In this document: positions 1 through 64,000 of the stretch, one piece after another
How the letters are laid out: the number at the start of each line of letters is the position of its first letter
Position numbering within the stretch: position 1 is the stretch's first letter
From: a virus
IMG/VR virus record: IMGVR_UViG_3300028844_006119
Location: 32,001-96,000 of that record
Direction: 5' to 3' (one strand)
Length of the DNA stretch: 64,000 nucleotides
The notes under the pieces: model-generated
Told to the model about the DNA's origin: nothing
Database searches by the model: none
What the model saw: only the letters and a program-made list of their open reading frames with translations
Program-made: the position numbers and the translations under genes

Positions 1-2
1 TT

Positions 3-473
3 TCCGCGTTGACCAGCAGGAACATTGCAAGCCTGCCTGACATTTTGGCCCCTAAGGGGTGGAAGCCTAAGCCCGCCTCAGAAGGGGGGTACCTGTGGGA
101 GTACGACGCAGGCACCAGCGCCAAGGACATCAAACTCACCGGCGGGTTCCACTCCAACGCCGTCACGGGGAAGAGCCACATAGGCCTTAAGGGGGTCTCT
201 GAGATCTCCGAGGTCGGGCAGAAGCTGAAGTTTGGCTCTCGTCTGGAGTTCCTGGACCTAGAGACGACCCGGGAGCTGGGCTCTCGTTTGATGCCCGAGG
301 AGAAGGTGACCCTTGGCGAAGACACCTCAATCCGACTAGACCCTAGAGCGCCCCGCGCGAAGAGGGTTACCGAGTACTTGCAGGATATTGGTGGAACTTC
401 TGCTCTCCGTAAGTTAGACTTTGGGTCTACTGGATTTACTACGACGCCGGACGGCCGAGGAGGAAAAGGATGA
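3..473 (+). CDS. Hypothetical protein, 5'-truncated by the window edge
   Basis: Frame is open from position 3; its TGA overlaps the next ATG (ATGA). Confidence 0.6.
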   Translation, partial: SALTSRNIASLPDILAPKGWKPKPASEGGYLWEYDAGTSAKDIKLTGGFHSNAVTGKSHIGLKGVSEISEVGQKLKFGSRLEFLDLETTRELGSRLMPEEKVTLGEDTSIRLDPRAPRAKRVTEYLQDIGGTSALRKLDFGSTGFTTTPDGRGGKG

Positions 474-706
474 TTTCTCAGGACATGCTTCAGGCATTCA
501 ATGAGGCGCTGCTCAAGGAAGCTGTTGCCCCTCCGGCTGCGGCAGCGAAGATGAGTGGCAAGATGAAGGGACTTCTGGGCCTCGGAGCTGCTGCCGGCGT
601 GGGAGCGGGAGTTCTCGGAGAGCAGGCCAAGGATGATATCGTCCAAGGACGGCTGTCCAGAAAGCAGATGGCTCGCGGCCAGGGCGTTCACCACCTGCTT
701 ACCTGA
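470..706 (+). CDS. Small KxA-motif, glycine-zipper protein (putative virion cargo)
   Basis: GAGG/GGA-rich upstream; N-terminal AFNEALLKEA followed by GLLGLGAAAGVGAGVLG. Confidence 0.65.
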   Translation: MISQDMLQAFNEALLKEAVAPPAAAAKMSGKMKGLLGLGAAAGVGAGVLGEQAKDDIVQGRLSRKQMARGQGVHHLLT

Positions 707-713
707 GAGTCTC

Positions 714-968
714 ATGAGCGACAAACACAGTCTTTTCCAGAGATCCCCGGAGGCCCTTCTCAGTGAAGGTGCCGAGCGATCTAACGTGGCCGTCACCAAT
801 CAGATGCTGGACGACTTGTTCTCCAGAAGAGATGTGATGGGGAAGAAGGCGTATTCCCAGCTCCGCTCCCTGTTCACGGGCAAGGAGCACTATGGGCGCA
901 ACACTCGCCTCGGCATGTCCGCGAATGAATCCTCTAAGCTCGTAAATCGGGCCTTTAGTGGTGAGTAG
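714..968 (+). CDS. Hypothetical protein (84 aa)
   Basis: ATG at 714 just after the previous stop; fills the gap before the sigma gene. Confidence 0.55.
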   Translation: MSDKHSLFQRSPEALLSEGAERSNVAVTNQMLDDLFSRRDVMGKKAYSQLRSLFTGKEHYGRNTRLGMSANESSKLVNRAFSGE

Positions 969-1791
969 CCTGAGAGATAGGCTGCAGAAGATCGCAGCGA
1001 AGGACCCCTACGAGTTTCCCAAGACGTGGGGCACCAAGGATCGCAAGACAGGTGAGGTTACCCCTTTCTACGGTAAAGCCGCGAAAGAGGTAACTATGTG
1101 GAGGACATGGAAGGAGTCCGGGGAAGATCCCGACCACCTTGCCCCTCTTCTCCAGTCTCTAAATCCTGTGATCAACAGTAATGTTCTGCGCCACCGCGCC
1201 CCACGCATTCACAAGCCGGTGATAGAGGCCGAGGCTCGAACTCTCACCGTGAAGGCACTGCGGAGGTACAACCCCTCTCGGGGGACCATGGTCTCCTCCC
1301 ACGTACACAACAATCTGAAAGGTCTGAACCGCTTTGTAAAGAAGCACCAGAACTTCACACGCATCGTGGAGACTCAGGCCAATAAAATTGGTGATTACGA
1401 CAGGGCAAAATCCTCGTTGGCAGAGGAGCTGGGCAGGGACCCAACTACCTTAGAGATCTCGGACAGAATTAAGTTGTCCCCGAAGAAGGTGGCGCGTCTC
1501 GAGAAGGAGCTCCGTAAGGACAAGTTCTCTGCACTGCCCTCTGACGATATGATCAGTGCCAACCCTTTCGAGAAGACGCTCCCTGAATCCCGAGAGATCA
1601 TTGAGATGCTCCCCTACGAGCTCACAATGAACGAGCAGGCGGTGTTCAACCACCTGTACGGGCGTGGCGGCTTTCGCAAGGACCGGATGACCAAAAGTAT
1701 CGCCAAGAAGTTGGGCTGGTCGGAGTCCAAGGTATCGCAAGTAAAGAACTCCATTATCAAGAAGTACCACGCGTACGAGGACTCTTTTTAA
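958..1791 (+). CDS. Sigma70-family (FliA/SigF-like) RNA polymerase sigma factor
   Basis: Region 2 KALRRYNPSRGTMVSSHV; region 3 LAEELGRDPTTLEISDRI; region 4 LTMNEQAVFNHLYG...IAKKLGWSESKVSQ (HTH). Start is GTG 958 or 961. Confidence 0.88.
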   Translation: MVSSLRDRLQKIAAKDPYEFPKTWGTKDRKTGEVTPFYGKAAKEVTMWRTWKESGEDPDHLAPLLQSLNPVINSNVLRHRAPRIHKPVIEAEARTLTVKALRRYNPSRGTMVSSHVHNNLKGLNRFVKKHQNFTRIVETQANKIGDYDRAKSSLAEELGRDPTTLEISDRIKLSPKKVARLEKELRKDKFSALPSDDMISANPFEKTLPESREIIEMLPYELTMNEQAVFNHLYGRGGFRKDRMTKSIAKKLGWSESKVSQVKNSIIKKYHAYEDSF

Positions 1792-2027
1792 TGGCCGTGT
1801 CCGACATTGGCGAGCTCATAGATCTGATAGAGGACGAGCTGCAGCCCGTGCTCGACGAGGAGGAAAAGCGCCTTGTTGAGGAGGCACTGCTCCTAAAGCT
1901 AGTCTACGAGGGTATGACAGGAACGGCGTTTTCTGATAAAACACCCACAGAGGTAGCCGAGGCGTTCACCGTCCGGTTCATCACAGAAATGGCAGTAACC
2001 GTGGCCCCGGCAGTGGAGCCGGAATAG
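1791..2027 (+). CDS. Acidic hypothetical protein
   Basis: TAATG overlap with the sigma stop; GAGGA upstream. Confidence 0.65.
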   Translation: MAVSDIGELIDLIEDELQPVLDEEEKRLVEEALLLKLVYEGMTGTAFSDKTPTEVAEAFTVRFITEMAVTVAPAVEPE

Positions 2028-2068
2028 CGGCCTCCGCTCCCCCCATACTCCGACAAAAAGCGCAGACA

Positions 2069-2275
2069 ATGGTAATTCAAGATATGGCATTTGCTGCCTT
2101 CATCGTCCACATGGGGCACCCACTTGCCGGCGTCTCACGAAACGGCAGGCGAGTATCCTGGGAGTTCACCCTCACCGAGGAAGAGATCGCAAACATTGAC
2201 GCCCTCTGGCCTTCGAGTGGGGAGAGCAAGTTCTTCAACGTTTACCAAACCCTTAAAAATCAGATTCGGAAATAA
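2069..2275 (+). CDS. Small phage protein, DUF5659-like
   Basis: Pattern DMAFAAFI..MG......RRVSWEF...KFFNVYQTLK resembles this phage family (from memory). Confidence 0.5.
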   Translation: MVIQDMAFAAFIVHMGHPLAGVSRNGRRVSWEFTLTEEEIANIDALWPSSGESKFFNVYQTLKNQIRK

Positions 2276-2279
2276 CCCC

Positions 2280-2356
2280 GAGTCCCGCACAAAAGAGCGT
2301 TGACAGAGATCTGCGCCACGGCTTTCCTTTTTTTCAACTCCACTTTTGTGAGGCTC
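2280..2356 (+). promoter_or_regulatory. Structured leader hairpin occluding the RBS of the 2361 gene
   Basis: GAGTC 2280-84 pairs with GGCTC 2352-56; CACAAAAG 2288-95 with CTTTTGTG 2343-50; GTTGA 2299-2303 with TCAAC 2334-38. The SD-like GAGG at 2350-53 lies in the 3' arm. Confidence 0.5.
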
Positions 2357-2360
2357 TACC

Positions 2361-4154
2361 ATGGCTGTTGCCAACTTCAAGAACATCGTCCCCTTCGGCA
2401 AGGACGCTCTCTTTCCTTTCCAGATGTCTGCCGCATCTCTGTCCACCTCTGCAACCGTCTACCAGCTCGCTGGTACTGATGGCGCAAAGACCACTGTCGG
2501 CAGTGGCGTCAGCGTCATTGACGATGGCGGCGGTCTGTACCGACTGAAGGTCACCTCTGGCAGCATGTCCGGCAGCAACCTGTACTACGCTACCGTGGTC
2601 GCAGGCAGCGAGCAGGTCCGTATTCCGATGTGGTCGTACGCACCCACGGGCCACACCGACGACATCCTGTCGCGCATTGGCGGCTCTGCTGCAGCAATGA
2701 GCTTCACCGGTATCCTGAGCGGCGCAAACAACCTTCAGGGCGCAGTCGATCTGCTCGGTGGCGAGCTTGGTGACTTCAGTACCTCCGGCATTACGGGTAA
2801 TCCCGCTAGCGCTGCCGCTGCCATGAAGATCATCTTCGACAACGTGGATACTCTCGAGAACTCCATCGGTCTCGAGAATGATGCCGATACGGCAGCAACT
2901 CTGTTTGGCCGCATCAAGAAGAACAAGGCGGTTGCAGACGCGATCAAGACCGACACTGACGATCTGCTCGCTGCAGTCGGAGACCACAACGACGCTGCTT
3001 CTGCGGATTACGGTACTGACAAGAGCCTCATGGGCATGGTCCGCCTCTTGGGCGCAGACGTTGGCGAGAACCAGACGGATCTCAACAGCATCATCAGTAA
3101 GGTCGATACCGTCGACGGTATCGTTGATTCCATTCTGGCTGATACCGCAGTTATTGGCGCCCCCGCCGGGGTCTCCGTCTCGGCCGACATCGCAGCCCTC
3201 AAGGCTGAGACTGCGCTGATCGTGGCGGACACCGCTGAGCTTCAGGGTGACTGGGTCAACGGAGGTCGCCTTGACCTGATCCTGGATGCCAGTGCTGCTG
3301 ACGCCCTCGCTGCCAAGACGGCGTCTCAGGCCAACAAGGCTACCCTTGAGAACGGAACCCACGGCCTCGCCCAGTTGCAGAGTGAAATCGCGGACAACCA
3401 GACGGACCTGAACTCGATTCTGGCCGCAGGTGTTAGCCGAGATTCCGCCATCGCTACTGTGGACAGCGAGATCGGCACCCTCCAGACTGACCTTACCGCT
3501 GGGTTCCTGGCTGGCGCCAAGTCCTCCGAGATCGTCGCGCTGGACAATGTTGTCGATGCCGGATTCGTTGCTGGTGCCAAGGCTTCGGATCTGGCAACCG
3601 CCAAGACCGAGATCGACGGCATTCGCACGGATACCGAGGACATCCAGGTCAAGATCGCCGCGGTCCAGGCTACTGCCGATACGCTGGCCCTGCAGGTCAA
3701 CGCTGTTCTGCAGCCGATGGTCCCGTCGGAGCGTTACTCCGGAGCTGCCGCCAAGCGGATCTCCCTCGTGATTCAGACCATCGACGGCGCAACGGGTGCT
3801 GCGGATAACATGGACCAGGCAGGCACCCCCGCCGGGCAGATGTACATCAAGGTGCTTGACGGTGCTGGCAACTCGGTTACCGATTTGCACGATGCTGCTT
3901 CTGGCGGTAATGCTCTCGCTTCCGCCGATGCATCCATCTACAGCGGTGCTGTCAGCGGGTACAAGATCATGAACAACGTGTCGACGGGCTTCTACCAGGC
4001 GTTCCTTGAGATCGCCGCGTACAAGGTCGAGAGCTACGATGTTCTCTTCTACGCCCAGGATAGCGACCCGAATACGGCACAGGAGTTCCGCGCCATGCGT
4101 CAGATGGAGGTTCGCAGCCCCGTCCAGGCTCAGTTCGCTGGCGGTGCGTTCTAA
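2361..4154 (+). CDS. Virion fibre/whisker-like protein with a long acidic coiled coil between globular ends
   Basis: Heptad-like A/D/I/L/T centre; internal repeats ENQTDLNSI/DNQTDLNSI and GFLAGAKSS/GFVAGAKAS; own terminator. Confidence 0.6.
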   Translation: MAVANFKNIVPFGKDALFPFQMSAASLSTSATVYQLAGTDGAKTTVGSGVSVIDDGGGLYRLKVTSGSMSGSNLYYATVVAGSEQVRIPMWSYAPTGHTDDILSRIGGSAAAMSFTGILSGANNLQGAVDLLGGELGDFSTSGITGNPASAAAAMKIIFDNVDTLENSIGLENDADTAATLFGRIKKNKAVADAIKTDTDDLLAAVGDHNDAASADYGTDKSLMGMVRLLGADVGENQTDLNSIISKVDTVDGIVDSILADTAVIGAPAGVSVSADIAALKAETALIVADTAELQGDWVNGGRLDLILDASAADALAAKTASQANKATLENGTHGLAQLQSEIADNQTDLNSILAAGVSRDSAIATVDSEIGTLQTDLTAGFLAGAKSSEIVALDNVVDAGFVAGAKASDLATAKTEIDGIRTDTEDIQVKIAAVQATADTLALQVNAVLQPMVPSERYSGAAAKRISLVIQTIDGATGAADNMDQAGTPAGQMYIKVLDGAGNSVTDLHDAASGGNALASADASIYSGAVSGYKIMNNVSTGFYQAFLEIAAYKVESYDVLFYAQDSDPNTAQEFRAMRQMEVRSPVQAQFAGGAF

Positions 4155-4175
4155 GTAGAACGGTTGCTCAAAGTG

Positions 4176-4211
4176 AAGCCCCCAGCAGGTTCTCCTGCTG
4201 GGGGCTTTCTT
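4176..4211 (+). terminator. Rho-independent terminator
   Basis: Perfect 14-bp stem AAGCCCCCAGCAGG-TTCT-CCTGCTGGGGGCTT followed by TCTT, 21 nt after the stop at 4154. Confidence 0.85.
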
Positions 4212-4286
4212 GCTCCGGGGGCTCCGGGGTGCTACTGTAATAAAGGCACCCTACTTCTGCACAAAGTGTAACGGAGCACCCATAGA

Positions 4287-4679
4287 ATGGCAAAGCGTAT
4301 TTGGAAGTTTGTCGGAGGCAGCAAGTCTGCCCGCACATCCCTGAACGCCGCTCTCGCGGCGACCATCGAGAACCATGAAGGAGAGGTAGCGATCTACAAC
4401 TCCGAAACCGGAGAGATGTACGATCGCGCGGGCGCCCCGTATCCCCCAATCGTCCGGCATCAGTACGACACCGCATGCAACATCCTCGCTATGATTATTG
4501 TTCACGCCATGAGGGAAGAAGAGATCCCGGCCAAAACGATGGCGGGGCTGATTACCCGAATCGGCGGCGAGATGCTAGAGGACATCACCAACTCCTCCGG
4601 GCTGGTCCTCCGGGCCATAGAGGGGGCCAAGGCCGAACTGACGGGAGATCCAGATGACGCGGGACAGGGAGGCAGCTGA
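4287..4679 (+). CDS. Hypothetical protein
   Basis: GGAG RBS at 4273; 130-aa ORF. Confidence 0.7.
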   Translation: MAKRIWKFVGGSKSARTSLNAALAATIENHEGEVAIYNSETGEMYDRAGAPYPPIVRHQYDTACNILAMIIVHAMREEEIPAKTMAGLITRIGGEMLEDITNSSGLVLRAIEGAKAELTGDPDDAGQGGS

Positions 4680-5154
4680 TTGGGCAACCGGTCTTCTCGA
4701 GGAAACTCTAAAGAGAAGAGAGCTGCGCACCCAGGCCGTGGCCCCCTACCTTTACCCGTTTACTATGGGGAAAGACGGGGTTGAGCAGTACCCCTCAACT
4801 CCTATCTCCGCGGGAAACCCTCCCGACATCTCCACTGCGCTGCGCGTACTGGAGACGATGGACCCGCTCTACGCATACCTGTACCTAATGCCCGGCATTC
4901 CTATTCCGGAGTCTGTGTGGCAGGGGCCGGCGTTTACGCCTACGAAAAGGGCGAGCATCCCTCTGGGAGTGCCCCAGGAGATCATAGAAGAAGGGGACTT
5001 TGACTTCTACGTTTTTGGGGCCTTCGTGAGCCCTACGGTCAAGCGGACCTTTTGCATTCCCCTGAAAGGGGATACATTTGGTAAGCTGCAGGTCGTATCC
5101 GGGCTCTATGGAGGAGTGTTTTCCTCCCTGCAAGGCATAGGCGAGGAGGCCTGA
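4654..5154 (+). CDS. Hypothetical protein
   Basis: Overlaps both neighbours in a tightly packed operon. Confidence 0.65.
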   Translation: MTRDREAADWATGLLEETLKRRELRTQAVAPYLYPFTMGKDGVEQYPSTPISAGNPPDISTALRVLETMDPLYAYLYLMPGIPIPESVWQGPAFTPTKRASIPLGVPQEIIEEGDFDFYVFGAFVSPTVKRTFCIPLKGDTFGKLQVVSGLYGGVFSSLQGIGEEA

Positions 5155-5582
5155 TGATCGCTACCGACTCTGCCCACATAAATGTAGCCTTCACTTTGGC
5201 ATTTTACTCGTCGTCCGGCTCCTCCCTCACTGTAACGGCGGAGGTAGTTGTAGCCACCACGGGAGAGGCCACCACGGTCTCTTTAGTAAAAAGTGACGCC
5301 CTAAGCAGTGTGGCGCAGTTCGTCTACGTGGGGAACTATGTCCCTACGGCAGAGGGTTGGTATTTTGTGCAGTACCTGGCCAAGGAGTCCGGAGTCACCC
5401 GAGGTTCTTCTGTGAGCAGATTCCATGCGGCCTCGGCTACTGCGTCCTCTAGTGGGGGCAGCGGGCAGAGCTCCTCCGGGGTCACCACCAGTAGTGACCC
5501 CGAGACCGGCAACGGCACCTCGGTGCCCACTACGGTCGGCGGTAACGCCGGAACGCTGACTTTTAGCACCAGGAACGTCTGA
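5154..5582 (+). CDS. Putative virion structural protein (Ig-like beta sandwich)
   Basis: GAGGAGG RBS; S/T/V-rich; YVGNYVPTAEGWYFVQY beta pattern. Confidence 0.55.
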   Translation: MIATDSAHINVAFTLAFYSSSGSSLTVTAEVVVATTGEATTVSLVKSDALSSVAQFVYVGNYVPTAEGWYFVQYLAKESGVTRGSSVSRFHAASATASSSGGSGQSSSGVTTSSDPETGNGTSVPTTVGGNAGTLTFSTRNV

Positions 5583-6247
5583 TGGCCTTCAAAGCAGTAG
5601 GGGTAGCCACCTCCTCCATTTTGACTATTCAGTTCACTACTTCGAGCGGAAGCTCGTATCTGGTGAACGCGGACGCCACCCCCACCCTGACTATCTCCAC
5701 GGGCGGCTCCGTAGTATCCACCATCACGACGGCCACAAACACTTCTACGGGGGCGTACTCGGCTACCTGGACCCCTGCCGTCGCAGGGGAGCACTCGTTG
5801 CTCTGGTCCTTTGCGGTAGAGGGAGTCAGCTACTCGTCAAGCGACACGATCTTCGTTCTGACTGCTGCGTCCTCGACCGATGTGTCAGATGCCCCAGACG
5901 TGGGCACCGCGAATACTTGCCTGATCACAGGCACCTTTATTGATGCGGCAGGAGACTTTCTATCGGGCATCCGGGTCCGCTTCTCCCCTGACCTGGCCGC
6001 ATCCCGACTCTCCGGGGTAGGGTTCATCGCGTCAGACCTTACTGCGACCTCCGGAGCCAACGGGCAGGTGTCCTTCGCAGCAGTTCGGGGGATCGTGGGG
6101 CTTCTGACTATCTCCGGCACCGACCTGGTCAGGAGGGTGACTATCCCCAGCCAGACGGCGGTTGACCTCTTCGACTTAGCATCGACGGGGCCCGACCTCC
6201 TAGAAGTTCAAGAGCTTGAGCTTCTAGACCTCCCCAGGAGATCCTGA
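5582..6247 (+). CDS. Putative virion structural protein (Ig/BppU-like beta domains)
   Basis: TGAYSATWTPAVAGEHSLLWSF; second domain CLITGTFIDAAG resembles CRVSGYVVGAGG in the next gene. Confidence 0.55.
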   Translation: MAFKAVGVATSSILTIQFTTSSGSSYLVNADATPTLTISTGGSVVSTITTATNTSTGAYSATWTPAVAGEHSLLWSFAVEGVSYSSSDTIFVLTAASSTDVSDAPDVGTANTCLITGTFIDAAGDFLSGIRVRFSPDLAASRLSGVGFIASDLTATSGANGQVSFAAVRGIVGLLTISGTDLVRRVTIPSQTAVDLFDLASTGPDLLEVQELELLDLPRRS

Positions 6248-7149
6248 TGACGACCGCGACGTTCTATCTCTGGGATTCTGTCGATCAAACGGCCGCTACC
6301 GCGGTCGAGTCCGCGCAAGTCCGCCTGTACTCCAGCGATGGGACCGCCTTCATTACATACGGGACTACTGACAGCGCGGGGGAGGTCGCCCTAGACGTGC
6401 CGGATGCTACCTACTGGGTCCGATTCTTCAAGACTGGGTATGCCTTTCCGTCTAAGAGGTCTGTGGTCGTGGACGCAGCCGCAGCCAACAACACATTCGA
6501 CACCGAAGCGGAGAACCTAGAAATCCTGCCCCCATCCTCCGCATCAAATCTGTGTAGGGTCAGTGGGTACGTGGTCGGCGCAGGAGGGCAGCCCCGAAAG
6601 GGGGCAACGTTCCAGTTCATGCTTACGCACCTACGGCACATAGTCAGTGGCCGCCCCATCACCGCATCCAAGGTCACTTGCAGATCGGATGAGTATGGGT
6701 ACACAGAGGTCGAGCTTATCCAGGGGGCCTTTTACGATGTTGTCGTAGAGGGACTGGATGACCAGGTCTTCGTCGCTCAGGTTCCTGAGCTTGGGTACGC
6801 AAAGCTGACCGAGGTTATCTGGCCGTACCCCGCACGAGTCACTTTGTCTTCTGCAACGGTATCAGTTGCCGCTGCGGCAGAAGAGGATGTGACGGTTACT
6901 TTGGTCCTGAGCAGCGGGGTAGTCATGCCCCTACCCTCGGATGCCGCTGCGGGAGCCGTGGGGTTCTCTCTGGCAGCGTCCTCGAGCGACACAGATGTAG
7001 CTACGGTTGTCCTGGACGGGACTACGGCCACCATTACTGGCGTGGCCTCCGGGTCTGCCACCATTTCCTTTACCGCTGCAGGAAGCTACGAAGAGAGGTT
7101 CCCCGAGATCTCCGTGTCTCTGGATTCTATTGCAGTCACGGTGCCGTAA
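6247..7149 (+). CDS. Virion protein with a C-terminal Big_2-type Ig-like domain
   Basis: SSSDTDVATVV...ATITGVASGSATISFTA is the Big_2 pattern; N-terminal GTTDSAGEV...YWVRFFKTGY prealbumin-like pattern. Confidence 0.7.
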   Translation: MTTATFYLWDSVDQTAATAVESAQVRLYSSDGTAFITYGTTDSAGEVALDVPDATYWVRFFKTGYAFPSKRSVVVDAAAANNTFDTEAENLEILPPSSASNLCRVSGYVVGAGGQPRKGATFQFMLTHLRHIVSGRPITASKVTCRSDEYGYTEVELIQGAFYDVVVEGLDDQVFVAQVPELGYAKLTEVIWPYPARVTLSSATVSVAAAAEEDVTVTLVLSSGVVMPLPSDAAAGAVGFSLAASSSDTDVATVVLDGTTATITGVASGSATISFTAAGSYEERFPEISVSLDSIAVTVP

Positions 7150-8576
7150 TGGCTACGAAGATCAGTACGGGGGACATCTCTGCCGCATCGGGGGAGGCAG
7201 TACGCCGAAAAAGGTCCAACTCAGAGGACACTAAGGGGGCCTCGGCAGATCAGATTCGGTGGGACACCTTGCGGGGCAGGGCCTGTAGGCTCTTCCTGTC
7301 CGATCCCGATGCCAGAGTGCAGCTGTACTATTTGGCCTCTAACACCCTTTCCTCGGAGTTACGGACTTTTCACGCTCTGGTGTGTGAAGCAATCTCCCTC
7401 GCAGAGTCAAGCTTCTCCTCCAAGGAGACGTCTGCCAGCATAGCGGCGGACCTCTCGACCAAAAAGGCGGCGCTGTATTTCGAGGTGGGAAACATGAGGG
7501 CATCATCTCCCTCTGCGCCGGTCCTGCCCACCACCCTAAAAGAGGCCGCCGCCTCGTATGCCAACGCCGTAGCTAAGCAGAGCAGCCGGAATAGAAAAAT
7601 CGAGAGAGGCGATTCCGCGGGGGCATCGCTGCCTGCCCTCCTCGCAGAAGCAACCAAGAGAGGTAGGGCCTGCGTATCCCTGATCTCTGTGATGGAGCAG
7701 ACGGGCGGGCGGCTAGAGACGCTCCTCGGGCGCTGGGCGGTGGCTCCGATATTGCCGGGACTGGCTGCCTCCCTCCGGGATCCATCTCTTGCCCCTAAAG
7801 AGGAGCTGCTTAAGGTTGTGGCGGCAGTAGGGGCCTATGATGCCTTCACTGCCCCAGCTACCACCCTTCTGTTGGTCCACACAGGGGTAGGGTTTCCCTC
7901 GAAGCTTGTGCCCCGCATGGATGGGGCCGTACTTACTCTACTGGACGCTAATGGGAAAGAAACGGCCCCGGCTACCTTGCTGGTGTCCCAGGGCTGCGTT
8001 GTAACGGCAGGCACCGCTACTGCGACGATCTTATCGATCTCAGGTAGGGAGCTTACCCTGTCCTCCGAGATTTCGGTTTCAGGAGGGATCAGTATCGCAA
8101 CCAAGGCCCAAAGTGAGCTCTCCGCCTTCGTGGGGACGACACTGGGCGCGATCTCCGCTAACTCCCTGACTATGCCGGCCTCACTCCTGCGTGGAGTCTC
8201 GTTTCGCAAACTGAACAGGCCAGAGGCGTACAAAATCGTGAAGGGGCTGGTTCAGGTGGCTACGGAGCTGGCAGATATTACTACTGAGGCCTCCCGCTCT
8301 GCGGCACTACTGGGGGTTGATGTCCCTGTGACCAAGGGCCTTCTATCTGCAGTACGAGAGTTCTCTCCCTCGGTCGCGGAGTCCTCCCGCCGAGGAGCCT
8401 CCGAGATATTGGACGCTTTGCGGGCCGACGGCCTCGACGTGGTGGAGACTGCGCTTCTGTCCTCGGACCTCTGGTCACTGGATACGCCGAGCGTACACGA
8501 CGCCAGAAGATCGTCCAAAACAGCCTATCAGGTGGGGCAGCTTATGGAGATCATCAACCCGGATCTGAAGGTATAG
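7149..8576 (+). CDS. Hypothetical protein in tail module
   Basis: 475-aa ORF with TAATG overlap. Confidence 0.65.
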   Translation: MATKISTGDISAASGEAVRRKRSNSEDTKGASADQIRWDTLRGRACRLFLSDPDARVQLYYLASNTLSSELRTFHALVCEAISLAESSFSSKETSASIAADLSTKKAALYFEVGNMRASSPSAPVLPTTLKEAAASYANAVAKQSSRNRKIERGDSAGASLPALLAEATKRGRACVSLISVMEQTGGRLETLLGRWAVAPILPGLAASLRDPSLAPKEELLKVVAAVGAYDAFTAPATTLLLVHTGVGFPSKLVPRMDGAVLTLLDANGKETAPATLLVSQGCVVTAGTATATILSISGRELTLSSEISVSGGISIATKAQSELSAFVGTTLGAISANSLTMPASLLRGVSFRKLNRPEAYKIVKGLVQVATELADITTEASRSAALLGVDVPVTKGLLSAVREFSPSVAESSRRGASEILDALRADGLDVVETALLSSDLWSLDTPSVHDARRSSKTAYQVGQLMEIINPDLKV

Positions 8577-8578
8577 GT

Positions 8579-8998
8579 ATGGACGAAACCCTAGACAATC
8601 AGATGGTGAAGATCATCCGGGATGCCCGAGGGTCTATCTCTCAGGCACTCTCTATGATGCAACAGCTCAACGCCAGAGACCTGGCTAACGGAGTGACTCT
8701 CGAGTCCTCCATAGAGGACGCCATCTACGAAATAGACAGCGAGCCCGACTTCGTAGACCCCTACCTGGACGCTGCGTATGGGCTGGCCGAGGCCGAGGCG
8801 GGGCAGGCGCTTACCTTCGGCATCCTGCAGACCCCTAGGAGGATCGGGAGGCTGCAGAGAGTGAGAGACCTGAAGGTGACGCTCTTCGGAGGGAATGTAC
8901 GGGTCGTTAGCGACGAAGGCGTCGTTTCCACCGACAGCATCGGTGGTCTTCTCGATCAACTAAAGAACGTTTCAGTTGATGTCCCGGAGGGCCCATGA
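8579..8998 (+). CDS. Hypothetical protein in tail module
   Basis: 139-aa ORF tightly coupled to both neighbours. Confidence 0.65.
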   Translation: MDETLDNQMVKIIRDARGSISQALSMMQQLNARDLANGVTLESSIEDAIYEIDSEPDFVDPYLDAAYGLAEAEAGQALTFGILQTPRRIGRLQRVRDLKVTLFGGNVRVVSDEGVVSTDSIGGLLDQLKNVSVDVPEGP

Positions 8999-9648
8999 GC
9001 GACTTCCCCCTTTTGGCCGTCAACCAGGTGGCCCATGTAGACAACATCGATTTCTTCGGAGGGGGCTCGTCGGGGATCTTGTCGATGGATATTCGGGGCA
9101 GGGACTTTAAGGGCCTAAATGCCGTAATAATCAACGGCCACAGGTCCCCTACCTTTGTCGTCTTGAGTGACACTCGGCTCCTTGCGGATGTACCGAGAAG
9201 TCAGCTGGGAGGGCCAATTAGGACTATCACAGTGCTAAAGTCGGATGCGTCAACGTCATCCCAAGGATCAGTCATTAGTTTTGAAGCTGTGGGGACCGCC
9301 ACAGTAGTGCCTTCGTCTACATTCCTAGTCCAGAAGGTCCTGAAGTATTTATTCACCACCCCCGGGTCAGATATCTTTTCCCCCACTTCCGGAAGCGGGC
9401 TGCTGGGGCTGCTGGGAACCACGGAGACCGCAGCAGAAAGCCTGGCGCTCCTCGCCAGGCTTCGGGTAAGGGAAGCCCTTTCCCAGATTATACAGGACCA
9501 GGCCCTCTCGTCCGCCCCGATAGAGGAGAAGGTTCAGTCGATAGAGGTCCTCTCCGCGTCATTCAGCAGGACGGATACCTCGCTGGACATTAGACTGGCT
9601 GTGATATCTATGGCCGGGCAGCGAGTCGTAGCGGGCCTAACCATCTAA
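8995..9648 (+). CDS. Baseplate wedge/sheath initiator (T4 gp25-like) with an N-terminal IPT/TIG-like segment
   Basis: LVQKVLKYLFTTPGSDIFSPTSGSGL matches the gp25/GPW pattern; immediately upstream of the baseplate J-like gene. Confidence 0.7.
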   Translation: MSDFPLLAVNQVAHVDNIDFFGGGSSGILSMDIRGRDFKGLNAVIINGHRSPTFVVLSDTRLLADVPRSQLGGPIRTITVLKSDASTSSQGSVISFEAVGTATVVPSSTFLVQKVLKYLFTTPGSDIFSPTSGSGLLGLLGTTETAAESLALLARLRVREALSQIIQDQALSSAPIEEKVQSIEVLSASFSRTDTSLDIRLAVISMAGQRVVAGLTI

Positions 9649-9659
9649 GGAAAATTTCC

Positions 9660-12600
9660 ATGGCAAACACGGATAGCCAGGCCCAGCAAATCAAAGATCT
9701 TCTCGTCGAGAAGATGGAGGCCTATGACCCTACGCTGAACACCGCGCAGGGAAGTGCATTCTACGCTCAAGTAGTTGCCCCGGTATTTTCTGCGATGGGG
9801 GTGGACCCCTTCGATACAGATATCGAGGAGTTTCTACTCACTCGGCTGCGCCAGGAGTTCCCTTCCATGCCTGCGGAGAAGGGGGACGCGGTAGTAGACC
9901 TCCTGATTCGCCCCCTCCAGCTGCTGCTGGAGAGCTTCAAGCGAGAGCTGCAGATCATCCGGGCCGGGCAGTCGGTCAACAATTCCGATGTGATGAGGCT
10001 AGCTGACGCGGAGGACTTGGCCGCTAACTTCTTCGTCACGCGAAGGACCGGAACGCGGGCCTCCGGGATTGTCCGTCTGTACTTCAATCAGCCTACATTT
10101 GTCTCGATCCTGGTGACCACCCAGTTTCGGACAGGTGAGGGGCTGGCCTTCTTCCCCAATATCCCGCAGTTTTTCCGCGCAGAAACGGTGTCGGTGCAGA
10201 GGAGTGGGGACCAGTACTACATCGACATTACGGTTGTCGCTGAGGACGAGGGGGAGGAGTACAACGTCGAGGCGAACACCATCACCTCGGTGTCAGGCAT
10301 TAACGGCATCTCCCGAGTAACTAACCTCTTCGAGTTTGGGGGAGGGAGCATTGCCGAGACTGGGCCAGAACTACTGTCCCGGACAAAGGCTTCCCTGACC
10401 GAAAGAAGCCTCAATACTCGTCGCGGCATCCGGGCTCGGATGTTCTCTGAGTTTACTGACATCCGAAACATGGAAGTTGTTGGGTACGGGGACCCGGAGA
10501 TGAAGAGGGACCGCATCACCGGTGGCGGAGGGATGGATAATGTCTGCTCGGGCATGTGCTTCATCGTTGGCCGGTACGCGATGCTGTTCACCATGTTCGA
10601 GGACCACGGAGTAGATGCTGACCGGTTCCTGAAGGACGGAGACACTCTGGATTTGAACTTCTGGAAGTTTTTGTATGCGCCAAGCAAAGAAAAGGCCATG
10701 CAGAGGTTTGCAGTAGAAAGTGTCATCTACAACTCCGCCGGGGACCTAGAGAACATCCCAACCGTGTATTTGGTGAAGCTGGACGATGCCCCGGACATGG
10801 ACGTACCGGTGGCCAGTGCGCTGCCTGGCGTCCTCCCAGGGGTGTTCTTTACTGGCTACTCCACGGCCACCATCACGATCTCCGGGATCCCGGGGGGAAT
10901 CACCAACCCGGACGACGAGGGCCGCATTTTGGTGGAGGACGGGGCCGTTCACATTGGCGGGCACTACGATGTGTACGTCAGGCCTTCTAGCTCAAATTCC
11001 GGCACGGCCAGCACCTCTATCGAGAGAGGGAAGTTTGCCCTTCATGAGGGGACAGACCTGGTGACCTCGGGAGAGATCTCTGCTCCGTTGCTGCTGACTG
11101 AGGGACATCTATCCAACAAAGTCCACGCCCGCCTTCGCTTGTTTATCGTACCGATCAGCGGCACCTTAGGAGAGGGAGAGGTCATCACGCAGTTTGATGG
11201 GTCTGGGGTCCTAGAGGACGACACCTCAGCTTACCTTCTCGACCTTGACCTGTCCGAGGGGTACGCAGACCTGGCGGCACTTACCTCCGACAATGAGTGG
11301 ACCGCAGGCCGGTACATCAAGGGTCGGACCAGTGGGGCCACCGCAAGAATCATTTCAATTTCGCAGACCCTCTGGAGTGACCTCGGAGTCACCCACGGTA
11401 TGACGCTCAACGTCATCAATGGCGCAGACGCCGGAGTCTACAAAATCCTGGATGTGCGTGGGATTGAGCTCGTACTAGACCTCGAGATGACAGTCCTGGG
11501 GCAGGGGTACCGGTATCGGATCACGGATGAGAGCAGCGTAGACGTATTCAACCCGCAGTTTCAGATCTTTCCGTTTGCGGAGGCTACCGCGAACGACCTG
11601 TCTACGGTCATTGGCACTCCCACGGTTCGGGTCTACCAGGATCTGAGCCTGTACGGAGTGGCCACTGGGCACATCCTAGAGATCCTGTCGGGAGACAACA
11701 AAGGCGAGTACACCATCCAGGGATTCGATGACATTCTGGGCCCACAGGCACCGATCTTAGATCGGGTTCTTCGCGCCACGGACTCTGACCTTGAGTACCG
11801 AATCTTCAAGGCAGGAGTCGGCCTCACTGCGCCGCTCATTAGGATCTCCCCCGGAGGAGTGGAAGCACTAGACGCCTCGGGGCAGAGCTCTGGGTTCGTT
11901 ATCCCTCCGTCGGAGTCTGTCGGAGCAGAAGCTCACGCCGCCTTCTCGGGAGCCAAGGCCGCTTATCTGGGGCTGAACGGGTTTGTTCTCCCGGACCCTG
12001 GCCCGACCTGGATGCCTTCGGCAAATACTGTCGTAGACATCGACACCATGGATCCCGCCACTCTGGCGTACATTGAGCAGTACTACGGAACCCCAGCAGA
12101 TTGCTATTCCCGGGGCTGCACAGAATACGAAGACTCCTACATTGCGGTCATCAACATCGTAGATATGCCTAACGGTAGCGGCGGACACGACATTCGAGTG
12201 CACCTGGACCTGGACCTGCCTACAGAAGCTACTGCATTTCTGCAGACCCTGCGTACCTGGTTGGTCAGCATTGTTGACAGCTTTGAGATGGGAGACGATT
12301 TCCGGTCCCTAATCGACCTTTTTGCTCCCGTGTCGTTGGATGCAGTAGATACGACATCCTGGAACATCATCGCGCAGTACGAGGTGTTGATTCCCCAGGA
12401 GATTTTTGACGGATGCAACAACGTCTTCGTGGCGATTCCTGAATACAACTGGGGCAACGAGTTCGGTAACGACGTCACGTTCCAGGACGCGATGGACAAG
12501 TACAACAACGGAGAGCTCAAGGGGGGCAAGCCCGCGCTGACTAAGGCGGCCCCGGGGAGCGCCCTGACGGTCCTATCGGGTGCAAATGCCGGGTCTTACG

Positions 12601-15600
12601 TCATCAACAAGGTGTACCGCTACTCGTTGGTGAACGGAGGAGCGATCAACACCGCAGGAACGGATGGATTTGCAGGGGCCGACTCCGACGACTACATCAA
12701 CAAGAACAAGATGTTCGAGATCGTGCTTGTCTGCATTGATGATGGCTTCCCAGTAGAGCCGTTTAAGGGCCTTGCTGAGTACTTTGACCTGCCAGCGTCT
12801 ACAGCTCTGGCACTTCCCGCCCCGCCAGCGTTCAATGTGCAGTCAATGGTCAGAACTGGGGCCGACGCAGGCACAGTTCTGGGCCCATGGGAAGTGGTCC
12901 AGCAGGCCATGACCTGGCTCTTCCAGTTCCTGACCTCCGCAGGGTTTGACGTTCCAGAAGAGTTCGTCGTCACGCCGGACTCGGTGCTAAAGAAGCTGAC
13001 CCAGACGTTCTTCGTGGACTACGTCGTAGGAGATACAACATGCGAGCAGATCACTCGTATGAAGTTCCTGGAGCCTACGTCTGTGACTGCGTATGGGAAC
13101 CGGCCCTGCTTTAACTACACCTGGTACGAGACGGACACCACTGCCGCGTCCATTACTTCGGGAGTCATCACCCTGCCGCTAGCAGGCCTTGATGGGGCGG
13201 AACTCGTCTTCTCTCTTGAGACCCTAGGCTCCAAGGAGCAGGTGTCGGCCACCCTGAGCACCTCCATCTCTACCGAGGAAGACCCGGCCACTTTTGTGTC
13301 TCTGCTTCAGAGCGAGATGGACGCCGATAGCGCCAAGCTTCTGTTCACCTATGAGCAGGTCGGGGATCACACGCTCACGTTGACAGTGACGAGCGTCCAG
13401 GAAGGCATTGACGTAAAAATCTCCGGGGATGCCGACCAGGCAACGGACGCTACTCGCCTCATTGGATTCAGCGAGGCGGGCGCAGACTTCACGGAGATTA
13501 CTCTCAACGACCCCGGAGTGGCATACACCCCCAAATCCGTACCGGAGAGGGGAGAACAGCAAGCGAAAGTAATATTCAGCCTCTTGGGGACCACGTACGG
13601 GGTGGCCTTCACCGGAGCCCTAAGCGACTTCGGATCCCCGGAAGTAGGGGACACGATCACAGACAACGCCGGGCAAGCGGTTAATATCGTGGGCATGGTG
13701 CAGTCCACCGATGACGGCAAAGTCCTGTTTCTGCATGACACCGCAGCTCTCGGAGTAGGGCCCTATGTGATCAACGCGGTATCCTACGCGGTATCCTCCC
13801 TTGTCCACTCCTCCATAAACGGAGGCAGCCTCACTATCGCGGCCGCAGCCACGGACGGGGTCGCGGATACCGGGGGACTGGCCAGCCAGCTCACTTCGGG
13901 GGAGTATGCGACACTGGCTTCCCTATCCCTGGGAGTCTCCTCTTCGGCGGTAGGCCAGAAAGCGATCATCGAGGCCTTCGGGACAGGTGAAGTCACCTCT
14001 TCGGCCAAAGCCTGGATCTTTGACGAGATTATGCGGGCCCCCGCATATGCTACGGAGTTCCCGTCTTACGACCTCGGGGATGCCGGGATCACCGTTTATT
14101 GGTCAGAAGACATTAGTGTGGCCTCGGCAGCTGTGGATTCGGGAACGGCCCTGTCCATGACAATTACGTGCGGAAATCTGCCCACATTGCTGTCCTCAGT
14201 GGTCATCGGGACTGCGTCCCTGGGGCCCGGGTACGCGTACTTCGGGTACTCCGCGTTTACCGTCAGTGGGTCGACGTCCACTGACCTGTTGACCTACTCG
14301 GACTATTCTTTTTACGGAGAAGTAGACGGCGCAGGCTGGGGCAGCTCTTTCGAGCCCTCTTCGGTGTCAGAGGTCGACGCCCTATTGGGGCTATTAAACG
14401 CGTCTGTCGGCAGCAGCTACGACGTAGAGACTATTGTTCAGTCCCTCAACGCCCACAGCACGATCCCCTTCTTGGACAGTGATGGCACTGCGCGGGCTGT
14501 CCTGTTCTACGTCCCGGTAGACTCCTCGGCCTTCCTGCAAGTTGGAGGGGAGAGCACCATAGGAGTTCGAGCTCTGAGCCCCCTGACTGCCGGGTTCGGG
14601 GTCACGATGGACTCTGTAACCATTCCCGCTGCTTCGTCGTTTGCAGGGGGGACTTCGGACTACCCAATCAGATCCGCAGGCACAAGTGCTACCGGGGAGT
14701 CTCACACGGTCTACATGCACCCGACAGCGCCCACTCTGTTCTCTGCTACGGCGGGGGCAGCGGAGCTGCTGTACGTAGCTACTGGGTCCGAAGCTCCGTT
14801 CCAGGTCTTCCCAGGAGAGACATCTTCCGGGAAGATTGCTCCCAAGGATCTGTACCGGGATCTAAACCTCTCTACCCATTACGCCGATGCGAAGACCTTT
14901 ACTGCGACTTTCTCGTCTGAGGGCTACGCATCTCCCCTGCTGGCAGGGGTTCGGACCGGGACAGACATTCTCAGGGTCTACGAGCAGAAGGTAAGCCTTG
15001 CAGTAGCCGGCTCGGGCGGCGAAGTTCTGCCTGAGAAGTTCGACCGTGTGGTAGCCGTACAGTCTACCTACGGGTCCTCCGTCATCAACCTGCCCACTCT
15101 CAACACAGGGGCCAACGAGTTCACCTTCTTGAGCGCGTCTTCGGACCTTGAGCGGGATGAGATCGTCCCGGGAGACATTCTGTTCATCGAGGAGGGAGAT
15201 GACCTAGGCGCATACATCGTCCAGTCTGTCTCTGACACGTCGATCACTCTCGACAGGGGCCTGACAACTACCACCGTGCAGATGTACAAGGCGGGCAACG
15301 ACGGAAGCATTGACTCCGGGACGGCATTTACAGACACCAATGCCCCGTTTACTGCGGATGATGTTGGAAGGCATCTGACTATCTTCTGCTCCAACTATGA
15401 GGGCGTAGACGGCAGCTACCAAATCACCGCCGTCACAGACAGCGCCACCGTTGAGCTCGATATCCCGGACGGGGCTTTCCCGGTCACGGAGACCGGAGTT
15501 CACTACGCCGTAGTCAAGGCTCCTATTGACGATCTAGGAGATTCGGACATCGAGGGGGCGACTGCGCTCCACGGTCTGGTGCCGATCCGGATCTACAACC

Positions 15601-16544
15601 ACATCCCCACAGAGTGGCGGGTGGCGTCCTATCACCCGACGGTTTCCCGGGCATCCTCTGATCTCATCTGCACCTATGCTGGAGCTAATTACCCCGCAGA
15701 TAACGCTCATATTCGGGACTTGAGCTACGGCCCGGTACGGGGCTATCTGCAGCCCTATGAGATTGTCCGAGAGAAGGTCGTCCACATCTCGTCCACAGCC
15801 ATGAAGGCCCAGGGAAGAGACAACGGCTTGTACTACTTTGACGTGCGGACAAAGTCCCTTGGAGGCGACTCCGTCTACAACATCCCAAAGGAGACGCCCC
15901 TTACGCCCATCTTCGGTACATATTCCGCCGAAGGCTACCGGATGGAGGTAGCGGACCCTCTGTTCTCTTACTCCCTGAAGGAGCGGGCAACTCTGCACTT
16001 CACATCCAGGTTCCTGCCGGCAGATCTCAATGATATTGAGGACAACAAGGTAAGCATTGAGGGGCTCTCAATGAATATCAAGCACGAGTACTCCGCCCTC
16101 GTCTCCTCAGTTCAGTCTCTGCTCCTGTCATCGGACAACCGGACACTATGCGCCGATCCTCTGGCTCGGCATTTCCTGCCCTCATACGTGTACTTCGACG
16201 TGTCCGCTTCAGGAGGCAACGCCTCTATGGGCAACGCGATTGCGAGCTATATCGACGGACTGGAGCCGGATGAGAGACTGGATGTGTCCATCTTTGAGAA
16301 GTACCTCCATCAGTATGAGGTCACCTCGTATTCCCATCCGCTGACTGTCCAGATCATCACATATGACTTGGACCGGAAGGCGGTGCTAACGAAGTCCCAC
16401 GATGGCATCGGAGGCAGAGAGGACGAGGCGGACTTTAATGGCAGCCACAGGACTACCTACTACATTCCTGGAGAGGTCCGGACAGATTCCGAAGAGACAG
16501 ATATTCCTGACGGAGAGCGCATCTACATCAAGGGGAGAAGCTAG
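9660..16544 (+). CDS. Giant baseplate J / gp6-like wedge protein (2294 aa)
   Basis: AAGGA RBS; LAANFFVTRRTGTRASGIVRLYF, AEDEGEEYNVEANTI, VTN..FGGGSIAETGPELLSR, HIGGHYDVYVR. Confidence 0.75.
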   Translation: MANTDSQAQQIKDLLVEKMEAYDPTLNTAQGSAFYAQVVAPVFSAMGVDPFDTDIEEFLLTRLRQEFPSMPAEKGDAVVDLLIRPLQLLLESFKRELQIIRAGQSVNNSDVMRLADAEDLAANFFVTRRTGTRASGIVRLYFNQPTFVSILVTTQFRTGEGLAFFPNIPQFFRAETVSVQRSGDQYYIDITVVAEDEGEEYNVEANTITSVSGINGISRVTNLFEFGGGSIAETGPELLSRTKASLTERSLNTRRGIRARMFSEFTDIRNMEVVGYGDPEMKRDRITGGGGMDNVCSGMCFIVGRYAMLFTMFEDHGVDADRFLKDGDTLDLNFWKFLYAPSKEKAMQRFAVESVIYNSAGDLENIPTVYLVKLDDAPDMDVPVASALPGVLPGVFFTGYSTATITISGIPGGITNPDDEGRILVEDGAVHIGGHYDVYVRPSSSNSGTASTSIERGKFALHEGTDLVTSGEISAPLLLTEGHLSNKVHARLRLFIVPISGTLGEGEVITQFDGSGVLEDDTSAYLLDLDLSEGYADLAALTSDNEWTAGRYIKGRTSGATARIISISQTLWSDLGVTHGMTLNVINGADAGVYKILDVRGIELVLDLEMTVLGQGYRYRITDESSVDVFNPQFQIFPFAEATANDLSTVIGTPTVRVYQDLSLYGVATGHILEILSGDNKGEYTIQGFDDILGPQAPILDRVLRATDSDLEYRIFKAGVGLTAPLIRISPGGVEALDASGQSSGFVIPPSESVGAEAHAAFSGAKAAYLGLNGFVLPDPGPTWMPSANTVVDIDTMDPATLAYIEQYYGTPADCYSRGCTEYEDSYIAVINIVDMPNGSGGHDIRVHLDLDLPTEATAFLQTLRTWLVSIVDSFEMGDDFRSLIDLFAPVSLDAVDTTSWNIIAQYEVLIPQEIFDGCNNVFVAIPEYNWGNEFGNDVTFQDAMDKYNNGELKGGKPALTKAAPGSALTVLSGANAGSYVINKVYRYSLVNGGAINTAGTDGFAGADSDDYINKNKMFEIVLVCIDDGFPVEPFKGLAEYFDLPASTALALPAPPAFNVQSMVRTGADAGTVLGPWEVVQQAMTWLFQFLTSAGFDVPEEFVVTPDSVLKKLTQTFFVDYVVGDTTCEQITRMKFLEPTSVTAYGNRPCFNYTWYETDTTAASITSGVITLPLAGLDGAELVFSLETLGSKEQVSATLSTSISTEEDPATFVSLLQSEMDADSAKLLFTYEQVGDHTLTLTVTSVQEGIDVKISGDADQATDATRLIGFSEAGADFTEITLNDPGVAYTPKSVPERGEQQAKVIFSLLGTTYGVAFTGALSDFGSPEVGDTITDNAGQAVNIVGMVQSTDDGKVLFLHDTAALGVGPYVINAVSYAVSSLVHSSINGGSLTIAAAATDGVADTGGLASQLTSGEYATLASLSLGVSSSAVGQKAIIEAFGTGEVTSSAKAWIFDEIMRAPAYATEFPSYDLGDAGITVYWSEDISVASAAVDSGTALSMTITCGNLPTLLSSVVIGTASLGPGYAYFGYSAFTVSGSTSTDLLTYSDYSFYGEVDGAGWGSSFEPSSVSEVDALLGLLNASVGSSYDVETIVQSLNAHSTIPFLDSDGTARAVLFYVPVDSSAFLQVGGESTIGVRALSPLTAGFGVTMDSVTIPAASSFAGGTSDYPIRSAGTSATGESHTVYMHPTAPTLFSATAGAAELLYVATGSEAPFQVFPGETSSGKIAPKDLYRDLNLSTHYADAKTFTATFSSEGYASPLLAGVRTGTDILRVYEQKVSLAVAGSGGEVLPEKFDRVVAVQSTYGSSVINLPTLNTGANEFTFLSASSDLERDEIVPGDILFIEEGDDLGAYIVQSVSDTSITLDRGLTTTTVQMYKAGNDGSIDSGTAFTDTNAPFTADDVGRHLTIFCSNYEGVDGSYQITAVTDSATVELDIPDGAFPVTETGVHYAVVKAPIDDLGDSDIEGATALHGLVPIRIYNHIPTEWRVASYHPTVSRASSDLICTYAGANYPADNAHIRDLSYGPVRGYLQPYEIVREKVVHISSTAMKAQGRDNGLYYFDVRTKSLGGDSVYNIPKETPLTPIFGTYSAEGYRMEVADPLFSYSLKERATLHFTSRFLPADLNDIEDNKVSIEGLSMNIKHEYSALVSSVQSLLLSSDNRTLCADPLARHFLPSYVYFDVSASGGNASMGNAIASYIDGLEPDERLDVSIFEKYLHQYEVTSYSHPLTVQIITYDLDRKAVLTKSHDGIGGREDEADFNGSHRTTYYIPGEVRTDSEETDIPDGERIYIKGRS

Positions 16545-18943
16545 TGGCCTCCCCTTACGTAGAAAACCTCAAGCCTGGGGAGTCCGATACAGGAGTCAAC
16601 CCCGAGGGACTCCTGTATTTCGGAGTGCGTGACCTGGACTCGAGGATCAATCGGGCCTCGGTGAACAGCATAGCTACGTTCTCTAAGACTCAATATCTTC
16701 CTACGGCTATCCCCGGCAGCGTCAACACGTACTTTGATGTATTCAATGACGCCCTCCCAGAGTCACGCCCTGCTGGGACCGTGGAGAGGAGTATTGACGA
16801 AGAGGTCCCCTACGACTCCACCGGAGACACAGTCCTCGACAGTACGTACGGCCCCGTTCTCCTAGTCGAGAAGGCAGTGAATGGGGAAGCTACTGAGCGA
16901 GGGGTGCTATTCGTAGAGGCCGACATTTCCGAGACATCTCCGGTGGGCTGCGAGATTCAGGTAGGGATTCAGAGCTACACCCCGTCCTCCGCCGACTACT
17001 TCGCCGATGCTACATACACGGGAGTCGTTGCGGGCTTTGTGTACTGGCCGCTGAATACTGGCGTCTTCGTCTTCTTTAAGGACGACGGAGGAACTCTGAA
17101 GATCGAGGTCGCAGGGCCGGCGCAGGATGGAGCAGGGACCCGGCTGGTGTCTACAACCACAGACTACGACTGGTCCACAAACCTGCACGCTCCCGACAGC
17201 ATCCGAGTGGTCCTGGACCCCACCAGCAGGCTCTCGAAGGTGTTCGTGTTCATCACCTCAGAGTCCGACGGTACCTACTCCGAGACTCTCCTGTTCGAGT
17301 CCACTCTTGAGGCGCTGGGCACTCTCCAGGCGGCGGCTCGGATCGGAAATTACTACGCAGAGGCTCCCCCCAATAAGGTCGTAGCATTCGCGGGCATCGA
17401 CTCCGGCCTGGTGGCGGACTTCGTGGAGATCCACAACATCAATGTCGAGGGGTACGGACTGTTCCTTCTTGGGGCTGGGTCGTCAGTTCCCACGTCCGTT
17501 GCGTCTCGCAGGCCCTCAGACTCCACAGTCGTCTCTGTCTACTCCGATACCCCGGAGTGGGACAGAGAGGAAGTCCTAGGTAGCGTCACAGAAACCGATA
17601 CAGCGTTCACCATCGAGAACTCAGATGCGGGCAACGCGGGCATCTACAAGGAGGACTCGGACCTCAGAAATGAGAGATTCCTGGTGGTCATGCAGGGCTC
17701 TGTGCGCTCATCTGTGCATGAGGGGTCCTTCAGTACTGGGGCGGGGATCGATATCGACGACGGGTCCAACGTGACCGCGATTCGATTTCTAGACGACTTC
17801 TCTACCTACCGGATCGGGCTGTGGGCTGTGCCGGGCTCAGACCTAAACAACACCAACAACTTCTCCGCAGTAGACAGTAGCTGGAATGAGACCACCCCTG
17901 AGGTCCTGGTGATTGCCGACGCGGCCCAGGGGTTCTGCAATGTCTGGGTCTCTGAGGACCCGGCCGTGGCAGTCTCGTCTCTGGATACTGTCTCGATAGC
18001 GCAGGCGTACTCTACGCAAGGGCCTAAGTACTCCGGCTTACCGAAGATGGGTGTGGGATTTGTAGACTCCGACGCTACTACTTTGGCCCACACGGGGTCA
18101 TTTACCCTCTCCAAGCTATTTGTTCTCCCGAACTTCCGGGCGTTTGTCCCTCATCTCCCTTCCGCCGTAGGAAATCTTCCTAGCAGCTCGGGATCTTGGA
18201 GCTCGTGGAGTGCTTACGGGTCAGCTACTCCAGGAGATTTCAGCACCGCCGTGGACGTCACTGATCCGGTCTGGGCCATCGTCCCTACTTCCCCTTCGAG
18301 CTACGACTACTACTCCATGCTCCTAACCGACTCCACCTACCTGGCAGGGGAGAGCGGGATCTCGGTCGTCGCCAAGATCCAGGTCAAAACATGGACCGAC
18401 CAGTTCGGGGCCGTGGACTCTATCCGAGTGCCTACGTGTGGGATCATTGCCATAGACGTGGGAGAGGGGCTATTCCTCCAACTACAGTGCCTCCTCTCCG
18501 ATACAGGAGAAAAATACATTTTCGTGTCAGAGGATGCCCAGGACTATGTGGAGGTCCTGAACCAAACAGAAGCAGGCCAGAAGATCTCTGCGCTAGTAGA
18601 CTTCGCGGAGCCCCACACCTATCTGGTGTCTTATCGCCCCGGCTACGGAGTTCAGGTGTTTGTAGACTTCGCCTCAGTCCCCGCTATCTCCTTGGCCTGG
18701 TCTGAGGAGTCGGCAGTCAAGAGATCAAGCGATTACCTATCTGCCGGGCAGACCGCGTCCGTGGGTGTGATCCCGTACTCGACCTCGGGGGAATCCGCCG
18801 AGCTGGAGATCGGAATTATCGGTGTATCTGTGGGCAGCGGCTTTGACTTCGCCACGAGGATGGTCGTCGAGGATGAGATACTGGAGTCGAGCATCTACGG
18901 AGCGGAAGCGAACATCTTCGTAGACGTCTCGGATGAGGACTAA
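16544..18943 (+). CDS. Virion structural protein (acidic, beta-rich, possibly lectin-like domains)
   Basis: 799 aa; GTG start overlapping the previous TAG; lies between baseplate genes. Confidence 0.6.
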   Translation: MASPYVENLKPGESDTGVNPEGLLYFGVRDLDSRINRASVNSIATFSKTQYLPTAIPGSVNTYFDVFNDALPESRPAGTVERSIDEEVPYDSTGDTVLDSTYGPVLLVEKAVNGEATERGVLFVEADISETSPVGCEIQVGIQSYTPSSADYFADATYTGVVAGFVYWPLNTGVFVFFKDDGGTLKIEVAGPAQDGAGTRLVSTTTDYDWSTNLHAPDSIRVVLDPTSRLSKVFVFITSESDGTYSETLLFESTLEALGTLQAAARIGNYYAEAPPNKVVAFAGIDSGLVADFVEIHNINVEGYGLFLLGAGSSVPTSVASRRPSDSTVVSVYSDTPEWDREEVLGSVTETDTAFTIENSDAGNAGIYKEDSDLRNERFLVVMQGSVRSSVHEGSFSTGAGIDIDDGSNVTAIRFLDDFSTYRIGLWAVPGSDLNNTNNFSAVDSSWNETTPEVLVIADAAQGFCNVWVSEDPAVAVSSLDTVSIAQAYSTQGPKYSGLPKMGVGFVDSDATTLAHTGSFTLSKLFVLPNFRAFVPHLPSAVGNLPSSSGSWSSWSAYGSATPGDFSTAVDVTDPVWAIVPTSPSSYDYYSMLLTDSTYLAGESGISVVAKIQVKTWTDQFGAVDSIRVPTCGIIAIDVGEGLFLQLQCLLSDTGEKYIFVSEDAQDYVEVLNQTEAGQKISALVDFAEPHTYLVSYRPGYGVQVFVDFASVPAISLAWSEESAVKRSSDYLSAGQTASVGVIPYSTSGESAELEIGIIGVSVGSGFDFATRMVVEDEILESSIYGAEANIFVDVSDED

Positions 18944-21900
18944 TGCCCAGTAGAACTACCAGTACCCACCGCTTCAGCGTACAGCCGCTTACTCATCGGC
19001 CGGTGGGGGATGTTACTCCCGCAGAAGCTACGGGGATCATTGGCTCGTCCCAGATCTTCAGCGCGGCGGGGTCTACTGTCGGCGGGCAGCATCTAGAGGG
19101 CATGACGTTCGCGTGGACGGTCTCATCTCCCGAGGGATCCGCTGTAGAGAGTGTGGTTTTCGTGGAGAGCAACGGCTCTCAGGTTCGTCTGGACGCAGAC
19201 GTGACAGGCACCTATGTCCTGACCATGACCCCCACGTACGAGGGGGTCTCAGGGGACGTCGTTACGGCGCCGGCCTTCTTCTCTCCCATCATTGTCCCCG
19301 CGGTGAAGCGTCTGGCGCCTGACGGGAACTTCATGTTCACCGTTCTGTCCGACTTCTGGTCCCTGGTCAACGATAGGCAGGCGTTCCCTGTGCTGTGGTC
19401 GGGCTACACCCAGATAGTGGCCTCCGACTTCCTGCGGGCCCTTCAGGTCGATAGATCTAAGTCTATTGCGACAATTCAGGCCCTCTTCCAGAAGAGACAC
19501 ATCCCGATTTTCCCCAGGATGGACATAGATTCTTCTGACTTGGACATGTTTCTCGGAAACCACCAAAGTGGGAGCTCGGCGTTTACCGGCAACGTCACTT
19601 TCGTGGACAAGGGGATCTTGGTTTCTCCGACAGAGTTCCTGCTTCTGAACACCGCGACCTCGTCGGCCGTGGGAACGAGCATCAGTCTCTACTCCGGTGC
19701 AAACGCAGGGGAGTACCTGATCAGCAGGCTTAACCCGTCGGAGTCGGGGTACATAGTCTCCGAAGCCTCGCCGTTCCCGGACTACAGATCTACTATCTCG
19801 GTATCGGGCGTGGACCTGGTATCCACGGGGTCGGACACGGTATACGCGACCTCTACCGATTTTGCGGCTGCGGGGGCAGTAGCGGGAGATGTTTTACGTA
19901 TCAAGAGCGGACTTAACGCGGGGTACCATAGGCTCACCGCAGTAGGGACGGCTGACGGACTCTCCAACAACAAGACCCTCCAGCTTGCCGCCCCGATCTC
20001 TGCTGGCTCGAACATGCAGTTCGATGTGTTTACGGCCACTCGAGCGTCGTATCTGAAGTCCGAGGCTGCCACTACGAATACCGTATACATTCCCAGGTCC
20101 GACGCGGACTTGGACGCCTACGCGGTAGCGGCCCTGACCTCGACGGGAGGAGAGATCGTCTCCGACTACGAGATCCTGGTCAGCCAGCGGCATTTGATCG
20201 ATTCGGCTCTGGGAAGCCGGATACTCATCAAGACAGGATCCCTTAGCGGGAACTACTTTACTGTCTCATCGTTCAATCCGTCCAGGACAGGATTTATCGT
20301 CTCAGACCCGTTCTCCGGTGACTCATACCCAGAGCCGGTGACCTACGAAATTTCGGTTTCGGCGTCCATCCAGGATCGACTCCTTGTCCTGGACGGGGTG
20401 GGCCACGACATTGCATCGTATGCGCTGCTTGAGGGGCTCCCTACGGAGAGCGAAGGAGGCCGAGGAGACCTCTGGGCAATTACACTGAAGGACCCCACGG
20501 CCCCATCTAGGCGAGAAGGGCTGGAGTGGCGCATTGGTTCCACTATCTTGCTAAATAGCATTGACCATCTGGAGAGTTACGGAGTCAGCGCCGGAGACCA
20601 GATCGTCTTTGAGATCGAACGTGTGGATCTCCAGAAGTCGGCCTTCCTGTACTGCACCGTAACCGGGGTACGGGACGGGCAGGTGTCCTTTGAGCTGGGG
20701 ACCTCCCCCCTAAGCAGCGGGACAGCAGGACAACCGGATCCCGGGAATGTCGAAGAGATCTTTAGCGAGCTATCGGTTCCGTCGGTGGCACTCTCAGACG
20801 CTACGGGCGCTCCGATCTACACATCTAGTGCCCTGGAGGTCTACAGCTTCCTGACGGGATCCAGCTTCTCATCCAAGTTCTTTAATCTGCCCCTGGACGC
20901 GGAAACGCAGATTGACATAGACGAGTTCTTCTCCGTGAGACTCATTCCGCGGTACATAGTTCGGAATACGGCCATTGGGCTGGACCCTGAGGGCGACTTC
21001 GAAGACAGTCCGATATTCTCTGTCCCGGCCTTGGTGGAGTATATAACCCCGGAATCCGTAGACTCCACGGAAAGTGGCTACTTGCTGGTGGCCAAGGACG
21101 GTACCCAAAAAGACCTGAGTACTTTGCCCGTAAAGTTGACGGAGAATTCAGACTTCACGGTATCGGCGAACTCCGTAAAAGGCAGCACCGCAAGCATCCA
21201 GGCAGGAGTGGCTACTATTGTCCTGTCTGATGTGGACCTAGTGGCCCTAGACATCCGAGTGGGGGACTCAATAGAGCTCTTGAGTGGGATCAGTCAGGGC
21301 GTCTACTCCATCGCCGCTATCGTATCCAGGTCGTCCCTGAGAGTCGGGGCCCGGCTCTCCGATAGCTCCCTGCCGGTGTCTACAGAGACGTCGGTCTCGT
21401 TTACGATTGCTCGGCAGACTTCTGGGGTGTTCCTTAGATTCACTGAGCCGTACCTCACCGCCTCTCCGGCCCCAGAGAAGCTGTGGGCTCCTATGATCTT
21501 GGTAGATAACTTCAAGTACATCGAGGACAACTTTGGGGTTCTTGTAGGCGTGTCTCGGCAGGACATCGACCAGTACGGGACTACCCAACTGTCCTACAAG
21601 TCTGCAGTACGGGGACTGATGTACAGCTGGGCTACGGGGCCCACGTTCAGGTCTGCGGAGATTGGGGCACACATCCTCCTGGACGCCCCAGTATCGGAGG
21701 TCCTGGGGGAGGTCGTCGAGGTCAATGACGACTATGCCGGCAGCAGAGGCAGGATCGTCATTGAAGATCTTGCGGATGATGGGGAGACGGGGAAGGGGAT
21801 TCTTAGGACCTACCTCTACCCAAATCGGGACGAGTTCAACTTCGAGGGGTTCTACGGCTTGGGATTAAACCCCGAGACGGGAGATCCGTTTAAGTCCGGA

Positions 21901-23880
21901 GACCGGGTGTATCCGTTCACCCCTCTTTCCAACTCTGTCATCGTCAGCGACAGGGTCAGCAACCCCGGATGGTGGAAGAGGTACGGAGCAGTTTCTGGGG
22001 AGGAGGAGCTAAAGAAGTACCACACATGGCAAGTCGAGCTTGACCTGCACACTGTGGACTCCCGAGACATTGCGCTTGCGTCCGATTTTCTAATGAAGAT
22101 CCGGCCGATCTACACCTTGCCTAAGATTGTCGGAGTTCTGGCCCTGCGAGACACTGTCTATGTAGAAGATGACCTCTTCGTGGACATGGACATCTTTTTC
22201 TATGATGATCCCGCGTTCAGTCGAGAGTCTTCCCACATGGCGGACTCCTACAACGACAGCGGTGCCGCCACTAGGATGCTGGACTTTGGCTCCCTCTCTA
22301 CTCGAACTCTCTTCCAGGGCCACGACCTGGCGGTGGATAGGGCCGTAGACCCCGAGCTGGTCACCTCTGCTCGAGGAGGGTTTGCCTCGGGGTCTGTGAA
22401 TGGTGCGGGGGAAGCAGTTCTCCCCTTCATCAACACCTACTTTGATAGCGAAGTGAAGATCCGGGGGGAGAACTTCGTGCGGGTCGGGGATGTGCTGTTC
22501 ATCACGGATGGCCCCAACCGAGGTCGATTCTTAGTGTCGGAGGTGGTCAGCGACACCCAACTCAGAATTTCCCAATACGCGAACTCCGCCCCAAGAGGGA
22601 TTGACCCCTCGACGCACATGAGGACGGACGCAGCAGCGAAGTTCCACATTCAGCGTCATGAGGACGAGCTCATCACCTCGCACTCCGGGATCTCGTCTGT
22701 AGGCGCGACGGACAACATCATTGTCATCGACAGCGCCACCTTCTGGAGTAACGGGATCACTGCGGACGATGTCCTGATCATCTCTACCGGGAACAACCGT
22801 GGCACCTATCACATAGAGGACCTTGGCGTCTACAACCCCGTAAGCGAGGTCTTCGACGCAGAGGAAACTACTCTTACTCTTCGAGAGACCCTCCCGGATA
22901 ACGCGGACCTGTCTCACTCCTTCGAGATTCGTAGAAGAGCCCTGCTCTCCAATCCGTCGTTCAGCGCCACAGACGGCGTAACTACTGTCTCGACGAACTA
23001 CATCGAATCCGCGTCGAATCCCGACCTCTCCCACATCAAGAAGAGGGACACCCTGACACCCTCTTCGGGAACAGACCAGGACGTAGTCTTTCGGGTTGTA
23101 GGGGTGTCTGGGAACAAGATCTACACGGACCTCCCTTTTACGGCCACCGAGACGGCAGTATCTTTCAGCATCTCCCACCTGGCGTTTGACGAGGACGAGG
23201 ACGACAGTGACTATCGCCTCGAAAGGCTCCACCCCACGGATGAGCTAGAGCTGACCCTGTACCGACCACTGGCCTTGATCCACACCGGAACATTTACCCT
23301 GACGGACGACGGAGTAGCTGCGAATCCCGTCTGCCGGGCCACTGATGAGGGGGCTACAGACCTTACTGCCTTGGCTACCCCGGTTCAAGAGGGTGACCTC
23401 TTGGAGGTGGAGTTTGCCTACACGCCTTCTGGTGGGCCCGGCATCGCGGATGACATCACTACCAGCACTTCTCACGGAATGTACGAGATTACGTCAGTGG
23501 CCACTGACACCGTGACGGTGGCGAAGTCCTTCCCCGGCGTCGTGCTGTCCTCTGCCTCTCTTTTGGATCCCACCGATCCGGAGTATTCTGCTGCGGTCGT
23601 TCCTGAAACTGGAGTTGCCGTAAATATCTACACGCAAGAGGCCAACTTCACCGTGTCGGGGACCTCAGTGGGGCTGAGTACTGGCCTATCTGATACCCTA
23701 GGGTTCCCCATCACCCTGGAAGAAGTGGGAATTGTCCCCGGAGATTTCTTCGAGGACAGCTCTGAGGTGGGGTACCTCATCGTATCAGTATCGGGCTCGA
23801 CTCTTACGCTTGCCGAGGATACGGGAATCACCATCTCCACGCTCATGACCGGCAGAATCTTCAGAAGAGAGTCCCCATGA
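18943..23880 (+). CDS. Large baseplate/tail protein (1645 aa)
   Basis: N-terminal PKD-like segment (FAWTVSSPEGS...DVTGTYVLTM); repeated GD.L.I.SG.N.G.Y modules; context. Confidence 0.65.
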   Translation: MPSRTTSTHRFSVQPLTHRPVGDVTPAEATGIIGSSQIFSAAGSTVGGQHLEGMTFAWTVSSPEGSAVESVVFVESNGSQVRLDADVTGTYVLTMTPTYEGVSGDVVTAPAFFSPIIVPAVKRLAPDGNFMFTVLSDFWSLVNDRQAFPVLWSGYTQIVASDFLRALQVDRSKSIATIQALFQKRHIPIFPRMDIDSSDLDMFLGNHQSGSSAFTGNVTFVDKGILVSPTEFLLLNTATSSAVGTSISLYSGANAGEYLISRLNPSESGYIVSEASPFPDYRSTISVSGVDLVSTGSDTVYATSTDFAAAGAVAGDVLRIKSGLNAGYHRLTAVGTADGLSNNKTLQLAAPISAGSNMQFDVFTATRASYLKSEAATTNTVYIPRSDADLDAYAVAALTSTGGEIVSDYEILVSQRHLIDSALGSRILIKTGSLSGNYFTVSSFNPSRTGFIVSDPFSGDSYPEPVTYEISVSASIQDRLLVLDGVGHDIASYALLEGLPTESEGGRGDLWAITLKDPTAPSRREGLEWRIGSTILLNSIDHLESYGVSAGDQIVFEIERVDLQKSAFLYCTVTGVRDGQVSFELGTSPLSSGTAGQPDPGNVEEIFSELSVPSVALSDATGAPIYTSSALEVYSFLTGSSFSSKFFNLPLDAETQIDIDEFFSVRLIPRYIVRNTAIGLDPEGDFEDSPIFSVPALVEYITPESVDSTESGYLLVAKDGTQKDLSTLPVKLTENSDFTVSANSVKGSTASIQAGVATIVLSDVDLVALDIRVGDSIELLSGISQGVYSIAAIVSRSSLRVGARLSDSSLPVSTETSVSFTIARQTSGVFLRFTEPYLTASPAPEKLWAPMILVDNFKYIEDNFGVLVGVSRQDIDQYGTTQLSYKSAVRGLMYSWATGPTFRSAEIGAHILLDAPVSEVLGEVVEVNDDYAGSRGRIVIEDLADDGETGKGILRTYLYPNRDEFNFEGFYGLGLNPETGDPFKSGDRVYPFTPLSNSVIVSDRVSNPGWWKRYGAVSGEEELKKYHTWQVELDLHTVDSRDIALASDFLMKIRPIYTLPKIVGVLALRDTVYVEDDLFVDMDIFFYDDPAFSRESSHMADSYNDSGAATRMLDFGSLSTRTLFQGHDLAVDRAVDPELVTSARGGFASGSVNGAGEAVLPFINTYFDSEVKIRGENFVRVGDVLFITDGPNRGRFLVSEVVSDTQLRISQYANSAPRGIDPSTHMRTDAAAKFHIQRHEDELITSHSGISSVGATDNIIVIDSATFWSNGITADDVLIISTGNNRGTYHIEDLGVYNPVSEVFDAEETTLTLRETLPDNADLSHSFEIRRRALLSNPSFSATDGVTTVSTNYIESASNPDLSHIKKRDTLTPSSGTDQDVVFRVVGVSGNKIYTDLPFTATETAVSFSISHLAFDEDEDDSDYRLERLHPTDELELTLYRPLALIHTGTFTLTDDGVAANPVCRATDEGATDLTALATPVQEGDLLEVEFAYTPSGGPGIADDITTSTSHGMYEITSVATDTVTVAKSFPGVVLSSASLLDPTDPEYSAAVVPETGVAVNIYTQEANFTVSGTSVGLSTGLSDTLGFPITLEEVGIVPGDFFEDSSEVGYLIVSVSGSTLTLAEDTGITISTLMTGRIFRRESP

Positions 23881-24062
23881 AGAAGCTAAAGGAATCTACC
23901 CGGATCAAGGATCGGCTCTTGATTGAGGGAGGGAGCTTTACGCACGCCAAGGGCGGCATTGTCTCTGAGAATGGAAAACCTGTGGATCCCGAGGTCGTTG
24001 CAAAGGCCTTTGGGGTATCAATAGAAAAAGCCGTAGAAATTAGCCGGAGGCTGTCCCTGTGA
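23877..24062 (+). CDS. Hypothetical protein (61 aa)
   Basis: ATGA and GTGA overlaps at the two ends. Confidence 0.55.
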   Translation: MKKLKESTRIKDRLLIEGGSFTHAKGGIVSENGKPVDPEVVAKAFGVSIEKAVEISRRLSL

Positions 24063-24673
24063 ATTTTTCAGACCTAATGCGGTGGTTCCGCCCCGATGCG
24101 CTGGTTGAGCATAAGAATGCCCCAGCTATTAAGGGATTCTTCCAGGCGGAGACCCGCGAGCGAGGGAAGCTGGTGCAGAAGACCGAGGGGTTCAACGTAT
24201 GGACCCTCACCGGAAGAGAGTACCTCAGCGAGCTGATCTCTTTGAAGGCCGTGTCCCCCAGGACCTCGTACCGGGATGACCGCATTGCCTACATCGGCAT
24301 GGGGGTCGGCTCTCAGTCTGAGGAGGCTGGGGTGTCTTCCCTGGTTACTCCTACTCCCTACGCACCGGGAGAGTTCCTGGCGCCCGTTGCGTCTCCAGTG
24401 ACGTTTCCCGCGTCCTCCACGTCCTCCACTAAGACCTCAGTTCGGTTTATCCGAGAGTTCGGGCTCTCTGAGCTTAGCCTTGGGTACAACGTAGTTCTTA
24501 CGGAGGCCGGACTCTTTACGGACGGGAACCCTGAGGATAACTGGAAGCTAAACGCCCCCACCGGAATCGACGCTTCTGGCGACCGCGCTCCCGTGGCCTA
24601 CAAGACTTTCGAACCCATCACAAAGACGACCCAGTATACTCTTCGAGTGATCTGGGAGGTTAGGTTCCTATGA
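24059..24673 (+). CDS. Baseplate/tail-fibre attachment protein (tail-collar DUF3751-like)
   Basis: LTLTGRE-like start WTLTGREYL, IAYIGMGVG, LTEAGLF, VAYKTFEPITKT...VIWEVRF. Confidence 0.65.
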   Translation: MNFSDLMRWFRPDALVEHKNAPAIKGFFQAETRERGKLVQKTEGFNVWTLTGREYLSELISLKAVSPRTSYRDDRIAYIGMGVGSQSEEAGVSSLVTPTPYAPGEFLAPVASPVTFPASSTSSTKTSVRFIREFGLSELSLGYNVVLTEAGLFTDGNPEDNWKLNAPTGIDASGDRAPVAYKTFEPITKTTQYTLRVIWEVRFL

Positions 24674-27600
24674 GCAAGTTTAAGCGTCGGCCGTTTATGG
24701 CGGGACACACTGATGTCTTTGTCATGTCTCAGCCCTACCTCACGGGAACCGAGCACATCAACTCTGATGGGCTCCTGGACTCCATCGAAGCCCTGACCTC
24801 GGGGGTCACCCAGTTCGAGCTCTCGTTCGAAACTGAGGAGGGTAGCGGAAACTTTCAGCTAGATGTAGCCGTTACGGCGGAGGCGGACAGGACGCTGGCG
24901 GCCATCGTAGAGGCACTAAATACCGCCTTCGGAGCCTCCTCCGTTTCCTCTCTAATCGAGGCATCGGACTTCGAGGGTTGCTTGAGAATTCAGAGTCTAG
25001 GATCGGGGCTTGTAGATACGCCTCCGTTGGATGGCATTCCGGACACTCTCTCCTACGTCAAGATCCTGCCTAACGACAGCGGCAGCTCTTTTGTGGATGG
25101 GGCCGATCTTTTTGGCTTTCCCTCGTTCCCGCATCCCACCGCAGTAGCGACCGCAGGAGACCTGGCACATTCCCCAGTTCGTCCTCTCACTCAGATCAAC
25201 CGTCCTGGGGCGGCATTCATTGCCCGTGGCGAGGACCGAGTAAGCCAGAACTTCAATAGAGCCTTGCACCAGCTGTCCATCAACGAAGACAGCCTGAACA
25301 CCCGCCTTAAGGCGCGGGTTCCTGTTCCCACGGTACTGGATATCGAAAGGGGCTCCACTCGTCTGCAGAAGGACGCATCGAACCGTATCGTAGGGCTTTT
25401 GCTAACCGGAACCCATTCCGACGCTCTTGACTCCATTCTGGGGGCAGAAAGTCGGGTATTTGTTGGGGGAGGGCTATCCCGGACATCCACTCTCCTAGAT
25501 ATCGCAGACTTCTTCAGTGTGCAGGACCAAGAAGACAACCAGATCCAGGCGGATCAACGGGTTGTCCGCGTAGGAGCCGTTACCTCCGGGTACACCGGAT
25601 CGGTAACTGTCCCCACATTTGTATCTGAGAGCGGAGCGCCGACCTCCAGCGTGCCTGACTCTACTGTCCCGCTGGACAACGGAAACCTGCTGGGGCTTCA
25701 GTACGAGAAGACCGCCGCTACGGTCATCAGCTCCGTCACAGACGGCTGTGTGCTGGTCTGCGATTCCGCTACGTTCTCTACTGACGGCGTCATCAAGGGG
25801 GACCTGGTAACTATTTCCGGGTCCTCCATCACTGCGCCTATTTCCCACAACGGGACGTACTACGTAGAGACCGTGATCTCTGAAACAGAGCTCGAAGTCC
25901 GTCCGACAGATCACAACAACGTCTTGATTCTGAACGAAAGTGAGTCTGGGGGACTGGGGAGCGCAACGGTCACTACGGACGGAAGCTTTGCTCAGAACGT
26001 CGTTCTGATGTTCAGCCCTCCCATTGCCGACTTCCCTCCCGATCGGGTTGCGGAGGACGGGACGACTCCCATCACGGGGGTGTTGCGGATTGTGCTGGGA
26101 CTGGAAGCCCCTCTCGGGGAAGTTCCTTCAGAGTTCCTTGCCCGGTCTACGGTCAAGACTGCCGCAGAGGTAGACGCATTTGTCACTCGTCGTGTCTGGC
26201 GGAGGATGTCTTTTGATGGCCTCTACCAGGGACAGAGCTACGATTTCCGAGGCTCTCAGCAAGGTGGTGGCGCCGAGGGACGGATCACCCACGGCCCGAT
26301 CAGCCTAAGCGTCGCCTCCAACCGAGATCGCCCCGCTTCCCTGACCGCAGAGATGACCGGCGCAGGCTCTCTCGAGATGCGGGGTGACGATCTGGTCCTT
26401 ACGGCAGACCCTACGTTTGTCTTCTCCGATACAGACATCGGCAAGGTCGTATTTGTCTCGGACACCGGCGGAACTCTGTTTGCGGACGAGACTCCGTTCA
26501 CTCTCTCCGAGTTTCTGAGCTACCGGGAGATCCGTCTTACTCCTCCGGTCGACTACAAGGACTGGAGAACTGCGGACCTGGTCGGCACTACTTCTTGCTC
26601 CTTCGAGGTAGTTAGCGAGGGCCAGGCGGCTATTCAAGCCGCGATGATGTTCGTGGCGAACGACAAGACCGCCGCAGGGGACGCTTCTTCTAAGACCGGA
26701 CTGGTCTTTGTGAGGAACCACCGTGATGGCGCGGATGGAGACGTTTCCCCCGGAACCAGCTTCCTCCACCTGGAGAGAATTCGTAACGTAAAGACCCGGA
26801 ACGCTGGGGTCAATTCGGATGCCGATGCCCATTTCCTGTCGGCATCGACTACGGCCGCGGCAAGGACCATTACCCTTACCGGGACGACTTCCAGCGACGT
26901 TGTGCATCTCAAGGACAACACGCACCTCTTCTGGAGTGAGAACGCTACCGTCAGGTCCTCCAACGGGATCGGCTGCACACTTCTCCGAATCGTAAACGGC
27001 CCCAATGCTGGATTCTACGAGGTCCACGAGCTGTCCGTCGATACGGGGGTATTCACCGTACAGCCCATCGAAAACGCCTTTGATGGCGCGACCACTTGGG
27101 CGGGCTTCATCTCCACGGCCGTCACTCAGGTTGCTAACCTGTACAACGTGGTCTTCTCCGTAGGCGGCAAAAGAACCGCGCAAGACCCAGTACTTGGCGC
27201 AGTAGAGGTCACCTCCGGAGTCACTGCCTTTGCGGATGCCGCAGATAAGGTGGCCGAAGGCACGTACACCCCGTCTGCGGGAGTGGCCCGCGCAATCCAG
27301 GCTCACTGGATCGGTGAGGGCTCTGCTCTGCATGTCCGTGTCAATGACCCGGACTTCTACTCTATCAGCTCTGTAAGTGCCTCCACCGGGTACGCTATCG
27401 ATGTCCGGGTCTACAACCCGGCGCAGGGTGGGTATGTGCGGGCCCACGCCAACTTCAGTAGTGGGCGGGCTGCCGATCGGGTAGCTAGGGCCCTGAGGCT
27501 GCACACTGACTCTTCTACGGTGGATCGTAAGAGGGAGTCCGTCCCCTCAGATGTCCTTACCGAGGCGTCCGGTTCCTCTCTAGAGGCGACCAGTAGGTAC

Positions 27601-30600
27601 GCAGATCCCGCGATTAAGGTCATGGCGGGTACTGCGGAGGACCCCCAGCACACAAAGCTCTTCCCCGGCGGGCCTTTCCCCGATACTTCCTCTTCGGCCC
27701 TTGTCATTATGGACAACCGGTACGCAGATTTGACGGGAGAGGCGACAGACACCTCTACCGATCAGATCAACGTTCCTCAGGGACTAAGGATCGGAGCCCT
27801 AACGATCACAGGGGCAACTACGATCAATAGGGAGTCTCCCGTACTCAGTATGAGCCCCATACTGTCTTCTGCGGTGGCCCCCTTATTCGCCCTTCGCTCT
27901 TCCGTGGGATTTGGGAGATTTAGTCCTACGGAGTCCCCAACCTGGACCTCGGGCGCGAACTACACGTTGTTCGAAAACTCCAGCTCCCACGGCATTTTCG
28001 GGGCCTGGCCTGGAAAATCCGCGCATCTCATGCCCGGCTGGTCAGACCGCTACTACGCCCATACGGCATCAGCGAGTCTCGGCTTCCCAGAGTTAGACTT
28101 AAACTACCCGACCGCAGGGAGCTCGGTGGGCAGCATTACGCTCAGCAGCTCCGATTACTCACTGTTTCAGACCAAGCACGAGTATGTGCTTTCCCTCCCG
28201 GAGGGTCAGACCCTATTCGGAGGACCCTCGGACTTTGCGGAGCACCTGCCTGGAAGAGTTCTGTGGGTCTCATTGGATGACGGAACCGGAGCAGGAGAGG
28301 CCACGCACTCCTTCCTATTCCGGGTAGAGGCGATGGTTGTATCCTCTGGAATTCGTCTTGCGCTTTATGCGCAGGACGAGGGAGGGCACCGGCCCAACTT
28401 TATGGCCTGGACCGTCATCTCTTGTGGATTAAAGGCCGCTAGGTGGAGCCACGCATACATAGACATTGCCGACTCGATGATGATCGGATCGGCTTACCAG
28501 AAAAGTGAGCTGAGTTCGCTCGAGCTCTACGAGGAGAGCCTCTCACAGGCATCATCTCACAGCCCTATCCTTACGCTTCTCCGCACCTCTCCCTATGCGC
28601 CCCAGGGGGACTACATTGGGTCGGACTGGTACGACATCGAAAAGGATGCGGATGGCTTGGCCTCTATCGAGTACACGGGAGGAGGCACGGTTGCCGTCAC
28701 CGCAGCAAACTTAGGTCTGCTCTCCGACAACGTAGTGTCCCTCGGCCCCAGCGGGTTCATTAAGTTCAGCTTCTTCGCAGACATGAGCTCGAATCCTACC
28801 GGCCAGGCTCTCTGGTTGCTCAACCACGCAATCCCAGGGTTCTCACAAGAGAGTAGCCCCTTCAGTCAATTTTTCCTGGGCGGTGGGGCTACCTGGACCC
28901 AATACGACGACGGCATCGTAAATAATTCCCAGTGGAACGTCTATGCACCAGAGATAGACCTTCTGGGCGCAGAGGCAGACAGAAAGATCTTCCGAAACGG
29001 TTACTTCTTCGAGTCTATTGCCCTGCCTGCCTCAGACCGCTCCCGTATTGATGCGGCTCTGACAGGCACTGTGTCCGACTCCTCTCATATTGTTCGCTGG
29101 TCCCCTCACCGAGGAGGGAGCCTGTCTCTGGCCCAAAGCAGGGCAGGGCAGTTTCCAGCCATTAATGAACTGAGCGGTACAAGAATTTGGATGCCCGTCG
29201 GCAGATCCTTTTCTTCTGAGTACCTGAACCTGCGTGTCAGTGTTGCTGGCTCGCATATTCTAGAGGCTATCTATGGGGCCGACATGGCCACCCCTTGGGC
29301 AACCCATACTGGGTTCTTGATCGCCATCAGGCGTGCCGACGGAACAGCTATCGCAACGAAGGAGATGACGATCGAAGTTGCGGCGGGCTCTACGGGCGAC
29401 CTGGTAGAGAAGGCATTCGCTACCAGCCAGGACATCCAAACTGGCCTGACATTCAGTGATTTCGGAGATAACGGGTTGGGAGGACAGAGCCCGACTTTCC
29501 GAGAAGATGGGTCCCTCAACAAGGGGAGAGCGGAGACAAGTGAGCCTCTATTTGTCACCATCGATTTCTACACGCTGCGACTGTCCAGTACGGAAAGCCT
29601 GGACTCCACTAAGGCTGTGGAGTTGTACGCGACACTGCCGGAGCTGGGGGGAGGCACTTCTCCGGTTATTCCGTTGCCATACGAGGAGATCGCGGGGAGT
29701 GACGCCAACAATGGCAGACTAATCTTCTCCGCACTTCAAGTAACTGACGTTCGTCCTCCCGCATACCTCACAGGCTCTGCCGCAGTTGGAGGCACCGTAA
29801 CGGCAAGGAACTTCAGGTATAGGGATGCGGTCACCAAGTATCTCAGTTCCGGCCCGGAGAAAGTGCAGTTCCATACCGGCCTTCGCTATTCCAATGTGGC
29901 CAGCTCTCATACGTTCACTCTGGCGCCTGCGGCGGACAATTACTACCCGTCCAGCTCAGCTTCTGCCTTGGGACAGCAGACGGGAAACATGTCTCTCGGC
30001 AAATCTGCCTTTAACGGGCTAGGGCCCATTACAGGCATGTTTCAGCCACTTTACGGGTCCGCCGGAGGGTTCAGGTCAACCGAGAGGATCGGATACCTCA
30101 CGGATTCGGCCCTGGATGCGGATATCACTGCCCTGGGGCTGGGGGACAATGCGTACACTTTGGGGACGAGTAACGACCAAGATTCGGTGAGGCTTGTAAA
30201 TGAGCTCAATGGGTCGGGGGTATTGGGATCTGTCAACTCCAAGACTGCGGTCGCCCCCGCGCCAGCGGGCCTGGCAACTCCCCAAGGAATGAGTAGCGTA
30301 GCGGTGCCGGACTCGGCCCTGAATCTGACATATACCGATCAGGGTCAGCCATGGGTTCAGGTAACGCACGACCAGTCTGTGCAGTTCCATAGGGGGGTTA
30401 GCGGTGCGTCTATCGTAGGGCACCACTCAAACGACCCTCTTTGGTACCAGTGTGAGGCCCTCAGCCGCAAAAGAGGCTCCGTCTCCCAGTATCTAGTAAG
30501 GGGAGTGTCGGACGGGTATACCTCTACGGCGCGCGATGCCGAGTTCCTATTCCATAGAAATGGCGTAGTAATGCCGGGCCCAACAGGATTTGTGGTCCCC

Positions 30601-31674
30601 ATTGATGCCCCGGACGGAACCCTGCTCACAGAATTCTCGTGGCATGTGTCGATTACTCCCCGTGTTTGGTCTCAGACCACGGACATCTACGAATACAGCT
30701 CTGAAAAGTCGGGTACCTACGCCGACGGCAGCCTCGACCCCCTACCGGACCACGTAAATACGCCAGAAAAGCAAGCGGATTGGGGGATTTACCACAGCTG
30801 CCCTCAATCTGCCGATGGGGTTACCTCTCCGCCCCCCATTGGGGTGTCGGAGTCGTGCCTGTCCCATGCTGTCGGAGCGTGGGAGGCTAAGGCGGGGTTT
30901 GCAGTAGATATCTACCGACTGAAGATAGGATCTTCGTCTAACCCGGAGGATTGGACTAACTTCGACCACCTAGAGGAGCATTCAATGGCCGAAAGGGTCC
31001 ATACCTCTACGGTCAGCCTGTCCTCCCTGGACAAGCAGCCCCACGAAGTGGTCGACCAGCACTACCCGGCAGCTACAGGACATTCCAGGTCAACGGGCGT
31101 CATTTTCAAATGGAGTGAGTCGGCCGTTGCTGTACCGGGCGCTGTAGGACATCCTCAGTATACGCCCCCCAATGAGTGCCACATTAAGGGCACAGAAGAC
31201 GTTTCGATAGAGATCGATAGATCTCAGTACACTTACTTCGCAGTAATCAGGGCATTTGTGACGGGTGACCGGCTGTTCACAAGTTTAGCCCACCTAGGTT
31301 CGTCAGAGGTGGCCTCAGCTACCGGGTTTGCGGACAGCGCAGGCTCTCTGTACTGGTACTCGCATTGCGGTCCTGGACAGCAGTTTCAGAATTCTGCCGG
31401 AGATCTGCCCGGAGTATGGGCCAGCGGTTGGTCCGAGCTCTCCGAGCCGTTGTCTCAAATCGACTCCTCTCTAGTCCCCCTTTGGGTCAACTCCCAGAAC
31501 GGAGCATCTAGTATGGGTAAGTCTGCTACCTGTCGAGTAGGCACCAATCCGTTTGGTGTTCCTGCCTTCTCCTATGACGTGCCGGGGCTAGGGTTCGGGC
31601 TTCGGGAGCACTTTACTCCCCCAGTATTTACGTTCCGGGCATCTAGATCGGCGTACAAGACGGACAAGCCGTGA
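24670..31674 (+). CDS. Giant tail fibre / receptor-binding-type protein (2334 aa)
   Basis: GGAGG RBS; S/T/G/A-rich beta composition; last large gene of the tail operon. Confidence 0.55.
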   Translation: MSKFKRRPFMAGHTDVFVMSQPYLTGTEHINSDGLLDSIEALTSGVTQFELSFETEEGSGNFQLDVAVTAEADRTLAAIVEALNTAFGASSVSSLIEASDFEGCLRIQSLGSGLVDTPPLDGIPDTLSYVKILPNDSGSSFVDGADLFGFPSFPHPTAVATAGDLAHSPVRPLTQINRPGAAFIARGEDRVSQNFNRALHQLSINEDSLNTRLKARVPVPTVLDIERGSTRLQKDASNRIVGLLLTGTHSDALDSILGAESRVFVGGGLSRTSTLLDIADFFSVQDQEDNQIQADQRVVRVGAVTSGYTGSVTVPTFVSESGAPTSSVPDSTVPLDNGNLLGLQYEKTAATVISSVTDGCVLVCDSATFSTDGVIKGDLVTISGSSITAPISHNGTYYVETVISETELEVRPTDHNNVLILNESESGGLGSATVTTDGSFAQNVVLMFSPPIADFPPDRVAEDGTTPITGVLRIVLGLEAPLGEVPSEFLARSTVKTAAEVDAFVTRRVWRRMSFDGLYQGQSYDFRGSQQGGGAEGRITHGPISLSVASNRDRPASLTAEMTGAGSLEMRGDDLVLTADPTFVFSDTDIGKVVFVSDTGGTLFADETPFTLSEFLSYREIRLTPPVDYKDWRTADLVGTTSCSFEVVSEGQAAIQAAMMFVANDKTAAGDASSKTGLVFVRNHRDGADGDVSPGTSFLHLERIRNVKTRNAGVNSDADAHFLSASTTAAARTITLTGTTSSDVVHLKDNTHLFWSENATVRSSNGIGCTLLRIVNGPNAGFYEVHELSVDTGVFTVQPIENAFDGATTWAGFISTAVTQVANLYNVVFSVGGKRTAQDPVLGAVEVTSGVTAFADAADKVAEGTYTPSAGVARAIQAHWIGEGSALHVRVNDPDFYSISSVSASTGYAIDVRVYNPAQGGYVRAHANFSSGRAADRVARALRLHTDSSTVDRKRESVPSDVLTEASGSSLEATSRYADPAIKVMAGTAEDPQHTKLFPGGPFPDTSSSALVIMDNRYADLTGEATDTSTDQINVPQGLRIGALTITGATTINRESPVLSMSPILSSAVAPLFALRSSVGFGRFSPTESPTWTSGANYTLFENSSSHGIFGAWPGKSAHLMPGWSDRYYAHTASASLGFPELDLNYPTAGSSVGSITLSSSDYSLFQTKHEYVLSLPEGQTLFGGPSDFAEHLPGRVLWVSLDDGTGAGEATHSFLFRVEAMVVSSGIRLALYAQDEGGHRPNFMAWTVISCGLKAARWSHAYIDIADSMMIGSAYQKSELSSLELYEESLSQASSHSPILTLLRTSPYAPQGDYIGSDWYDIEKDADGLASIEYTGGGTVAVTAANLGLLSDNVVSLGPSGFIKFSFFADMSSNPTGQALWLLNHAIPGFSQESSPFSQFFLGGGATWTQYDDGIVNNSQWNVYAPEIDLLGAEADRKIFRNGYFFESIALPASDRSRIDAALTGTVSDSSHIVRWSPHRGGSLSLAQSRAGQFPAINELSGTRIWMPVGRSFSSEYLNLRVSVAGSHILEAIYGADMATPWATHTGFLIAIRRADGTAIATKEMTIEVAAGSTGDLVEKAFATSQDIQTGLTFSDFGDNGLGGQSPTFREDGSLNKGRAETSEPLFVTIDFYTLRLSSTESLDSTKAVELYATLPELGGGTSPVIPLPYEEIAGSDANNGRLIFSALQVTDVRPPAYLTGSAAVGGTVTARNFRYRDAVTKYLSSGPEKVQFHTGLRYSNVASSHTFTLAPAADNYYPSSSASALGQQTGNMSLGKSAFNGLGPITGMFQPLYGSAGGFRSTERIGYLTDSALDADITALGLGDNAYTLGTSNDQDSVRLVNELNGSGVLGSVNSKTAVAPAPAGLATPQGMSSVAVPDSALNLTYTDQGQPWVQVTHDQSVQFHRGVSGASIVGHHSNDPLWYQCEALSRKRGSVSQYLVRGVSDGYTSTARDAEFLFHRNGVVMPGPTGFVVPIDAPDGTLLTEFSWHVSITPRVWSQTTDIYEYSSEKSGTYADGSLDPLPDHVNTPEKQADWGIYHSCPQSADGVTSPPPIGVSESCLSHAVGAWEAKAGFAVDIYRLKIGSSSNPEDWTNFDHLEEHSMAERVHTSTVSLSSLDKQPHEVVDQHYPAATGHSRSTGVIFKWSESAVAVPGAVGHPQYTPPNECHIKGTEDVSIEIDRSQYTYFAVIRAFVTGDRLFTSLAHLGSSEVASATGFADSAGSLYWYSHCGPGQQFQNSAGDLPGVWASGWSELSEPLSQIDSSLVPLWVNSQNGASSMGKSATCRVGTNPFGVPAFSYDVPGLGFGLREHFTPPVFTFRASRSAYKTDKP

Positions 31675-31847
31675 GCTCTCCCTTAAGCCTGGACACTATG
31701 AAGCTTATGTGGGGGATCACCCCCACTAAGCGAGCTGACAGTGTCGAGGAGAAGAAGGAGATCAAGTCTGCGGATCAGGTCCTGTCCTCTCTCACAAAGA
31801 ACCAGCTAAAAAAGCGGCGCTCCTCCAACAAGAAGAAGCGCCGCTAG
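31671..31847 (+). CDS. Small basic protein, 58 aa (not in ORF track)
   Basis: GTGA overlap; hand translation MSSPLSLDTMKLMWGITPTKRADSVEEKKEIKSADQVLSSLTKNQLKKRRSSNKKKRR. Confidence 0.5.
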   Translation: MSSPLSLDTMKLMWGITPTKRADSVEEKKEIKSADQVLSSLTKNQLKKRRSSNKKKRR

Positions 31848-31850
31848 TTC

Positions 31851-32021
31851 TCAGAGAGATAGGGAGATGATCCTACGAATCATGTCCTCCCTATCGCCCT
31901 CACTTGAGTACCCGAGATCGTCGAGAATGTCACGGAGACCTGAGAGGCTTACTGCCTCCAGATCGTCCGTAACGTCTACTAGACCCAGGTCGTCCCCTCT
32001 AGGGACGTGATCTCGTTTCCC
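31851..32021 (-). CDS. SAP-like domain ORF without an ATG start; possible -1 frameshift extension of the upstream gene
   Basis: Hand translation ...VDVTDDLEAVSLSGLRDILDDLGYSSEGDREDMIRRIISLSL; the frame is open back through GGGAAAC at 32021-32015. Confidence 0.5.
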   Translation of the reverse strand, partial: GKRDHVPRGDDLGLVDVTDDLEAVSLSGLRDILDDLGYSSEGDREDMIRRIISLSL

Positions 32022-32839
32022 GGATCTTGCTCTCCATTGTAGACCCAGCAGAGGTGCTCCTCAATGGTCTGCAACTTCTTGGTCAAGTTGGAGATCTCGC
32101 CCTGCAAGGCAGTGATCTCCTCATCACGAGCTGCGGCCGAGGCTGCGGCCTTATCCAGCATAGTTCCGATGGTCTGCAGCATGTCGACCATGAGAGCGTT
32201 GGGCTCCGTAGGCGGGGGAGTTGCCGCCGCCGCCGCCTTCTTGTTCCGGCGGGGACGCCGGCCTGGGGTCGCCTTGGCTCCCTCAACGGGAGCCTCCTCA
32301 ACGGGAGCTTCCTCGACCGGCTTCTTGCGTCGAGTGCGGCGCTGCTTGGGAGGGGCTTTCTCCTCAGGCGCAGCCTCGGGGGCCTCGGGGGCCTCGGCCT
32401 CCTTCTTTGGGGCCTTCGCCGCCTTCTTGGCGCCTCCGCCCAGGTCTGCTGCCAACGCCTGAAGGGCGGCGTCATCCATCTCTGCGACCCCGGAGTACAG
32501 CTGTTCCCCGTTGTCATTGGTCATGGCACTGATGGCATCTACCAAGGCCTGTGCCTTCATTGGAAAGGATTTGCCCTGGCTCACAGCCCCAGAAAGAACT
32601 GCCACCATGCGAAGGTGCTTGCGTGATCCGATGATATCCATATCTATGATTTGTCCTGGTTTTTGTTTGGTTTTTATTACTACTTCTGGTCCGAACAGAT
32701 CTACTGCCCGGACCCTGCCATTGAGCACAGAGTCTTCTACATTTTCGAAGACCCCACACCCTTCAAGGAGCATCACCATCTCCGGGGTCGCTTTTCTGCA
32801 GTGAGGCAGCGAAGCGCAGGAGATGCAGGGGCCTCTCAT
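31979..32839 (-). CDS. Putative nucleoid/DNA-binding protein: N-terminal Cys motif, K/A/P/E/R-rich linker, C-terminal coiled coil
   Basis: ATGA overlap at 32839; CISCASLPHC; KKAAKAPKKEAEAPEAPE, PVEEAPVEEAPVE, RRTRRKK. Confidence 0.6.
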   Translation of the reverse strand: MRGPCISCASLPHCRKATPEMVMLLEGCGVFENVEDSVLNGRVRAVDLFGPEVVIKTKQKPGQIIDMDIIGSRKHLRMVAVLSGAVSQGKSFPMKAQALVDAISAMTNDNGEQLYSGVAEMDDAALQALAADLGGGAKKAAKAPKKEAEAPEAPEAAPEEKAPPKQRRTRRKKPVEEAPVEEAPVEGAKATPGRRPRRNKKAAAAATPPPTEPNALMVDMLQTIGTMLDKAAASAAARDEEITALQGEISNLTKKLQTIEEHLCWVYNGEQDPGNEITSLEGTTWV

Positions 32840-33138
32840 AGGATGTCTTCTTTGAGTCCCATCCAGCATCGAACGACGATCATGTTTGGGCACCCGTAGG
32901 ACACACACTTTCCATTACACCCCGGAAGTTGTGTCCGAAGTCTCCGGAAATTCCTACGGATATGGTCCTGCATCTCCTGTCTATGGGCAGAGAGAGGACA
33001 TTCCTCTCCTTCTTCCCCGTCTAGGGTGGCCTCGAGCTCCGACCGAGGCCCGTCTCTGTGGACATTCTTACCGTCCACTTCCCTGCAGAGCTCCTGGAGC
33101 TCCGTTCTATTCAGCTCGTCGTACATCCGGGATCCCAT
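32836..33138 (-). CDS. Small protein with a HeH/SAP/Rho-N-like N-terminus and Cys-rich C-terminus
   Basis: YDELNRTELQELCREV...RSELEATL; CNGKCVSYGC. Start may be 33126. Confidence 0.55.
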   Translation of the reverse strand: MGSRMYDELNRTELQELCREVDGKNVHRDGPRSELEATLDGEEGEECPLSAHRQEMQDHIRRNFRRLRTQLPGCNGKCVSYGCPNMIVVRCWMGLKEDIL

Positions 33139-33580
33139 AGTTTTCTGGGTCTCCGGGCCTCAGAATCATTCTAAGGCCTGTCGGCTCTCCCATGCTTTTG
33201 GTTAGGGTCAGACGGAAAAACAGGCAGTCGTCGATCTCTCCGAGAGTCTCTACGAGACAGTCCTCGACCAACTTACGCCTATTCCCTACGTCAAACTTCT
33301 TATGCAGTGTTTTGGCCTTCTTTTTCGCCCAGCCTTTATTGATCACTGTCTCGAAGAAGAAGTGAATATCAAGCTCGTAGATGCTCCGCTCGTCGTGAAG
33401 TCCTACGAATTGGCTCATTTCAATCAAGTAGTTTTGTCGAATATGCTCCGAGAAAAGCTTCTTGAAGTCGCGAGCCTCCTTTGAGTAAACCTGTCCTCCC
33501 TGCCACCTGTGAACCCGAATTCGGTTTTCAGAGGGAGGAAGGAAGGGGATGAACAGACTTAGCTCCCTATTTGAAGTCAT
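33107..33580 (-). CDS. rusA: RusA-family Holliday junction resolvase
   Basis: IPFLPPSEN; DVGNRRKLVEDCL....IDD matches D.DN..K...D.L....DD. Confidence 0.75.
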   Translation of the reverse strand: MTSNRELSLFIPFLPPSENRIRVHRWQGGQVYSKEARDFKKLFSEHIRQNYLIEMSQFVGLHDERSIYELDIHFFFETVINKGWAKKKAKTLHKKFDVGNRRKLVEDCLVETLGEIDDCLFFRLTLTKSMGEPTGLRMILRPGDPENYGIPDVRRAE

Positions 33581-34133
33581 TGCCGCCCCCGCTCCACTTC
33601 TTCCGTCCAATGTTCCCGTCCCTGCGGTTCATGCTGATCTCCATCTCCTTGGTGGTGATGAGGCGCGACACCACGCGCAGGTCCCTGCTGGCGGCCTCCG
33701 CGCGGATCTCTACAAGTCTCGAGTACGTGTCCTCCTCAACGTAGTTGGCATTGGCCTCCACCCACCGAGAATCCGTTACCGTCTTGTCCTCTTTGTCCTG
33801 GACAGTGCCGGTCTGTCTCTTCCTGATCTGAGCCTTGGCCTGCTTCAGCTTCTGCTCTGCATTAGATGCGGCGGCCTTCGCCACTGTCAGCAGCCCGTGA
33901 ACCCAATCAGTAAAGCGGCACTGCAGAGAGTAGATCTCCCCCAGCTCTTTGTTGGTGTAGCTGTTGATATCCGCAGGGAGATGCCCGTCATAGTAGGACC
34001 CGTCATCCAGCATGGGACGTGGAGCCATCTGGAGGCCCACATCCTCAAGGCGCTGAATGGCTCTCATCGTCGCGTTGTCGTACTTCTCATCGGCCTCGTC
34101 CAGGCGAATGGAGTAATCCATGCCGCTTTTCAC
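33567..34133 (-). CDS. Helical protein, possible UvsY-like recombination mediator
   Basis: Long coiled-coil hairpin; located in the recombination cluster near recA. Confidence 0.35.
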   Translation of the reverse strand: MKSGMDYSIRLDEADEKYDNATMRAIQRLEDVGLQMAPRPMLDDGSYYDGHLPADINSYTNKELGEIYSLQCRFTDWVHGLLTVAKAAASNAEQKLKQAKAQIRKRQTGTVQDKEDKTVTDSRWVEANANYVEEDTYSRLVEIRAEAASRDLRVVSRLITTKEMEISMNRRDGNIGRKKWSGGGNDFK

Positions 34134-34942
34134 GACAGCCTCTGGTCACAGAAGTAGTTGTAGGGGCACTGCTGACACATGTTCTTGTCTGCATCTGCGA
34201 TAGGCGCGATGCCCGACTCAATCGCGTCATCTACTTTCTTGCCCTTATTTCTCCACCACTTCTTGTAGGTGCGCGGGTTGTACGGGACTACGAACTCCTT
34301 GACGGAGTGCGGCCACAGCTTCGACACGTACAGGAAGCTGATGAACGGGATGTCCAACGCCGTCGCATAGATGCCCTCTGCCTGAACCAGATGCTCCTTC
34401 TTGGGCTCGGTGAGCTTATCGAACTCCTTGCCGATGCTCTTGATCTCGAGAAGGACTCTTGCCTTCGGCAGCTCAACCACGCCATCTGTGCGGCTGTTCA
34501 GAACAAAAGCCTCGGGCAGATCCACCCGGACCTCATCCCTGAACTTTCCCGGTAGGGCGACGTGTAGCGCCCGCTGAACCACATCGTGGATTGCATGGCC
34601 CATGGAGAAGGTCACCAGAAGCTCTGGGCGGAACTCCGACTTTGGGGCTCTGTCCGCGATCACATCGTAGTACAGGCGACGCCGACACGTATGTGCGGAT
34701 GACGCGTGAATGGTCCCTACCGACCGCATCCCCTTCTTCCAAAGACCCGTGCCGTCGCAGGTCCGACAGGTTTCTGTTGGCGGAGCCTCCTTCCACTCCT
34801 CATACTCGTCGAGGGTGGATCCGGTCTCTCGGCCCATTTGTCGGGCACCCTTGTAGTAGTACTCACGGAGCTTGATCCCGCTCCGAACTTCCTCTACCTC
34901 TTCTGCGCTTGAGTTGAGCAAATCTTCAATTGTCCAAATCAT
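34130..34942 (-). CDS. Cas4-like PD-(D/E)XK exonuclease with Fe-S cysteines
   Basis: HASSAHTCRRRLYY, GHAIHD, TDG, EIKS, Q....YA, CQQCPYNYFC; extra CRTCDGTG. Confidence 0.8.
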   Translation of the reverse strand: MIWTIEDLLNSSAEEVEEVRSGIKLREYYYKGARQMGRETGSTLDEYEEWKEAPPTETCRTCDGTGLWKKGMRSVGTIHASSAHTCRRRLYYDVIADRAPKSEFRPELLVTFSMGHAIHDVVQRALHVALPGKFRDEVRVDLPEAFVLNSRTDGVVELPKARVLLEIKSIGKEFDKLTEPKKEHLVQAEGIYATALDIPFISFLYVSKLWPHSVKEFVVPYNPRTYKKWWRNKGKKVDDAIESGIAPIADADKNMCQQCPYNYFCDQRLS

Positions 34943-35393
34943 TAAATGCCTCCAGCATCTGGATGAACCAGTCCTCAGGTACGATGTAATAGGCCTGGCC
35001 CTGCTTTCGGAACTCCACATAGAACAGGGGAATCTGGTCCCCCTCGGACTGGTTGGCGATCTTCTGCAGTTCCTCGGCCTTCAAGCTGTATGACTTCTTA
35101 TCCGTGTACTTGCATTCGACGCGGACAGTGTCTGACCGGACATCCCCTTTATCGATGGGGGTCTGCCCGGAAGCGATGGTCTGACGAGCGCCTAGATTCT
35201 TGGCCACTCTTTTCTCTTGTTTATCTGCCTGCCTGCGGGTGCTTTTAGACTTAGGTTTCTTGGGTGTGTATTCCCGAGAAACGGCCTGGAACTTAGAGAA
35301 GGTTCTGCGGCATGTGCCACAAATGGTCTTCCCCAAGGCCCAGGCCTTGATGTTGAAGCCACCACAATGCGGGCATGAATCCCGCTTGCCCAT
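34926..35393 (-). CDS. Hjc-type PD-(D/E)XK nuclease/resolvase with an N-terminal Zn ribbon
   Basis: CPHC...CGTC; QEKRVAK, SG....KGDV, VECK. Confidence 0.7.
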   Translation of the reverse strand: MGKRDSCPHCGGFNIKAWALGKTICGTCRRTFSKFQAVSREYTPKKPKSKSTRRQADKQEKRVAKNLGARQTIASGQTPIDKGDVRSDTVRVECKYTDKKSYSLKAEELQKIANQSEGDQIPLFYVEFRKQGQAYYIVPEDWFIQMLEAFNDLDN

Positions 35394-36547
35394 CAGTGGC
35401 TACACCGGATTCCGGCCTTAGAGAGCGTAAGCCTCTCGATCTCGTCAAGCAGATCATTCTCGATGACGTACTGAGCCGCCTTTGCAGCTCCCTGTCCGAT
35501 CTGCTCTCCGTTGTACGAGTACCAGGCTCCCGCCCGCTCCACTACTCCATGTTGTGCGGCGACAGACACACTGTGCTCTGCTCGGGCAATCCCACACAGG
35601 GAGTAGTAGAAGTCGTACTTGCCCTGAGCCCCCTCGTGACCGCCAGCCTTCTGCTTTGTGATCTCCCAGCGGATCGTCTTTCCGATCTTGCCCTTCTTCG
35701 GATCCTTGATCGTAGCGACCGGGCTCATCTGCAGAGTGACCCACCGAGCGTGCTTCAGAGCCCAGCCCCCGGCTTCAATCGTCTTCGGGCTGTACTTGTT
35801 GGCGCGGTCAGTGTTGTCCCGGACCTGATTGATCGCCAGGACGCAGGTGAGGTTGGGGTTCCCCTTCTCGTCAGGCGCCATGGCGAAGTTCAGCTTTCTG
35901 GCGAAGCGGGTGTTCAGCATCGCTGCGCCACCCACTCGCTGAGACCCCGACAGATCGTTCTCGTCGTCATGCTCCGTCAGCAACGAGCCGAACGAATCAA
36001 TCAGTACGATGTCGAACTCCCGGCTGCCGATCAGCTCAAGGGCAATAGAGAGGCTGTCCTCTGCGGTGGACGGAGGTACGGTGACGAAGTCCCCTACCTG
36101 ATCCGTCAGCTCCTCAACCTCTTCGTCGGAGAGACCCTCTTCGCCCTCCCGCTCCATCTGGCGGTTGAGCTCGTTGACCTCTAGCTCTGAGAGTGCGACT
36201 CGCACCCCGCAGCTCTTCGCAAAGAGCTTGTCGTACACCATCTCCGTGCTGACTACGGCGATGGAGGTGTTCTCCCCATGTCGGATTTGGTGCTCCCTAA
36301 TCACCTGATTGGCGATCCAGTTCTTCCCGACACCCTGCTTCCCGGTCAGGAAGCTCATCCCTCCGGCGGGGAATCCGCCTGAGAGAGCGATGTCCAGGTC
36401 CAGGAGGGACGTAGACAAGCGCTTCAGCATCCAGGGCATTGTGTACTCCCCGGCGTTAAACACCTTTCCGGGGTACCGGGACTTTAGCTGGTTGAGTACT
36501 CCAGCAACGCCGCTACTTGCGGCGGTTTCCTTCTTCTTTCTTGGCAT
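35393..36547 (-). CDS. recA: RecA/UvsX recombinase
   Basis: STSLLDLDIALSGGFPAG, Walker A GKQGVGKN, IVLIDS, INQVRD, GGWALKH, GVVERAGAWYSY...GQG. Confidence 0.92.
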   Translation of the reverse strand: MPRKKKETAASSGVAGVLNQLKSRYPGKVFNAGEYTMPWMLKRLSTSLLDLDIALSGGFPAGGMSFLTGKQGVGKNWIANQVIREHQIRHGENTSIAVVSTEMVYDKLFAKSCGVRVALSELEVNELNRQMEREGEEGLSDEEVEELTDQVGDFVTVPPSTAEDSLSIALELIGSREFDIVLIDSFGSLLTEHDDENDLSGSQRVGGAAMLNTRFARKLNFAMAPDEKGNPNLTCVLAINQVRDNTDRANKYSPKTIEAGGWALKHARWVTLQMSPVATIKDPKKGKIGKTIRWEITKQKAGGHEGAQGKYDFYYSLCGIARAEHSVSVAAQHGVVERAGAWYSYNGEQIGQGAAKAAQYVIENDLLDEIERLTLSKAGIRCSH

Positions 36548-36698
36548 TTTTCTCCCAGGGACGAGTCCCACAGTTCGGGCAATGAGGCGTCATGCCTCGG
36601 TAATTTACGGATCGAGACCCGCAGGAAGAGCAGGGGGCCGCCCCCTGCATAGCGGTCTTGTTCATTTCTTCGTCGGTTACGACTGCGTACTTGTCCAT
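36513..36698 (-). CDS. Small Zn-ribbon protein
   Basis: CSSCG...CPNCG; contains EEMNKTA. Confidence 0.6.
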   Translation of the reverse strand: MDKYAVVTDEEMNKTAMQGAAPCSSCGSRSVNYRGMTPHCPNCGTRPWEKNAKKEEGNRRK

Positions 36699-36964
36699 CT
36701 GTTCAACTCCTGTCGAAAGGCTCTCATTGGCTTTACTGAGAGTAGGAGCATCCTAACCTTCGACGTCGTCCCGTGGACAGGGTCTCGTAGCGTTTTCGGA
36801 CGCATAGCTGAGCGCAGACGGAAGAGGGACTTGAAAGCTACTTCCTCCTGTCTGGTCAACGCTTCTCTTATGACGTTGTTCTGCGTGTCCATGAACAAGC
36901 GCACCGCGTTGCGCGGCATGCCCGTCCTCTTAGCGATCTCTCGCTCCATCTCCTTATCCGTCAT
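36677..36964 (-). CDS. HU/IHF-like DNA-binding protein
   Basis: MTDKEMEREIAKRTG...IREAL...RDPVHG...VKPMRAFRQEL. Confidence 0.75.
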   Translation of the reverse strand: MTDKEMEREIAKRTGMPRNAVRLFMDTQNNVIREALTRQEEVAFKSLFRLRSAMRPKTLRDPVHGTTSKVRMLLLSVKPMRAFRQELNRWTSTQS

Positions 36965-37166
36965 TGTTGACCACGGTGAAGGAGGCCGTACTGCCAAAAA
37001 CGAGAGCGCCTTTCTCACTCCGAAACAGCAGGCCAAGCTCCGAAGCCTCCTCAAAGGTGACTGCTATCGCTGGCTCAATTTTAATCCCATCGAGGGAGTA
37101 GAGAAGGACTTCTACTCCCTCTAAGGATCGAAGTTTGGGGCGATATTCTACGGTGACTCCCATCAC
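36954..37166 (-). CDS. Hypothetical protein
   Basis: Overlaps the polA stop and the HU-like start. Confidence 0.55.
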   Translation of the reverse strand: MMGVTVEYRPKLRSLEGVEVLLYSLDGIKIEPAIAVTFEEASELGLLFRSEKGALVFGSTASFTVVNNDG

Positions 37167-39574
37167 TTTGCTTCTCCCCAGCTGTGGGCCTGGTCCATGG
37201 AAATGATGATAGGAACGTCCATTGGGATGGGGTTCTCCATCAGCTCCTTGATCAAGCTCATCGCCTCTTCGATTACTTCCGGGATGTCAGGCACCTCGAA
37301 GACCAATTCGTCATGGATCTGCATCAGCATCCGTACTCCCAACGATCGGAGGTCCTTGCTGTACTCACAGTTCAGCATGGCCTCAACAGCGATGTCCGCT
37401 GCTGAGCCCTGAATGATCGAGTTGACCGACTGCCTGCGGGCCATTGACGCCATTGCCCGGTCATCACTAATGATATCCGGGAGCCTCCTGTATCTCCCCT
37501 GAATGGTCTGTACGTACAGATCTTCTTCGCACCGGTCGTGGGTGTCGTAGATGAATCGACGAACATTGGGGTAGATCTCGAAGTACGTCTCGATCAGCTC
37601 TTGTGCCTTGGGGCAGGAGTCGTACGTCCTCCCGTTCTTCATGGTCTTTGTGTGCAGCGGAAGTCCCAGCTGAGCGCCCAACTTTCCCGCCCCAATTCCA
37701 TACAGCAGGCCAAAACCAACAGCCTTCATTCCAGCACGAAGCTCGATGAGGGCTTTCTGGTCGTCTGTGGGACTGCTGGCTTTCTTTGCCGCAACAATCT
37801 CATCGTAGTCAGCGCCCACAGCAAGTGCGCCGGTCATGGAGTGAAGGTCTTTGCCCTCTCTGATTGTTTCAATCATCGTAGGATCCTGGCTCATGTGAGC
37901 CATGATCCGCATCTCCAGCTGCTCGTAGTCGGCCACGATCAGTGTCATGGGCTGGCGACAGTCGTAGTCAGGCAGAGAAATGTGGCGAAGCGGCCGAACC
38001 GTATGGTCCCCACAATCTCCGTACTTTCCGGCCACAAATAGCTCGCGCAGCCTTGTGCCCCACTCTCCACGGGAAGGGATGTTCTGGAGGTTTGGGTTTC
38101 CAGAAGAGAGACGCCCCGTGACGGTCCCGTGGATCTTCAGATCGGTGTGGATTCTGCCGATCTTGTCTGTAGTGGCGGGCAAGCCCGTCAGGTACGTCCC
38201 GTGCAGCTTCTTTAGGACACGGTGTTCCTGGAGACATTCTGCCAGAGGCTCTCCCTTTTCTGCCCACTCCTTGATCACCTCTTTGTTGGTGGAGGGGTTC
38301 TTGATCCCCGTAGACCCGCCTTTTGTCCAAACTCGAGGCTTGTTCCCAAAGGGGTCCTTCCAGTTTCCAGAAGCATCCTGAGAGAAGAACAGCTTCAGGA
38401 GCTGTTTGGGGCTGTTTGGGTTTACGTCCCACCCGGCCATACGCACCAGGGTTCTCTCCAACCTGTCGATGTCCTTGCCCATGGGGATGCGGAGAGCGTG
38501 CGTAGCTGGAAGGTCAATGAAGAACCCCCTCCGCTCCATGTTCCACAAAGTCCGAAGGAACTTAGTCGTAGTCTTGTAGTAGTACTCCTTCAGAGTCATT
38601 GAGTCGGTCATTTGGACCGCCTCCATCTCATCACAGAGGGTGTCCACCAGGGTGTAAGAGGCCCAAGCGTCCAAGGAGGCGTAGTCGCCTACCAGAAGCT
38701 TGAGCATCTCAAGGGGCTCCTCGTCTGCGCGCACCATGCCCTTCAGGCTCTCTAGGACGATCTCATGCGCGTCCTCCAATAAGAGAGGCTCTTGGAGCGC
38801 GTCTTTGTACTTGCTGCGCTCGTCTCTCTCCACCGCCGGGAGACCCAGTAGCTCCATAAAGTCGGACACGTACCCCAGACGGGTGCGGGTCTTTGGACAT
38901 ACCCCGAACTTTCGGGCAATGCTCAGGAGGCTCGACGCCGTCATCAGATTGGTTGCCTGACCGGAAGCTCGGAACTCTCCGAGGGCCTTGCTGACCTTCT
39001 TGAGGGCCTGGATCACAGCGTCGTCCCCATAGACCTTCCCCACCAGGGCCAGAAGTTCGAGCGCGTAGCCCTCGTCCTTGGCCTCCAGGGCGTCGTGCAT
39101 GTGAACCAGGGTCTCTACTTCCTTATCTATGGAGCCCACTCCCCCAAATACGTCCTTGAAGGGAGCCATACGAAGGCCCAGGTAGTCAGACGCGCACTGC
39201 TTCAGGCCGTGCCTGCCCCTGCGATTCTCATCCAACAGCCAGTCCATGGCTACTGTGTCTTCCAGGACGCCCCGCAAGTCGATGCCGTGACTGGCGACCA
39301 TGTGCATGTCGAACTTTGCATTCGTCATACGCTTCGAAATCTTGGGATCCTCCAAGATTCCCTTGAAGAAATCGAGCAGCCGCACCGGGGCGCAGATCCG
39401 AGTATCCCCATCTGAGAAGGAAAAGAACTTAACTCTAGCCGCTGTCTTGGATAGGCCTGTCGTCTCCGTGTCGAAACCAATCTTGTGGCAGCTTTCGTAG
39501 CGGGCTGCCCACTCCTCCGCTTCCTCTTCGGTATCAACGTATACCGGGTCTGGGGTCCTGATGAACCTATACAT
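37163..39574 (-). CDS. polA: Family A DNA polymerase with 3'-5' exonuclease
   Basis: ExoI FDTETTG, ExoII NAKFD, ExoIII YASLD; TVTGRLSS..PNLQNIP; motif A DYEQLEMR, motif B RAGMKAVGFGLLYG, motif C IHDEL. Confidence 0.95.
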   Translation of the reverse strand: MYRFIRTPDPVYVDTEEEAEEWAARYESCHKIGFDTETTGLSKTAARVKFFSFSDGDTRICAPVRLLDFFKGILEDPKISKRMTNAKFDMHMVASHGIDLRGVLEDTVAMDWLLDENRRGRHGLKQCASDYLGLRMAPFKDVFGGVGSIDKEVETLVHMHDALEAKDEGYALELLALVGKVYGDDAVIQALKKVSKALGEFRASGQATNLMTASSLLSIARKFGVCPKTRTRLGYVSDFMELLGLPAVERDERSKYKDALQEPLLLEDAHEIVLESLKGMVRADEEPLEMLKLLVGDYASLDAWASYTLVDTLCDEMEAVQMTDSMTLKEYYYKTTTKFLRTLWNMERRGFFIDLPATHALRIPMGKDIDRLERTLVRMAGWDVNPNSPKQLLKLFFSQDASGNWKDPFGNKPRVWTKGGSTGIKNPSTNKEVIKEWAEKGEPLAECLQEHRVLKKLHGTYLTGLPATTDKIGRIHTDLKIHGTVTGRLSSGNPNLQNIPSRGEWGTRLRELFVAGKYGDCGDHTVRPLRHISLPDYDCRQPMTLIVADYEQLEMRIMAHMSQDPTMIETIREGKDLHSMTGALAVGADYDEIVAAKKASSPTDDQKALIELRAGMKAVGFGLLYGIGAGKLGAQLGLPLHTKTMKNGRTYDSCPKAQELIETYFEIYPNVRRFIYDTHDRCEEDLYVQTIQGRYRRLPDIISDDRAMASMARRQSVNSIIQGSAADIAVEAMLNCEYSKDLRSLGVRMLMQIHDELVFEVPDIPEVIEEAMSLIKELMENPIPMDVPIIISMDQAHSWGEAK

Positions 39575-39612
39575 AGCTTTCCTAGGTGTTAAAGAACGAC
39601 GCGCGGTAGCGC

Positions 39613-39656
39613 GAGGTGTAGGAAGACTTAGAGCCTTCCTACACCCCGCTTATGAC
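39613..39656 (-). promoter_or_regulatory. GTCATAA motif plus strong hairpin upstream of polA
   Basis: TTATGAC at 39650-56; inverted repeat GGTGTAGGAAG 39615-25 / CTTCCTACACC 39635-45, extendable by G-U pairs on the - strand RNA. Confidence 0.55.
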
Positions 39657-39664
39657 AGCTTTTC

Positions 39665-40804
39665 CTACTTCCTGAATCGGCCGTAGCCCTTGGAGCCGGA
39701 CTCGTACCCGATGTCATCTTCTCGTAGCTCAAGGAGCTCAGAGAAGTGGGCGTTGCCCTTGGCCTCCGTGTAGAGACCCAGGTCGAACTGAGCCTTTACC
39801 AGCTTGTCCAGATCCTCTGGGAAGATCAGCTTGCCCTCGGCGTCAAGCTCCGGGTTGCCGTCCTCGTCTACCGCGACGGGGGAGGTTCCGTCCGCAAGAC
39901 GGAAGTCTGCGAGAGGAATCACCTTATCGACTCGGATCGTAGGCCACTGGCCTTCCCGCACCTTGGTGATCTGCGCCGCCACTTCCCAGAAGTGAAGAGG
40001 CGTGGGGTCTTCACAGCTATCGCAGAGGCTCTGCGACTGTGGGTAGCCCACATGGCCGCACGCCCCACACCGAATACTGTTGTCTCCAAAACGCTTGACC
40101 TCTCCCTCGGTGAGATCGGTGTCTTCTACGTCCAGAAGGATGTCCTCACACGTCTCGCAGGTGTAGACAGCGGGGAACAGAGACCCCCCGCAGCCGCACA
40201 TCTGCCCCGCCTGGCGACCAATCTCCTTGATCTTCTCAAAGTGGGTGGCGGGCAGCTCGAGGAACTTCTTTCGGAAGAAGCAGCAGTCATCAAACTGTTG
40301 CTGCTTGATAGTGTCCTTCTTCTCACGAAGGGACTTGATGGCGTCCCACCGATGAACGATCTCGCCCTTGAGCTTGCCGTGGCGGTATCGCAGGGGAGCA
40401 CCACTCTTGTCGTTCACCTGCTCTCGGCGGAACAGATCGAAGTGGATGACATTCATGAAGAACCGGTTGGGCTCCCCGTAGCGAGGCGAGGAGACTCTAG
40501 TGTCTCCACAATCTGCGCGCTCGCTGAGAGTGCAGGTGCCCGACTCTTCTCCTCGGAAGTAGCCCCAGCTCTGGTTGCCCCACTTGTTCGTGTACTGAAC
40601 CTTGTACATGGGAAGCCCCAGAAACTGGGAACGGTCCCCTTCTTCTGCGGGGTAGTCTCCGGGGGTTAGGGAGATCCAGGCGGTGTCCCCGTCCTTGAGG
40701 CGGAGCTCATCGCTCCACTTCGCTGTCCAGCCGTTCCGCTTTCCGCGGTTGTTATTGCGTTGGTTGTCTCGCCGCGATGAGGCGGTCAAAGGGATATTTG
40801 CCAT
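39665..40804 (-). CDS. Probable single-stranded DNA-binding protein (gp32-like) with Zn-ribbon insert
   Basis: Position between primase and polA; aromatic/beta-rich N-terminal half; CGC, CETC, CGAC, CDSC; acidic region near the C-terminus. Confidence 0.5.
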   Translation of the reverse strand: MANIPLTASSRRDNQRNNNRGKRNGWTAKWSDELRLKDGDTAWISLTPGDYPAEEGDRSQFLGLPMYKVQYTNKWGNQSWGYFRGEESGTCTLSERADCGDTRVSSPRYGEPNRFFMNVIHFDLFRREQVNDKSGAPLRYRHGKLKGEIVHRWDAIKSLREKKDTIKQQQFDDCCFFRKKFLELPATHFEKIKEIGRQAGQMCGCGGSLFPAVYTCETCEDILLDVEDTDLTEGEVKRFGDNSIRCGACGHVGYPQSQSLCDSCEDPTPLHFWEVAAQITKVREGQWPTIRVDKVIPLADFRLADGTSPVAVDEDGNPELDAEGKLIFPEDLDKLVKAQFDLGLYTEAKGNAHFSELLELREDDIGYESGSKGYGRFRK

Positions 40805-41790
40805 TGTCGTTTTGCCTTACTGATAGTGATTGGCTTCTCGCAAAGAGTCCGCAGCTCTCCTTCCGTGAGGTCATCCGGTTGATGGATTCCCTCTGGAAGT
40901 GGAATTACGAATCTTCTTGATGTCGCCAACTGATTGCTGATTTTGATCGTTGCTCTTTGCCCGGCAACGTCATTATCCAGACAGAGAAGGATTCTCCGTC
41001 CGCTCTCCACCAGCTTTTTTTGCTGGAGTTCTGACATGTGGCTGCCCATTAGGGCGACCACGTTCTCTATTCCTGACTGCACGAACCAAAGAGCTGCTTT
41101 GAACCCCTCGACTACGTAGAGATCAGGAAGTTCTTCGCTCAGTGCTCGGTCTTCCCGCCACAGGTAGTTCGTCTTCGAAAAGGACGTCACCGTGAGGCCA
41201 TATTCTAGCAGTTCCCGGGTGTAGACCTTGTACTTACCGTATTCAGATTTCTCAGTCCTTCTGCCCACTATTCCCACCAGCTCTTCGAGCTGATTTCTGA
41301 CGGGGAAGGTCACCCGACGAAGTTTGCGATCGTATCCAATGTCATGGTCGAGCAGCAAATCTTCGTCGAACCCTTCTCTTAGTAGTGCCGTAGGGCAGAA
41401 GTCAAAGACCCCCAGAAGCTTCTCTGGGAGGACCTTTGTCTCGTCTTTCTCCTGGCTTTTAACTCGTCTCCGAGAGCCAGGGGCAGACTTCGGGAGGTTC
41501 TCTATCTTCCGGTCAATAGTTGACCGCTTCTCTCCCAGCTCCTTCAGGAATGTCCGGGCGTTCCCGCCCCCACATCCCGCAAAGCAGTACCACAGGCCTG
41601 ACTCCGAGTTCACGGAGAGACTGGGCTTTGATTTGCCTGGAGTCTCTCCGTGAATTGGACAAAAGCCCATGTAGTTGCTGTTGGCCCCAGGACGTAAGCC
41701 CTGCACGTACTCCTGATACAGCTCTAGGTAGTCAGCTTCTAAAGGGGCTGGGCCTCTTGGGGGCTTTCTTTGGGGCTTGTCCACCGCCAC
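40786..41790 (-). CDS. dnaG: DNA primase (CHC2 Zn finger + Toprim)
   Basis: CPIH...PSLSVN...WYCFAGC; YVVEGF; VVALMG; LDNDVAG. Start uncertain. Confidence 0.9.
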   Translation of the reverse strand: MAVDKPQRKPPRGPAPLEADYLELYQEYVQGLRPGANSNYMGFCPIHGETPGKSKPSLSVNSESGLWYCFAGCGGGNARTFLKELGEKRSTIDRKIENLPKSAPGSRRRVKSQEKDETKVLPEKLLGVFDFCPTALLREGFDEDLLLDHDIGYDRKLRRVTFPVRNQLEELVGIVGRRTEKSEYGKYKVYTRELLEYGLTVTSFSKTNYLWREDRALSEELPDLYVVEGFKAALWFVQSGIENVVALMGSHMSELQQKKLVESGRRILLCLDNDVAGQRATIKISNQLATSRRFVIPLPEGIHQPDDLTEGELRTLCEKPITISKAKRQWQISL

Positions 41791-43129
41791 CTCCTGAGCT
41801 CTGCTGAGCCTCTTTGTGCTCCATCTGCTTCTTGGTTTCTAGGAATTGCTTGATGTTCACTGACTTTTCGAGGACCGAGAAGTCAGCCCCAGGGCACGCG
41901 TTGATCACAAAAGGCCTCACAACTGCCTCACGAACCTTACTAAACACGAGCATGATGGATGCACCGCGACCGGTAGGGTTCGGTCCTCGAAAGGCTCTGA
42001 TCGCCATATCCGCGTCCATTCCGAGAGCGTCAGAGAACGACAAGTCGTCCAAATCCCCACTCGGCTCCTTGGCGTTCGCCCTGTTGGCCTGGGTTGTCCC
42101 GATTACGGGGCACTCCAGGTACTGGGCCATCCCCTTCAGGTCCTGGGAGATGTGAGCGATCTGCTTCCAGTCTGCGGATTTAACCCCAGACCGGGCATCT
42201 CGCATCAAGTAGAGCCCATCCACGACGACCAAGTCGGGCTGAAACCGCTCAGCGGCGGCAATCAAGTCGTCTACTGTCGAAGACTTCCTCTTTCCCTTAT
42301 CGCTGACACAGAGGAGGGATCTCCGCTGTGCTCCCACGCTCCCGTCTTCTTCAATGTCCTCCAGGGCCTCCAGAAGGTCGAAGTAGTGCTCCTCGTCCTC
42401 TACCGACAGGTTGCCGGTAGTCAGCTTTGCGTAGTCAACTCCGCCCAGAACCGAAGTAATTCTCCGCAGGATGTCCTTAGAGGAGATCTCCTTGGAGAAG
42501 AACATGACCCTCCGGTTAGCCTGCCAAGCATGGGCAGCCATCACACAAGCAAGCCAGGTCTTCATGTTCCCCGGCCTGCCGTAGATGACAATGAACTGCT
42601 CATCCTGCATCCCTCCAGTGGGGCGGTTCAGGATGGCCCAGGGAAAGGGGATTCCTATTACACCGCCGGCCTTCTTCTTTGTCGTGTACTCCAGCCGGAT
42701 GATCTCTGAGGCGTCCAAGAGCGTGATTCCTCCATCCTCGGAGGCCTCGACATTCAGCTCCCGCAGCCTGGGCAGAAAGCTGTCCAGGATCAGAGATGGG
42801 TCGGAGTCGGACAGCAGCTCATCGCTGACGCTCTCCACAAGCTGATGAAGCTTTACTTGGGTATTTTGCCTCTTAATATCCCCAACCAACGCCCCTACGT
42901 GGTTTCGGGTAGGGCTGAAGTCGAAGTCGGGAAACTTCCTCTTCAGTCTTTCTGCGGTGGGAACCTCTCCTCGCTGCTGTGGGTTGTGAAACTCGTCCCA
43001 CAGCCAGGAGAAGACCTCAGACGCAGAGTCGAGGGAGAACATCTCTCGAGTCACTCCCTTCTTCTTAATGGTCGAGAAATCTCCGGTGTTAATGATGTTG
43101 GAGATCAGCTCTAGTTCTGGATGAGCCAT
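41732..43129 (-). CDS. dnaB: DnaB-like replicative helicase
   Basis: GIPFPW..LN..TGG, GRPGNMKT, FFSKE, VVVDGLY, ISQDLK.MA, QANR, DAD. Confidence 0.9.
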   Translation of the reverse strand: MAHPELELISNIINTGDFSTIKKKGVTREMFSLDSASEVFSWLWDEFHNPQQRGEVPTAERLKRKFPDFDFSPTRNHVGALVGDIKRQNTQVKLHQLVESVSDELLSDSDPSLILDSFLPRLRELNVEASEDGGITLLDASEIIRLEYTTKKKAGGVIGIPFPWAILNRPTGGMQDEQFIVIYGRPGNMKTWLACVMAAHAWQANRRVMFFSKEISSKDILRRITSVLGGVDYAKLTTGNLSVEDEEHYFDLLEALEDIEEDGSVGAQRRSLLCVSDKGKRKSSTVDDLIAAAERFQPDLVVVDGLYLMRDARSGVKSADWKQIAHISQDLKGMAQYLECPVIGTTQANRANAKEPSGDLDDLSFSDALGMDADMAIRAFRGPNPTGRGASIMLVFSKVREAVVRPFVINACPGADFSVLEKSVNIKQFLETKKQMEHKEAQQSSGGGGGQAPKKAPKRPSPFRS

Positions 43130-43401
43130 TACAGGGGATCCTCGTCTAAGCGGTTTAGGGACTCCTCCCGGTTTCGGTCGGATGGGGGGCGGAGACCGAG
43201 GTCTTGTAGGACGGATGCCTTAGCGGCAGTAACGAAGTCTTCCGCCAGGGACAGGACCTTCGGGTCGGTAACGACTGATTGCCCTCCGGCCACGGGGCCG
43301 GAGAACTCAGATGTCTCGAGGCATAGGATATAGGAAATCCTGACCTGGCCTTCCGAGGAGATAGTGACCTCCTGGATGTCCAGATCAAGCTCAATTTCCA
43401 T
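43129..43401 (-). CDS. Hypothetical protein
   Basis: ATG at 43401 (MEIELDL) with purine-rich upstream sequence. Confidence 0.55.
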   Translation of the reverse strand: MEIELDLDIQEVTISSEGQVRISYILCLETSEFSGPVAGGQSVVTDPKVLSLAEDFVTAAKASVLQDLGLRPPSDRNREESLNRLDEDPL

Positions 43402-43747
43402 TTCCTGTCTCCTTCTTGTACTTCTCGTACAGCCCCTTAGCTTCCAAGATGGCCTCCTGCACCATCTCCTGCGCCACCCCACTGGCGGCCTCGTAGGCAA
43501 AGCCAATAATGTCCTCGTCCTGGTCGCAGGACAGGGAGACCGATACATGAGCGTCAAACCCATTCCCGAAGTCTTTGTCCGACATACCATACGACACTGA
43601 GACCTTGGCCTTGGCGTCCCCGACCAAATCTGAAATTTCTTTTGCGCTCATGGCTAAATGCTCCGTGGTTAGTGCGTGATCGAACTTGAAGGACCTATGG
43701 CCGAGCCGGAGAGACCCCCGGATCTGGCCGACAGAGGCTACTTGCAC
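43391..43747 (-). CDS. Hypothetical protein
   Basis: Packed in operon; alternative start at 43651. Confidence 0.55.
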   Translation of the reverse strand: MQVASVGQIRGSLRLGHRSFKFDHALTTEHLAMSAKEISDLVGDAKAKVSVSYGMSDKDFGNGFDAHVSVSLSCDQDEDIIGFAYEAASGVAQEMVQEAILEAKGLYEKYKKETGNGN

Positions 43748-44166
43748 AGGTTCTTCGGGAGGGAGACCCTAGCGGTCCCAGTCTTCTTAGTCCCCAGACC
43801 TGCGTAGACGGCCCGAAGGTCACCCGGCAGTCTCTCCAGCTGTTTCCCGTCCACCGTGTACTTCAGGAAGCCCGCGGACAGGAGATCCTCCAGGTGGTCT
43901 CCGTCTTCTGCCTCCATGACGATATCGTCAACATCGAAGACAATTTTGCTCGGGCCGGGAGTCACTCGGAAGACGAGGCCGTCCCCGAAGGTATGCGAGC
44001 CCGCGCCCAAGGAGCGCAGTTCCCGCTTAGCAGCCTCTGCTGCCTTGGCCACATCTCCCAGCATCTCCCTGAGAGCTCCGGTAAGCTCAGGGGCTTGGTC
44101 TGCGAGGGCCGTCCAGGCTTCCCCAATGTTTTCGTGTAGTTCTGTGAGTTCTTCGATAGCGCTCAT
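43738..44166 (-). CDS. Hypothetical protein
   Basis: ATGA overlap with the UDG stop. Confidence 0.65.
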   Translation of the reverse strand: MSAIEELTELHENIGEAWTALADQAPELTGALREMLGDVAKAAEAAKRELRSLGAGSHTFGDGLVFRVTPGPSKIVFDVDDIVMEAEDGDHLEDLLSAGFLKYTVDGKQLERLPGDLRAVYAGLGTKKTGTARVSLPKNLCK

Positions 44167-44879
44167 GTGTCACTTCCTCGGATAGTGTCGTAGTTTTTAA
44201 GCAGGGAGAGGCCGTATCGGAGGTCTCCCATTGTCTTGTATGTGTCCCCGGACTTCTTAGAGACCAGGGACTGGTCGCCTCGCCTCAGCAAGAAGCTGGG
44301 CGACAGGATCGCAAGCATGGGGTACCGGACGGTCCTGCCCGTTACGGGGGAGGGGATGCGGATGTCAAAGATGTCCCCCCTCTTGTCCATGATCGAAACC
44401 TTCTTCCCCAGCACTGCCGATGCTGCGATCTTTCCCGCAGCGATGATCAGTTTGGGGTCCACCGCGTAGATGGTCCGTTGCAGGCGCTCTCTGCAGTTCT
44501 TAATCTCCTCGACTGAGGGGCTTCTTTCGTGGGGCCGACAGAGTACGACGTTCGTGAAGAAGACCTTCTCCTCGACCACATCCCGTATCTGCCGGAAATA
44601 CTCCTCATTGTCCTCTAGAGAGCGCGCGGCCAGTGTCTCTTCTGTGTCCCCCCATACCATGTCCAGCATCTGTAGCAGGAGCTGCCCGGAGCGTCCCGCA
44701 AAGGGCACTCCGCTGGAGTCTTCGTCTGCGCCGGGAACTTCCCCGACGATCATGATATCCGCGCTGACACTACCCGAACCAAACACTACTTGAGTGCGGC
44801 TCTCACAGAGCAGTGGGCACTTCTCGCAGCCCTGATACTCATCGTAGAGCAGTCTTACTGCACGCCGTCCGTATGCCAT
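44163..44879 (-). CDS. Family-4 uracil-DNA glycosylase-like protein (Fe-S)
   Basis: CEKCPL..SRTQVVFGSG, VGEVPG..ED..G.PFAG.SG.LL, TNVVLCRP, EIKNC; GGAGG RBS. Confidence 0.88.
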   Translation of the reverse strand: MAYGRRAVRLLYDEYQGCEKCPLLCESRTQVVFGSGSVSADIMIVGEVPGADEDSSGVPFAGRSGQLLLQMLDMVWGDTEETLAARSLEDNEEYFRQIRDVVEEKVFFTNVVLCRPHERSPSVEEIKNCRERLQRTIYAVDPKLIIAAGKIAASAVLGKKVSIMDKRGDIFDIRIPSPVTGRTVRYPMLAILSPSFLLRRGDQSLVSKKSGDTYKTMGDLRYGLSLLKNYDTIRGSDT

Positions 44880-44889
44880 ACGGGGCCTC

Positions 44890-46266
44890 CTATATTTGTT
44901 GTTTGGGTCTCCAGTCTCTTTTGACTCGATATCCGTTCCTTTTTGCTTCGTTGACGAGGGAGTAGATCATCCCTCTACAGAGGTCTACGTTGCTGTCCAG
45001 GAACAGGAAAACTGCAGGCGGCTTCTTACTGGGGTGCTCCCGAAGAATCCTCCCCACGCTCTGCTGAAACGTAATGGCAGAGTGCGCCCTTGCCGCAAAG
45101 GGGGTGACCAGCAGGAGCGTGTCGAGATCCTTACGGTTGTACGCCTCTTTGCCCACCCCTATAGTCGCGAACACCAGGTCCGAGCCATTCAGCTGATCCA
45201 GCCTATCGCCGGACTTTGTACCTCCGTGAATCAACGTGCTTCTGGGGTACCTCGCATGAAGCTCCTTCACATGTTCTACGCCGTGAGACAGGACGTAAGT
45301 AGTCCGGCCCTGATCCTTACAGTCCTTGAGGACCAGGTCTATTAGGGAGTTTCTGGCCCCGTTCTTGCCTAAAACGCCCCTCATCAGGCCCACGTTGATC
45401 TGGCCTGCTTTGTCGATCATCCCCCTATTCTCTTTGTCTGTGTACATGACCCCGGTGTCTACGAGGTAGACGGTGGGGACAAGATCCTGAGTGGTGTCGC
45501 TGAAGAACACGTTGCCCAGATGAGAGAAGAAGATCCCCTCGCATCTGTCCGTCCGGTTTGGGGTCGCACTCAGTCCAATGCGCTTCCCTATGCAGATATC
45601 GGCCGCGTTAGAGAAAAACTCTGCCGCCATGCAGTGACATTCGTCGTAGATGACTAGCCCAAATCGGCTCAGAAACTCAGCAGACGTTCTACCGTCCTGA
45701 ACTCTTCGGGCCAAGGTCTGTACCGTGGAGAGGCATATGTCTGCCTCGTACTCGAACTTTTTACCTTGAATCCATCCGATGCTCCCGGAGTGGTCGAAGA
45801 ACTGATTGAGCTCGTTGAGCCAGTTTTCCAGGTGGGCCTTCTGCGGAGATACAATCAGGGTCGGAACCTTTTCATGGCTGGCCTTCAGCCACCCTAGGAC
45901 GGTCTTGCCTTTACCGCAGGCCAGGTTCAGAATGCCTCCGTCCGACTTCTTTAGTGCTTCCCATGCCTCCGCCTGGTTGGGCCGCAGAGAAAATGAGGTC
46001 TTTGGGCTGAGGGAGATTGAAGGGAAAGAAGTAGGGCGAGCATCGATTACGGGGCATCCCATAGAGGAGAGCTGGCTGCTACTCAGTGCGCTTCGAGGAA
46101 CCTCATAGTGCGCGGGGTGTTCCTTGACCAGGACTCGGGGAGTCCCAGCAGAGTCCTCCCCAAACCGTAGAGTCCCTCGAAGCACCTTCCCTTGAATGTG
46201 ACTCTTCGGTAGGAACAGGGACCTCGCAATATAGGCGGAGCCCTCCTTCATCGGCAGTAGTTTCAT
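44890..46266 (-). CDS. Superfamily 2 DExH helicase (UvsW/XPB-like)
   Basis: LRPNQ, CGKGKT, DECH, LSATP, QQSVGRILR. Confidence 0.9.
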   Translation of the reverse strand: MKLLPMKEGSAYIARSLFLPKSHIQGKVLRGTLRFGEDSAGTPRVLVKEHPAHYEVPRSALSSSQLSSMGCPVIDARPTSFPSISLSPKTSFSLRPNQAEAWEALKKSDGGILNLACGKGKTVLGWLKASHEKVPTLIVSPQKAHLENWLNELNQFFDHSGSIGWIQGKKFEYEADICLSTVQTLARRVQDGRTSAEFLSRFGLVIYDECHCMAAEFFSNAADICIGKRIGLSATPNRTDRCEGIFFSHLGNVFFSDTTQDLVPTVYLVDTGVMYTDKENRGMIDKAGQINVGLMRGVLGKNGARNSLIDLVLKDCKDQGRTTYVLSHGVEHVKELHARYPRSTLIHGGTKSGDRLDQLNGSDLVFATIGVGKEAYNRKDLDTLLLVTPFAARAHSAITFQQSVGRILREHPSKKPPAVFLFLDSNVDLCRGMIYSLVNEAKRNGYRVKRDWRPKQQI

Positions 46267-46679
46267 TCCTTCTTTCCTCTCCCGAAGATGTTGCCCGTGT
46301 ACCTCTTGCGGGGGATATGAGATACTGCATCTGAGATCGTATCCACGAAGCCCTGCAGGGCATTAAGGCTACTGTTGTGTAGCGCAACTTCCCCGAAGGT
46401 ATCGCCCGGTTCCGGGTCTACCTCTGATAGGGAGTGGCTTCCGATTTTGGTCCTCTTGGTGGGTGTTTTTCCTCCTGTGGGTGAATTTCGTCTAGCTATC
46501 GGGGCGGAATTTTCCTCCCGCTTCTGCTTTCTGCGGATTACTAGCCCGCAGGTGGTGACCGAGGGACATGCTCGGCATGTTCGGTCATCCCGGTCGTAGT
46601 AATCTTCGTCTCCGTAGCACTCCGGCTTACTTGAGGTATTGGCCGTCGTGCTATATCTTTTGCTGAACTCGTCAGACAT
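46263..46679 (-). CDS. Hypothetical protein with a 4-Cys motif; first gene of the replication unit
   Basis: AGGAGG RBS; PECYG....CRACPSVTTC. Confidence 0.7.
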   Translation of the reverse strand: MSDEFSKRYSTTANTSSKPECYGDEDYYDRDDRTCRACPSVTTCGLVIRRKQKREENSAPIARRNSPTGGKTPTKRTKIGSHSLSEVDPEPGDTFGEVALHNSSLNALQGFVDTISDAVSHIPRKRYTGNIFGRGKKE

Positions 46680-46757
46680 GGGCTATGCCTCCTATTAAGT
46701 GCCAAATTTGTTATGACGCGGTATGGTAAGATCTACATGCTCGTCCGGAGTTTCCAC
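46680..46757. promoter_or_regulatory. Divergent promoter region between replication and head blocks
   Basis: AT-richer gap between divergent starts; TTATGAC at 46711-17. Confidence 0.55.
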
Positions 46758-47936
46758 ATGTCTGTAATCGACCACCATGACGACCTATGCGAGTCCTTCC
46801 TGGCCTCTGTAGACCCCAATCAGGTGTCTGAGATCATGAAGACCTCTTCCTGGAGGGAGTCCTCGGACCTCCTGGACCGGGACTTTGCGCTCATCCTGGT
46901 GGACGAGGTCGGCAAGGAGCACAGGAAGTTTGCCTGTTTCGACTCCGGCAATGCGCTGATGTCGGAGTGGTACCTTTTGCACGCTGAGCACGGCCTAGAC
47001 AGCGACTCCGTCAAGACCGCCGCCGCCAACATCGTAGACTCCCTGGAGCACTACGGACTGACCCCTGCACCCGCTTCCGTTTACCTGGCAGACCGTACTT
47101 CCGGGGCAGATTCTCGGAGGGTTAAGGTAGCTGGGGCTCCAATGTCTGACTCCCACAGCTCTATTCGCGCCGCAAAGGGTGGGGCGATTGGGGGAGCAGC
47201 TCTGGGAGCGATTTCTGGAGCTAAGGGAGGGGGGACTCCTCTTCAGATCGCCGGTCGGATGCTAGGCAGAGGCGCCGCAGTGGGCACCGCTGGCGCGCTG
47301 GGAGTGGGCGGTATGGACTACACAGCCAAGAACGCCTCGGCGTTTGACTACGTAGCAGACGCTGCCGCTTCGTGGGACGACCTCGATCCGTACGACAGAC
47401 ACGAAGTTGCTGTAAATCTGGTGAAGGTCGCCTCCGCAGGCGGAGCAACCGTTCCTGGCCACATTCGCGCCTACAGCGGCACTTCCTTGAGCCCGAACTT
47501 CAAGAAGATCGCAGAGGCCCGCAGGGACTTCACCTCCCAGCAAGACACCCAGGACGGGTACACGCGGTTGTCGAAGATGGCCGCGGCCATGGACCCTGAT
47601 GATGTCGTCGAGGCCATGTACCTCCTAGACGAGCAGGCCCAGATCAACCACCGCTACGGAAGTCGCATCCCCGACCCAGTTCTGTCCGTCTATGGCACCA
47701 CCAAGGAGGCAGAGTTCTCCTGGACCCACGGCGGCGACTATGTGAACGAGAGGATGCTAAAGAGGTACGCGGGCAGCGATTCCTCCCAGAAGATGGAAGA
47801 TGTCTTCACCGATGATCTCAAGGATCTCTTTCGGAGAGACCCCATCTCTGTGTTCAAGCGGATGCCCGACGAGCAGAAGATCCTCCTCGCTAGAATGGCC
47901 TCCCAGTCCCGAGATAACAATAACGGCGGATACTGA
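46758..47936 (+). CDS. Putative head (core/scaffold-type) protein with multiple KxA sites and a glycine-zipper cassette
   Basis: GGAG RBS before ATG 46758; 8 of 18 Lys are in K-x-A (hand count); upstream of portal. Confidence 0.6.
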   Translation: MSVIDHHDDLCESFLASVDPNQVSEIMKTSSWRESSDLLDRDFALILVDEVGKEHRKFACFDSGNALMSEWYLLHAEHGLDSDSVKTAAANIVDSLEHYGLTPAPASVYLADRTSGADSRRVKVAGAPMSDSHSSIRAAKGGAIGGAALGAISGAKGGGTPLQIAGRMLGRGAAVGTAGALGVGGMDYTAKNASAFDYVADAAASWDDLDPYDRHEVAVNLVKVASAGGATVPGHIRAYSGTSLSPNFKKIAEARRDFTSQQDTQDGYTRLSKMAAAMDPDDVVEAMYLLDEQAQINHRYGSRIPDPVLSVYGTTKEAEFSWTHGGDYVNERMLKRYAGSDSSQKMEDVFTDDLKDLFRRDPISVFKRMPDEQKILLARMASQSRDNNNGGY

Positions 47937-48727
47937 TGTCCTTGTTCAAGGACGAGCAGGCTCATCCATTGATCCTCCTCAGGAAGTACCTGGGGATGTT
48001 CGGCATTGACGCCCTGGAGTGGGAGCCGCCCGTGATCAAGAGCTCGGTAGAGGATGAGACGGGGACTTCAATCGCCCGGATCAACCTGCTGAAGCTCATG
48101 GCCGCCATCGCCGTGGCCAATCACGATTCGTTCTGGAAGGACTGGCAGACGTTCCACTTCCTTACCGCTGCCTTGAACAACAACATCCCATCCGCCGCAG
48201 TCCTGTCGGATCAGACCGTGGGACAGATGATGACCGCGGTAGACATCGCGAACACCATACGTAAAGACTTGGGGAAGGCCACGTCAGTGCCTTCCTTTGG
48301 GGAGAAAGTCGCTCGGTACATCGCAGCGCAGGCCCTCGAGTCTGGAATTTGGTACCTGCCGTCCCCTCTAGGCTTCGCAAACAAGTACTGTGCCGGGCTC
48401 ATGCAGCGGTGCGGGAGATGCAGTAATGAGGAGGAGCGTCAGGATGACGGGCTCTGTAGTTATTGTACGGAGAGGTACAGCATGGACTCCCTGCAGAAGA
48501 TGGAGCCAGATCCCGACCTGGCAGGGCAATGGGACGCATCTAAGGTGAAGCCTTTTACCCTGCACCCATACGAGGGAGTAAGTCAGCGCCTGACCGAAGC
48601 TCTCACCCATAAGGACGTGGTCCTGGGGGAGACTCAGGATGACATCTGCGCCGCTAAACTGCTGACCGGACTGGAGTACATGAGCTATAGAAGGGCTCAA
48701 CTCAGGTCTCAAGGGGCGACTCAGTGA
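47936..48727 (+). CDS. Hypothetical head-module protein with Zn ribbon
   Basis: CGRC...CSYC; TGATG overlap. Confidence 0.6.
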   Translation: MSLFKDEQAHPLILLRKYLGMFGIDALEWEPPVIKSSVEDETGTSIARINLLKLMAAIAVANHDSFWKDWQTFHFLTAALNNNIPSAAVLSDQTVGQMMTAVDIANTIRKDLGKATSVPSFGEKVARYIAAQALESGIWYLPSPLGFANKYCAGLMQRCGRCSNEEERQDDGLCSYCTERYSMDSLQKMEPDPDLAGQWDASKVKPFTLHPYEGVSQRLTEALTHKDVVLGETQDDICAAKLLTGLEYMSYRRAQLRSQGATQ

Positions 48728-49689
48728 TTTCCAGCGGCTCCCTCTTTTTCTTCAGCGACGAAATACAAAAGTGTGCAGGCATGCCTGCGCCTCAGCAAGC
48801 GCAGCAACCTGAGAAGAAACAGAGCTTTCTCTCCAGGAACAAGATGACTTTGGGAGCCGGCGCTCTTGCCGCAGGGATGATCCTAAAGAACCCCCAGGCA
48901 GCCTCCAAGTACCTGGGCCAAGTGAAGCAGATGGTCACTAACCCTAAGGCAGCCCTTCAGCGTGGCTGGAGATCTGGCTCATCCAACATCACCGGCAAGG
49001 TCCCCGGGGCCTCCGAGTCGGCGTCCAAGAGAGTCAGACTGTACAAGGACGTCTTAAGCTCGGCCGAGCAAGGCAAGCTTCAGTCCGTCAAATCCCTCGA
49101 CACTATTGGCGCGGGGGGAACTTCTGCGAGAGCTTCGGGCTGGGGAAGCGCGGGTAGGTCGTTCAGTAGAGCAGGACAAGAGCTAAAGATGTCCCCCGAT
49201 CTCACTAAGAGAGTGGGAGACATGCAAGCCAAGCTCAAGGCCGGAGAAGAAGTCTCAGAGCAAGCCTTGAAGGGCCTTTATGCTGAGATTCAGGGTGCTG
49301 GAAAGGGCCTTAAGATGAGGAAGGGCCTGTCGTACTATGCCCCTGGAGAGCGTACGATGATGACAGGTCTGGGCACAGGTCTGGGGGCAACGGCGGGCCT
49401 TGAGACCCACGATGCGGAAACAGGACGCAAGAGGGGCGTGGCGGAGCGAGTTGCTCGCGGGACTGTCGGTGCTGCGACTGGCACCGCGATGTCCTCCCTA
49501 TTCATGGGACGAGGCGCAAGGCTCAGCAGCAAGAACTTATTCACAGGAAATAGAGGCTCTCTGCTCAGCCAAAAGGGACTTCTGCCAGTCGCGGCAACGA
49601 CTCCCCTACTGGTGGGTACTGAGGCCGCTGGGGAGGTCGCGGGGAAGGGCGGAGAGCTGGCCGACAGAGCCTTTGGACAGAAATCATGA
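48724..49689 (+). CDS. Basic Gly/Ala-rich KxA-motif protein (putative virion cargo)
   Basis: FFSDEIQKCAG leader; LGAGALAAG, GLGTGLGATAG, GTVGAATG segments. Confidence 0.6.
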   Translation: MISSGSLFFFSDEIQKCAGMPAPQQAQQPEKKQSFLSRNKMTLGAGALAAGMILKNPQAASKYLGQVKQMVTNPKAALQRGWRSGSSNITGKVPGASESASKRVRLYKDVLSSAEQGKLQSVKSLDTIGAGGTSARASGWGSAGRSFSRAGQELKMSPDLTKRVGDMQAKLKAGEEVSEQALKGLYAEIQGAGKGLKMRKGLSYYAPGERTMMTGLGTGLGATAGLETHDAETGRKRGVAERVARGTVGAATGTAMSSLFMGRGARLSSKNLFTGNRGSLLSQKGLLPVAATTPLLVGTEAAGEVAGKGGELADRAFGQKS

Positions 49690-51788
49690 ACGTAGTTTCT
49701 AGCGAATCAAACCGATTCAACCCGCGCCCTGTCGACTATGAGGGTGGCCGGGGCTTCGGCATTCGCTACCCGTCCCCCTTCTTCGATGTCGCGCAGCAGT
49801 TTCTTCCGTCCGACGTACACCAGCTCCATCACTGGTGTCGGTACTACTTTCTGACCAACCCGGTTATCAACGCTGCCTGCTCCAAGATGGCGGAGTACCC
49901 CGTCACTCCTCTCGTCTTTGAGACGGAAGACCCCAAGCTGGTAGAGCTGGGCAAGTCCCTAGAAGATCAGCTAAAGCTGCGATCTTTTCAGGTTGAAGTC
50001 GGACTAGACTACTTTGTCTACGGAAATGCGTTCATCTCGCTGTTCTTCCCGTTTGAGAAGTACCTCCTCTGCCCGAAGTGCAAGGAGCGTTACCGCGCCA
50101 GCAAGAACCGCTTCAGATACAAGTGGCGGAGCGGTCGCTTCTATCTGAAGGAGTGCAAGTGCGGGTACCAGGGGTACGCGAAGCAGCAGGATGTCTACAT
50201 CCGCAGCGCGCGCGACATTCGCCTGGTTCGGTGGAATCCAGAGAACGTCAACATCAAGTACAACGAGATCACAGGTAAGGCGAAGTACTACTTCAAGCTG
50301 CCTCGAGCGATCGCCAACGATATCAAGTTGGGCGACGCGGACACGATCGAGACGCTACCCCTTGAGTTCCTAGAGGCTGCCCGTAAGAAGAAGTCCCTCC
50401 TGTTTACTCAGGACAACCTCTATCACTTGAAGCGTCCGACGATTGCCCAGAAGGATCAGGGCTGGGGCACTCCCCTGATCTACCCCTTGCTGAAGGACGC
50501 GTTCTACCTGCAGGTCATGAAGAAGGCGAACGAGGCGGTCCTCATGGAACACATCGTTCCTATGAGGATACTCTTCCCTGGGCAGAGCACGGGCGGGAAT
50601 GAGGGTCCATACGGATCCTATAACCTGAGCAACTGGAAAAAGAAGGTAGACGCTGAGATCAACATGTGGCGTCGGGACCACAACTACATCCCAGTTCTGC
50701 CCGTGAACGTCGGGTTCCAGCAGATCGGCGGACAGGGCCGAGCCCTTCTGATGTACCAGGAGATGCGTCTTCTTTCGGAGCAGATGCTCGCGGGCGCAGG
50801 AATCCCTGTCGAGTTCATCTTCGGCGGGCTTCAGTGGAGCGGGTCCAGCACCTCCCTCCGGGCTCTGGAGAACATGTTCCTGGGGTACAACAAGCAGCGC
50901 CATGAGCTCGTAAACAAGTTCATCGTGGAGAAGGTTTGCTCCTTCATGCGTTGGCCCAAGATCTCGGTGCGCTTTGACAAGTTCAAGATGGCCGACGATC
51001 TGCAGAGAAGCATGTTCTACCTGCAGCTCAACCAGGCGCAGAAGGTCAGTGACCGCAGGCTGCTTGAGGAGATCGGAGAGAACTTCGATCTCGAGAACGA
51101 TCGCATGATGTCCGAGCTAAAGAAGAACCTTCAGACGCAGCGCACCATGCAGGTCGCCGGTGCTGACGTTCAGGGAGAGATCCAGCTTCGCACTTCCCGG
51201 TACCAGGCTAAGTCTCAGTCCCTAATGGCGAAGGCACAGGCCGAAGTCCAGATGGAGATGCAGAAGAAGCAGCTGGAGATGCAGCAGCAGATGCAGCAGC
51301 AGGTGCAGCAGGGTGCAAACCCTCAACAGGTTCAGGCGGCGCAGCAGGCGGCGCAGCAACAACAAGGCGCAGCAGCACAGGCCGCCCCGCAAGGTCAGGC
51401 TCAGCAGGGCGGAGGTCAGGCTCAGCAGACTCCCGGTATGCCGGACGGGGCCACCGCGTACGATGAGAACGCGAAGTCTCCTAACGACACGGGGATGCCC
51501 GCAGCTATGGCGGGTATGACTTCTCAGATCCAGCAGGGAGCTGGAGGAGTAGACCTTCGATACATCGCCCAGAGAGCCGCGGCGTTCTTGAAAACGGTCA
51601 AGAAGGAGCAGGGCCCTGAGGCCATGTACAAGTCTTTGGCCGAGATGCAAACCGGCAATCCGAATCTCTATCAGCTGGTTGTCCAGCTATTGAACGATAC
51701 AGGATCTAAGGAAAATCCCCAGAACGCCCAGGCGGCCCCCAAGCCTAACGGGAATCCGCAAGCGGATATTTCCCGTCAGGTGGGGTAG
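49686..51788 (+). CDS. Portal protein
   Basis: YFLTNPVINAACSKMAEY, DYFVYGNAF, YHLKR...GWGTPLI, AGAGIPVEFI, V.FDK; Gln-rich C-terminal tail. Confidence 0.8.
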   Translation: MNVVSSESNRFNPRPVDYEGGRGFGIRYPSPFFDVAQQFLPSDVHQLHHWCRYYFLTNPVINAACSKMAEYPVTPLVFETEDPKLVELGKSLEDQLKLRSFQVEVGLDYFVYGNAFISLFFPFEKYLLCPKCKERYRASKNRFRYKWRSGRFYLKECKCGYQGYAKQQDVYIRSARDIRLVRWNPENVNIKYNEITGKAKYYFKLPRAIANDIKLGDADTIETLPLEFLEAARKKKSLLFTQDNLYHLKRPTIAQKDQGWGTPLIYPLLKDAFYLQVMKKANEAVLMEHIVPMRILFPGQSTGGNEGPYGSYNLSNWKKKVDAEINMWRRDHNYIPVLPVNVGFQQIGGQGRALLMYQEMRLLSEQMLAGAGIPVEFIFGGLQWSGSSTSLRALENMFLGYNKQRHELVNKFIVEKVCSFMRWPKISVRFDKFKMADDLQRSMFYLQLNQAQKVSDRRLLEEIGENFDLENDRMMSELKKNLQTQRTMQVAGADVQGEIQLRTSRYQAKSQSLMAKAQAEVQMEMQKKQLEMQQQMQQQVQQGANPQQVQAAQQAAQQQQGAAAQAAPQGQAQQGGGQAQQTPGMPDGATAYDENAKSPNDTGMPAAMAGMTSQIQQGAGGVDLRYIAQRAAAFLKTVKKEQGPEAMYKSLAEMQTGNPNLYQLVVQLLNDTGSKENPQNAQAAPKPNGNPQADISRQVG

Positions 51789-52048
51789 CGCAGCATGGGG
51801 AGATCTATGCCCGCAGGGAACTTCAGCGGATCCCCGGCCCCTGAGGGGTACAGGTACGCAAGGATTTCCCTGGAGTTGTCTATTAGGCATCTTTCGTGGA
51901 AGATCGGCTCTTGGTCTCCTGAGTCGAAGTAGGTCTCCGATACGGTGTACCTCTTTGGCCTCCTCCCCACCTCATACCTGGACAGGCTGACCATCTTCTC
52001 ATTCTCTACGATCTGGGCCGTGCACCAGTCGCACTTGAATCTATCCAT
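51776..52048 (-). CDS. Small Zn-finger protein
   Basis: CDWC...HERC. Confidence 0.6.
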   Translation of the reverse strand: MDRFKCDWCTAQIVENEKMVSLSRYEVGRRPKRYTVSETYFDSGDQEPIFHERCLIDNSREILAYLYPSGAGDPLKFPAGIDLPMLRYPT

Positions 52049-52352
52049 CGACGATGGCCAGCATCAGTACTCCGCTCTCATACCCGCAGATTTCGCATTT
52101 ACCGTTGCCGTAGTAAGGCTGTAGGATGAGACCCTCGGTGCAGGTCGAGCAGACCCACAAGTAGTCCCCAAACGCATTATCGATAAGAGAGCATGTCTCA
52201 CACGCCACATCACTACAGAGGCTTTCGGCCAAGGGACAGTACGCCGTATGTATCGGCTCGTCCCTCTGCTTCTTCTCTGTCGGGACCGCCGGGGCATCTA
52301 AAGAGAAGCCGGAGGGCCGGGCAAAAAGCCCGGCCCTCCTCTTCTTACTCAC
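52041..52352 (-). CDS. Small Cys-rich protein
   Basis: CETC, CSTC, CEIC plus other Cys. Confidence 0.55.
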   Translation of the reverse strand: MSKKRRAGLFARPSGFSLDAPAVPTEKKQRDEPIHTAYCPLAESLCSDVACETCSLIDNAFGDYLWVCSTCTEGLILQPYYGNGKCEICGYESGVLMLAIVDG

Positions 52353-52452
52353 CGTCGAGCTCGTCTAGCTCAGCGAGCGCGTCCTTCAGGACGCGCTCGC
52401 TCTGCTGCATCAGCCCCACCACGAAGGCGAGGCCGAATAGCCCCACGACCAC
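52345..52452 (-). CDS. 35-aa peptide with hydrophobic N-terminus (not in ORF track)
   Basis: Hand translation MVVGLFGLAFVVGLMQQSERVLKDALAELDELDGE; GGAGG upstream; overlaps both neighbours. Confidence 0.45.
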   Translation of the reverse strand: MVVGLFGLAFVVGLMQQSERVLKDALAELDELDGE

Positions 52453-52535
52453 TACGCCTCCCGAAAGAGGCGGTCAACCTCTTCTTGTGGGGTCTCGGGG
52501 GTCGGGGTCTCAGTCTCGTCAGCTGTATAGATCAT
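52452..52535 (-). CDS. 27-aa acidic peptide (not in ORF track)
   Basis: AAGGAG RBS; hand translation MIYTADETETPTPETPQEEVDRLFREA. Confidence 0.45.
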   Translation of the reverse strand: MIYTADETETPTPETPQEEVDRLFREA

Positions 52536-52546
52536 TCTTCACTCCT

Positions 52547-52584
52547 TTTTGGTCGGGCTATGTCCCGACCAAAAGAGTTATGAC
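52547..52584 (-). promoter_or_regulatory. GTCATAA motif plus 11-bp hairpin in the divergent gap before the RNAP gene
   Basis: TTTTGGTCGGG 52547-57 / CCCGACCAAAA 52564-74; TTATGAC 52578-84. Confidence 0.55.
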
Positions 52585-52605
52585 TCGTAAACAATAAGGA
52601 TTCAC

Positions 52606-55600
52606 ATGGCAAACCTGGCTCCAGGGGACGCATACCGCCTCCTCGAAGAAAGAACCAAAGAAGCCATCAAGAGTCACTTCCCGGTCGAAGGCCGAGAAAA
52701 CAGACTCGAGTTGGTAGATATTTCCACGGATGAGGATGCCTCCTCTGCGTCTGGAAAGCACCACAGCTACAACCACACGTCTCAGACGGACGCAAAGCTC
52801 CATGACAGAACATGGGGTCCCAACATCGTAGGGACGTTCCGGCTCGTAAACATGGAGACGGGTAAGGTCGTAGACCAGGGGAAGCGCACCCTGGGCCAGC
52901 TGCCTAAGATCACCAGTCGGTACAGCTACATCGTTGAGGGGAACGAACGTCAAGTCGACAGCGTCTTCCGCCTTAACCCCGGCGCCTATCACGTAGAGGC
53001 CGACAACGGAGATCTTCTTGCGAAGTGGAACGTCGCCGCAGGATCCAAGGTTGGTTCGTTCAAGATCTCCATTGAGCGTAAGCATCCCAAGAAACTGGGG
53101 GCCATGTACCTGATTGTGAAGAGTGGCACGCAGTCTACTCGCAAGATCCCGGCGTACGGAATCCTCTCCGCCCTGGGAGTATCCGACCCTGCTATGCGCA
53201 AGGCGTGGGGAGAATCCGTATTCGAGGTAAACCGCAGGATCTCCAAGCCCAACGACCTTCTAAACTTTCACGAAGCGGTGGAGAAGCGCCGAGCGGGCAA
53301 GGATAAGTACGAGACGCCTACCCTCTCCGAGGCCCGCAAGTTTGCGAAGGAAGTCTTCGAGGGCGCAGAAGTAAACCCCGATACGATGCTTGCTACGCTG
53401 GGCAAGAAGTTCACCAACATCTCTGGGGACGCTCTCCTGGCCTCCTCGGCCAAGGTGGTGGGAATTAGCAAGGGGACCGCGGAGCCTGACGACAGACAGT
53501 CTCTCTCCAACAAGCGCCTCTTCGGGATGGAAGATTTCATCCACGAGGAGATCTCTAAGGGATCGTCTCGGTTCGAGATGCAGAAGAAGATCCGGAACAA
53601 CCTCGATCGTAAGGGCAAGATCTCAGACATTCTTCCGGCTGCGTCCGTGGGGTATGGGAGGCTGATCACGCGCAAGTTCAAGGCTGCCCAACTTCCGACC
53701 CAGACAAATCCCCTTCAGTTCGTGTCTAACCACACGAAGACGACCATTCTCGGTCAGGCGTTTGGCGGAATTAAGGGAGACAATGTCAACCTTGATCGAG
53801 ACAAGCTGATCAATCCCTCTCACTTGGGGCTGCTTGATCCTCTGCAGACACCAGAGAACACCTCTACCGGCGTCTCGCTGCACATCCCAATCGGGGCCAA
53901 TAAGAAAGGTCAGCAGCTTTACACAAAAGTCCTGAACGTAAAGACCGGGAAGTTCGAGAATAAAAACGCAGCGGAGATGGAGAAGGCCGTCGTTGCATAC
54001 CCCGACCAGGTGAAAATCACCCGCACGAAGACCGGAGCCACAGTCCGGCCCCTGCACCCCGACGTTGTCGTCTATGACTCAGACCGCAGCACGGCCAAGA
54101 GGCCCTGGAAGGACGTCCAGTACGTTCTTCCCAACGCAAAGACACTATTCTCGGTTAGCGCAAACATGATCCCGTTCGTTCAGAACGACAACGGGAACCG
54201 AGCCATGATGGCCGCTAAGCACCAGGAGCAAGCAGTCTCTCTGAAAGACCGAGAAGCCCCGCTGGTTCAGGCTGAATTTGCGGGAGGGGTCTCATTCGAC
54301 CAGATGATCGGCAAGTTGAACTCTACTACCGCTAGTGTGGCCGGAACTGTGTCGAGAATCACCAAGGATTCTGTTTACATAAAGGGCGCGGCAGGAAAAG
54401 CGGTGTCCCACCCGATCTACAACCACCATCCCCTCAACGGCACGAAGCACATGATGCATTCGACTCCGGTTGTGAAGGTGGGAGACAAGGTAAAGGTTGG
54501 ACAGCTCATCGCCGACTCTAACTTCACCAAGGACGGCACCCTATCCTTGGGTACGAATCTTCGCGTCGGGTATCTGCCGTACAAGGGCTACAACTTTGAG
54601 GACGGGACCGTCATCTCGGAGACTGCCGCCAAGAAGTTGGTGTCCACCCATCTCCACATCGAAGAAGCGGAGATGTTCGCCAACGTAGTCGTAAACAGGA
54701 AGCTGTGGAGAAACTTCGCTGGGGCCAACAAGGCCACGGCAGAAGTGATGAGCAAGCTGGACGAGGATGGCGTCATCAAGGAGGGAGCCAAGGTAGTTCC
54801 CGACGATGTGTTGATCACTCGGCTGGTCAAGGCGGAGATGACTCGAGAGAACCAGGACGTCAAGAGGTCCCTGAAGAAGGCTATCCGGGACTACAAAGAC
54901 GCCGCAGTGGTCTGGAAGCATGAGTACGGCGGCACTGTCGTTCGAGTCGTCAAGACTGCGAAGAAGATCCAGGTTCATATCCGCACTGAGCAGACAATGG
55001 AGCCCGGAGATAAGCTGTCGGGGCGTCACGGTAACAAGGGAATCATCACCAAGATCCTGCCTGACGATATGATGCCCAAGGATAAGAGCGGGAAGCCCGT
55101 CCATGTCCTGATGAGCCCCGCAGGCGTCCCATCCCGTATGAATGTCGGGCAGGTCCTGGAGACGGCTGCAAGTAAGATTGCCCGCAAGACGGGAAAGTCG
55201 TACAAGATCGAGAACTTCGATGCCTCCGTTGATTACTCCCAGAAGATTAAGGATGAGCTCAAGAAGCACAATCTTTCCGATACGGAGGAGCTTTTCGATC
55301 CCGAAACCGGAGAGTCTCTCGGGCAGATCTTTACGGGTGAGCAGTACATGCTCAAGCTGGACCACCAGGCCGAAAAGAAGGTGTCTGCCCGATCTGGAGG
55401 ATCTGGGTATGCCTATCGGCCCACCGGCGAGGCAATCTCCGGTTCGGGCATCGGGAAGGGCGGGCAACGAATTGGTGGCCTAGACACCTACGCTCTGCTG
55501 GCACACGGAGCCAAGAGAAATCTGATGGAGATGCAGACCTACAAGTCTGACTCCGAGCAGGCCCGGGATGTCTGGATTCGGGTGATGCAGGGACAGCGTC

Positions 55601-58600
55601 CGCCTCCCCCCAAGGTCCCTACCTCGATGGAGCACTTCAAGAAGTACCTACGGGCTACGGGGGTCTATGCCGAGGAGACTGGCGGTGTGTACTCCCTGTC
55701 TCCCATGACGGATGCTCAGACCCTAGGGCAGAGTAAAGGCGCGCTCGTAGCGGCGGATAAGACGCTGGTGGCAAAGGGGATGCTCACCAAGGAAGAAAAG
55801 GGCGGCCTGTTTGATAGGGGCAAGACCGGAGGCATGGAGGGCAAATTCTGGTCCCACATCGACATGAAGACCCGGATGCCCAACCCAATGTTTGAGACCG
55901 CAATCCAGTCTCTGCTCGGCCTAAAAAAGGCGGAGTTTGAAAAGCTGGTCTCCGAAAACGGAGCCGTGGGGAAGAAGTCCGGGTTCCAGATCATTGAGGA
56001 GCGTCTGCGCGCCATCAAGGTTCCCTCCGAGCTAAAGAAGGCGGAAGAGGAGCTGAAGACCGCTAAGAAGGCGGACCTCAACAAGAAGTACAAGAAGGTC
56101 CGGTATCTTCGCGCGCTGAAGGAGCTCAAGACCTCTCCGGTAGACGCCTATACGAACCAGCATCTCCCAGTGCTGCCTCCCATCTTGAGGCCGGTAAAGA
56201 TTGGATACGACGGCACACAGATGATTGATGCCGCGAATCAGTACTACGCCATGATCGGCCAGATGACCAAGCAGGTAGAGCAGGGGAAGAAGGAGGGGCT
56301 GCCGAAGGCCGACATCTTCAAGAGAGAAGCGCAGCTATACGACCTGGTCCGTGCGTTGCGCCTGAATGGCATGACTCAGGAAGGCAGGGAGCTTCCCAGT
56401 CTGATGGACAAGATGACGGGCTCGAAGCCCAAACACTCATTCTTTCAGCAGGGTGTTCTGTCGAAGCGGCAGGACTTGTCGGGCCGGACGGTCGTTACCC
56501 CAGAGCCCGCATTGAAGATGGACCAGGTGGGCATCCCTGTCGATATGGCGATGGAGACGTACAAGCCGTTCGTCATCAGAGAGCTGTGGCGTCGTATGGG
56601 AATCGCCAAGAGCCCTGGCGAAGCAAGACGCATGATCAAGAAGAACCACCCCTCCGCCAAGAAAGCGTTGGAGAGGGTGATTACTCAGCGTCCAGTAATC
56701 ATGAAGAGAGACCCTGCGCTTCATATGTTTTCTACTATGGCCTTCAAGCCAGTTCTTGTGCCGGGGAAGTCGATCAAGATCCACCCACTTGTGTGCGGCG
56801 GCTTCAACGCGGACTTCGATGGCGACACCATGGCCATGTATGTGCCCGTGACTGAGGAAGCTGCGGAGGAGGCCCTGGAGAAGATGCTCCCGTCTAAGAA
56901 CCTGTTTTCCCCCACACACGGGGGCCTCATGTTGACCCCCAGCCAGGATGCCGTTCTCGGCATCTACCAGGCTACAAAGTGGGGCAAGAAGGTTCCTGGA
57001 ATCCTTACGGAGGAGCAGGCGCTTCAGCAGCTGAAGAACGGAAAGTTGAAGTCTGACAACGTCATCACGGTCAAGGGCCACAAGAAGCCTACGACTGCGG
57101 GAAGACTGCGGATCAACAAGACCCTGCCCGGCAGCGTAAAGAATGATCCCGAGCTTCTATACGATCCCAAATTCCGCATGGCCAAGGGCGCTATGAAGGG
57201 ATTCGCAACTCGAGTAGCCCAATCCGATCCGGATGAGTTCTCCGGCATGATCGACGGATGGAAGGAGTTGGGGTTCACGCTGTCATATAAGAACGGTAGT
57301 TCGTTCAGCCTGAATGATTTTCACGACGGTAAGACCATCCGAGACAACGTCCTGAAGAAGTACAAGAAGGAAGAGAATGTGATTCGCAAGTCTGGTATTT
57401 CTCGTAAAAAGAAGGACCAGAAGATTATCGCCCTGTACCAAAAAGCAGGCGAGGAACTCAAGGTTATCGGGCAGGCCCACTACAAGGCTAAAAAAGACAA
57501 CCGTATGTGGGAGTGGGCTGAAAGCGGTGCGCGAAGCAACTGGGGCCAGTTCGGTCAGTTGGTCATGGGGCCCATGCTTGTGCAGAACCCCTCCAAGGAG
57601 TTTGTGCCTGTACCGCTCACTACCTCGTTTGGGGAGGGGCTCCCGATCTCTCAGTACTGGGCAGCGCTGCATGGCGCCCGAAAGGGAACCCTGGATCGCG
57701 CAGCAGGAACTAGAGACCCCGGAGCGCTCACCAAGGAGTTGATCAACACAGTCATTGCGTACTCTGTGACCGACAAGGACTGTGGTACTTCCAAGGGCAC
57801 TCTGATGTCCGTCATGGCGAAGGACATCGAGGGCAGGTACCTGGCGCGCGAGGTGCCCCTGAAGAGCGGGGACAAACTGACCCGTGGAACCCTGGTCAGC
57901 TCGGCATTGTTGACCAGGATGAAGAACTCCGGCCCCCAGAAGGTCCTGGTGCGCTCCCCTCTTCACTGCCAGCAGGCAACGGGCATTTGCGCCACTTGCT
58001 ATGGGCTTAACGAGAGAGGAACTCTCTACAAAAAGGGAACCAACGTTGGCATCATTGCCGGCCATGCCCTCGGAGAGCCAGTCACTCAGATGCAGATGCG
58101 GACGTTCCACACGGGCGGCGCCGGAACCGACGGGCTGACGGATTACTTCCAGCAGGCAAAGGACCTCTTCAAGGTGCCCGAGAAGCTACGAGGTGCCGCT
58201 ACGTTGGCGGAGGTCACCGGCAGGGTAGATAAAATCGAGACGGATGCCCTTGGCGGTAAGAAGGTCACGATTGGCGGAAAGCTGCACGTTGTCCCCCACT
58301 CGACCCCACTCCTCCCGAAGATTAGGGTCGGGGCGGACGTGAAGAAGACAGACGCGCTCTCTGTTGGTCGGAAAAATCCGCACGACATCCTTCGGATCTC
58401 CAACAACATCCATGCTGTCCGCAATCACCTCACGACAGAGCTAGACTCTCTGTACGTAGAGACTACGGGGAACGAGAGGCGGAGGAACATCGAGACGGTG
58501 ATCCGTGCGATGACCGATGTTGCGCAGGTGACCGAAAGCTCTGAGCACGAGAACCTGCTCAATGGGCAGATGATGTCTCTTTCCCGGATTGAGAACAGGA

Positions 58601-58944
58601 ACAAAGAGCTGAAGAAGTTGGGACTCCCCACCATCCAGCACAAGCCTCTGCTGAAGCCTATGGACAAAGTCCCGCTTTCCGGTAAAGAAGACTGGATGGC
58701 GCGACTAAACTTCCAGAGGCTTAAGGACACCCTTATCGAGGGCGGGGCACAGAACTGGAAGTCAGATATCCAGGGTCACCCCATCCCAGGCCTGGCGCAT
58801 GGTGCGGCGTTTGGACTGCAAGCCCCAAAGACCGCAGCCATAAGCTCCCCTTTCCCCAAGCCCCCCAAACCTGTTAAACTTCCGGCACCTGTGCCTGCCG
58901 CCCCGCAGGGCATCTTCGGGTCCTTCTTTGGAGCAAAGTCATGA
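52606..58944 (+). CDS. rpoBC: Fused beta-beta' (RpoB-RpoC) DNA-directed RNA polymerase, single 2112-aa chain
   Basis: Beta motifs QTPE, NRAMM, GYNFED, GDKLSGRHGNKG, PSRMNVGQ, YMLKLDH, GGQRIG; beta' motifs LPVLPPILRP, KRQDLSGR, NADFDGD (56806-56826), PSQD, HGARKG, RSPLHC, CATCYG, GEPVTQMQMRTFHTGG; no internal stop. Confidence 0.96.
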   Translation: MANLAPGDAYRLLEERTKEAIKSHFPVEGRENRLELVDISTDEDASSASGKHHSYNHTSQTDAKLHDRTWGPNIVGTFRLVNMETGKVVDQGKRTLGQLPKITSRYSYIVEGNERQVDSVFRLNPGAYHVEADNGDLLAKWNVAAGSKVGSFKISIERKHPKKLGAMYLIVKSGTQSTRKIPAYGILSALGVSDPAMRKAWGESVFEVNRRISKPNDLLNFHEAVEKRRAGKDKYETPTLSEARKFAKEVFEGAEVNPDTMLATLGKKFTNISGDALLASSAKVVGISKGTAEPDDRQSLSNKRLFGMEDFIHEEISKGSSRFEMQKKIRNNLDRKGKISDILPAASVGYGRLITRKFKAAQLPTQTNPLQFVSNHTKTTILGQAFGGIKGDNVNLDRDKLINPSHLGLLDPLQTPENTSTGVSLHIPIGANKKGQQLYTKVLNVKTGKFENKNAAEMEKAVVAYPDQVKITRTKTGATVRPLHPDVVVYDSDRSTAKRPWKDVQYVLPNAKTLFSVSANMIPFVQNDNGNRAMMAAKHQEQAVSLKDREAPLVQAEFAGGVSFDQMIGKLNSTTASVAGTVSRITKDSVYIKGAAGKAVSHPIYNHHPLNGTKHMMHSTPVVKVGDKVKVGQLIADSNFTKDGTLSLGTNLRVGYLPYKGYNFEDGTVISETAAKKLVSTHLHIEEAEMFANVVVNRKLWRNFAGANKATAEVMSKLDEDGVIKEGAKVVPDDVLITRLVKAEMTRENQDVKRSLKKAIRDYKDAAVVWKHEYGGTVVRVVKTAKKIQVHIRTEQTMEPGDKLSGRHGNKGIITKILPDDMMPKDKSGKPVHVLMSPAGVPSRMNVGQVLETAASKIARKTGKSYKIENFDASVDYSQKIKDELKKHNLSDTEELFDPETGESLGQIFTGEQYMLKLDHQAEKKVSARSGGSGYAYRPTGEAISGSGIGKGGQRIGGLDTYALLAHGAKRNLMEMQTYKSDSEQARDVWIRVMQGQRPPPPKVPTSMEHFKKYLRATGVYAEETGGVYSLSPMTDAQTLGQSKGALVAADKTLVAKGMLTKEEKGGLFDRGKTGGMEGKFWSHIDMKTRMPNPMFETAIQSLLGLKKAEFEKLVSENGAVGKKSGFQIIEERLRAIKVPSELKKAEEELKTAKKADLNKKYKKVRYLRALKELKTSPVDAYTNQHLPVLPPILRPVKIGYDGTQMIDAANQYYAMIGQMTKQVEQGKKEGLPKADIFKREAQLYDLVRALRLNGMTQEGRELPSLMDKMTGSKPKHSFFQQGVLSKRQDLSGRTVVTPEPALKMDQVGIPVDMAMETYKPFVIRELWRRMGIAKSPGEARRMIKKNHPSAKKALERVITQRPVIMKRDPALHMFSTMAFKPVLVPGKSIKIHPLVCGGFNADFDGDTMAMYVPVTEEAAEEALEKMLPSKNLFSPTHGGLMLTPSQDAVLGIYQATKWGKKVPGILTEEQALQQLKNGKLKSDNVITVKGHKKPTTAGRLRINKTLPGSVKNDPELLYDPKFRMAKGAMKGFATRVAQSDPDEFSGMIDGWKELGFTLSYKNGSSFSLNDFHDGKTIRDNVLKKYKKEENVIRKSGISRKKKDQKIIALYQKAGEELKVIGQAHYKAKKDNRMWEWAESGARSNWGQFGQLVMGPMLVQNPSKEFVPVPLTTSFGEGLPISQYWAALHGARKGTLDRAAGTRDPGALTKELINTVIAYSVTDKDCGTSKGTLMSVMAKDIEGRYLAREVPLKSGDKLTRGTLVSSALLTRMKNSGPQKVLVRSPLHCQQATGICATCYGLNERGTLYKKGTNVGIIAGHALGEPVTQMQMRTFHTGGAGTDGLTDYFQQAKDLFKVPEKLRGAATLAEVTGRVDKIETDALGGKKVTIGGKLHVVPHSTPLLPKIRVGADVKKTDALSVGRKNPHDILRISNNIHAVRNHLTTELDSLYVETTGNERRRNIETVIRAMTDVAQVTESSEHENLLNGQMMSLSRIENRNKELKKLGLPTIQHKPLLKPMDKVPLSGKEDWMARLNFQRLKDTLIEGGAQNWKSDIQGHPIPGLAHGAAFGLQAPKTAAISSPFPKPPKPVKLPAPVPAAPQGIFGSFFGAKS

Positions 58945-59363
58945 ACAAGATCGCCGCATACGAAATCGCACTCGAGAGAATCGAACTTGAGAAGCGGGCT
59001 GACTCCCTGGTGGAGGCCTACGGCACCAGTGAGGGCTACATGCCGGGTGCCTACCTTCAGGCGTTTGATCAGATCGAGAAGGAAGCCGGAATCCAGGCTA
59101 TCGCAAATATCGGGAGCCGCCTCTCAACAGCGGCGCGAGGCACCATTAAAGGGATGATGGGGAGCGGCGGGGCAGTAGTCCGAAAGGGCGGGAAGATGCA
59201 GCTTAGCAGGGGAGCCGGACTTGGGGACACGGCTAAGTACTACGGAGCTCGAGGCGTGCAGCGCGCGGGAAGATTCGCCATGCAGAATCCCGGCGCGACT
59301 GCAGCTGTTGGCGGGGTCGGAGGTGTCGGAGCTGCCGGCCTCGGGTACAAGGCTCTGAAGTAG
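58941..59363 (+). CDS. KxA-motif glycine-zipper protein (putative virion cargo)
   Basis: MNKIAA, LEKRAD, FDQIEKEAG; C-terminal AAVGGVGGVGAAGLG. Confidence 0.65.
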   Translation: MNKIAAYEIALERIELEKRADSLVEAYGTSEGYMPGAYLQAFDQIEKEAGIQAIANIGSRLSTAARGTIKGMMGSGGAVVRKGGKMQLSRGAGLGDTAKYYGARGVQRAGRFAMQNPGATAAVGGVGGVGAAGLGYKALK

Positions 59364-59364
59364 A

Positions 59365-60564
59365 ATGCCCGCACCCGTCTCCCCAGCAGCGCCTTCTCCG
59401 GCATTGATCCTCCAAGGGCGCATCTCTGAAGTAGATGCGCCCCGGTGGCTATGCAAGGTGCGGGTTGACGGGAGAGACGATGATGTGACCACGACCATCC
59501 CATCTGTGTACTCTCATCCGATGAACGGGGAGGGGATCCACTTCTTGCCGGAGGTTGGAGCGTTTTGCTACGTCTGCTTTAGCTCCGACAAGAAGACCAT
59601 CCCCTTCCTGCTTTCTGCTGGAGCCGCAACGGTGCCGAAGGATCGGTCTTCATCCGAAGGCCTTCCCGGGTCGATGGATATGTTCCGTCCCCTCCTGACC
59701 GCAGGGGACATTGCCCTTCTCACTAGAGACGGCAACGGCCTTACCCTGCGCAGAGGAGGAGTGACGGAACTCAAGGGCACGTCCCTGGCTAAGATCGTGT
59801 TCAACCCGACGATGAACCAGGTGTTCACCATCGCTGAGAACTACCGGGTCCAGACGTTTGGAGGATCTACTGAGTGGAAGAACCTCCGACGCGAGGAAAA
59901 CCCAGATGGCCAGGTCAGGACGCGGCTCTCTACTGTGGTCAAGGAGTACGCCACCTCCAAGGGCTACAGTGTCCGTCTCCAGATGGGTGCCACTGAGGGA
60001 GCGCCTGTTGCGCTTCAGGGCGACGATTCGGCAGAGAAAGCGCCGGACAAGGTGGTGGAAGAGTCGGAAGCTGTGACGCTCTCCGGTACAGGAGATACAT
60101 ACACGGTCACGGTGCCCAAGTCTGTTCCGCTGCTGGACAGCACTAGGGTTGTGGACTTCAGGATCTACGAGGACGAGACGGTCGCTGAAGATGCGCTAGA
60201 GGTAGTGATGAATCTCGGCATGGACCGAGAAGGAGACATCCAACTCGAGACCGATGGCGCTATGAAGATCGACGTGCCCAAGAAGTGGGTGGAGATTGTC
60301 GTTGGAGGCAGCACTCCGTTTATCAATACGGAAGCGGCAGGGGCGCAGAAGGTACTGGTAACTACTGGGACACAGGGCAACACTGAGCCGGTGATCAAGG
60401 GATTCGCATTCCTGTCAGATCTTGCGGCCTCTCTGACCGAGATTAAGACGGCCCTGAACGGGCTCGGCATTCCGACTGTCTCGACGGATGCCCTATTGGC
60501 AAACATCCTTACTTCTGTGGCGGACGGAGCTCCATATCTGTCTACTACTCTGGAGAGTGAATAA
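59365..60564 (+). CDS. Baseplate central spike (gp5/gpV-like OB fold)
   Basis: GRISEVD...CKVR...FLPEVGAFCYV OB-fold pattern, followed by beta-rich repeats. Confidence 0.7.
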   Translation: MPAPVSPAAPSPALILQGRISEVDAPRWLCKVRVDGRDDDVTTTIPSVYSHPMNGEGIHFLPEVGAFCYVCFSSDKKTIPFLLSAGAATVPKDRSSSEGLPGSMDMFRPLLTAGDIALLTRDGNGLTLRRGGVTELKGTSLAKIVFNPTMNQVFTIAENYRVQTFGGSTEWKNLRREENPDGQVRTRLSTVVKEYATSKGYSVRLQMGATEGAPVALQGDDSAEKAPDKVVEESEAVTLSGTGDTYTVTVPKSVPLLDSTRVVDFRIYEDETVAEDALEVVMNLGMDREGDIQLETDGAMKIDVPKKWVEIVVGGSTPFINTEAAGAQKVLVTTGTQGNTEPVIKGFAFLSDLAASLTEIKTALNGLGIPTVSTDALLANILTSVADGAPYLSTTLESE

Positions 60565-60797
60565 TGCCCCTCACCGGCACCGAAGATGCTCTCTCTGCTG
60601 CGATTAAGGCTAAGGTCCAGACTAATAACCCTGACTTTGCCAGTAAGATCGGGGATGATTGGGATTGGCTGTTTGACTCTATCGCCAAGGCGGTTGTAGA
60701 TCACGTCAGAGACAATATTTTGGTCGCCGGCACTACGGTTACGACGTGTGGTGCTGGTGCCGGTTCCGGTGTCTTCACCCACGTTTCCACTTCTTGA
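60564..60797 (+). CDS. Small spike-associated protein
   Basis: TAATG overlap; IAKAVVDHV pattern; directly follows the spike gene. Confidence 0.55.
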   Translation: MPLTGTEDALSAAIKAKVQTNNPDFASKIGDDWDWLFDSIAKAVVDHVRDNILVAGTTVTTCGAGAGSGVFTHVSTS

Positions 60798-60805
60798 GGA
60801 CTAAA

Positions 60806-62146
60806 ATGGCACAACTCCTATTTCTGCCTGATGTCGACCCGAATTCCTTTTTCGAGAAGGAGGCGTCGATCTCGAAGATGCCCGAGGACGAGAAGGATTG
60901 GCCCAGCCACATCCTGAGCATGCTGTACGAGCAGCTGCCCTTCCTCAGCAAGTTCTCGGTCAACATCATGATCCAGAGAATGGAGCCGGAGGCAGGATTT
61001 GCGTTTGGTTACGCCCTGGTTCTGTCTAAGAGCGATCCGCGGGTCTCCACTGAGTCCAAGAACGTTGAGAACGGGATCCGCATTCCTCTCATCGTGGCAG
61101 ATCGGCAGCTCCAGCCGTTCCATACCTTTGAGCTGAAGGGACAGGTCCGGCCCCTTACTCCTGAACGAGTCGCGGCTGCCATGATGAACCCCGCGATGTT
61201 CGACGGCCCGGCCACAAAGCCCGAGACTCAGAAGTCTCTCGTCGATCAGATGTACCCGCCCTACCAGCAGCGCCAGGGCTTCGGCATGACCAGCAGTGGA
61301 AATGCAGGAGGCATGGGTAAGGTCAGTTCTATGCCCCTCTCTGCTATGACGGCCCCACAGCTAAAGCAGCACGCCCGACTGAAGGAAACTGAGAGGGGAG
61401 ATGCCGCTGCGGCATCCATGACCAGCGGTCAGCGGCTGGAGCAGGCAGGAAGAGCTGCCATTGTCCCCACTGCTGCGGGTGCGTTGATCTCGGCAGGCAG
61501 AGGTGCCATGAAAGGCGGCGGGACTTGGAAAAACAGACTTGCCCGTGGGGCGGCTGGGGTCACTACCGGAGCCCTAACGGGTGCGGGAATCTCTGCAGTA
61601 AATACCGGAGTTCAGGAGTCCGCTAGAGTGGCACGGGATGCTCAGAGGGCTAAGTTGGCCTCCCGGATTAAGAAGGGTCTGCCTCCTGCGCTCGCCCGCA
61701 ACGCAGCAAAGGTAAAAGCAGTGCAGAATCCGGAGGCGGGCGCAGAGGTCCCTGCGGGGCTGCGGAAGAAGGGTTCGGTAAGGGAAGCCCACGTAAAGGA
61801 AGCACTGGCCCGCCTGGACTTCAATCCCAGCCGTAGGATTCCTTCAAACATGGTTATGAAGGGCTCTAAGGTCAAGGTGATGCCGGGCGTTACCGCCATG
61901 TCCCTGCGCTTCTTCCCCGTCATGGGAACAAAATTTGTAATAGGCGTGGATACCAAGCTGGCGAAGAAGCTCGGGAAGATGAAGGATCAGAATCAGATCC
62001 GGCAAGCACTAATGGGGCCCATGAAGGCGGAGATCCGGGCTGCGCGCGGTAAGCGCCCCTCCCCCGGAATGTTCATGCTCTTCTCCAAGACGAAGACGGG
62101 ATACGCGTACCAGGTTCCCACCCCCATCCCCGGGATGGCCGCGTGA
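60806..62146 (+). CDS. Modular putative head protein (globular N-domain plus Gly/Ala-rich basic cassettes)
   Basis: GAGGA RBS; FFEKEAS, GKVSS, AKLAS, VKEAL boundaries. Confidence 0.65.
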   Translation: MAQLLFLPDVDPNSFFEKEASISKMPEDEKDWPSHILSMLYEQLPFLSKFSVNIMIQRMEPEAGFAFGYALVLSKSDPRVSTESKNVENGIRIPLIVADRQLQPFHTFELKGQVRPLTPERVAAAMMNPAMFDGPATKPETQKSLVDQMYPPYQQRQGFGMTSSGNAGGMGKVSSMPLSAMTAPQLKQHARLKETERGDAAAASMTSGQRLEQAGRAAIVPTAAGALISAGRGAMKGGGTWKNRLARGAAGVTTGALTGAGISAVNTGVQESARVARDAQRAKLASRIKKGLPPALARNAAKVKAVQNPEAGAEVPAGLRKKGSVREAHVKEALARLDFNPSRRIPSNMVMKGSKVKVMPGVTAMSLRFFPVMGTKFVIGVDTKLAKKLGKMKDQNQIRQALMGPMKAEIRAARGKRPSPGMFMLFSKTKTGYAYQVPTPIPGMAA

Positions 62147-62961
62147 TTCCCTTCTACCCCAAGTTTGGAAGCCAGGAGGATGCTCCAGGGTATGGCCCTG
62201 CTGCGTCCGAGGATAAGTGCGAGAACTGCGCGCATTATCGTAACTTGGGGAACCAAGGGCACTGCGAGAAGTTCTCGTTTATGTGCCAGCCTGAGTACGC
62301 CTGTGACGACTTCCGGCCTTCGGGAGTAATCAAGGAGTCCAGCGTGGTTGCGGAGGCTGCGGCCCTCCCCCGGAAGAAGGTCGAGGCGGTACAGGACACT
62401 GCGCGTGCCCTAAAAGAGAGAAACATCTCTCGAGCCCTGAACTCTGCCCAAAAAGACCTGATGCCGGGGAGATACGACAAGGCCATTGAGAACCTAAAGC
62501 ATCTATACCCCAAAGAGGCTGCTTCTCCTTTCATGCAGGGACTCGATCCTCTTGCAGGGGAGGTCGCCCGGGGAGCTATCCGGGATCGGCTGAATCCCGA
62601 CGTCTCTTCGGAGGAAATGACCCGCAGACGGAGACTCGCGACGCTGGGCGGAGTAGTCGGAGGCGGAGTCCTGGTCCCTGGCGCAGTCTCCGCTGTCCTA
62701 GGGGCCGGTGTTGGAGCTATGGGGAATAGAGGGTTGGGGAGAGTTACGGGAGCCGCGCGCCAGGCAGGGCGGGCTCTGCGAGGAACCTTTACCCGGGCAG
62801 GAAGTCCTGCTCTTATTGCCGGGGCAGGGATCGGAGCAATGGGGGCTCGCTCCCAATACGATTTAGGGGCGGGGCTTGCCGAGCTTGCCGCCGAGAAGCA
62901 CGCCTCTACCGACCACAGCTTGCGGTCTTTTCTTAGGAAGAATCATGAACAAGAACGCTAA
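62143..62961 (+). CDS. Modular protein with a HiPIP-like 4-Cys segment and a glycine-zipper cassette
   Basis: GY.....CENCAHY......C......PEYACDDF; PKEAAS...EKHAS flank a Gly-rich hydrophobic hairpin. Confidence 0.6.
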   Translation: MIPFYPKFGSQEDAPGYGPAASEDKCENCAHYRNLGNQGHCEKFSFMCQPEYACDDFRPSGVIKESSVVAEAAALPRKKVEAVQDTARALKERNISRALNSAQKDLMPGRYDKAIENLKHLYPKEAASPFMQGLDPLAGEVARGAIRDRLNPDVSSEEMTRRRRLATLGGVVGGGVLVPGAVSAVLGAGVGAMGNRGLGRVTGAARQAGRALRGTFTRAGSPALIAGAGIGAMGARSQYDLGAGLAELAAEKHASTDHSLRSFLRKNHEQER

Positions 62962-64000
62962 GGTCTTTGGGGCCACCCACGACTCCGACAGAGCGAACAA
63001 TGCGGCCATCCCCTACTCTGGTAGGCGGCGGGAATATGTTCTCTACCTCAATGCGAAGTCTAAGGAATCCCCCACCAAGCTGGTTACGGCGCTCCTAACT
63101 GGGGCAGGTCTCGGAGGACTGGCGGGAGGACTTGCCGGCCTTGGTGGGGGCGCGAAAGGTGCCCTAGTTGGTATCCTTGCTGGGGCCCTTGGTGGCTCCC
63201 TCTTCGGCGCCCTGGCTAAGGCCATCGATGATGGGAACATTCAAGAGGCTAAGCGCATCCTCCGTAAGGGCCACATCGACCAGGGGCTTGGGGAAGCCAT
63301 CATGCGAAACCAGCGAGCCAAGGAACAGGTGGCCCGGAGCAGACACTCCGAGACCCAACGCCGTCTCTCTGGAATCGAGAGAGGTATGAGTCGAGCCAGC
63401 AGCTACCCACACCGTAGTCGTAGGGTCACTGTGAAGGTCGGATCTCTTTGTTCCAAGATCGCAGGTACCTTGAACGAGTCCGACTTCGAGCGCTTCAATG
63501 AGGTGTTTTCCGACGCCAATACTCGACGAATGATTGAGAAGAACGCCTCCGTCATGGAGTGCCTCACCCTCCTGACTGACTCGGAGATTCACAGCACCGA
63601 CAAGATGGCTTCGGCGGCGGCCTCGGCATTCACGATGGGCTACGACGTGGTCCAGGTGAGACCTTCCGGCTACGGCTACACAGTCAAGGTGTCCGCTGCT
63701 CCGCAGGGCGTGGCCCCGCAAGAAACCCAGATGACTCAGCAGCAGGCTCAGCAGGCTCTTCCTCCTGAGATGCTTCAGGCTGCAGACCAGCAGGGCGCTG
63801 GCACGGTCACCAACGTGCAGGCAGACCCCGATCCGCTCGCGGAGAAGATGGCGCCGGCTACCGGGTTCGGCCTCTACAAGGTCACCGATGCTACTTCAGG
63901 CAAGCAGGTCGTTGGCTATGTCATTCCCGGACTGTTTGATCCGGTCTCGGGACAGCCCTCGCAGGTGAGCCTGTTCACCAACGGCTCCGCATACTGCGTG
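62945..64000 (+). CDS. Modular putative head protein, 3'-truncated (not in ORF track)
   Basis: Hand translation open for 352 codons: MNKNAKVF...GAGLGGLAGGLAGLGGGAKGALVG...KVGSLCSKIAGTLNESDF...EKNAS...DKMAS... Confidence 0.75.
   Translation, partial: MNKNAKVFGATHDSDRANNAAIPYSGRRREYVLYLNAKSKESPTKLVTALLTGAGLGGLAGGLAGLGGGAKGALVGILAGALGGSLFGALAKAIDDGNIQEAKRILRKGHIDQGLGEAIMRNQRAKEQVARSRHSETQRRLSGIERGMSRASSYPHRSRRVTVKVGSLCSKIAGTLNESDFERFNEVFSDANTRRMIEKNASVMECLTLLTDSEIHSTDKMASAAASAFTMGYDVVQVRPSGYGYTVKVSAAPQGVAPQETQMTQQQAQQALPPEMLQAADQQGAGTVTNVQADPDPLAEKMAPATGFGLYKVTDATSGKQVVGYVIPGLFDPVSGQPSQVSLFTNGSAYCV

What the first reader, a model, noticed from the sequence alone, without database searches (positions are those of the whole stretch)
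52606..58944. Single-chain, minimal bacterial-type beta-beta' RNA polymerase inside a phage head module
Seen: beta and beta' motifs lie in cellular order in one 2112-aa ORF. The junction PTSMEHFKKYLRATGVYAEE|TGGVYSLSPMTDAQTLGQSKG (~55620-55740) joins the beta C-terminus to the beta' N-terminus with almost no linker. Known: E. coli beta plus beta' is about 2750 aa; phiKZ/AR9 polymerases are split and very divergent; cellular fusions (Helicobacter, Wolbachia) sit in ribosomal-protein operons. This enzyme keeps near-cellular motifs, has no alpha gene in the window, and sits between the portal and spike genes. Inference: a virion-packaged, possibly alpha-independent RNAP of a distinct phage class.
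Basis: partly seen in the sequence, partly recalled or inferred. Interest (0 to 1): 0.9.

Follow-up and report, generated by a model that had tools for sequence, protein, structure and literature searches.

The report
Single-chain phage RNA polymerase beside portal
A marine phage of about 185 kb encodes both large subunits of a bacterial-type RNA polymerase as one 2112-residue protein next to its portal gene. The enzyme belongs to a large, barely described phage family that also carries its own sigma factor and probably ships the enzyme inside the virus particle.

Summary
An independent sample holds the whole frame under purifying selection (184 nt changes, 29 aa changes, no indels).

It is not a one-off:
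- At least 648 clusters at 50% identity carry the same junction.
- 59 of 66 full-length IMG/VR relatives are single-frame.
- The nearest cultured relatives, Salmonella phage Arash and Vibrio phage D69, share the junction but split beta' further on.

The enzyme is a bacterial core without the lineage-specific insertions of E. coli and without the beta' N-terminal zinc ribbon. All catalytic residues are kept, and the rifampicin pocket is rebuilt.

The genomes also tell a consistent story:
- No alpha or omega gene was found in the complete relatives searched.
- There is one RNAP locus per genome.
- A sigma70-family gene (window 958..1791) co-occurs in 8 of 8 genomes.
- Its Arash orthologue gp10 and the Arash RNAP are abundant in virion proteomics.

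Best reading: a sigma-dependent, alpha-free, virion-delivered RNAP. Packaging and alpha-independence are inferred, not shown.

This scan found the same family earlier on other DNA (e1-5632060, e1-3265288, e1-3435475 and others).

The parts
52606..58944 (+). Single-chain beta-beta' RNA polymerase gene (2112 aa)
   Evidence: Uninterrupted ORF. Pfam and NCBIfam find beta and beta' domains in order. An independent contig carries the same frame.
52606..55677 (+). Beta module (residues 1-1024). It lacks E. coli beta 1-26, SI1 (226-347), SI2 (934-1045) and 1126-1179.
   Evidence: Alignment with Salmonella beta. K803, K811 and H920 align with beta K1065, K1073 and H1237.
55006..55041 (+). Beta active-site motif GDKLSGRHGNKG (residues 801-812)
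   Evidence: Motif scan across the family and mapping to beta K1065/K1073.
55618..55740 (+). Beta / beta' junction (...YAEE | TGGVYSL...), no linker
   Evidence: It is collinear with Arash gp206. A 171-aa probe across it finds 648 clusters at E<=1e-10. An identical contig from another study spans it.
55834..55839 (+). Site where the beta' N-terminal zinc ribbon (E. coli beta' 66-97, Cys70/72/85/88) is deleted
   Evidence: Alignment. The deletion is shared by all 11 family members shown and by Arash and D69. The ribbon segment is present in all 12 bacterial rows; one of them (the CPR fusion L024) has part of the cysteine motif replaced.
56188..56397 (+). Beta' clamp helices (residues 1195-1264), the predicted docking site for sigma region 2
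   Evidence: Aligns with the clamp helices of solved beta' chains. It is the interface in the complex prediction.
56806..56826 (+). Catalytic NADFDGD (residues 1401-1407)
   Evidence: D1403/1405/1407 align with beta' D460/462/464.
57781..57999 (+). Second zinc site retained (C1726, C1788, C1795, C1798)
   Evidence: Aligns with beta' C814/C888/C895/C898. Nearly invariant in the family.
958..1791 (+). Sigma70-family factor (277 aa), the proposed specificity subunit of the phage RNAP
   Evidence: Pfam Sigma70_r3 E 2.3e-8, over the cut-off; NCBIfam FliA/WhiG-like over residues 98-269. Orthologues in Arash (gp10), D69 and 5 of 5 near-complete relatives.
49686..51788 (+). Portal protein gene (700 aa)
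   Evidence: 30% identity to Arash gp204 and to the D69 homologue. The AF2 model matches T4, lambda and HK97 portals. A homologue lies upstream of the RNAP gene in 56 of 65 related loci.
52311..52339 (.). Strong bidirectional stem-loop (12 pairs, 11 of them G-C) between the portal and RNAP genes
   Evidence: Terminator scan and sequence.
58941..59363 (+). 140-aa gene whose ATG overlaps the RNAP stop codon (ATGA)
   Evidence: Sequence and translation.
59365..60564 (+). Spike / baseplate-hub-like protein (399 aa)
   Evidence: Phage_base_V OB domain E 3e-4. The AF2 model matches eCIS, R2 pyocin and VgrG spikes. A homologue lies downstream of the RNAP gene in 41 of 63 related loci.

Best explanation
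The gene encodes the complete catalytic core of a bacterial-type RNA polymerase in one chain. The beta C-terminus is joined directly to the beta' N-terminus, which makes the clamp module contiguous in sequence.

Proposed mechanism:
1. The core binds the phage's own sigma70-family factor (window 958..1791) through the retained beta' clamp helices.
2. It works without alpha or omega.
3. It is made late together with head and tail proteins and packed into the capsid.
4. It is ejected with the DNA and transcribes phage genes from phage-specific promoters, without the host polymerase and insensitive to rifampicin.

Shown here: the intact fused ORF, the conserved catalytic residues, the clade-wide architecture, the absence of alpha and omega genes, the single RNAP locus per genome, and the sigma co-occurrence.

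Inferred: sigma binding, packaging, alpha-independence, rifampicin insensitivity and promoter specificity.
For: Catalytic competence:
- All key residues align with E. coli (beta K1065/K1073/H1237; beta' DFDGD; Zn2 cysteines).
- A variant from another sample has 184 nt changes but only 29 aa changes.

Architecture is clade-wide:
- 59 of 66 full-length IMG/VR loci are one frame.
- 648 clusters at 50% identity carry the junction.
- At least 120 clusters at 90% identity are 2040-2120 aa.

Separate lineage:
- Family plus Arash/D69 form one clade (support 100), separated from 29 bacterial rpoB+rpoC pairs by a branch of 1.56 changes per column.
- All NCBIfam equivalogs score below their cut-offs.

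No alpha or omega:
- PF01193 absent from the record, Arash, D69 and 5 near-complete relatives; PF01000 absent from the record and those 5.
- PF01192 absent from the 5 relatives.

One RNAP locus per genome.

Sigma:
- Orthologues in 8 of 8 genomes.
- They sit on the same contigs as the RNAP.
- The clamp helices are kept.
- Complex prediction of RNAP 1021-1440 with sigma: ipSAE 0.74 against a best control of 0.00. That mark was reached by 58 of 80 solved complexes and 2 of 110 mismatched pairs. The runs share at least 56% of contacts and the partner's pLDDT is at least 71. The interface is the clamp helices against sigma 82-99. This is a textbook pair, so the pass shows likeness to solved holoenzymes, not that this copy binds.

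Packaging:
- In Arash virion LC-MS, Gp206 has 128 unique peptides and 3516 spectra, the most of any protein.
- Gp216 has 40 peptides and 1210 spectra; sigma Gp10 has 24 peptides and 467 spectra. Probable contaminants have 2-3 peptides (PMC10585845).
- The gene lies between the portal and spike genes and is ATGA-coupled to the next virion-block gene.

Rifampicin pocket: V146, S512-F514, D516, H526, R529, S531, A532, I572 and R687 are invariant or nearly so in 11 bacterial sequences. All are replaced or deleted in the window enzyme, and most are across the family.

Candidate promoters: TAA[AT]-N17/18-CATAA occurs 9 times on one strand and 0 on the other, against 0.47 expected. Eight of the nine lie 29-60 nt before an ORF.
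Against: - No direct evidence on virions of this phage.
- The Arash preparation yielded 116 'virion' proteins, including ribonucleotide reductase and kinases, so carry-over of abundant cytoplasmic proteins is possible. The authors say so themselves.
- A strong terminator and a minus-strand ORF separate the portal and RNAP genes, so the RNAP gene is not simply part of the portal transcript.
- Host alpha or omega could still be recruited. This cannot be tested here.
- The record is only 77% complete, so a missing alpha or a second sigma in this particular genome is not excluded.
- The RNAP has no copy of the leader motif that earlier notes propose as a capsid-targeting signal.
- The sigma could instead serve the host core enzyme.
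Confidence: 0.65

Rival explanations
1. The enzyme is a non-virion polymerase. Host RNAP transcribes the RNAP gene after infection, and the phage enzyme then runs middle and late transcription, as T7 RNAP does. On this reading its presence in Arash virion preparations is carry-over.
For: The Arash proteome lists 116 proteins, including metabolic enzymes, and the authors raise this possibility. The RNAP gene is set off from the portal gene by a terminator and could have its own promoter. There is only one RNAP per genome, whereas phiKZ-type phages use a separate non-virion set.
Against: Gp206 has far more unique peptides (128) than any probable contaminant (2-3), and more spectra than the major capsid protein. 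The gene sits between virion genes and is translationally coupled to one. The portal-RNAP-spike order is kept over 30-80% sequence identity. The orthologous sigma also lies in a structural block and is found in virions.
Confidence: 0.2
2. The single chain is only the catalytic part. It needs the host alpha dimer (and omega) for assembly, as tethered E. coli beta-beta' does, so it is not self-sufficient.
For: The sequence is close to cellular cores over almost its whole length. Cellular beta-beta' fusions still use alpha (own knowledge: E. coli tethering experiments, Helicobacter).
Against: A virion-delivered enzyme would have to carry host alpha. No alpha-like gene was found in any of the 8 genomes searched. 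phiKZ/AR9 polymerases work without alpha (PMC7598289). The long branch to bacteria leaves room for changed surfaces.
Confidence: 0.25
3. The phage sigma redirects the host core polymerase, as T4 gp55 or SPO1 gp28 do. The phage RNAP would then use some other, unknown initiation factor.
For: Many RNAP-less large phages encode sigma factors for the host core (PMC7598289, PMC7824862). The complex prediction cannot tell phage core from host core.
Against: Sigma and RNAP co-occur strictly in 8 of 8 genomes and on the same contigs. Both are found in Arash virions. The clamp helices are retained.
Confidence: 0.12
4. The gene is a recently captured host rpoB-rpoC, bacterial contamination of the contig, or an assembly chimera that joins two genes.
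For: Identity to bacterial beta and beta' is about 30%, with very low E-values.
Against: It is not nested in any of 8 or more sampled phyla and sits on a long separate branch. It scores below every NCBIfam cut-off. The zinc-ribbon deletion and the junction are shared clade-wide. It is flanked by portal and spike genes. The frame is confirmed in independent samples. No close relative was found among the best 80 matches in 185,579 species genomes.
Confidence: 0.02

Closest known systems
RNA polymerase of Salmonella phage Arash (gp206 + gp216, with sigma gp10) and of Vibrio phages D69/D148/D181
   Same: The beta-beta' junction is the same and has no linker. The zinc-ribbon deletion is the same. 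The RNAP gene follows the portal gene in the same way. The sigma is orthologous. No alpha gene is present. Genomes are about 180-187 kb. In the tree they are sister to the window's family.
   Different: Identity is only about 30%. Arash and D69 cut beta' near window residue 1497 into a second gene of 606-609 aa, placed 0.6-5 kb away; the window has everything in one chain. Arash has virion proteomics, the window phage has none. The published work names the genes but does not analyse the enzyme.
phiKZ / AR9 multisubunit phage RNAPs (virion and non-virion sets)
   Same: Phage-encoded two-barrel RNAPs related to beta and beta', without alpha or omega. One set is packed in the virion for early transcription (PMC7598289).
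   Different: Those are split into 4-5 polypeptides, come as two paralogous sets, are very divergent and have no sigma70-family factor. Here there is one chain, one locus per genome, near-cellular sequence and a sigma70-family partner.
Cellular beta-beta' fusions (Helicobacter and Wolbachia types, NCBIfam NF007172 and NF011417; also a Ca. Paceibacterota MAG, locus L024)
   Same: Beta is joined to beta' in the same order in one ORF.
   Different: The cellular fusions are about 2840-2890 aa by the NCBIfam models (the CPR one is 2284 aa). The CPR example keeps the zinc-ribbon segment, has a short linker and groups with other CPR bacteria in the tree. The window protein scores 558 bits against the cut-off of 5372, so its fusion is independent.
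Single-chain virion RNAPs of crAss-like phages (phi14:2 gp66) and Thermus phage P23-45 (fused to the tape measure protein)
   Same: One polypeptide holds both barrels, is virion-delivered and transcribes early genes (bioRxiv 10.1101/2020.03.07.982082; PMC10770324; listed).
   Different: Those are so divergent that only the DxDxD motif is recognisable, and they lack the beta and beta' accessory domains and a sigma. The window enzyme aligns with bacterial beta and beta' almost end to end.
N4 virion RNAP (functional analogue)
   Same: The polymerase is packed in the capsid and injected to start infection (PMC4496689, listed).
   Different: N4 vRNAP is a T7-like single-subunit enzyme of an unrelated fold.

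Membership tests
Bacterial-type two-barrel RNAP catalytic core (beta/beta') | Beta' barrel with NADFDGD and beta barrel with the two catalytic lysines | tested here: met
   D1403/1405/1407 and K803/K811 align with E. coli beta' D460/462/464 and beta K1065/K1073.
Bacterial-type two-barrel RNAP catalytic core (beta/beta') | Bridge helix, trigger loop, clamp helices and second zinc site | tested here: met
   Pfam Rpb1_5, motif scan, clamp-helix alignment, and C1726/1788/1795/1798.
Cellular bacterial RpoB / RpoC (NCBIfam equivalogs) | Score above the curated cut-offs | tested here: not met
   rpoC scores 513 against 963.5, and rpoB scores 405 against 896.
Cellular bacterial RpoB / RpoC (NCBIfam equivalogs) | Beta' N-terminal zinc ribbon (Cys70/72/85/88) | tested here: not met
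   A 32-residue deletion removes all four cysteines.
Cellular bacterial RpoB / RpoC (NCBIfam equivalogs) | Alpha dimer and omega encoded alongside | tested here: not met
   PF01193 absent from the record, Arash, D69 and 5 near-complete relatives; PF01000 absent from the record and those 5; PF01192 absent from the 5 relatives. Use of host alpha cannot be tested.
Cellular bacterial RpoB / RpoC (NCBIfam equivalogs) | Branches within Bacteria | tested here: not met
   It forms a separate clade on a branch of 1.56 changes per column from 29 bacterial sequences. There is no outgroup and long-branch effects are possible.
Arash/D69-type phage RNAP | Direct beta-beta' junction and loss of the zinc ribbon | tested here: met
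Arash/D69-type phage RNAP | Portal gene upstream and orthologous sigma in a structural block | tested here: met
Arash/D69-type phage RNAP | Beta' C-terminal third encoded by a separate gene | tested here: not met
   The window ORF runs on through residue 1497. 59 of 66 related loci are also one frame.
Arash/D69-type phage RNAP | Present in purified virions | not testable with these tools
   Known only for Arash (PMC10585845).
phiKZ/AR9-type phage multisubunit RNAP | Beta and beta' split into 4-5 polypeptides, in two paralogous sets | tested here: not met
   One chain and one locus.
phiKZ/AR9-type phage multisubunit RNAP | No sigma70-family factor in the genome | tested here: not met
   A sigma gene lies at 958..1791 and in all relatives searched.
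Helicobacter/Wolbachia-type cellular fused RpoBC | Score above the NF007172 / NF011417 cut-offs, and location in the ribosomal-protein operon | tested here: not met
   558 bits against 5372, and 507 against 4632. The neighbours are portal and spike genes.

The most novel reading that the evidence does not exclude
The single chain plus the phage sigma would be a complete two-protein holoenzyme of bacterial type. It would need no alpha or omega, would be insensitive to rifampicin, would be packed in the capsid and would pass through the tail to start infection. That would make it the simplest self-sufficient sigma-dependent RNA polymerase known. It would also belong to a lineage that split from bacterial enzymes before or at the base of the sampled bacterial phyla, rather than being a recent capture.
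Probability: 0.4. Interest if true: 0.85.

Novelty: new variant of a known kind. Interest (0 to 1): 0.7.

Why it matters
Every bacterial-type RNAP characterised so far needs an alpha dimer to assemble. The alpha-free phage enzymes known (phiKZ, AR9) are fragmented, highly divergent and lack a sigma. This family keeps an almost complete, alignable bacterial core and a sigma70-type factor, but puts the core in one chain with no alpha gene in sight.

If it is active on its own, three things follow:
- It is a natural minimal model for how beta and beta' fold and close the clamp without a scaffold.
- It shows what the beta' zinc ribbon is needed for.
- It shows how a 230-kDa enzyme is packed and ejected.

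It would also be a compact sigma-programmable polymerase for cell-free and synthetic biology.

The family is large (hundreds of clusters at 50% identity, genomes of 165-220 kb, common in marine metagenomes). Cultured members (Arash on Salmonella, D69 on Vibrio) make all of these questions directly testable. The reviews of phage RNAPs that I read (2020, 2021, 2026) do not mention it.

Tried and rejected
- PHROGs and Pfam gave no hit for nine neighbouring ORFs, the portal among them. Identity came from Arash homology and fold search instead.
- The '134-aa ORF' 52193..52597 is probably not a gene. It shows no similarity to Arash gp205, a terminator lies inside it, and a minus-strand ORF covers the region.
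- The window helicase 44890..46266 is not the orthologue of the virion-abundant Arash helicase gp217. No gp217 homologue is in the record.
- No sigma70-type promoter consensus lies upstream of or inside the RNAP gene region.
- The genome-contig scan returned only cellular rpoB/rpoC at 28-33% identity and no phage relative in a bacterial genome, so it gave no host clue.
- The look-up of sequencing runs: no RNA holder listed, so nothing can be said on expression.
- The leader motif proposed in earlier notes (F-x-D-E-[IVL]-x-K-x-A, or hydrophobic-x-K-x-A-[ASG]) is absent from the RNAP.
- A marine 'moraphage' lineage paper (PMC12619734) and the marine jumbo-phage survey (PMC9123017) turned out not to concern this clade.
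- No structure was predicted for the RNAP itself. It exceeds the 1200-aa limit, and the alignment already showed no insertion of 13 aa or more relative to bacterial cores.

Full report
**Observation.** The window lies at 32001-96000 of a 142,186-bp IMG/VR viral record that CheckV rates 77% complete, so the genome is about 185 kb.

ORF 52606..58944 (+) is a single frame of 2112 codons. Pfam finds beta domains (Rpb2_6, Rpb2_7) at 611-985 and beta' domains (Rpb1_2, Rpb1_3, Rpb1_5) at 1287-1857. NCBIfam hits every bacterial rpoB and rpoC model, and also the fused Helicobacter/Wolbachia models, but always far below the curated cut-offs.

I aligned the protein with Salmonella beta and beta', whose numbering equals that of E. 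coli (locus L091). The beta C-terminus ends at residue 1024 and beta' starts at 1025. Three beta residues and 15 beta' residues are missing and there is no linker.

The frame is not an assembly artefact:
- A contig of another study covers the whole gene with 184 substitutions and no indels. It encodes a 2112-aa protein with only 29 amino-acid differences.
- A contig of a third study is identical across the junction.

All four runs that I laid on the gene are marine or seawater metagenomes.

**Anatomy.** Relative to E. coli, the chain lacks:
- beta 1-26;
- the lineage-specific insertions beta SI1 (226-347), SI2 (934-1045) and 1126-1179;
- beta' 144-174;
- beta' SI3 (943-1131);
- the N-terminal zinc ribbon (beta' 66-97, all four cysteines). 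This loss is specific to the phage clade.

There is no insertion of 13 residues or more. The following are kept:
- the beta lysines and histidine (K803, K811, H920);
- DFDGD (1403-1407);
- the second zinc site (C1726, C1788, C1795, C1798);
- the bridge helix and trigger loop;
- the clamp helices and a flap-tip segment.

'Minimal' therefore means the conserved bacterial core minus one zinc element.

The rifampicin pocket is rebuilt. V146, S512-F514, D516, H526, R529, S531, A532, I572 and R687 are invariant or nearly so in 11 bacterial sequences. All are replaced or deleted in the window enzyme, and most are across the family. From the known resistance-determining region, I predict a rifampicin-insensitive enzyme.

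**Surroundings.**
- The upstream gene 49686..51788 is a portal. It is 30% identical to Arash gp204 and to its D69 homologue, and its AF2 model (pLDDT 72) matches only phage portals.
- An 817-bp gap follows. It holds a 12-bp G+C-rich bidirectional hairpin (52311-52339) and a minus-strand small ORF.
- The RNAP stop codon overlaps the start of a 140-aa gene (ATGA).
- That gene abuts a 399-aa protein with a gp5/VgrG-like OB domain, whose model matches central spikes of contractile systems.
- Further upstream lie replication genes on the minus strand: PolA, primase, DnaB, UDG and a RecA-like gene.
- At 9660-31674 lie giant ORFs, one of them with a Baseplate_J domain.

**Relatives.** The protein database holds at least 120 clusters at 90% identity. 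They are 2040-2120 aa long, 37-82% identical, and sit on contigs of up to 215 kb. Longer members carry intein and homing-endonuclease domains.

A 171-aa probe across the junction finds 648 clusters at 50% identity with E<=1e-10. All of the top 150 align across the junction.

In IMG/VR:
- 59 of 66 full-length loci are one frame, and 12 of these are of intein size.
- 7 are split.
- The portal homologue lies upstream on the same strand in 56 of 65 loci.
- The spike-like gene lies downstream in 41 of 63 loci.

The nearest cultured phages are Salmonella phage Arash and Vibrio phages D69, D148 and D181, at about 30% identity. They share the junction and the zinc-ribbon deletion. They cut beta' near residue 1497, in the same zone as the cyanobacterial rpoC1/rpoC2 split, into a separate gene of about 606-609 aa.

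A maximum-likelihood tree (53 rows, 1987 columns, LG+G4) puts the family together with Arash and D69 in one clade with full support. A branch of 1.56 changes per column separates this clade from 29 bacterial rpoB+rpoC pairs of at least 8 phyla. The tree has no outgroup, and treekit warns that long branches meet here. The result excludes a recent capture from a sampled phylum. It does not prove great antiquity.

**Partners.**
- PF01193 (alpha) is absent from the record, from complete Arash and D69, and from five IMG/VR relatives that are 91-100% complete. PF01000 (alpha) is absent from the record and those five.
- Omega (PF01192) is absent from those five relatives.
- Each genome has one beta' barrel locus, unlike phiKZ/AR9.

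It is a sigma70-family protein (Sigma70_r3 over the cut-off; FliA/WhiG-like over residues 98-269). Orthologues occur in Arash, D69 and all five near-complete relatives. They sit on the same contigs as the RNAP in the protein database. The Arash orthologue is gp10, which lies among structural genes.

I ran a complex prediction of RNAP 1021-1440 with the sigma:
- ipSAE was 0.74 against a best control of 0.00.
- That mark was reached by 58 of 80 solved complexes and 2 of 110 mismatched pairs.
- The runs share at least 56% of contacts, and the partner's pLDDT is at least 71.
- The interface is the clamp helices against sigma residues 82-99.

Sigma-core complexes have been solved many times. The pass therefore shows that the pair looks like a holoenzyme, not that it binds.

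**Packaging.** The only direct data are from Arash (PMC10585845).

| Protein | Unique peptides | Spectra |
|---|---|---|
| Gp206 (RNAP) | 128 | 3516 (most of any protein) |
| Gp216 (RNAP) | 40 | 1210 |
| Gp10 (sigma) | 24 | 467 |
| Gp204 (portal) | 32 | 877 |
| Gp226 (major capsid protein) | 30 | 1333 |

Metabolic enzymes mostly have 2-3 unique peptides (up to 14). The preparation listed 116 proteins, and the authors allow for carry-over.

The case for packaging rests on those counts, the conserved portal-RNAP-spike order, the ATGA coupling to a virion-block gene, and the single RNAP per genome. I consider packaging likely (about 0.7) but unproven.

**Promoters.** About 0.47 occurrences are expected by chance. 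Eight of the nine lie 29-60 nt before an ORF. All nine lie outside the window, in two clusters of small genes. They are candidates for promoters read by the phage holoenzyme.

**Literature.** Reviews of phage multisubunit RNAPs and of jumbo phages from 2020, 2021 and 2026 describe only the split, sigma-less phiKZ/AR9 type and the YonO type. Further full-text searches found no description of a fused, sigma-dependent type. The Arash paper names the genes and reports the proteomics, but does not note the fusion.

**Earlier findings of this scan.** Follow-up agents reached similar readings for relatives on other DNA. I reached mine independently, apart from the sigma and promoter leads.

**Verdict.** The enzyme is a real, functional-looking, single-chain bacterial-type RNAP of a large and essentially uncharacterised phage family. 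The fully fused form is the majority state in that family. The sigma partnership is well supported by genomics. Virion delivery, alpha-independence and rifampicin insensitivity are inferences that can be tested directly in the cultured relatives.

Noticed in passing
L024:163-7014 (Ca. Paceibacterota MAG, contig DATJQA010000074.1): A cellular rpoB-rpoC reads as one 2284-aa frame with a short linker. It keeps the zinc-ribbon segment and groups with other CPR bacteria in the tree. This is an independent bacterial beta-beta' fusion outside Helicobacter and Wolbachia.
   Followed up: partly
IMG/VR loci, e.g. L168:9986-20773, L130:9869-18535, L125:3255-9110, L117:2898-8702: Many relatives have RNAP frames of 2390-3596 aa, and the database hits of that size carry intein and homing-endonuclease Pfam domains. 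Several portal genes are 1070-1970 aa, which suggests that both genes are intein hot spots in this clade.
   Followed up: partly
Own record outside the window: 671-9786 and 100037-102812 (record coordinates), minus strand: There are nine copies of TAA[AT]-N17/18-CATAA on one strand and none on the other, against 0.47 expected. Eight lie 29-60 nt before small ORFs. They are candidate phage-specific (early?) promoters.
   Followed up: partly
window 58941-59363 (+): The 140-aa gene that is ATGA-coupled to the RNAP gene carries F-D-Q-I-E-K-E-A, which resembles the leader motif proposed in earlier notes, followed by a Gly/Ala-rich tail. The RNAP itself has no such motif.
   Followed up: partly
window 51789-52605: The gap between the portal and RNAP genes holds a 12-bp G+C-rich bidirectional hairpin (52311-52339) and a minus-strand ORF of about 62 aa (52536 down to about 52349) with a hydrophobic segment. 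The plus-strand '134-aa ORF' there is probably spurious.
   Followed up: partly
window 53689-53752 and nearby (RNAP residues 362-383; also 118, 424, 541): The rifampicin-binding residues, invariant or nearly so in the bacterial sequences, are replaced or deleted in the window enzyme and mostly across the family, Arash and D69. This predicts drug-insensitive transcription.
   Followed up: yes
L090:8419-11802 (Rhizobium phage RHph_TM30, Kleczkowskaviridae): A 207-kb T4-like rhizobiophage encodes a lone 1127-aa beta'-like protein, with no beta gene within 9 kb on either side.
   Followed up: no
window 9660-31674 (+): Four giant ORFs (2294, 799, 1645 and 2334 aa) lie in a row. Only one Pfam hit was found (Baseplate_J in the first). 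They are presumably baseplate or fibre proteins of unknown folds.
   Followed up: no
L001:20130-21548 (Arash gp217): A helicase encoded next to the Arash beta' C-terminal gene is as abundant in virions as that gene's product (38 unique peptides, 1148 spectra). It has no homologue in the window's record.
   Followed up: partly
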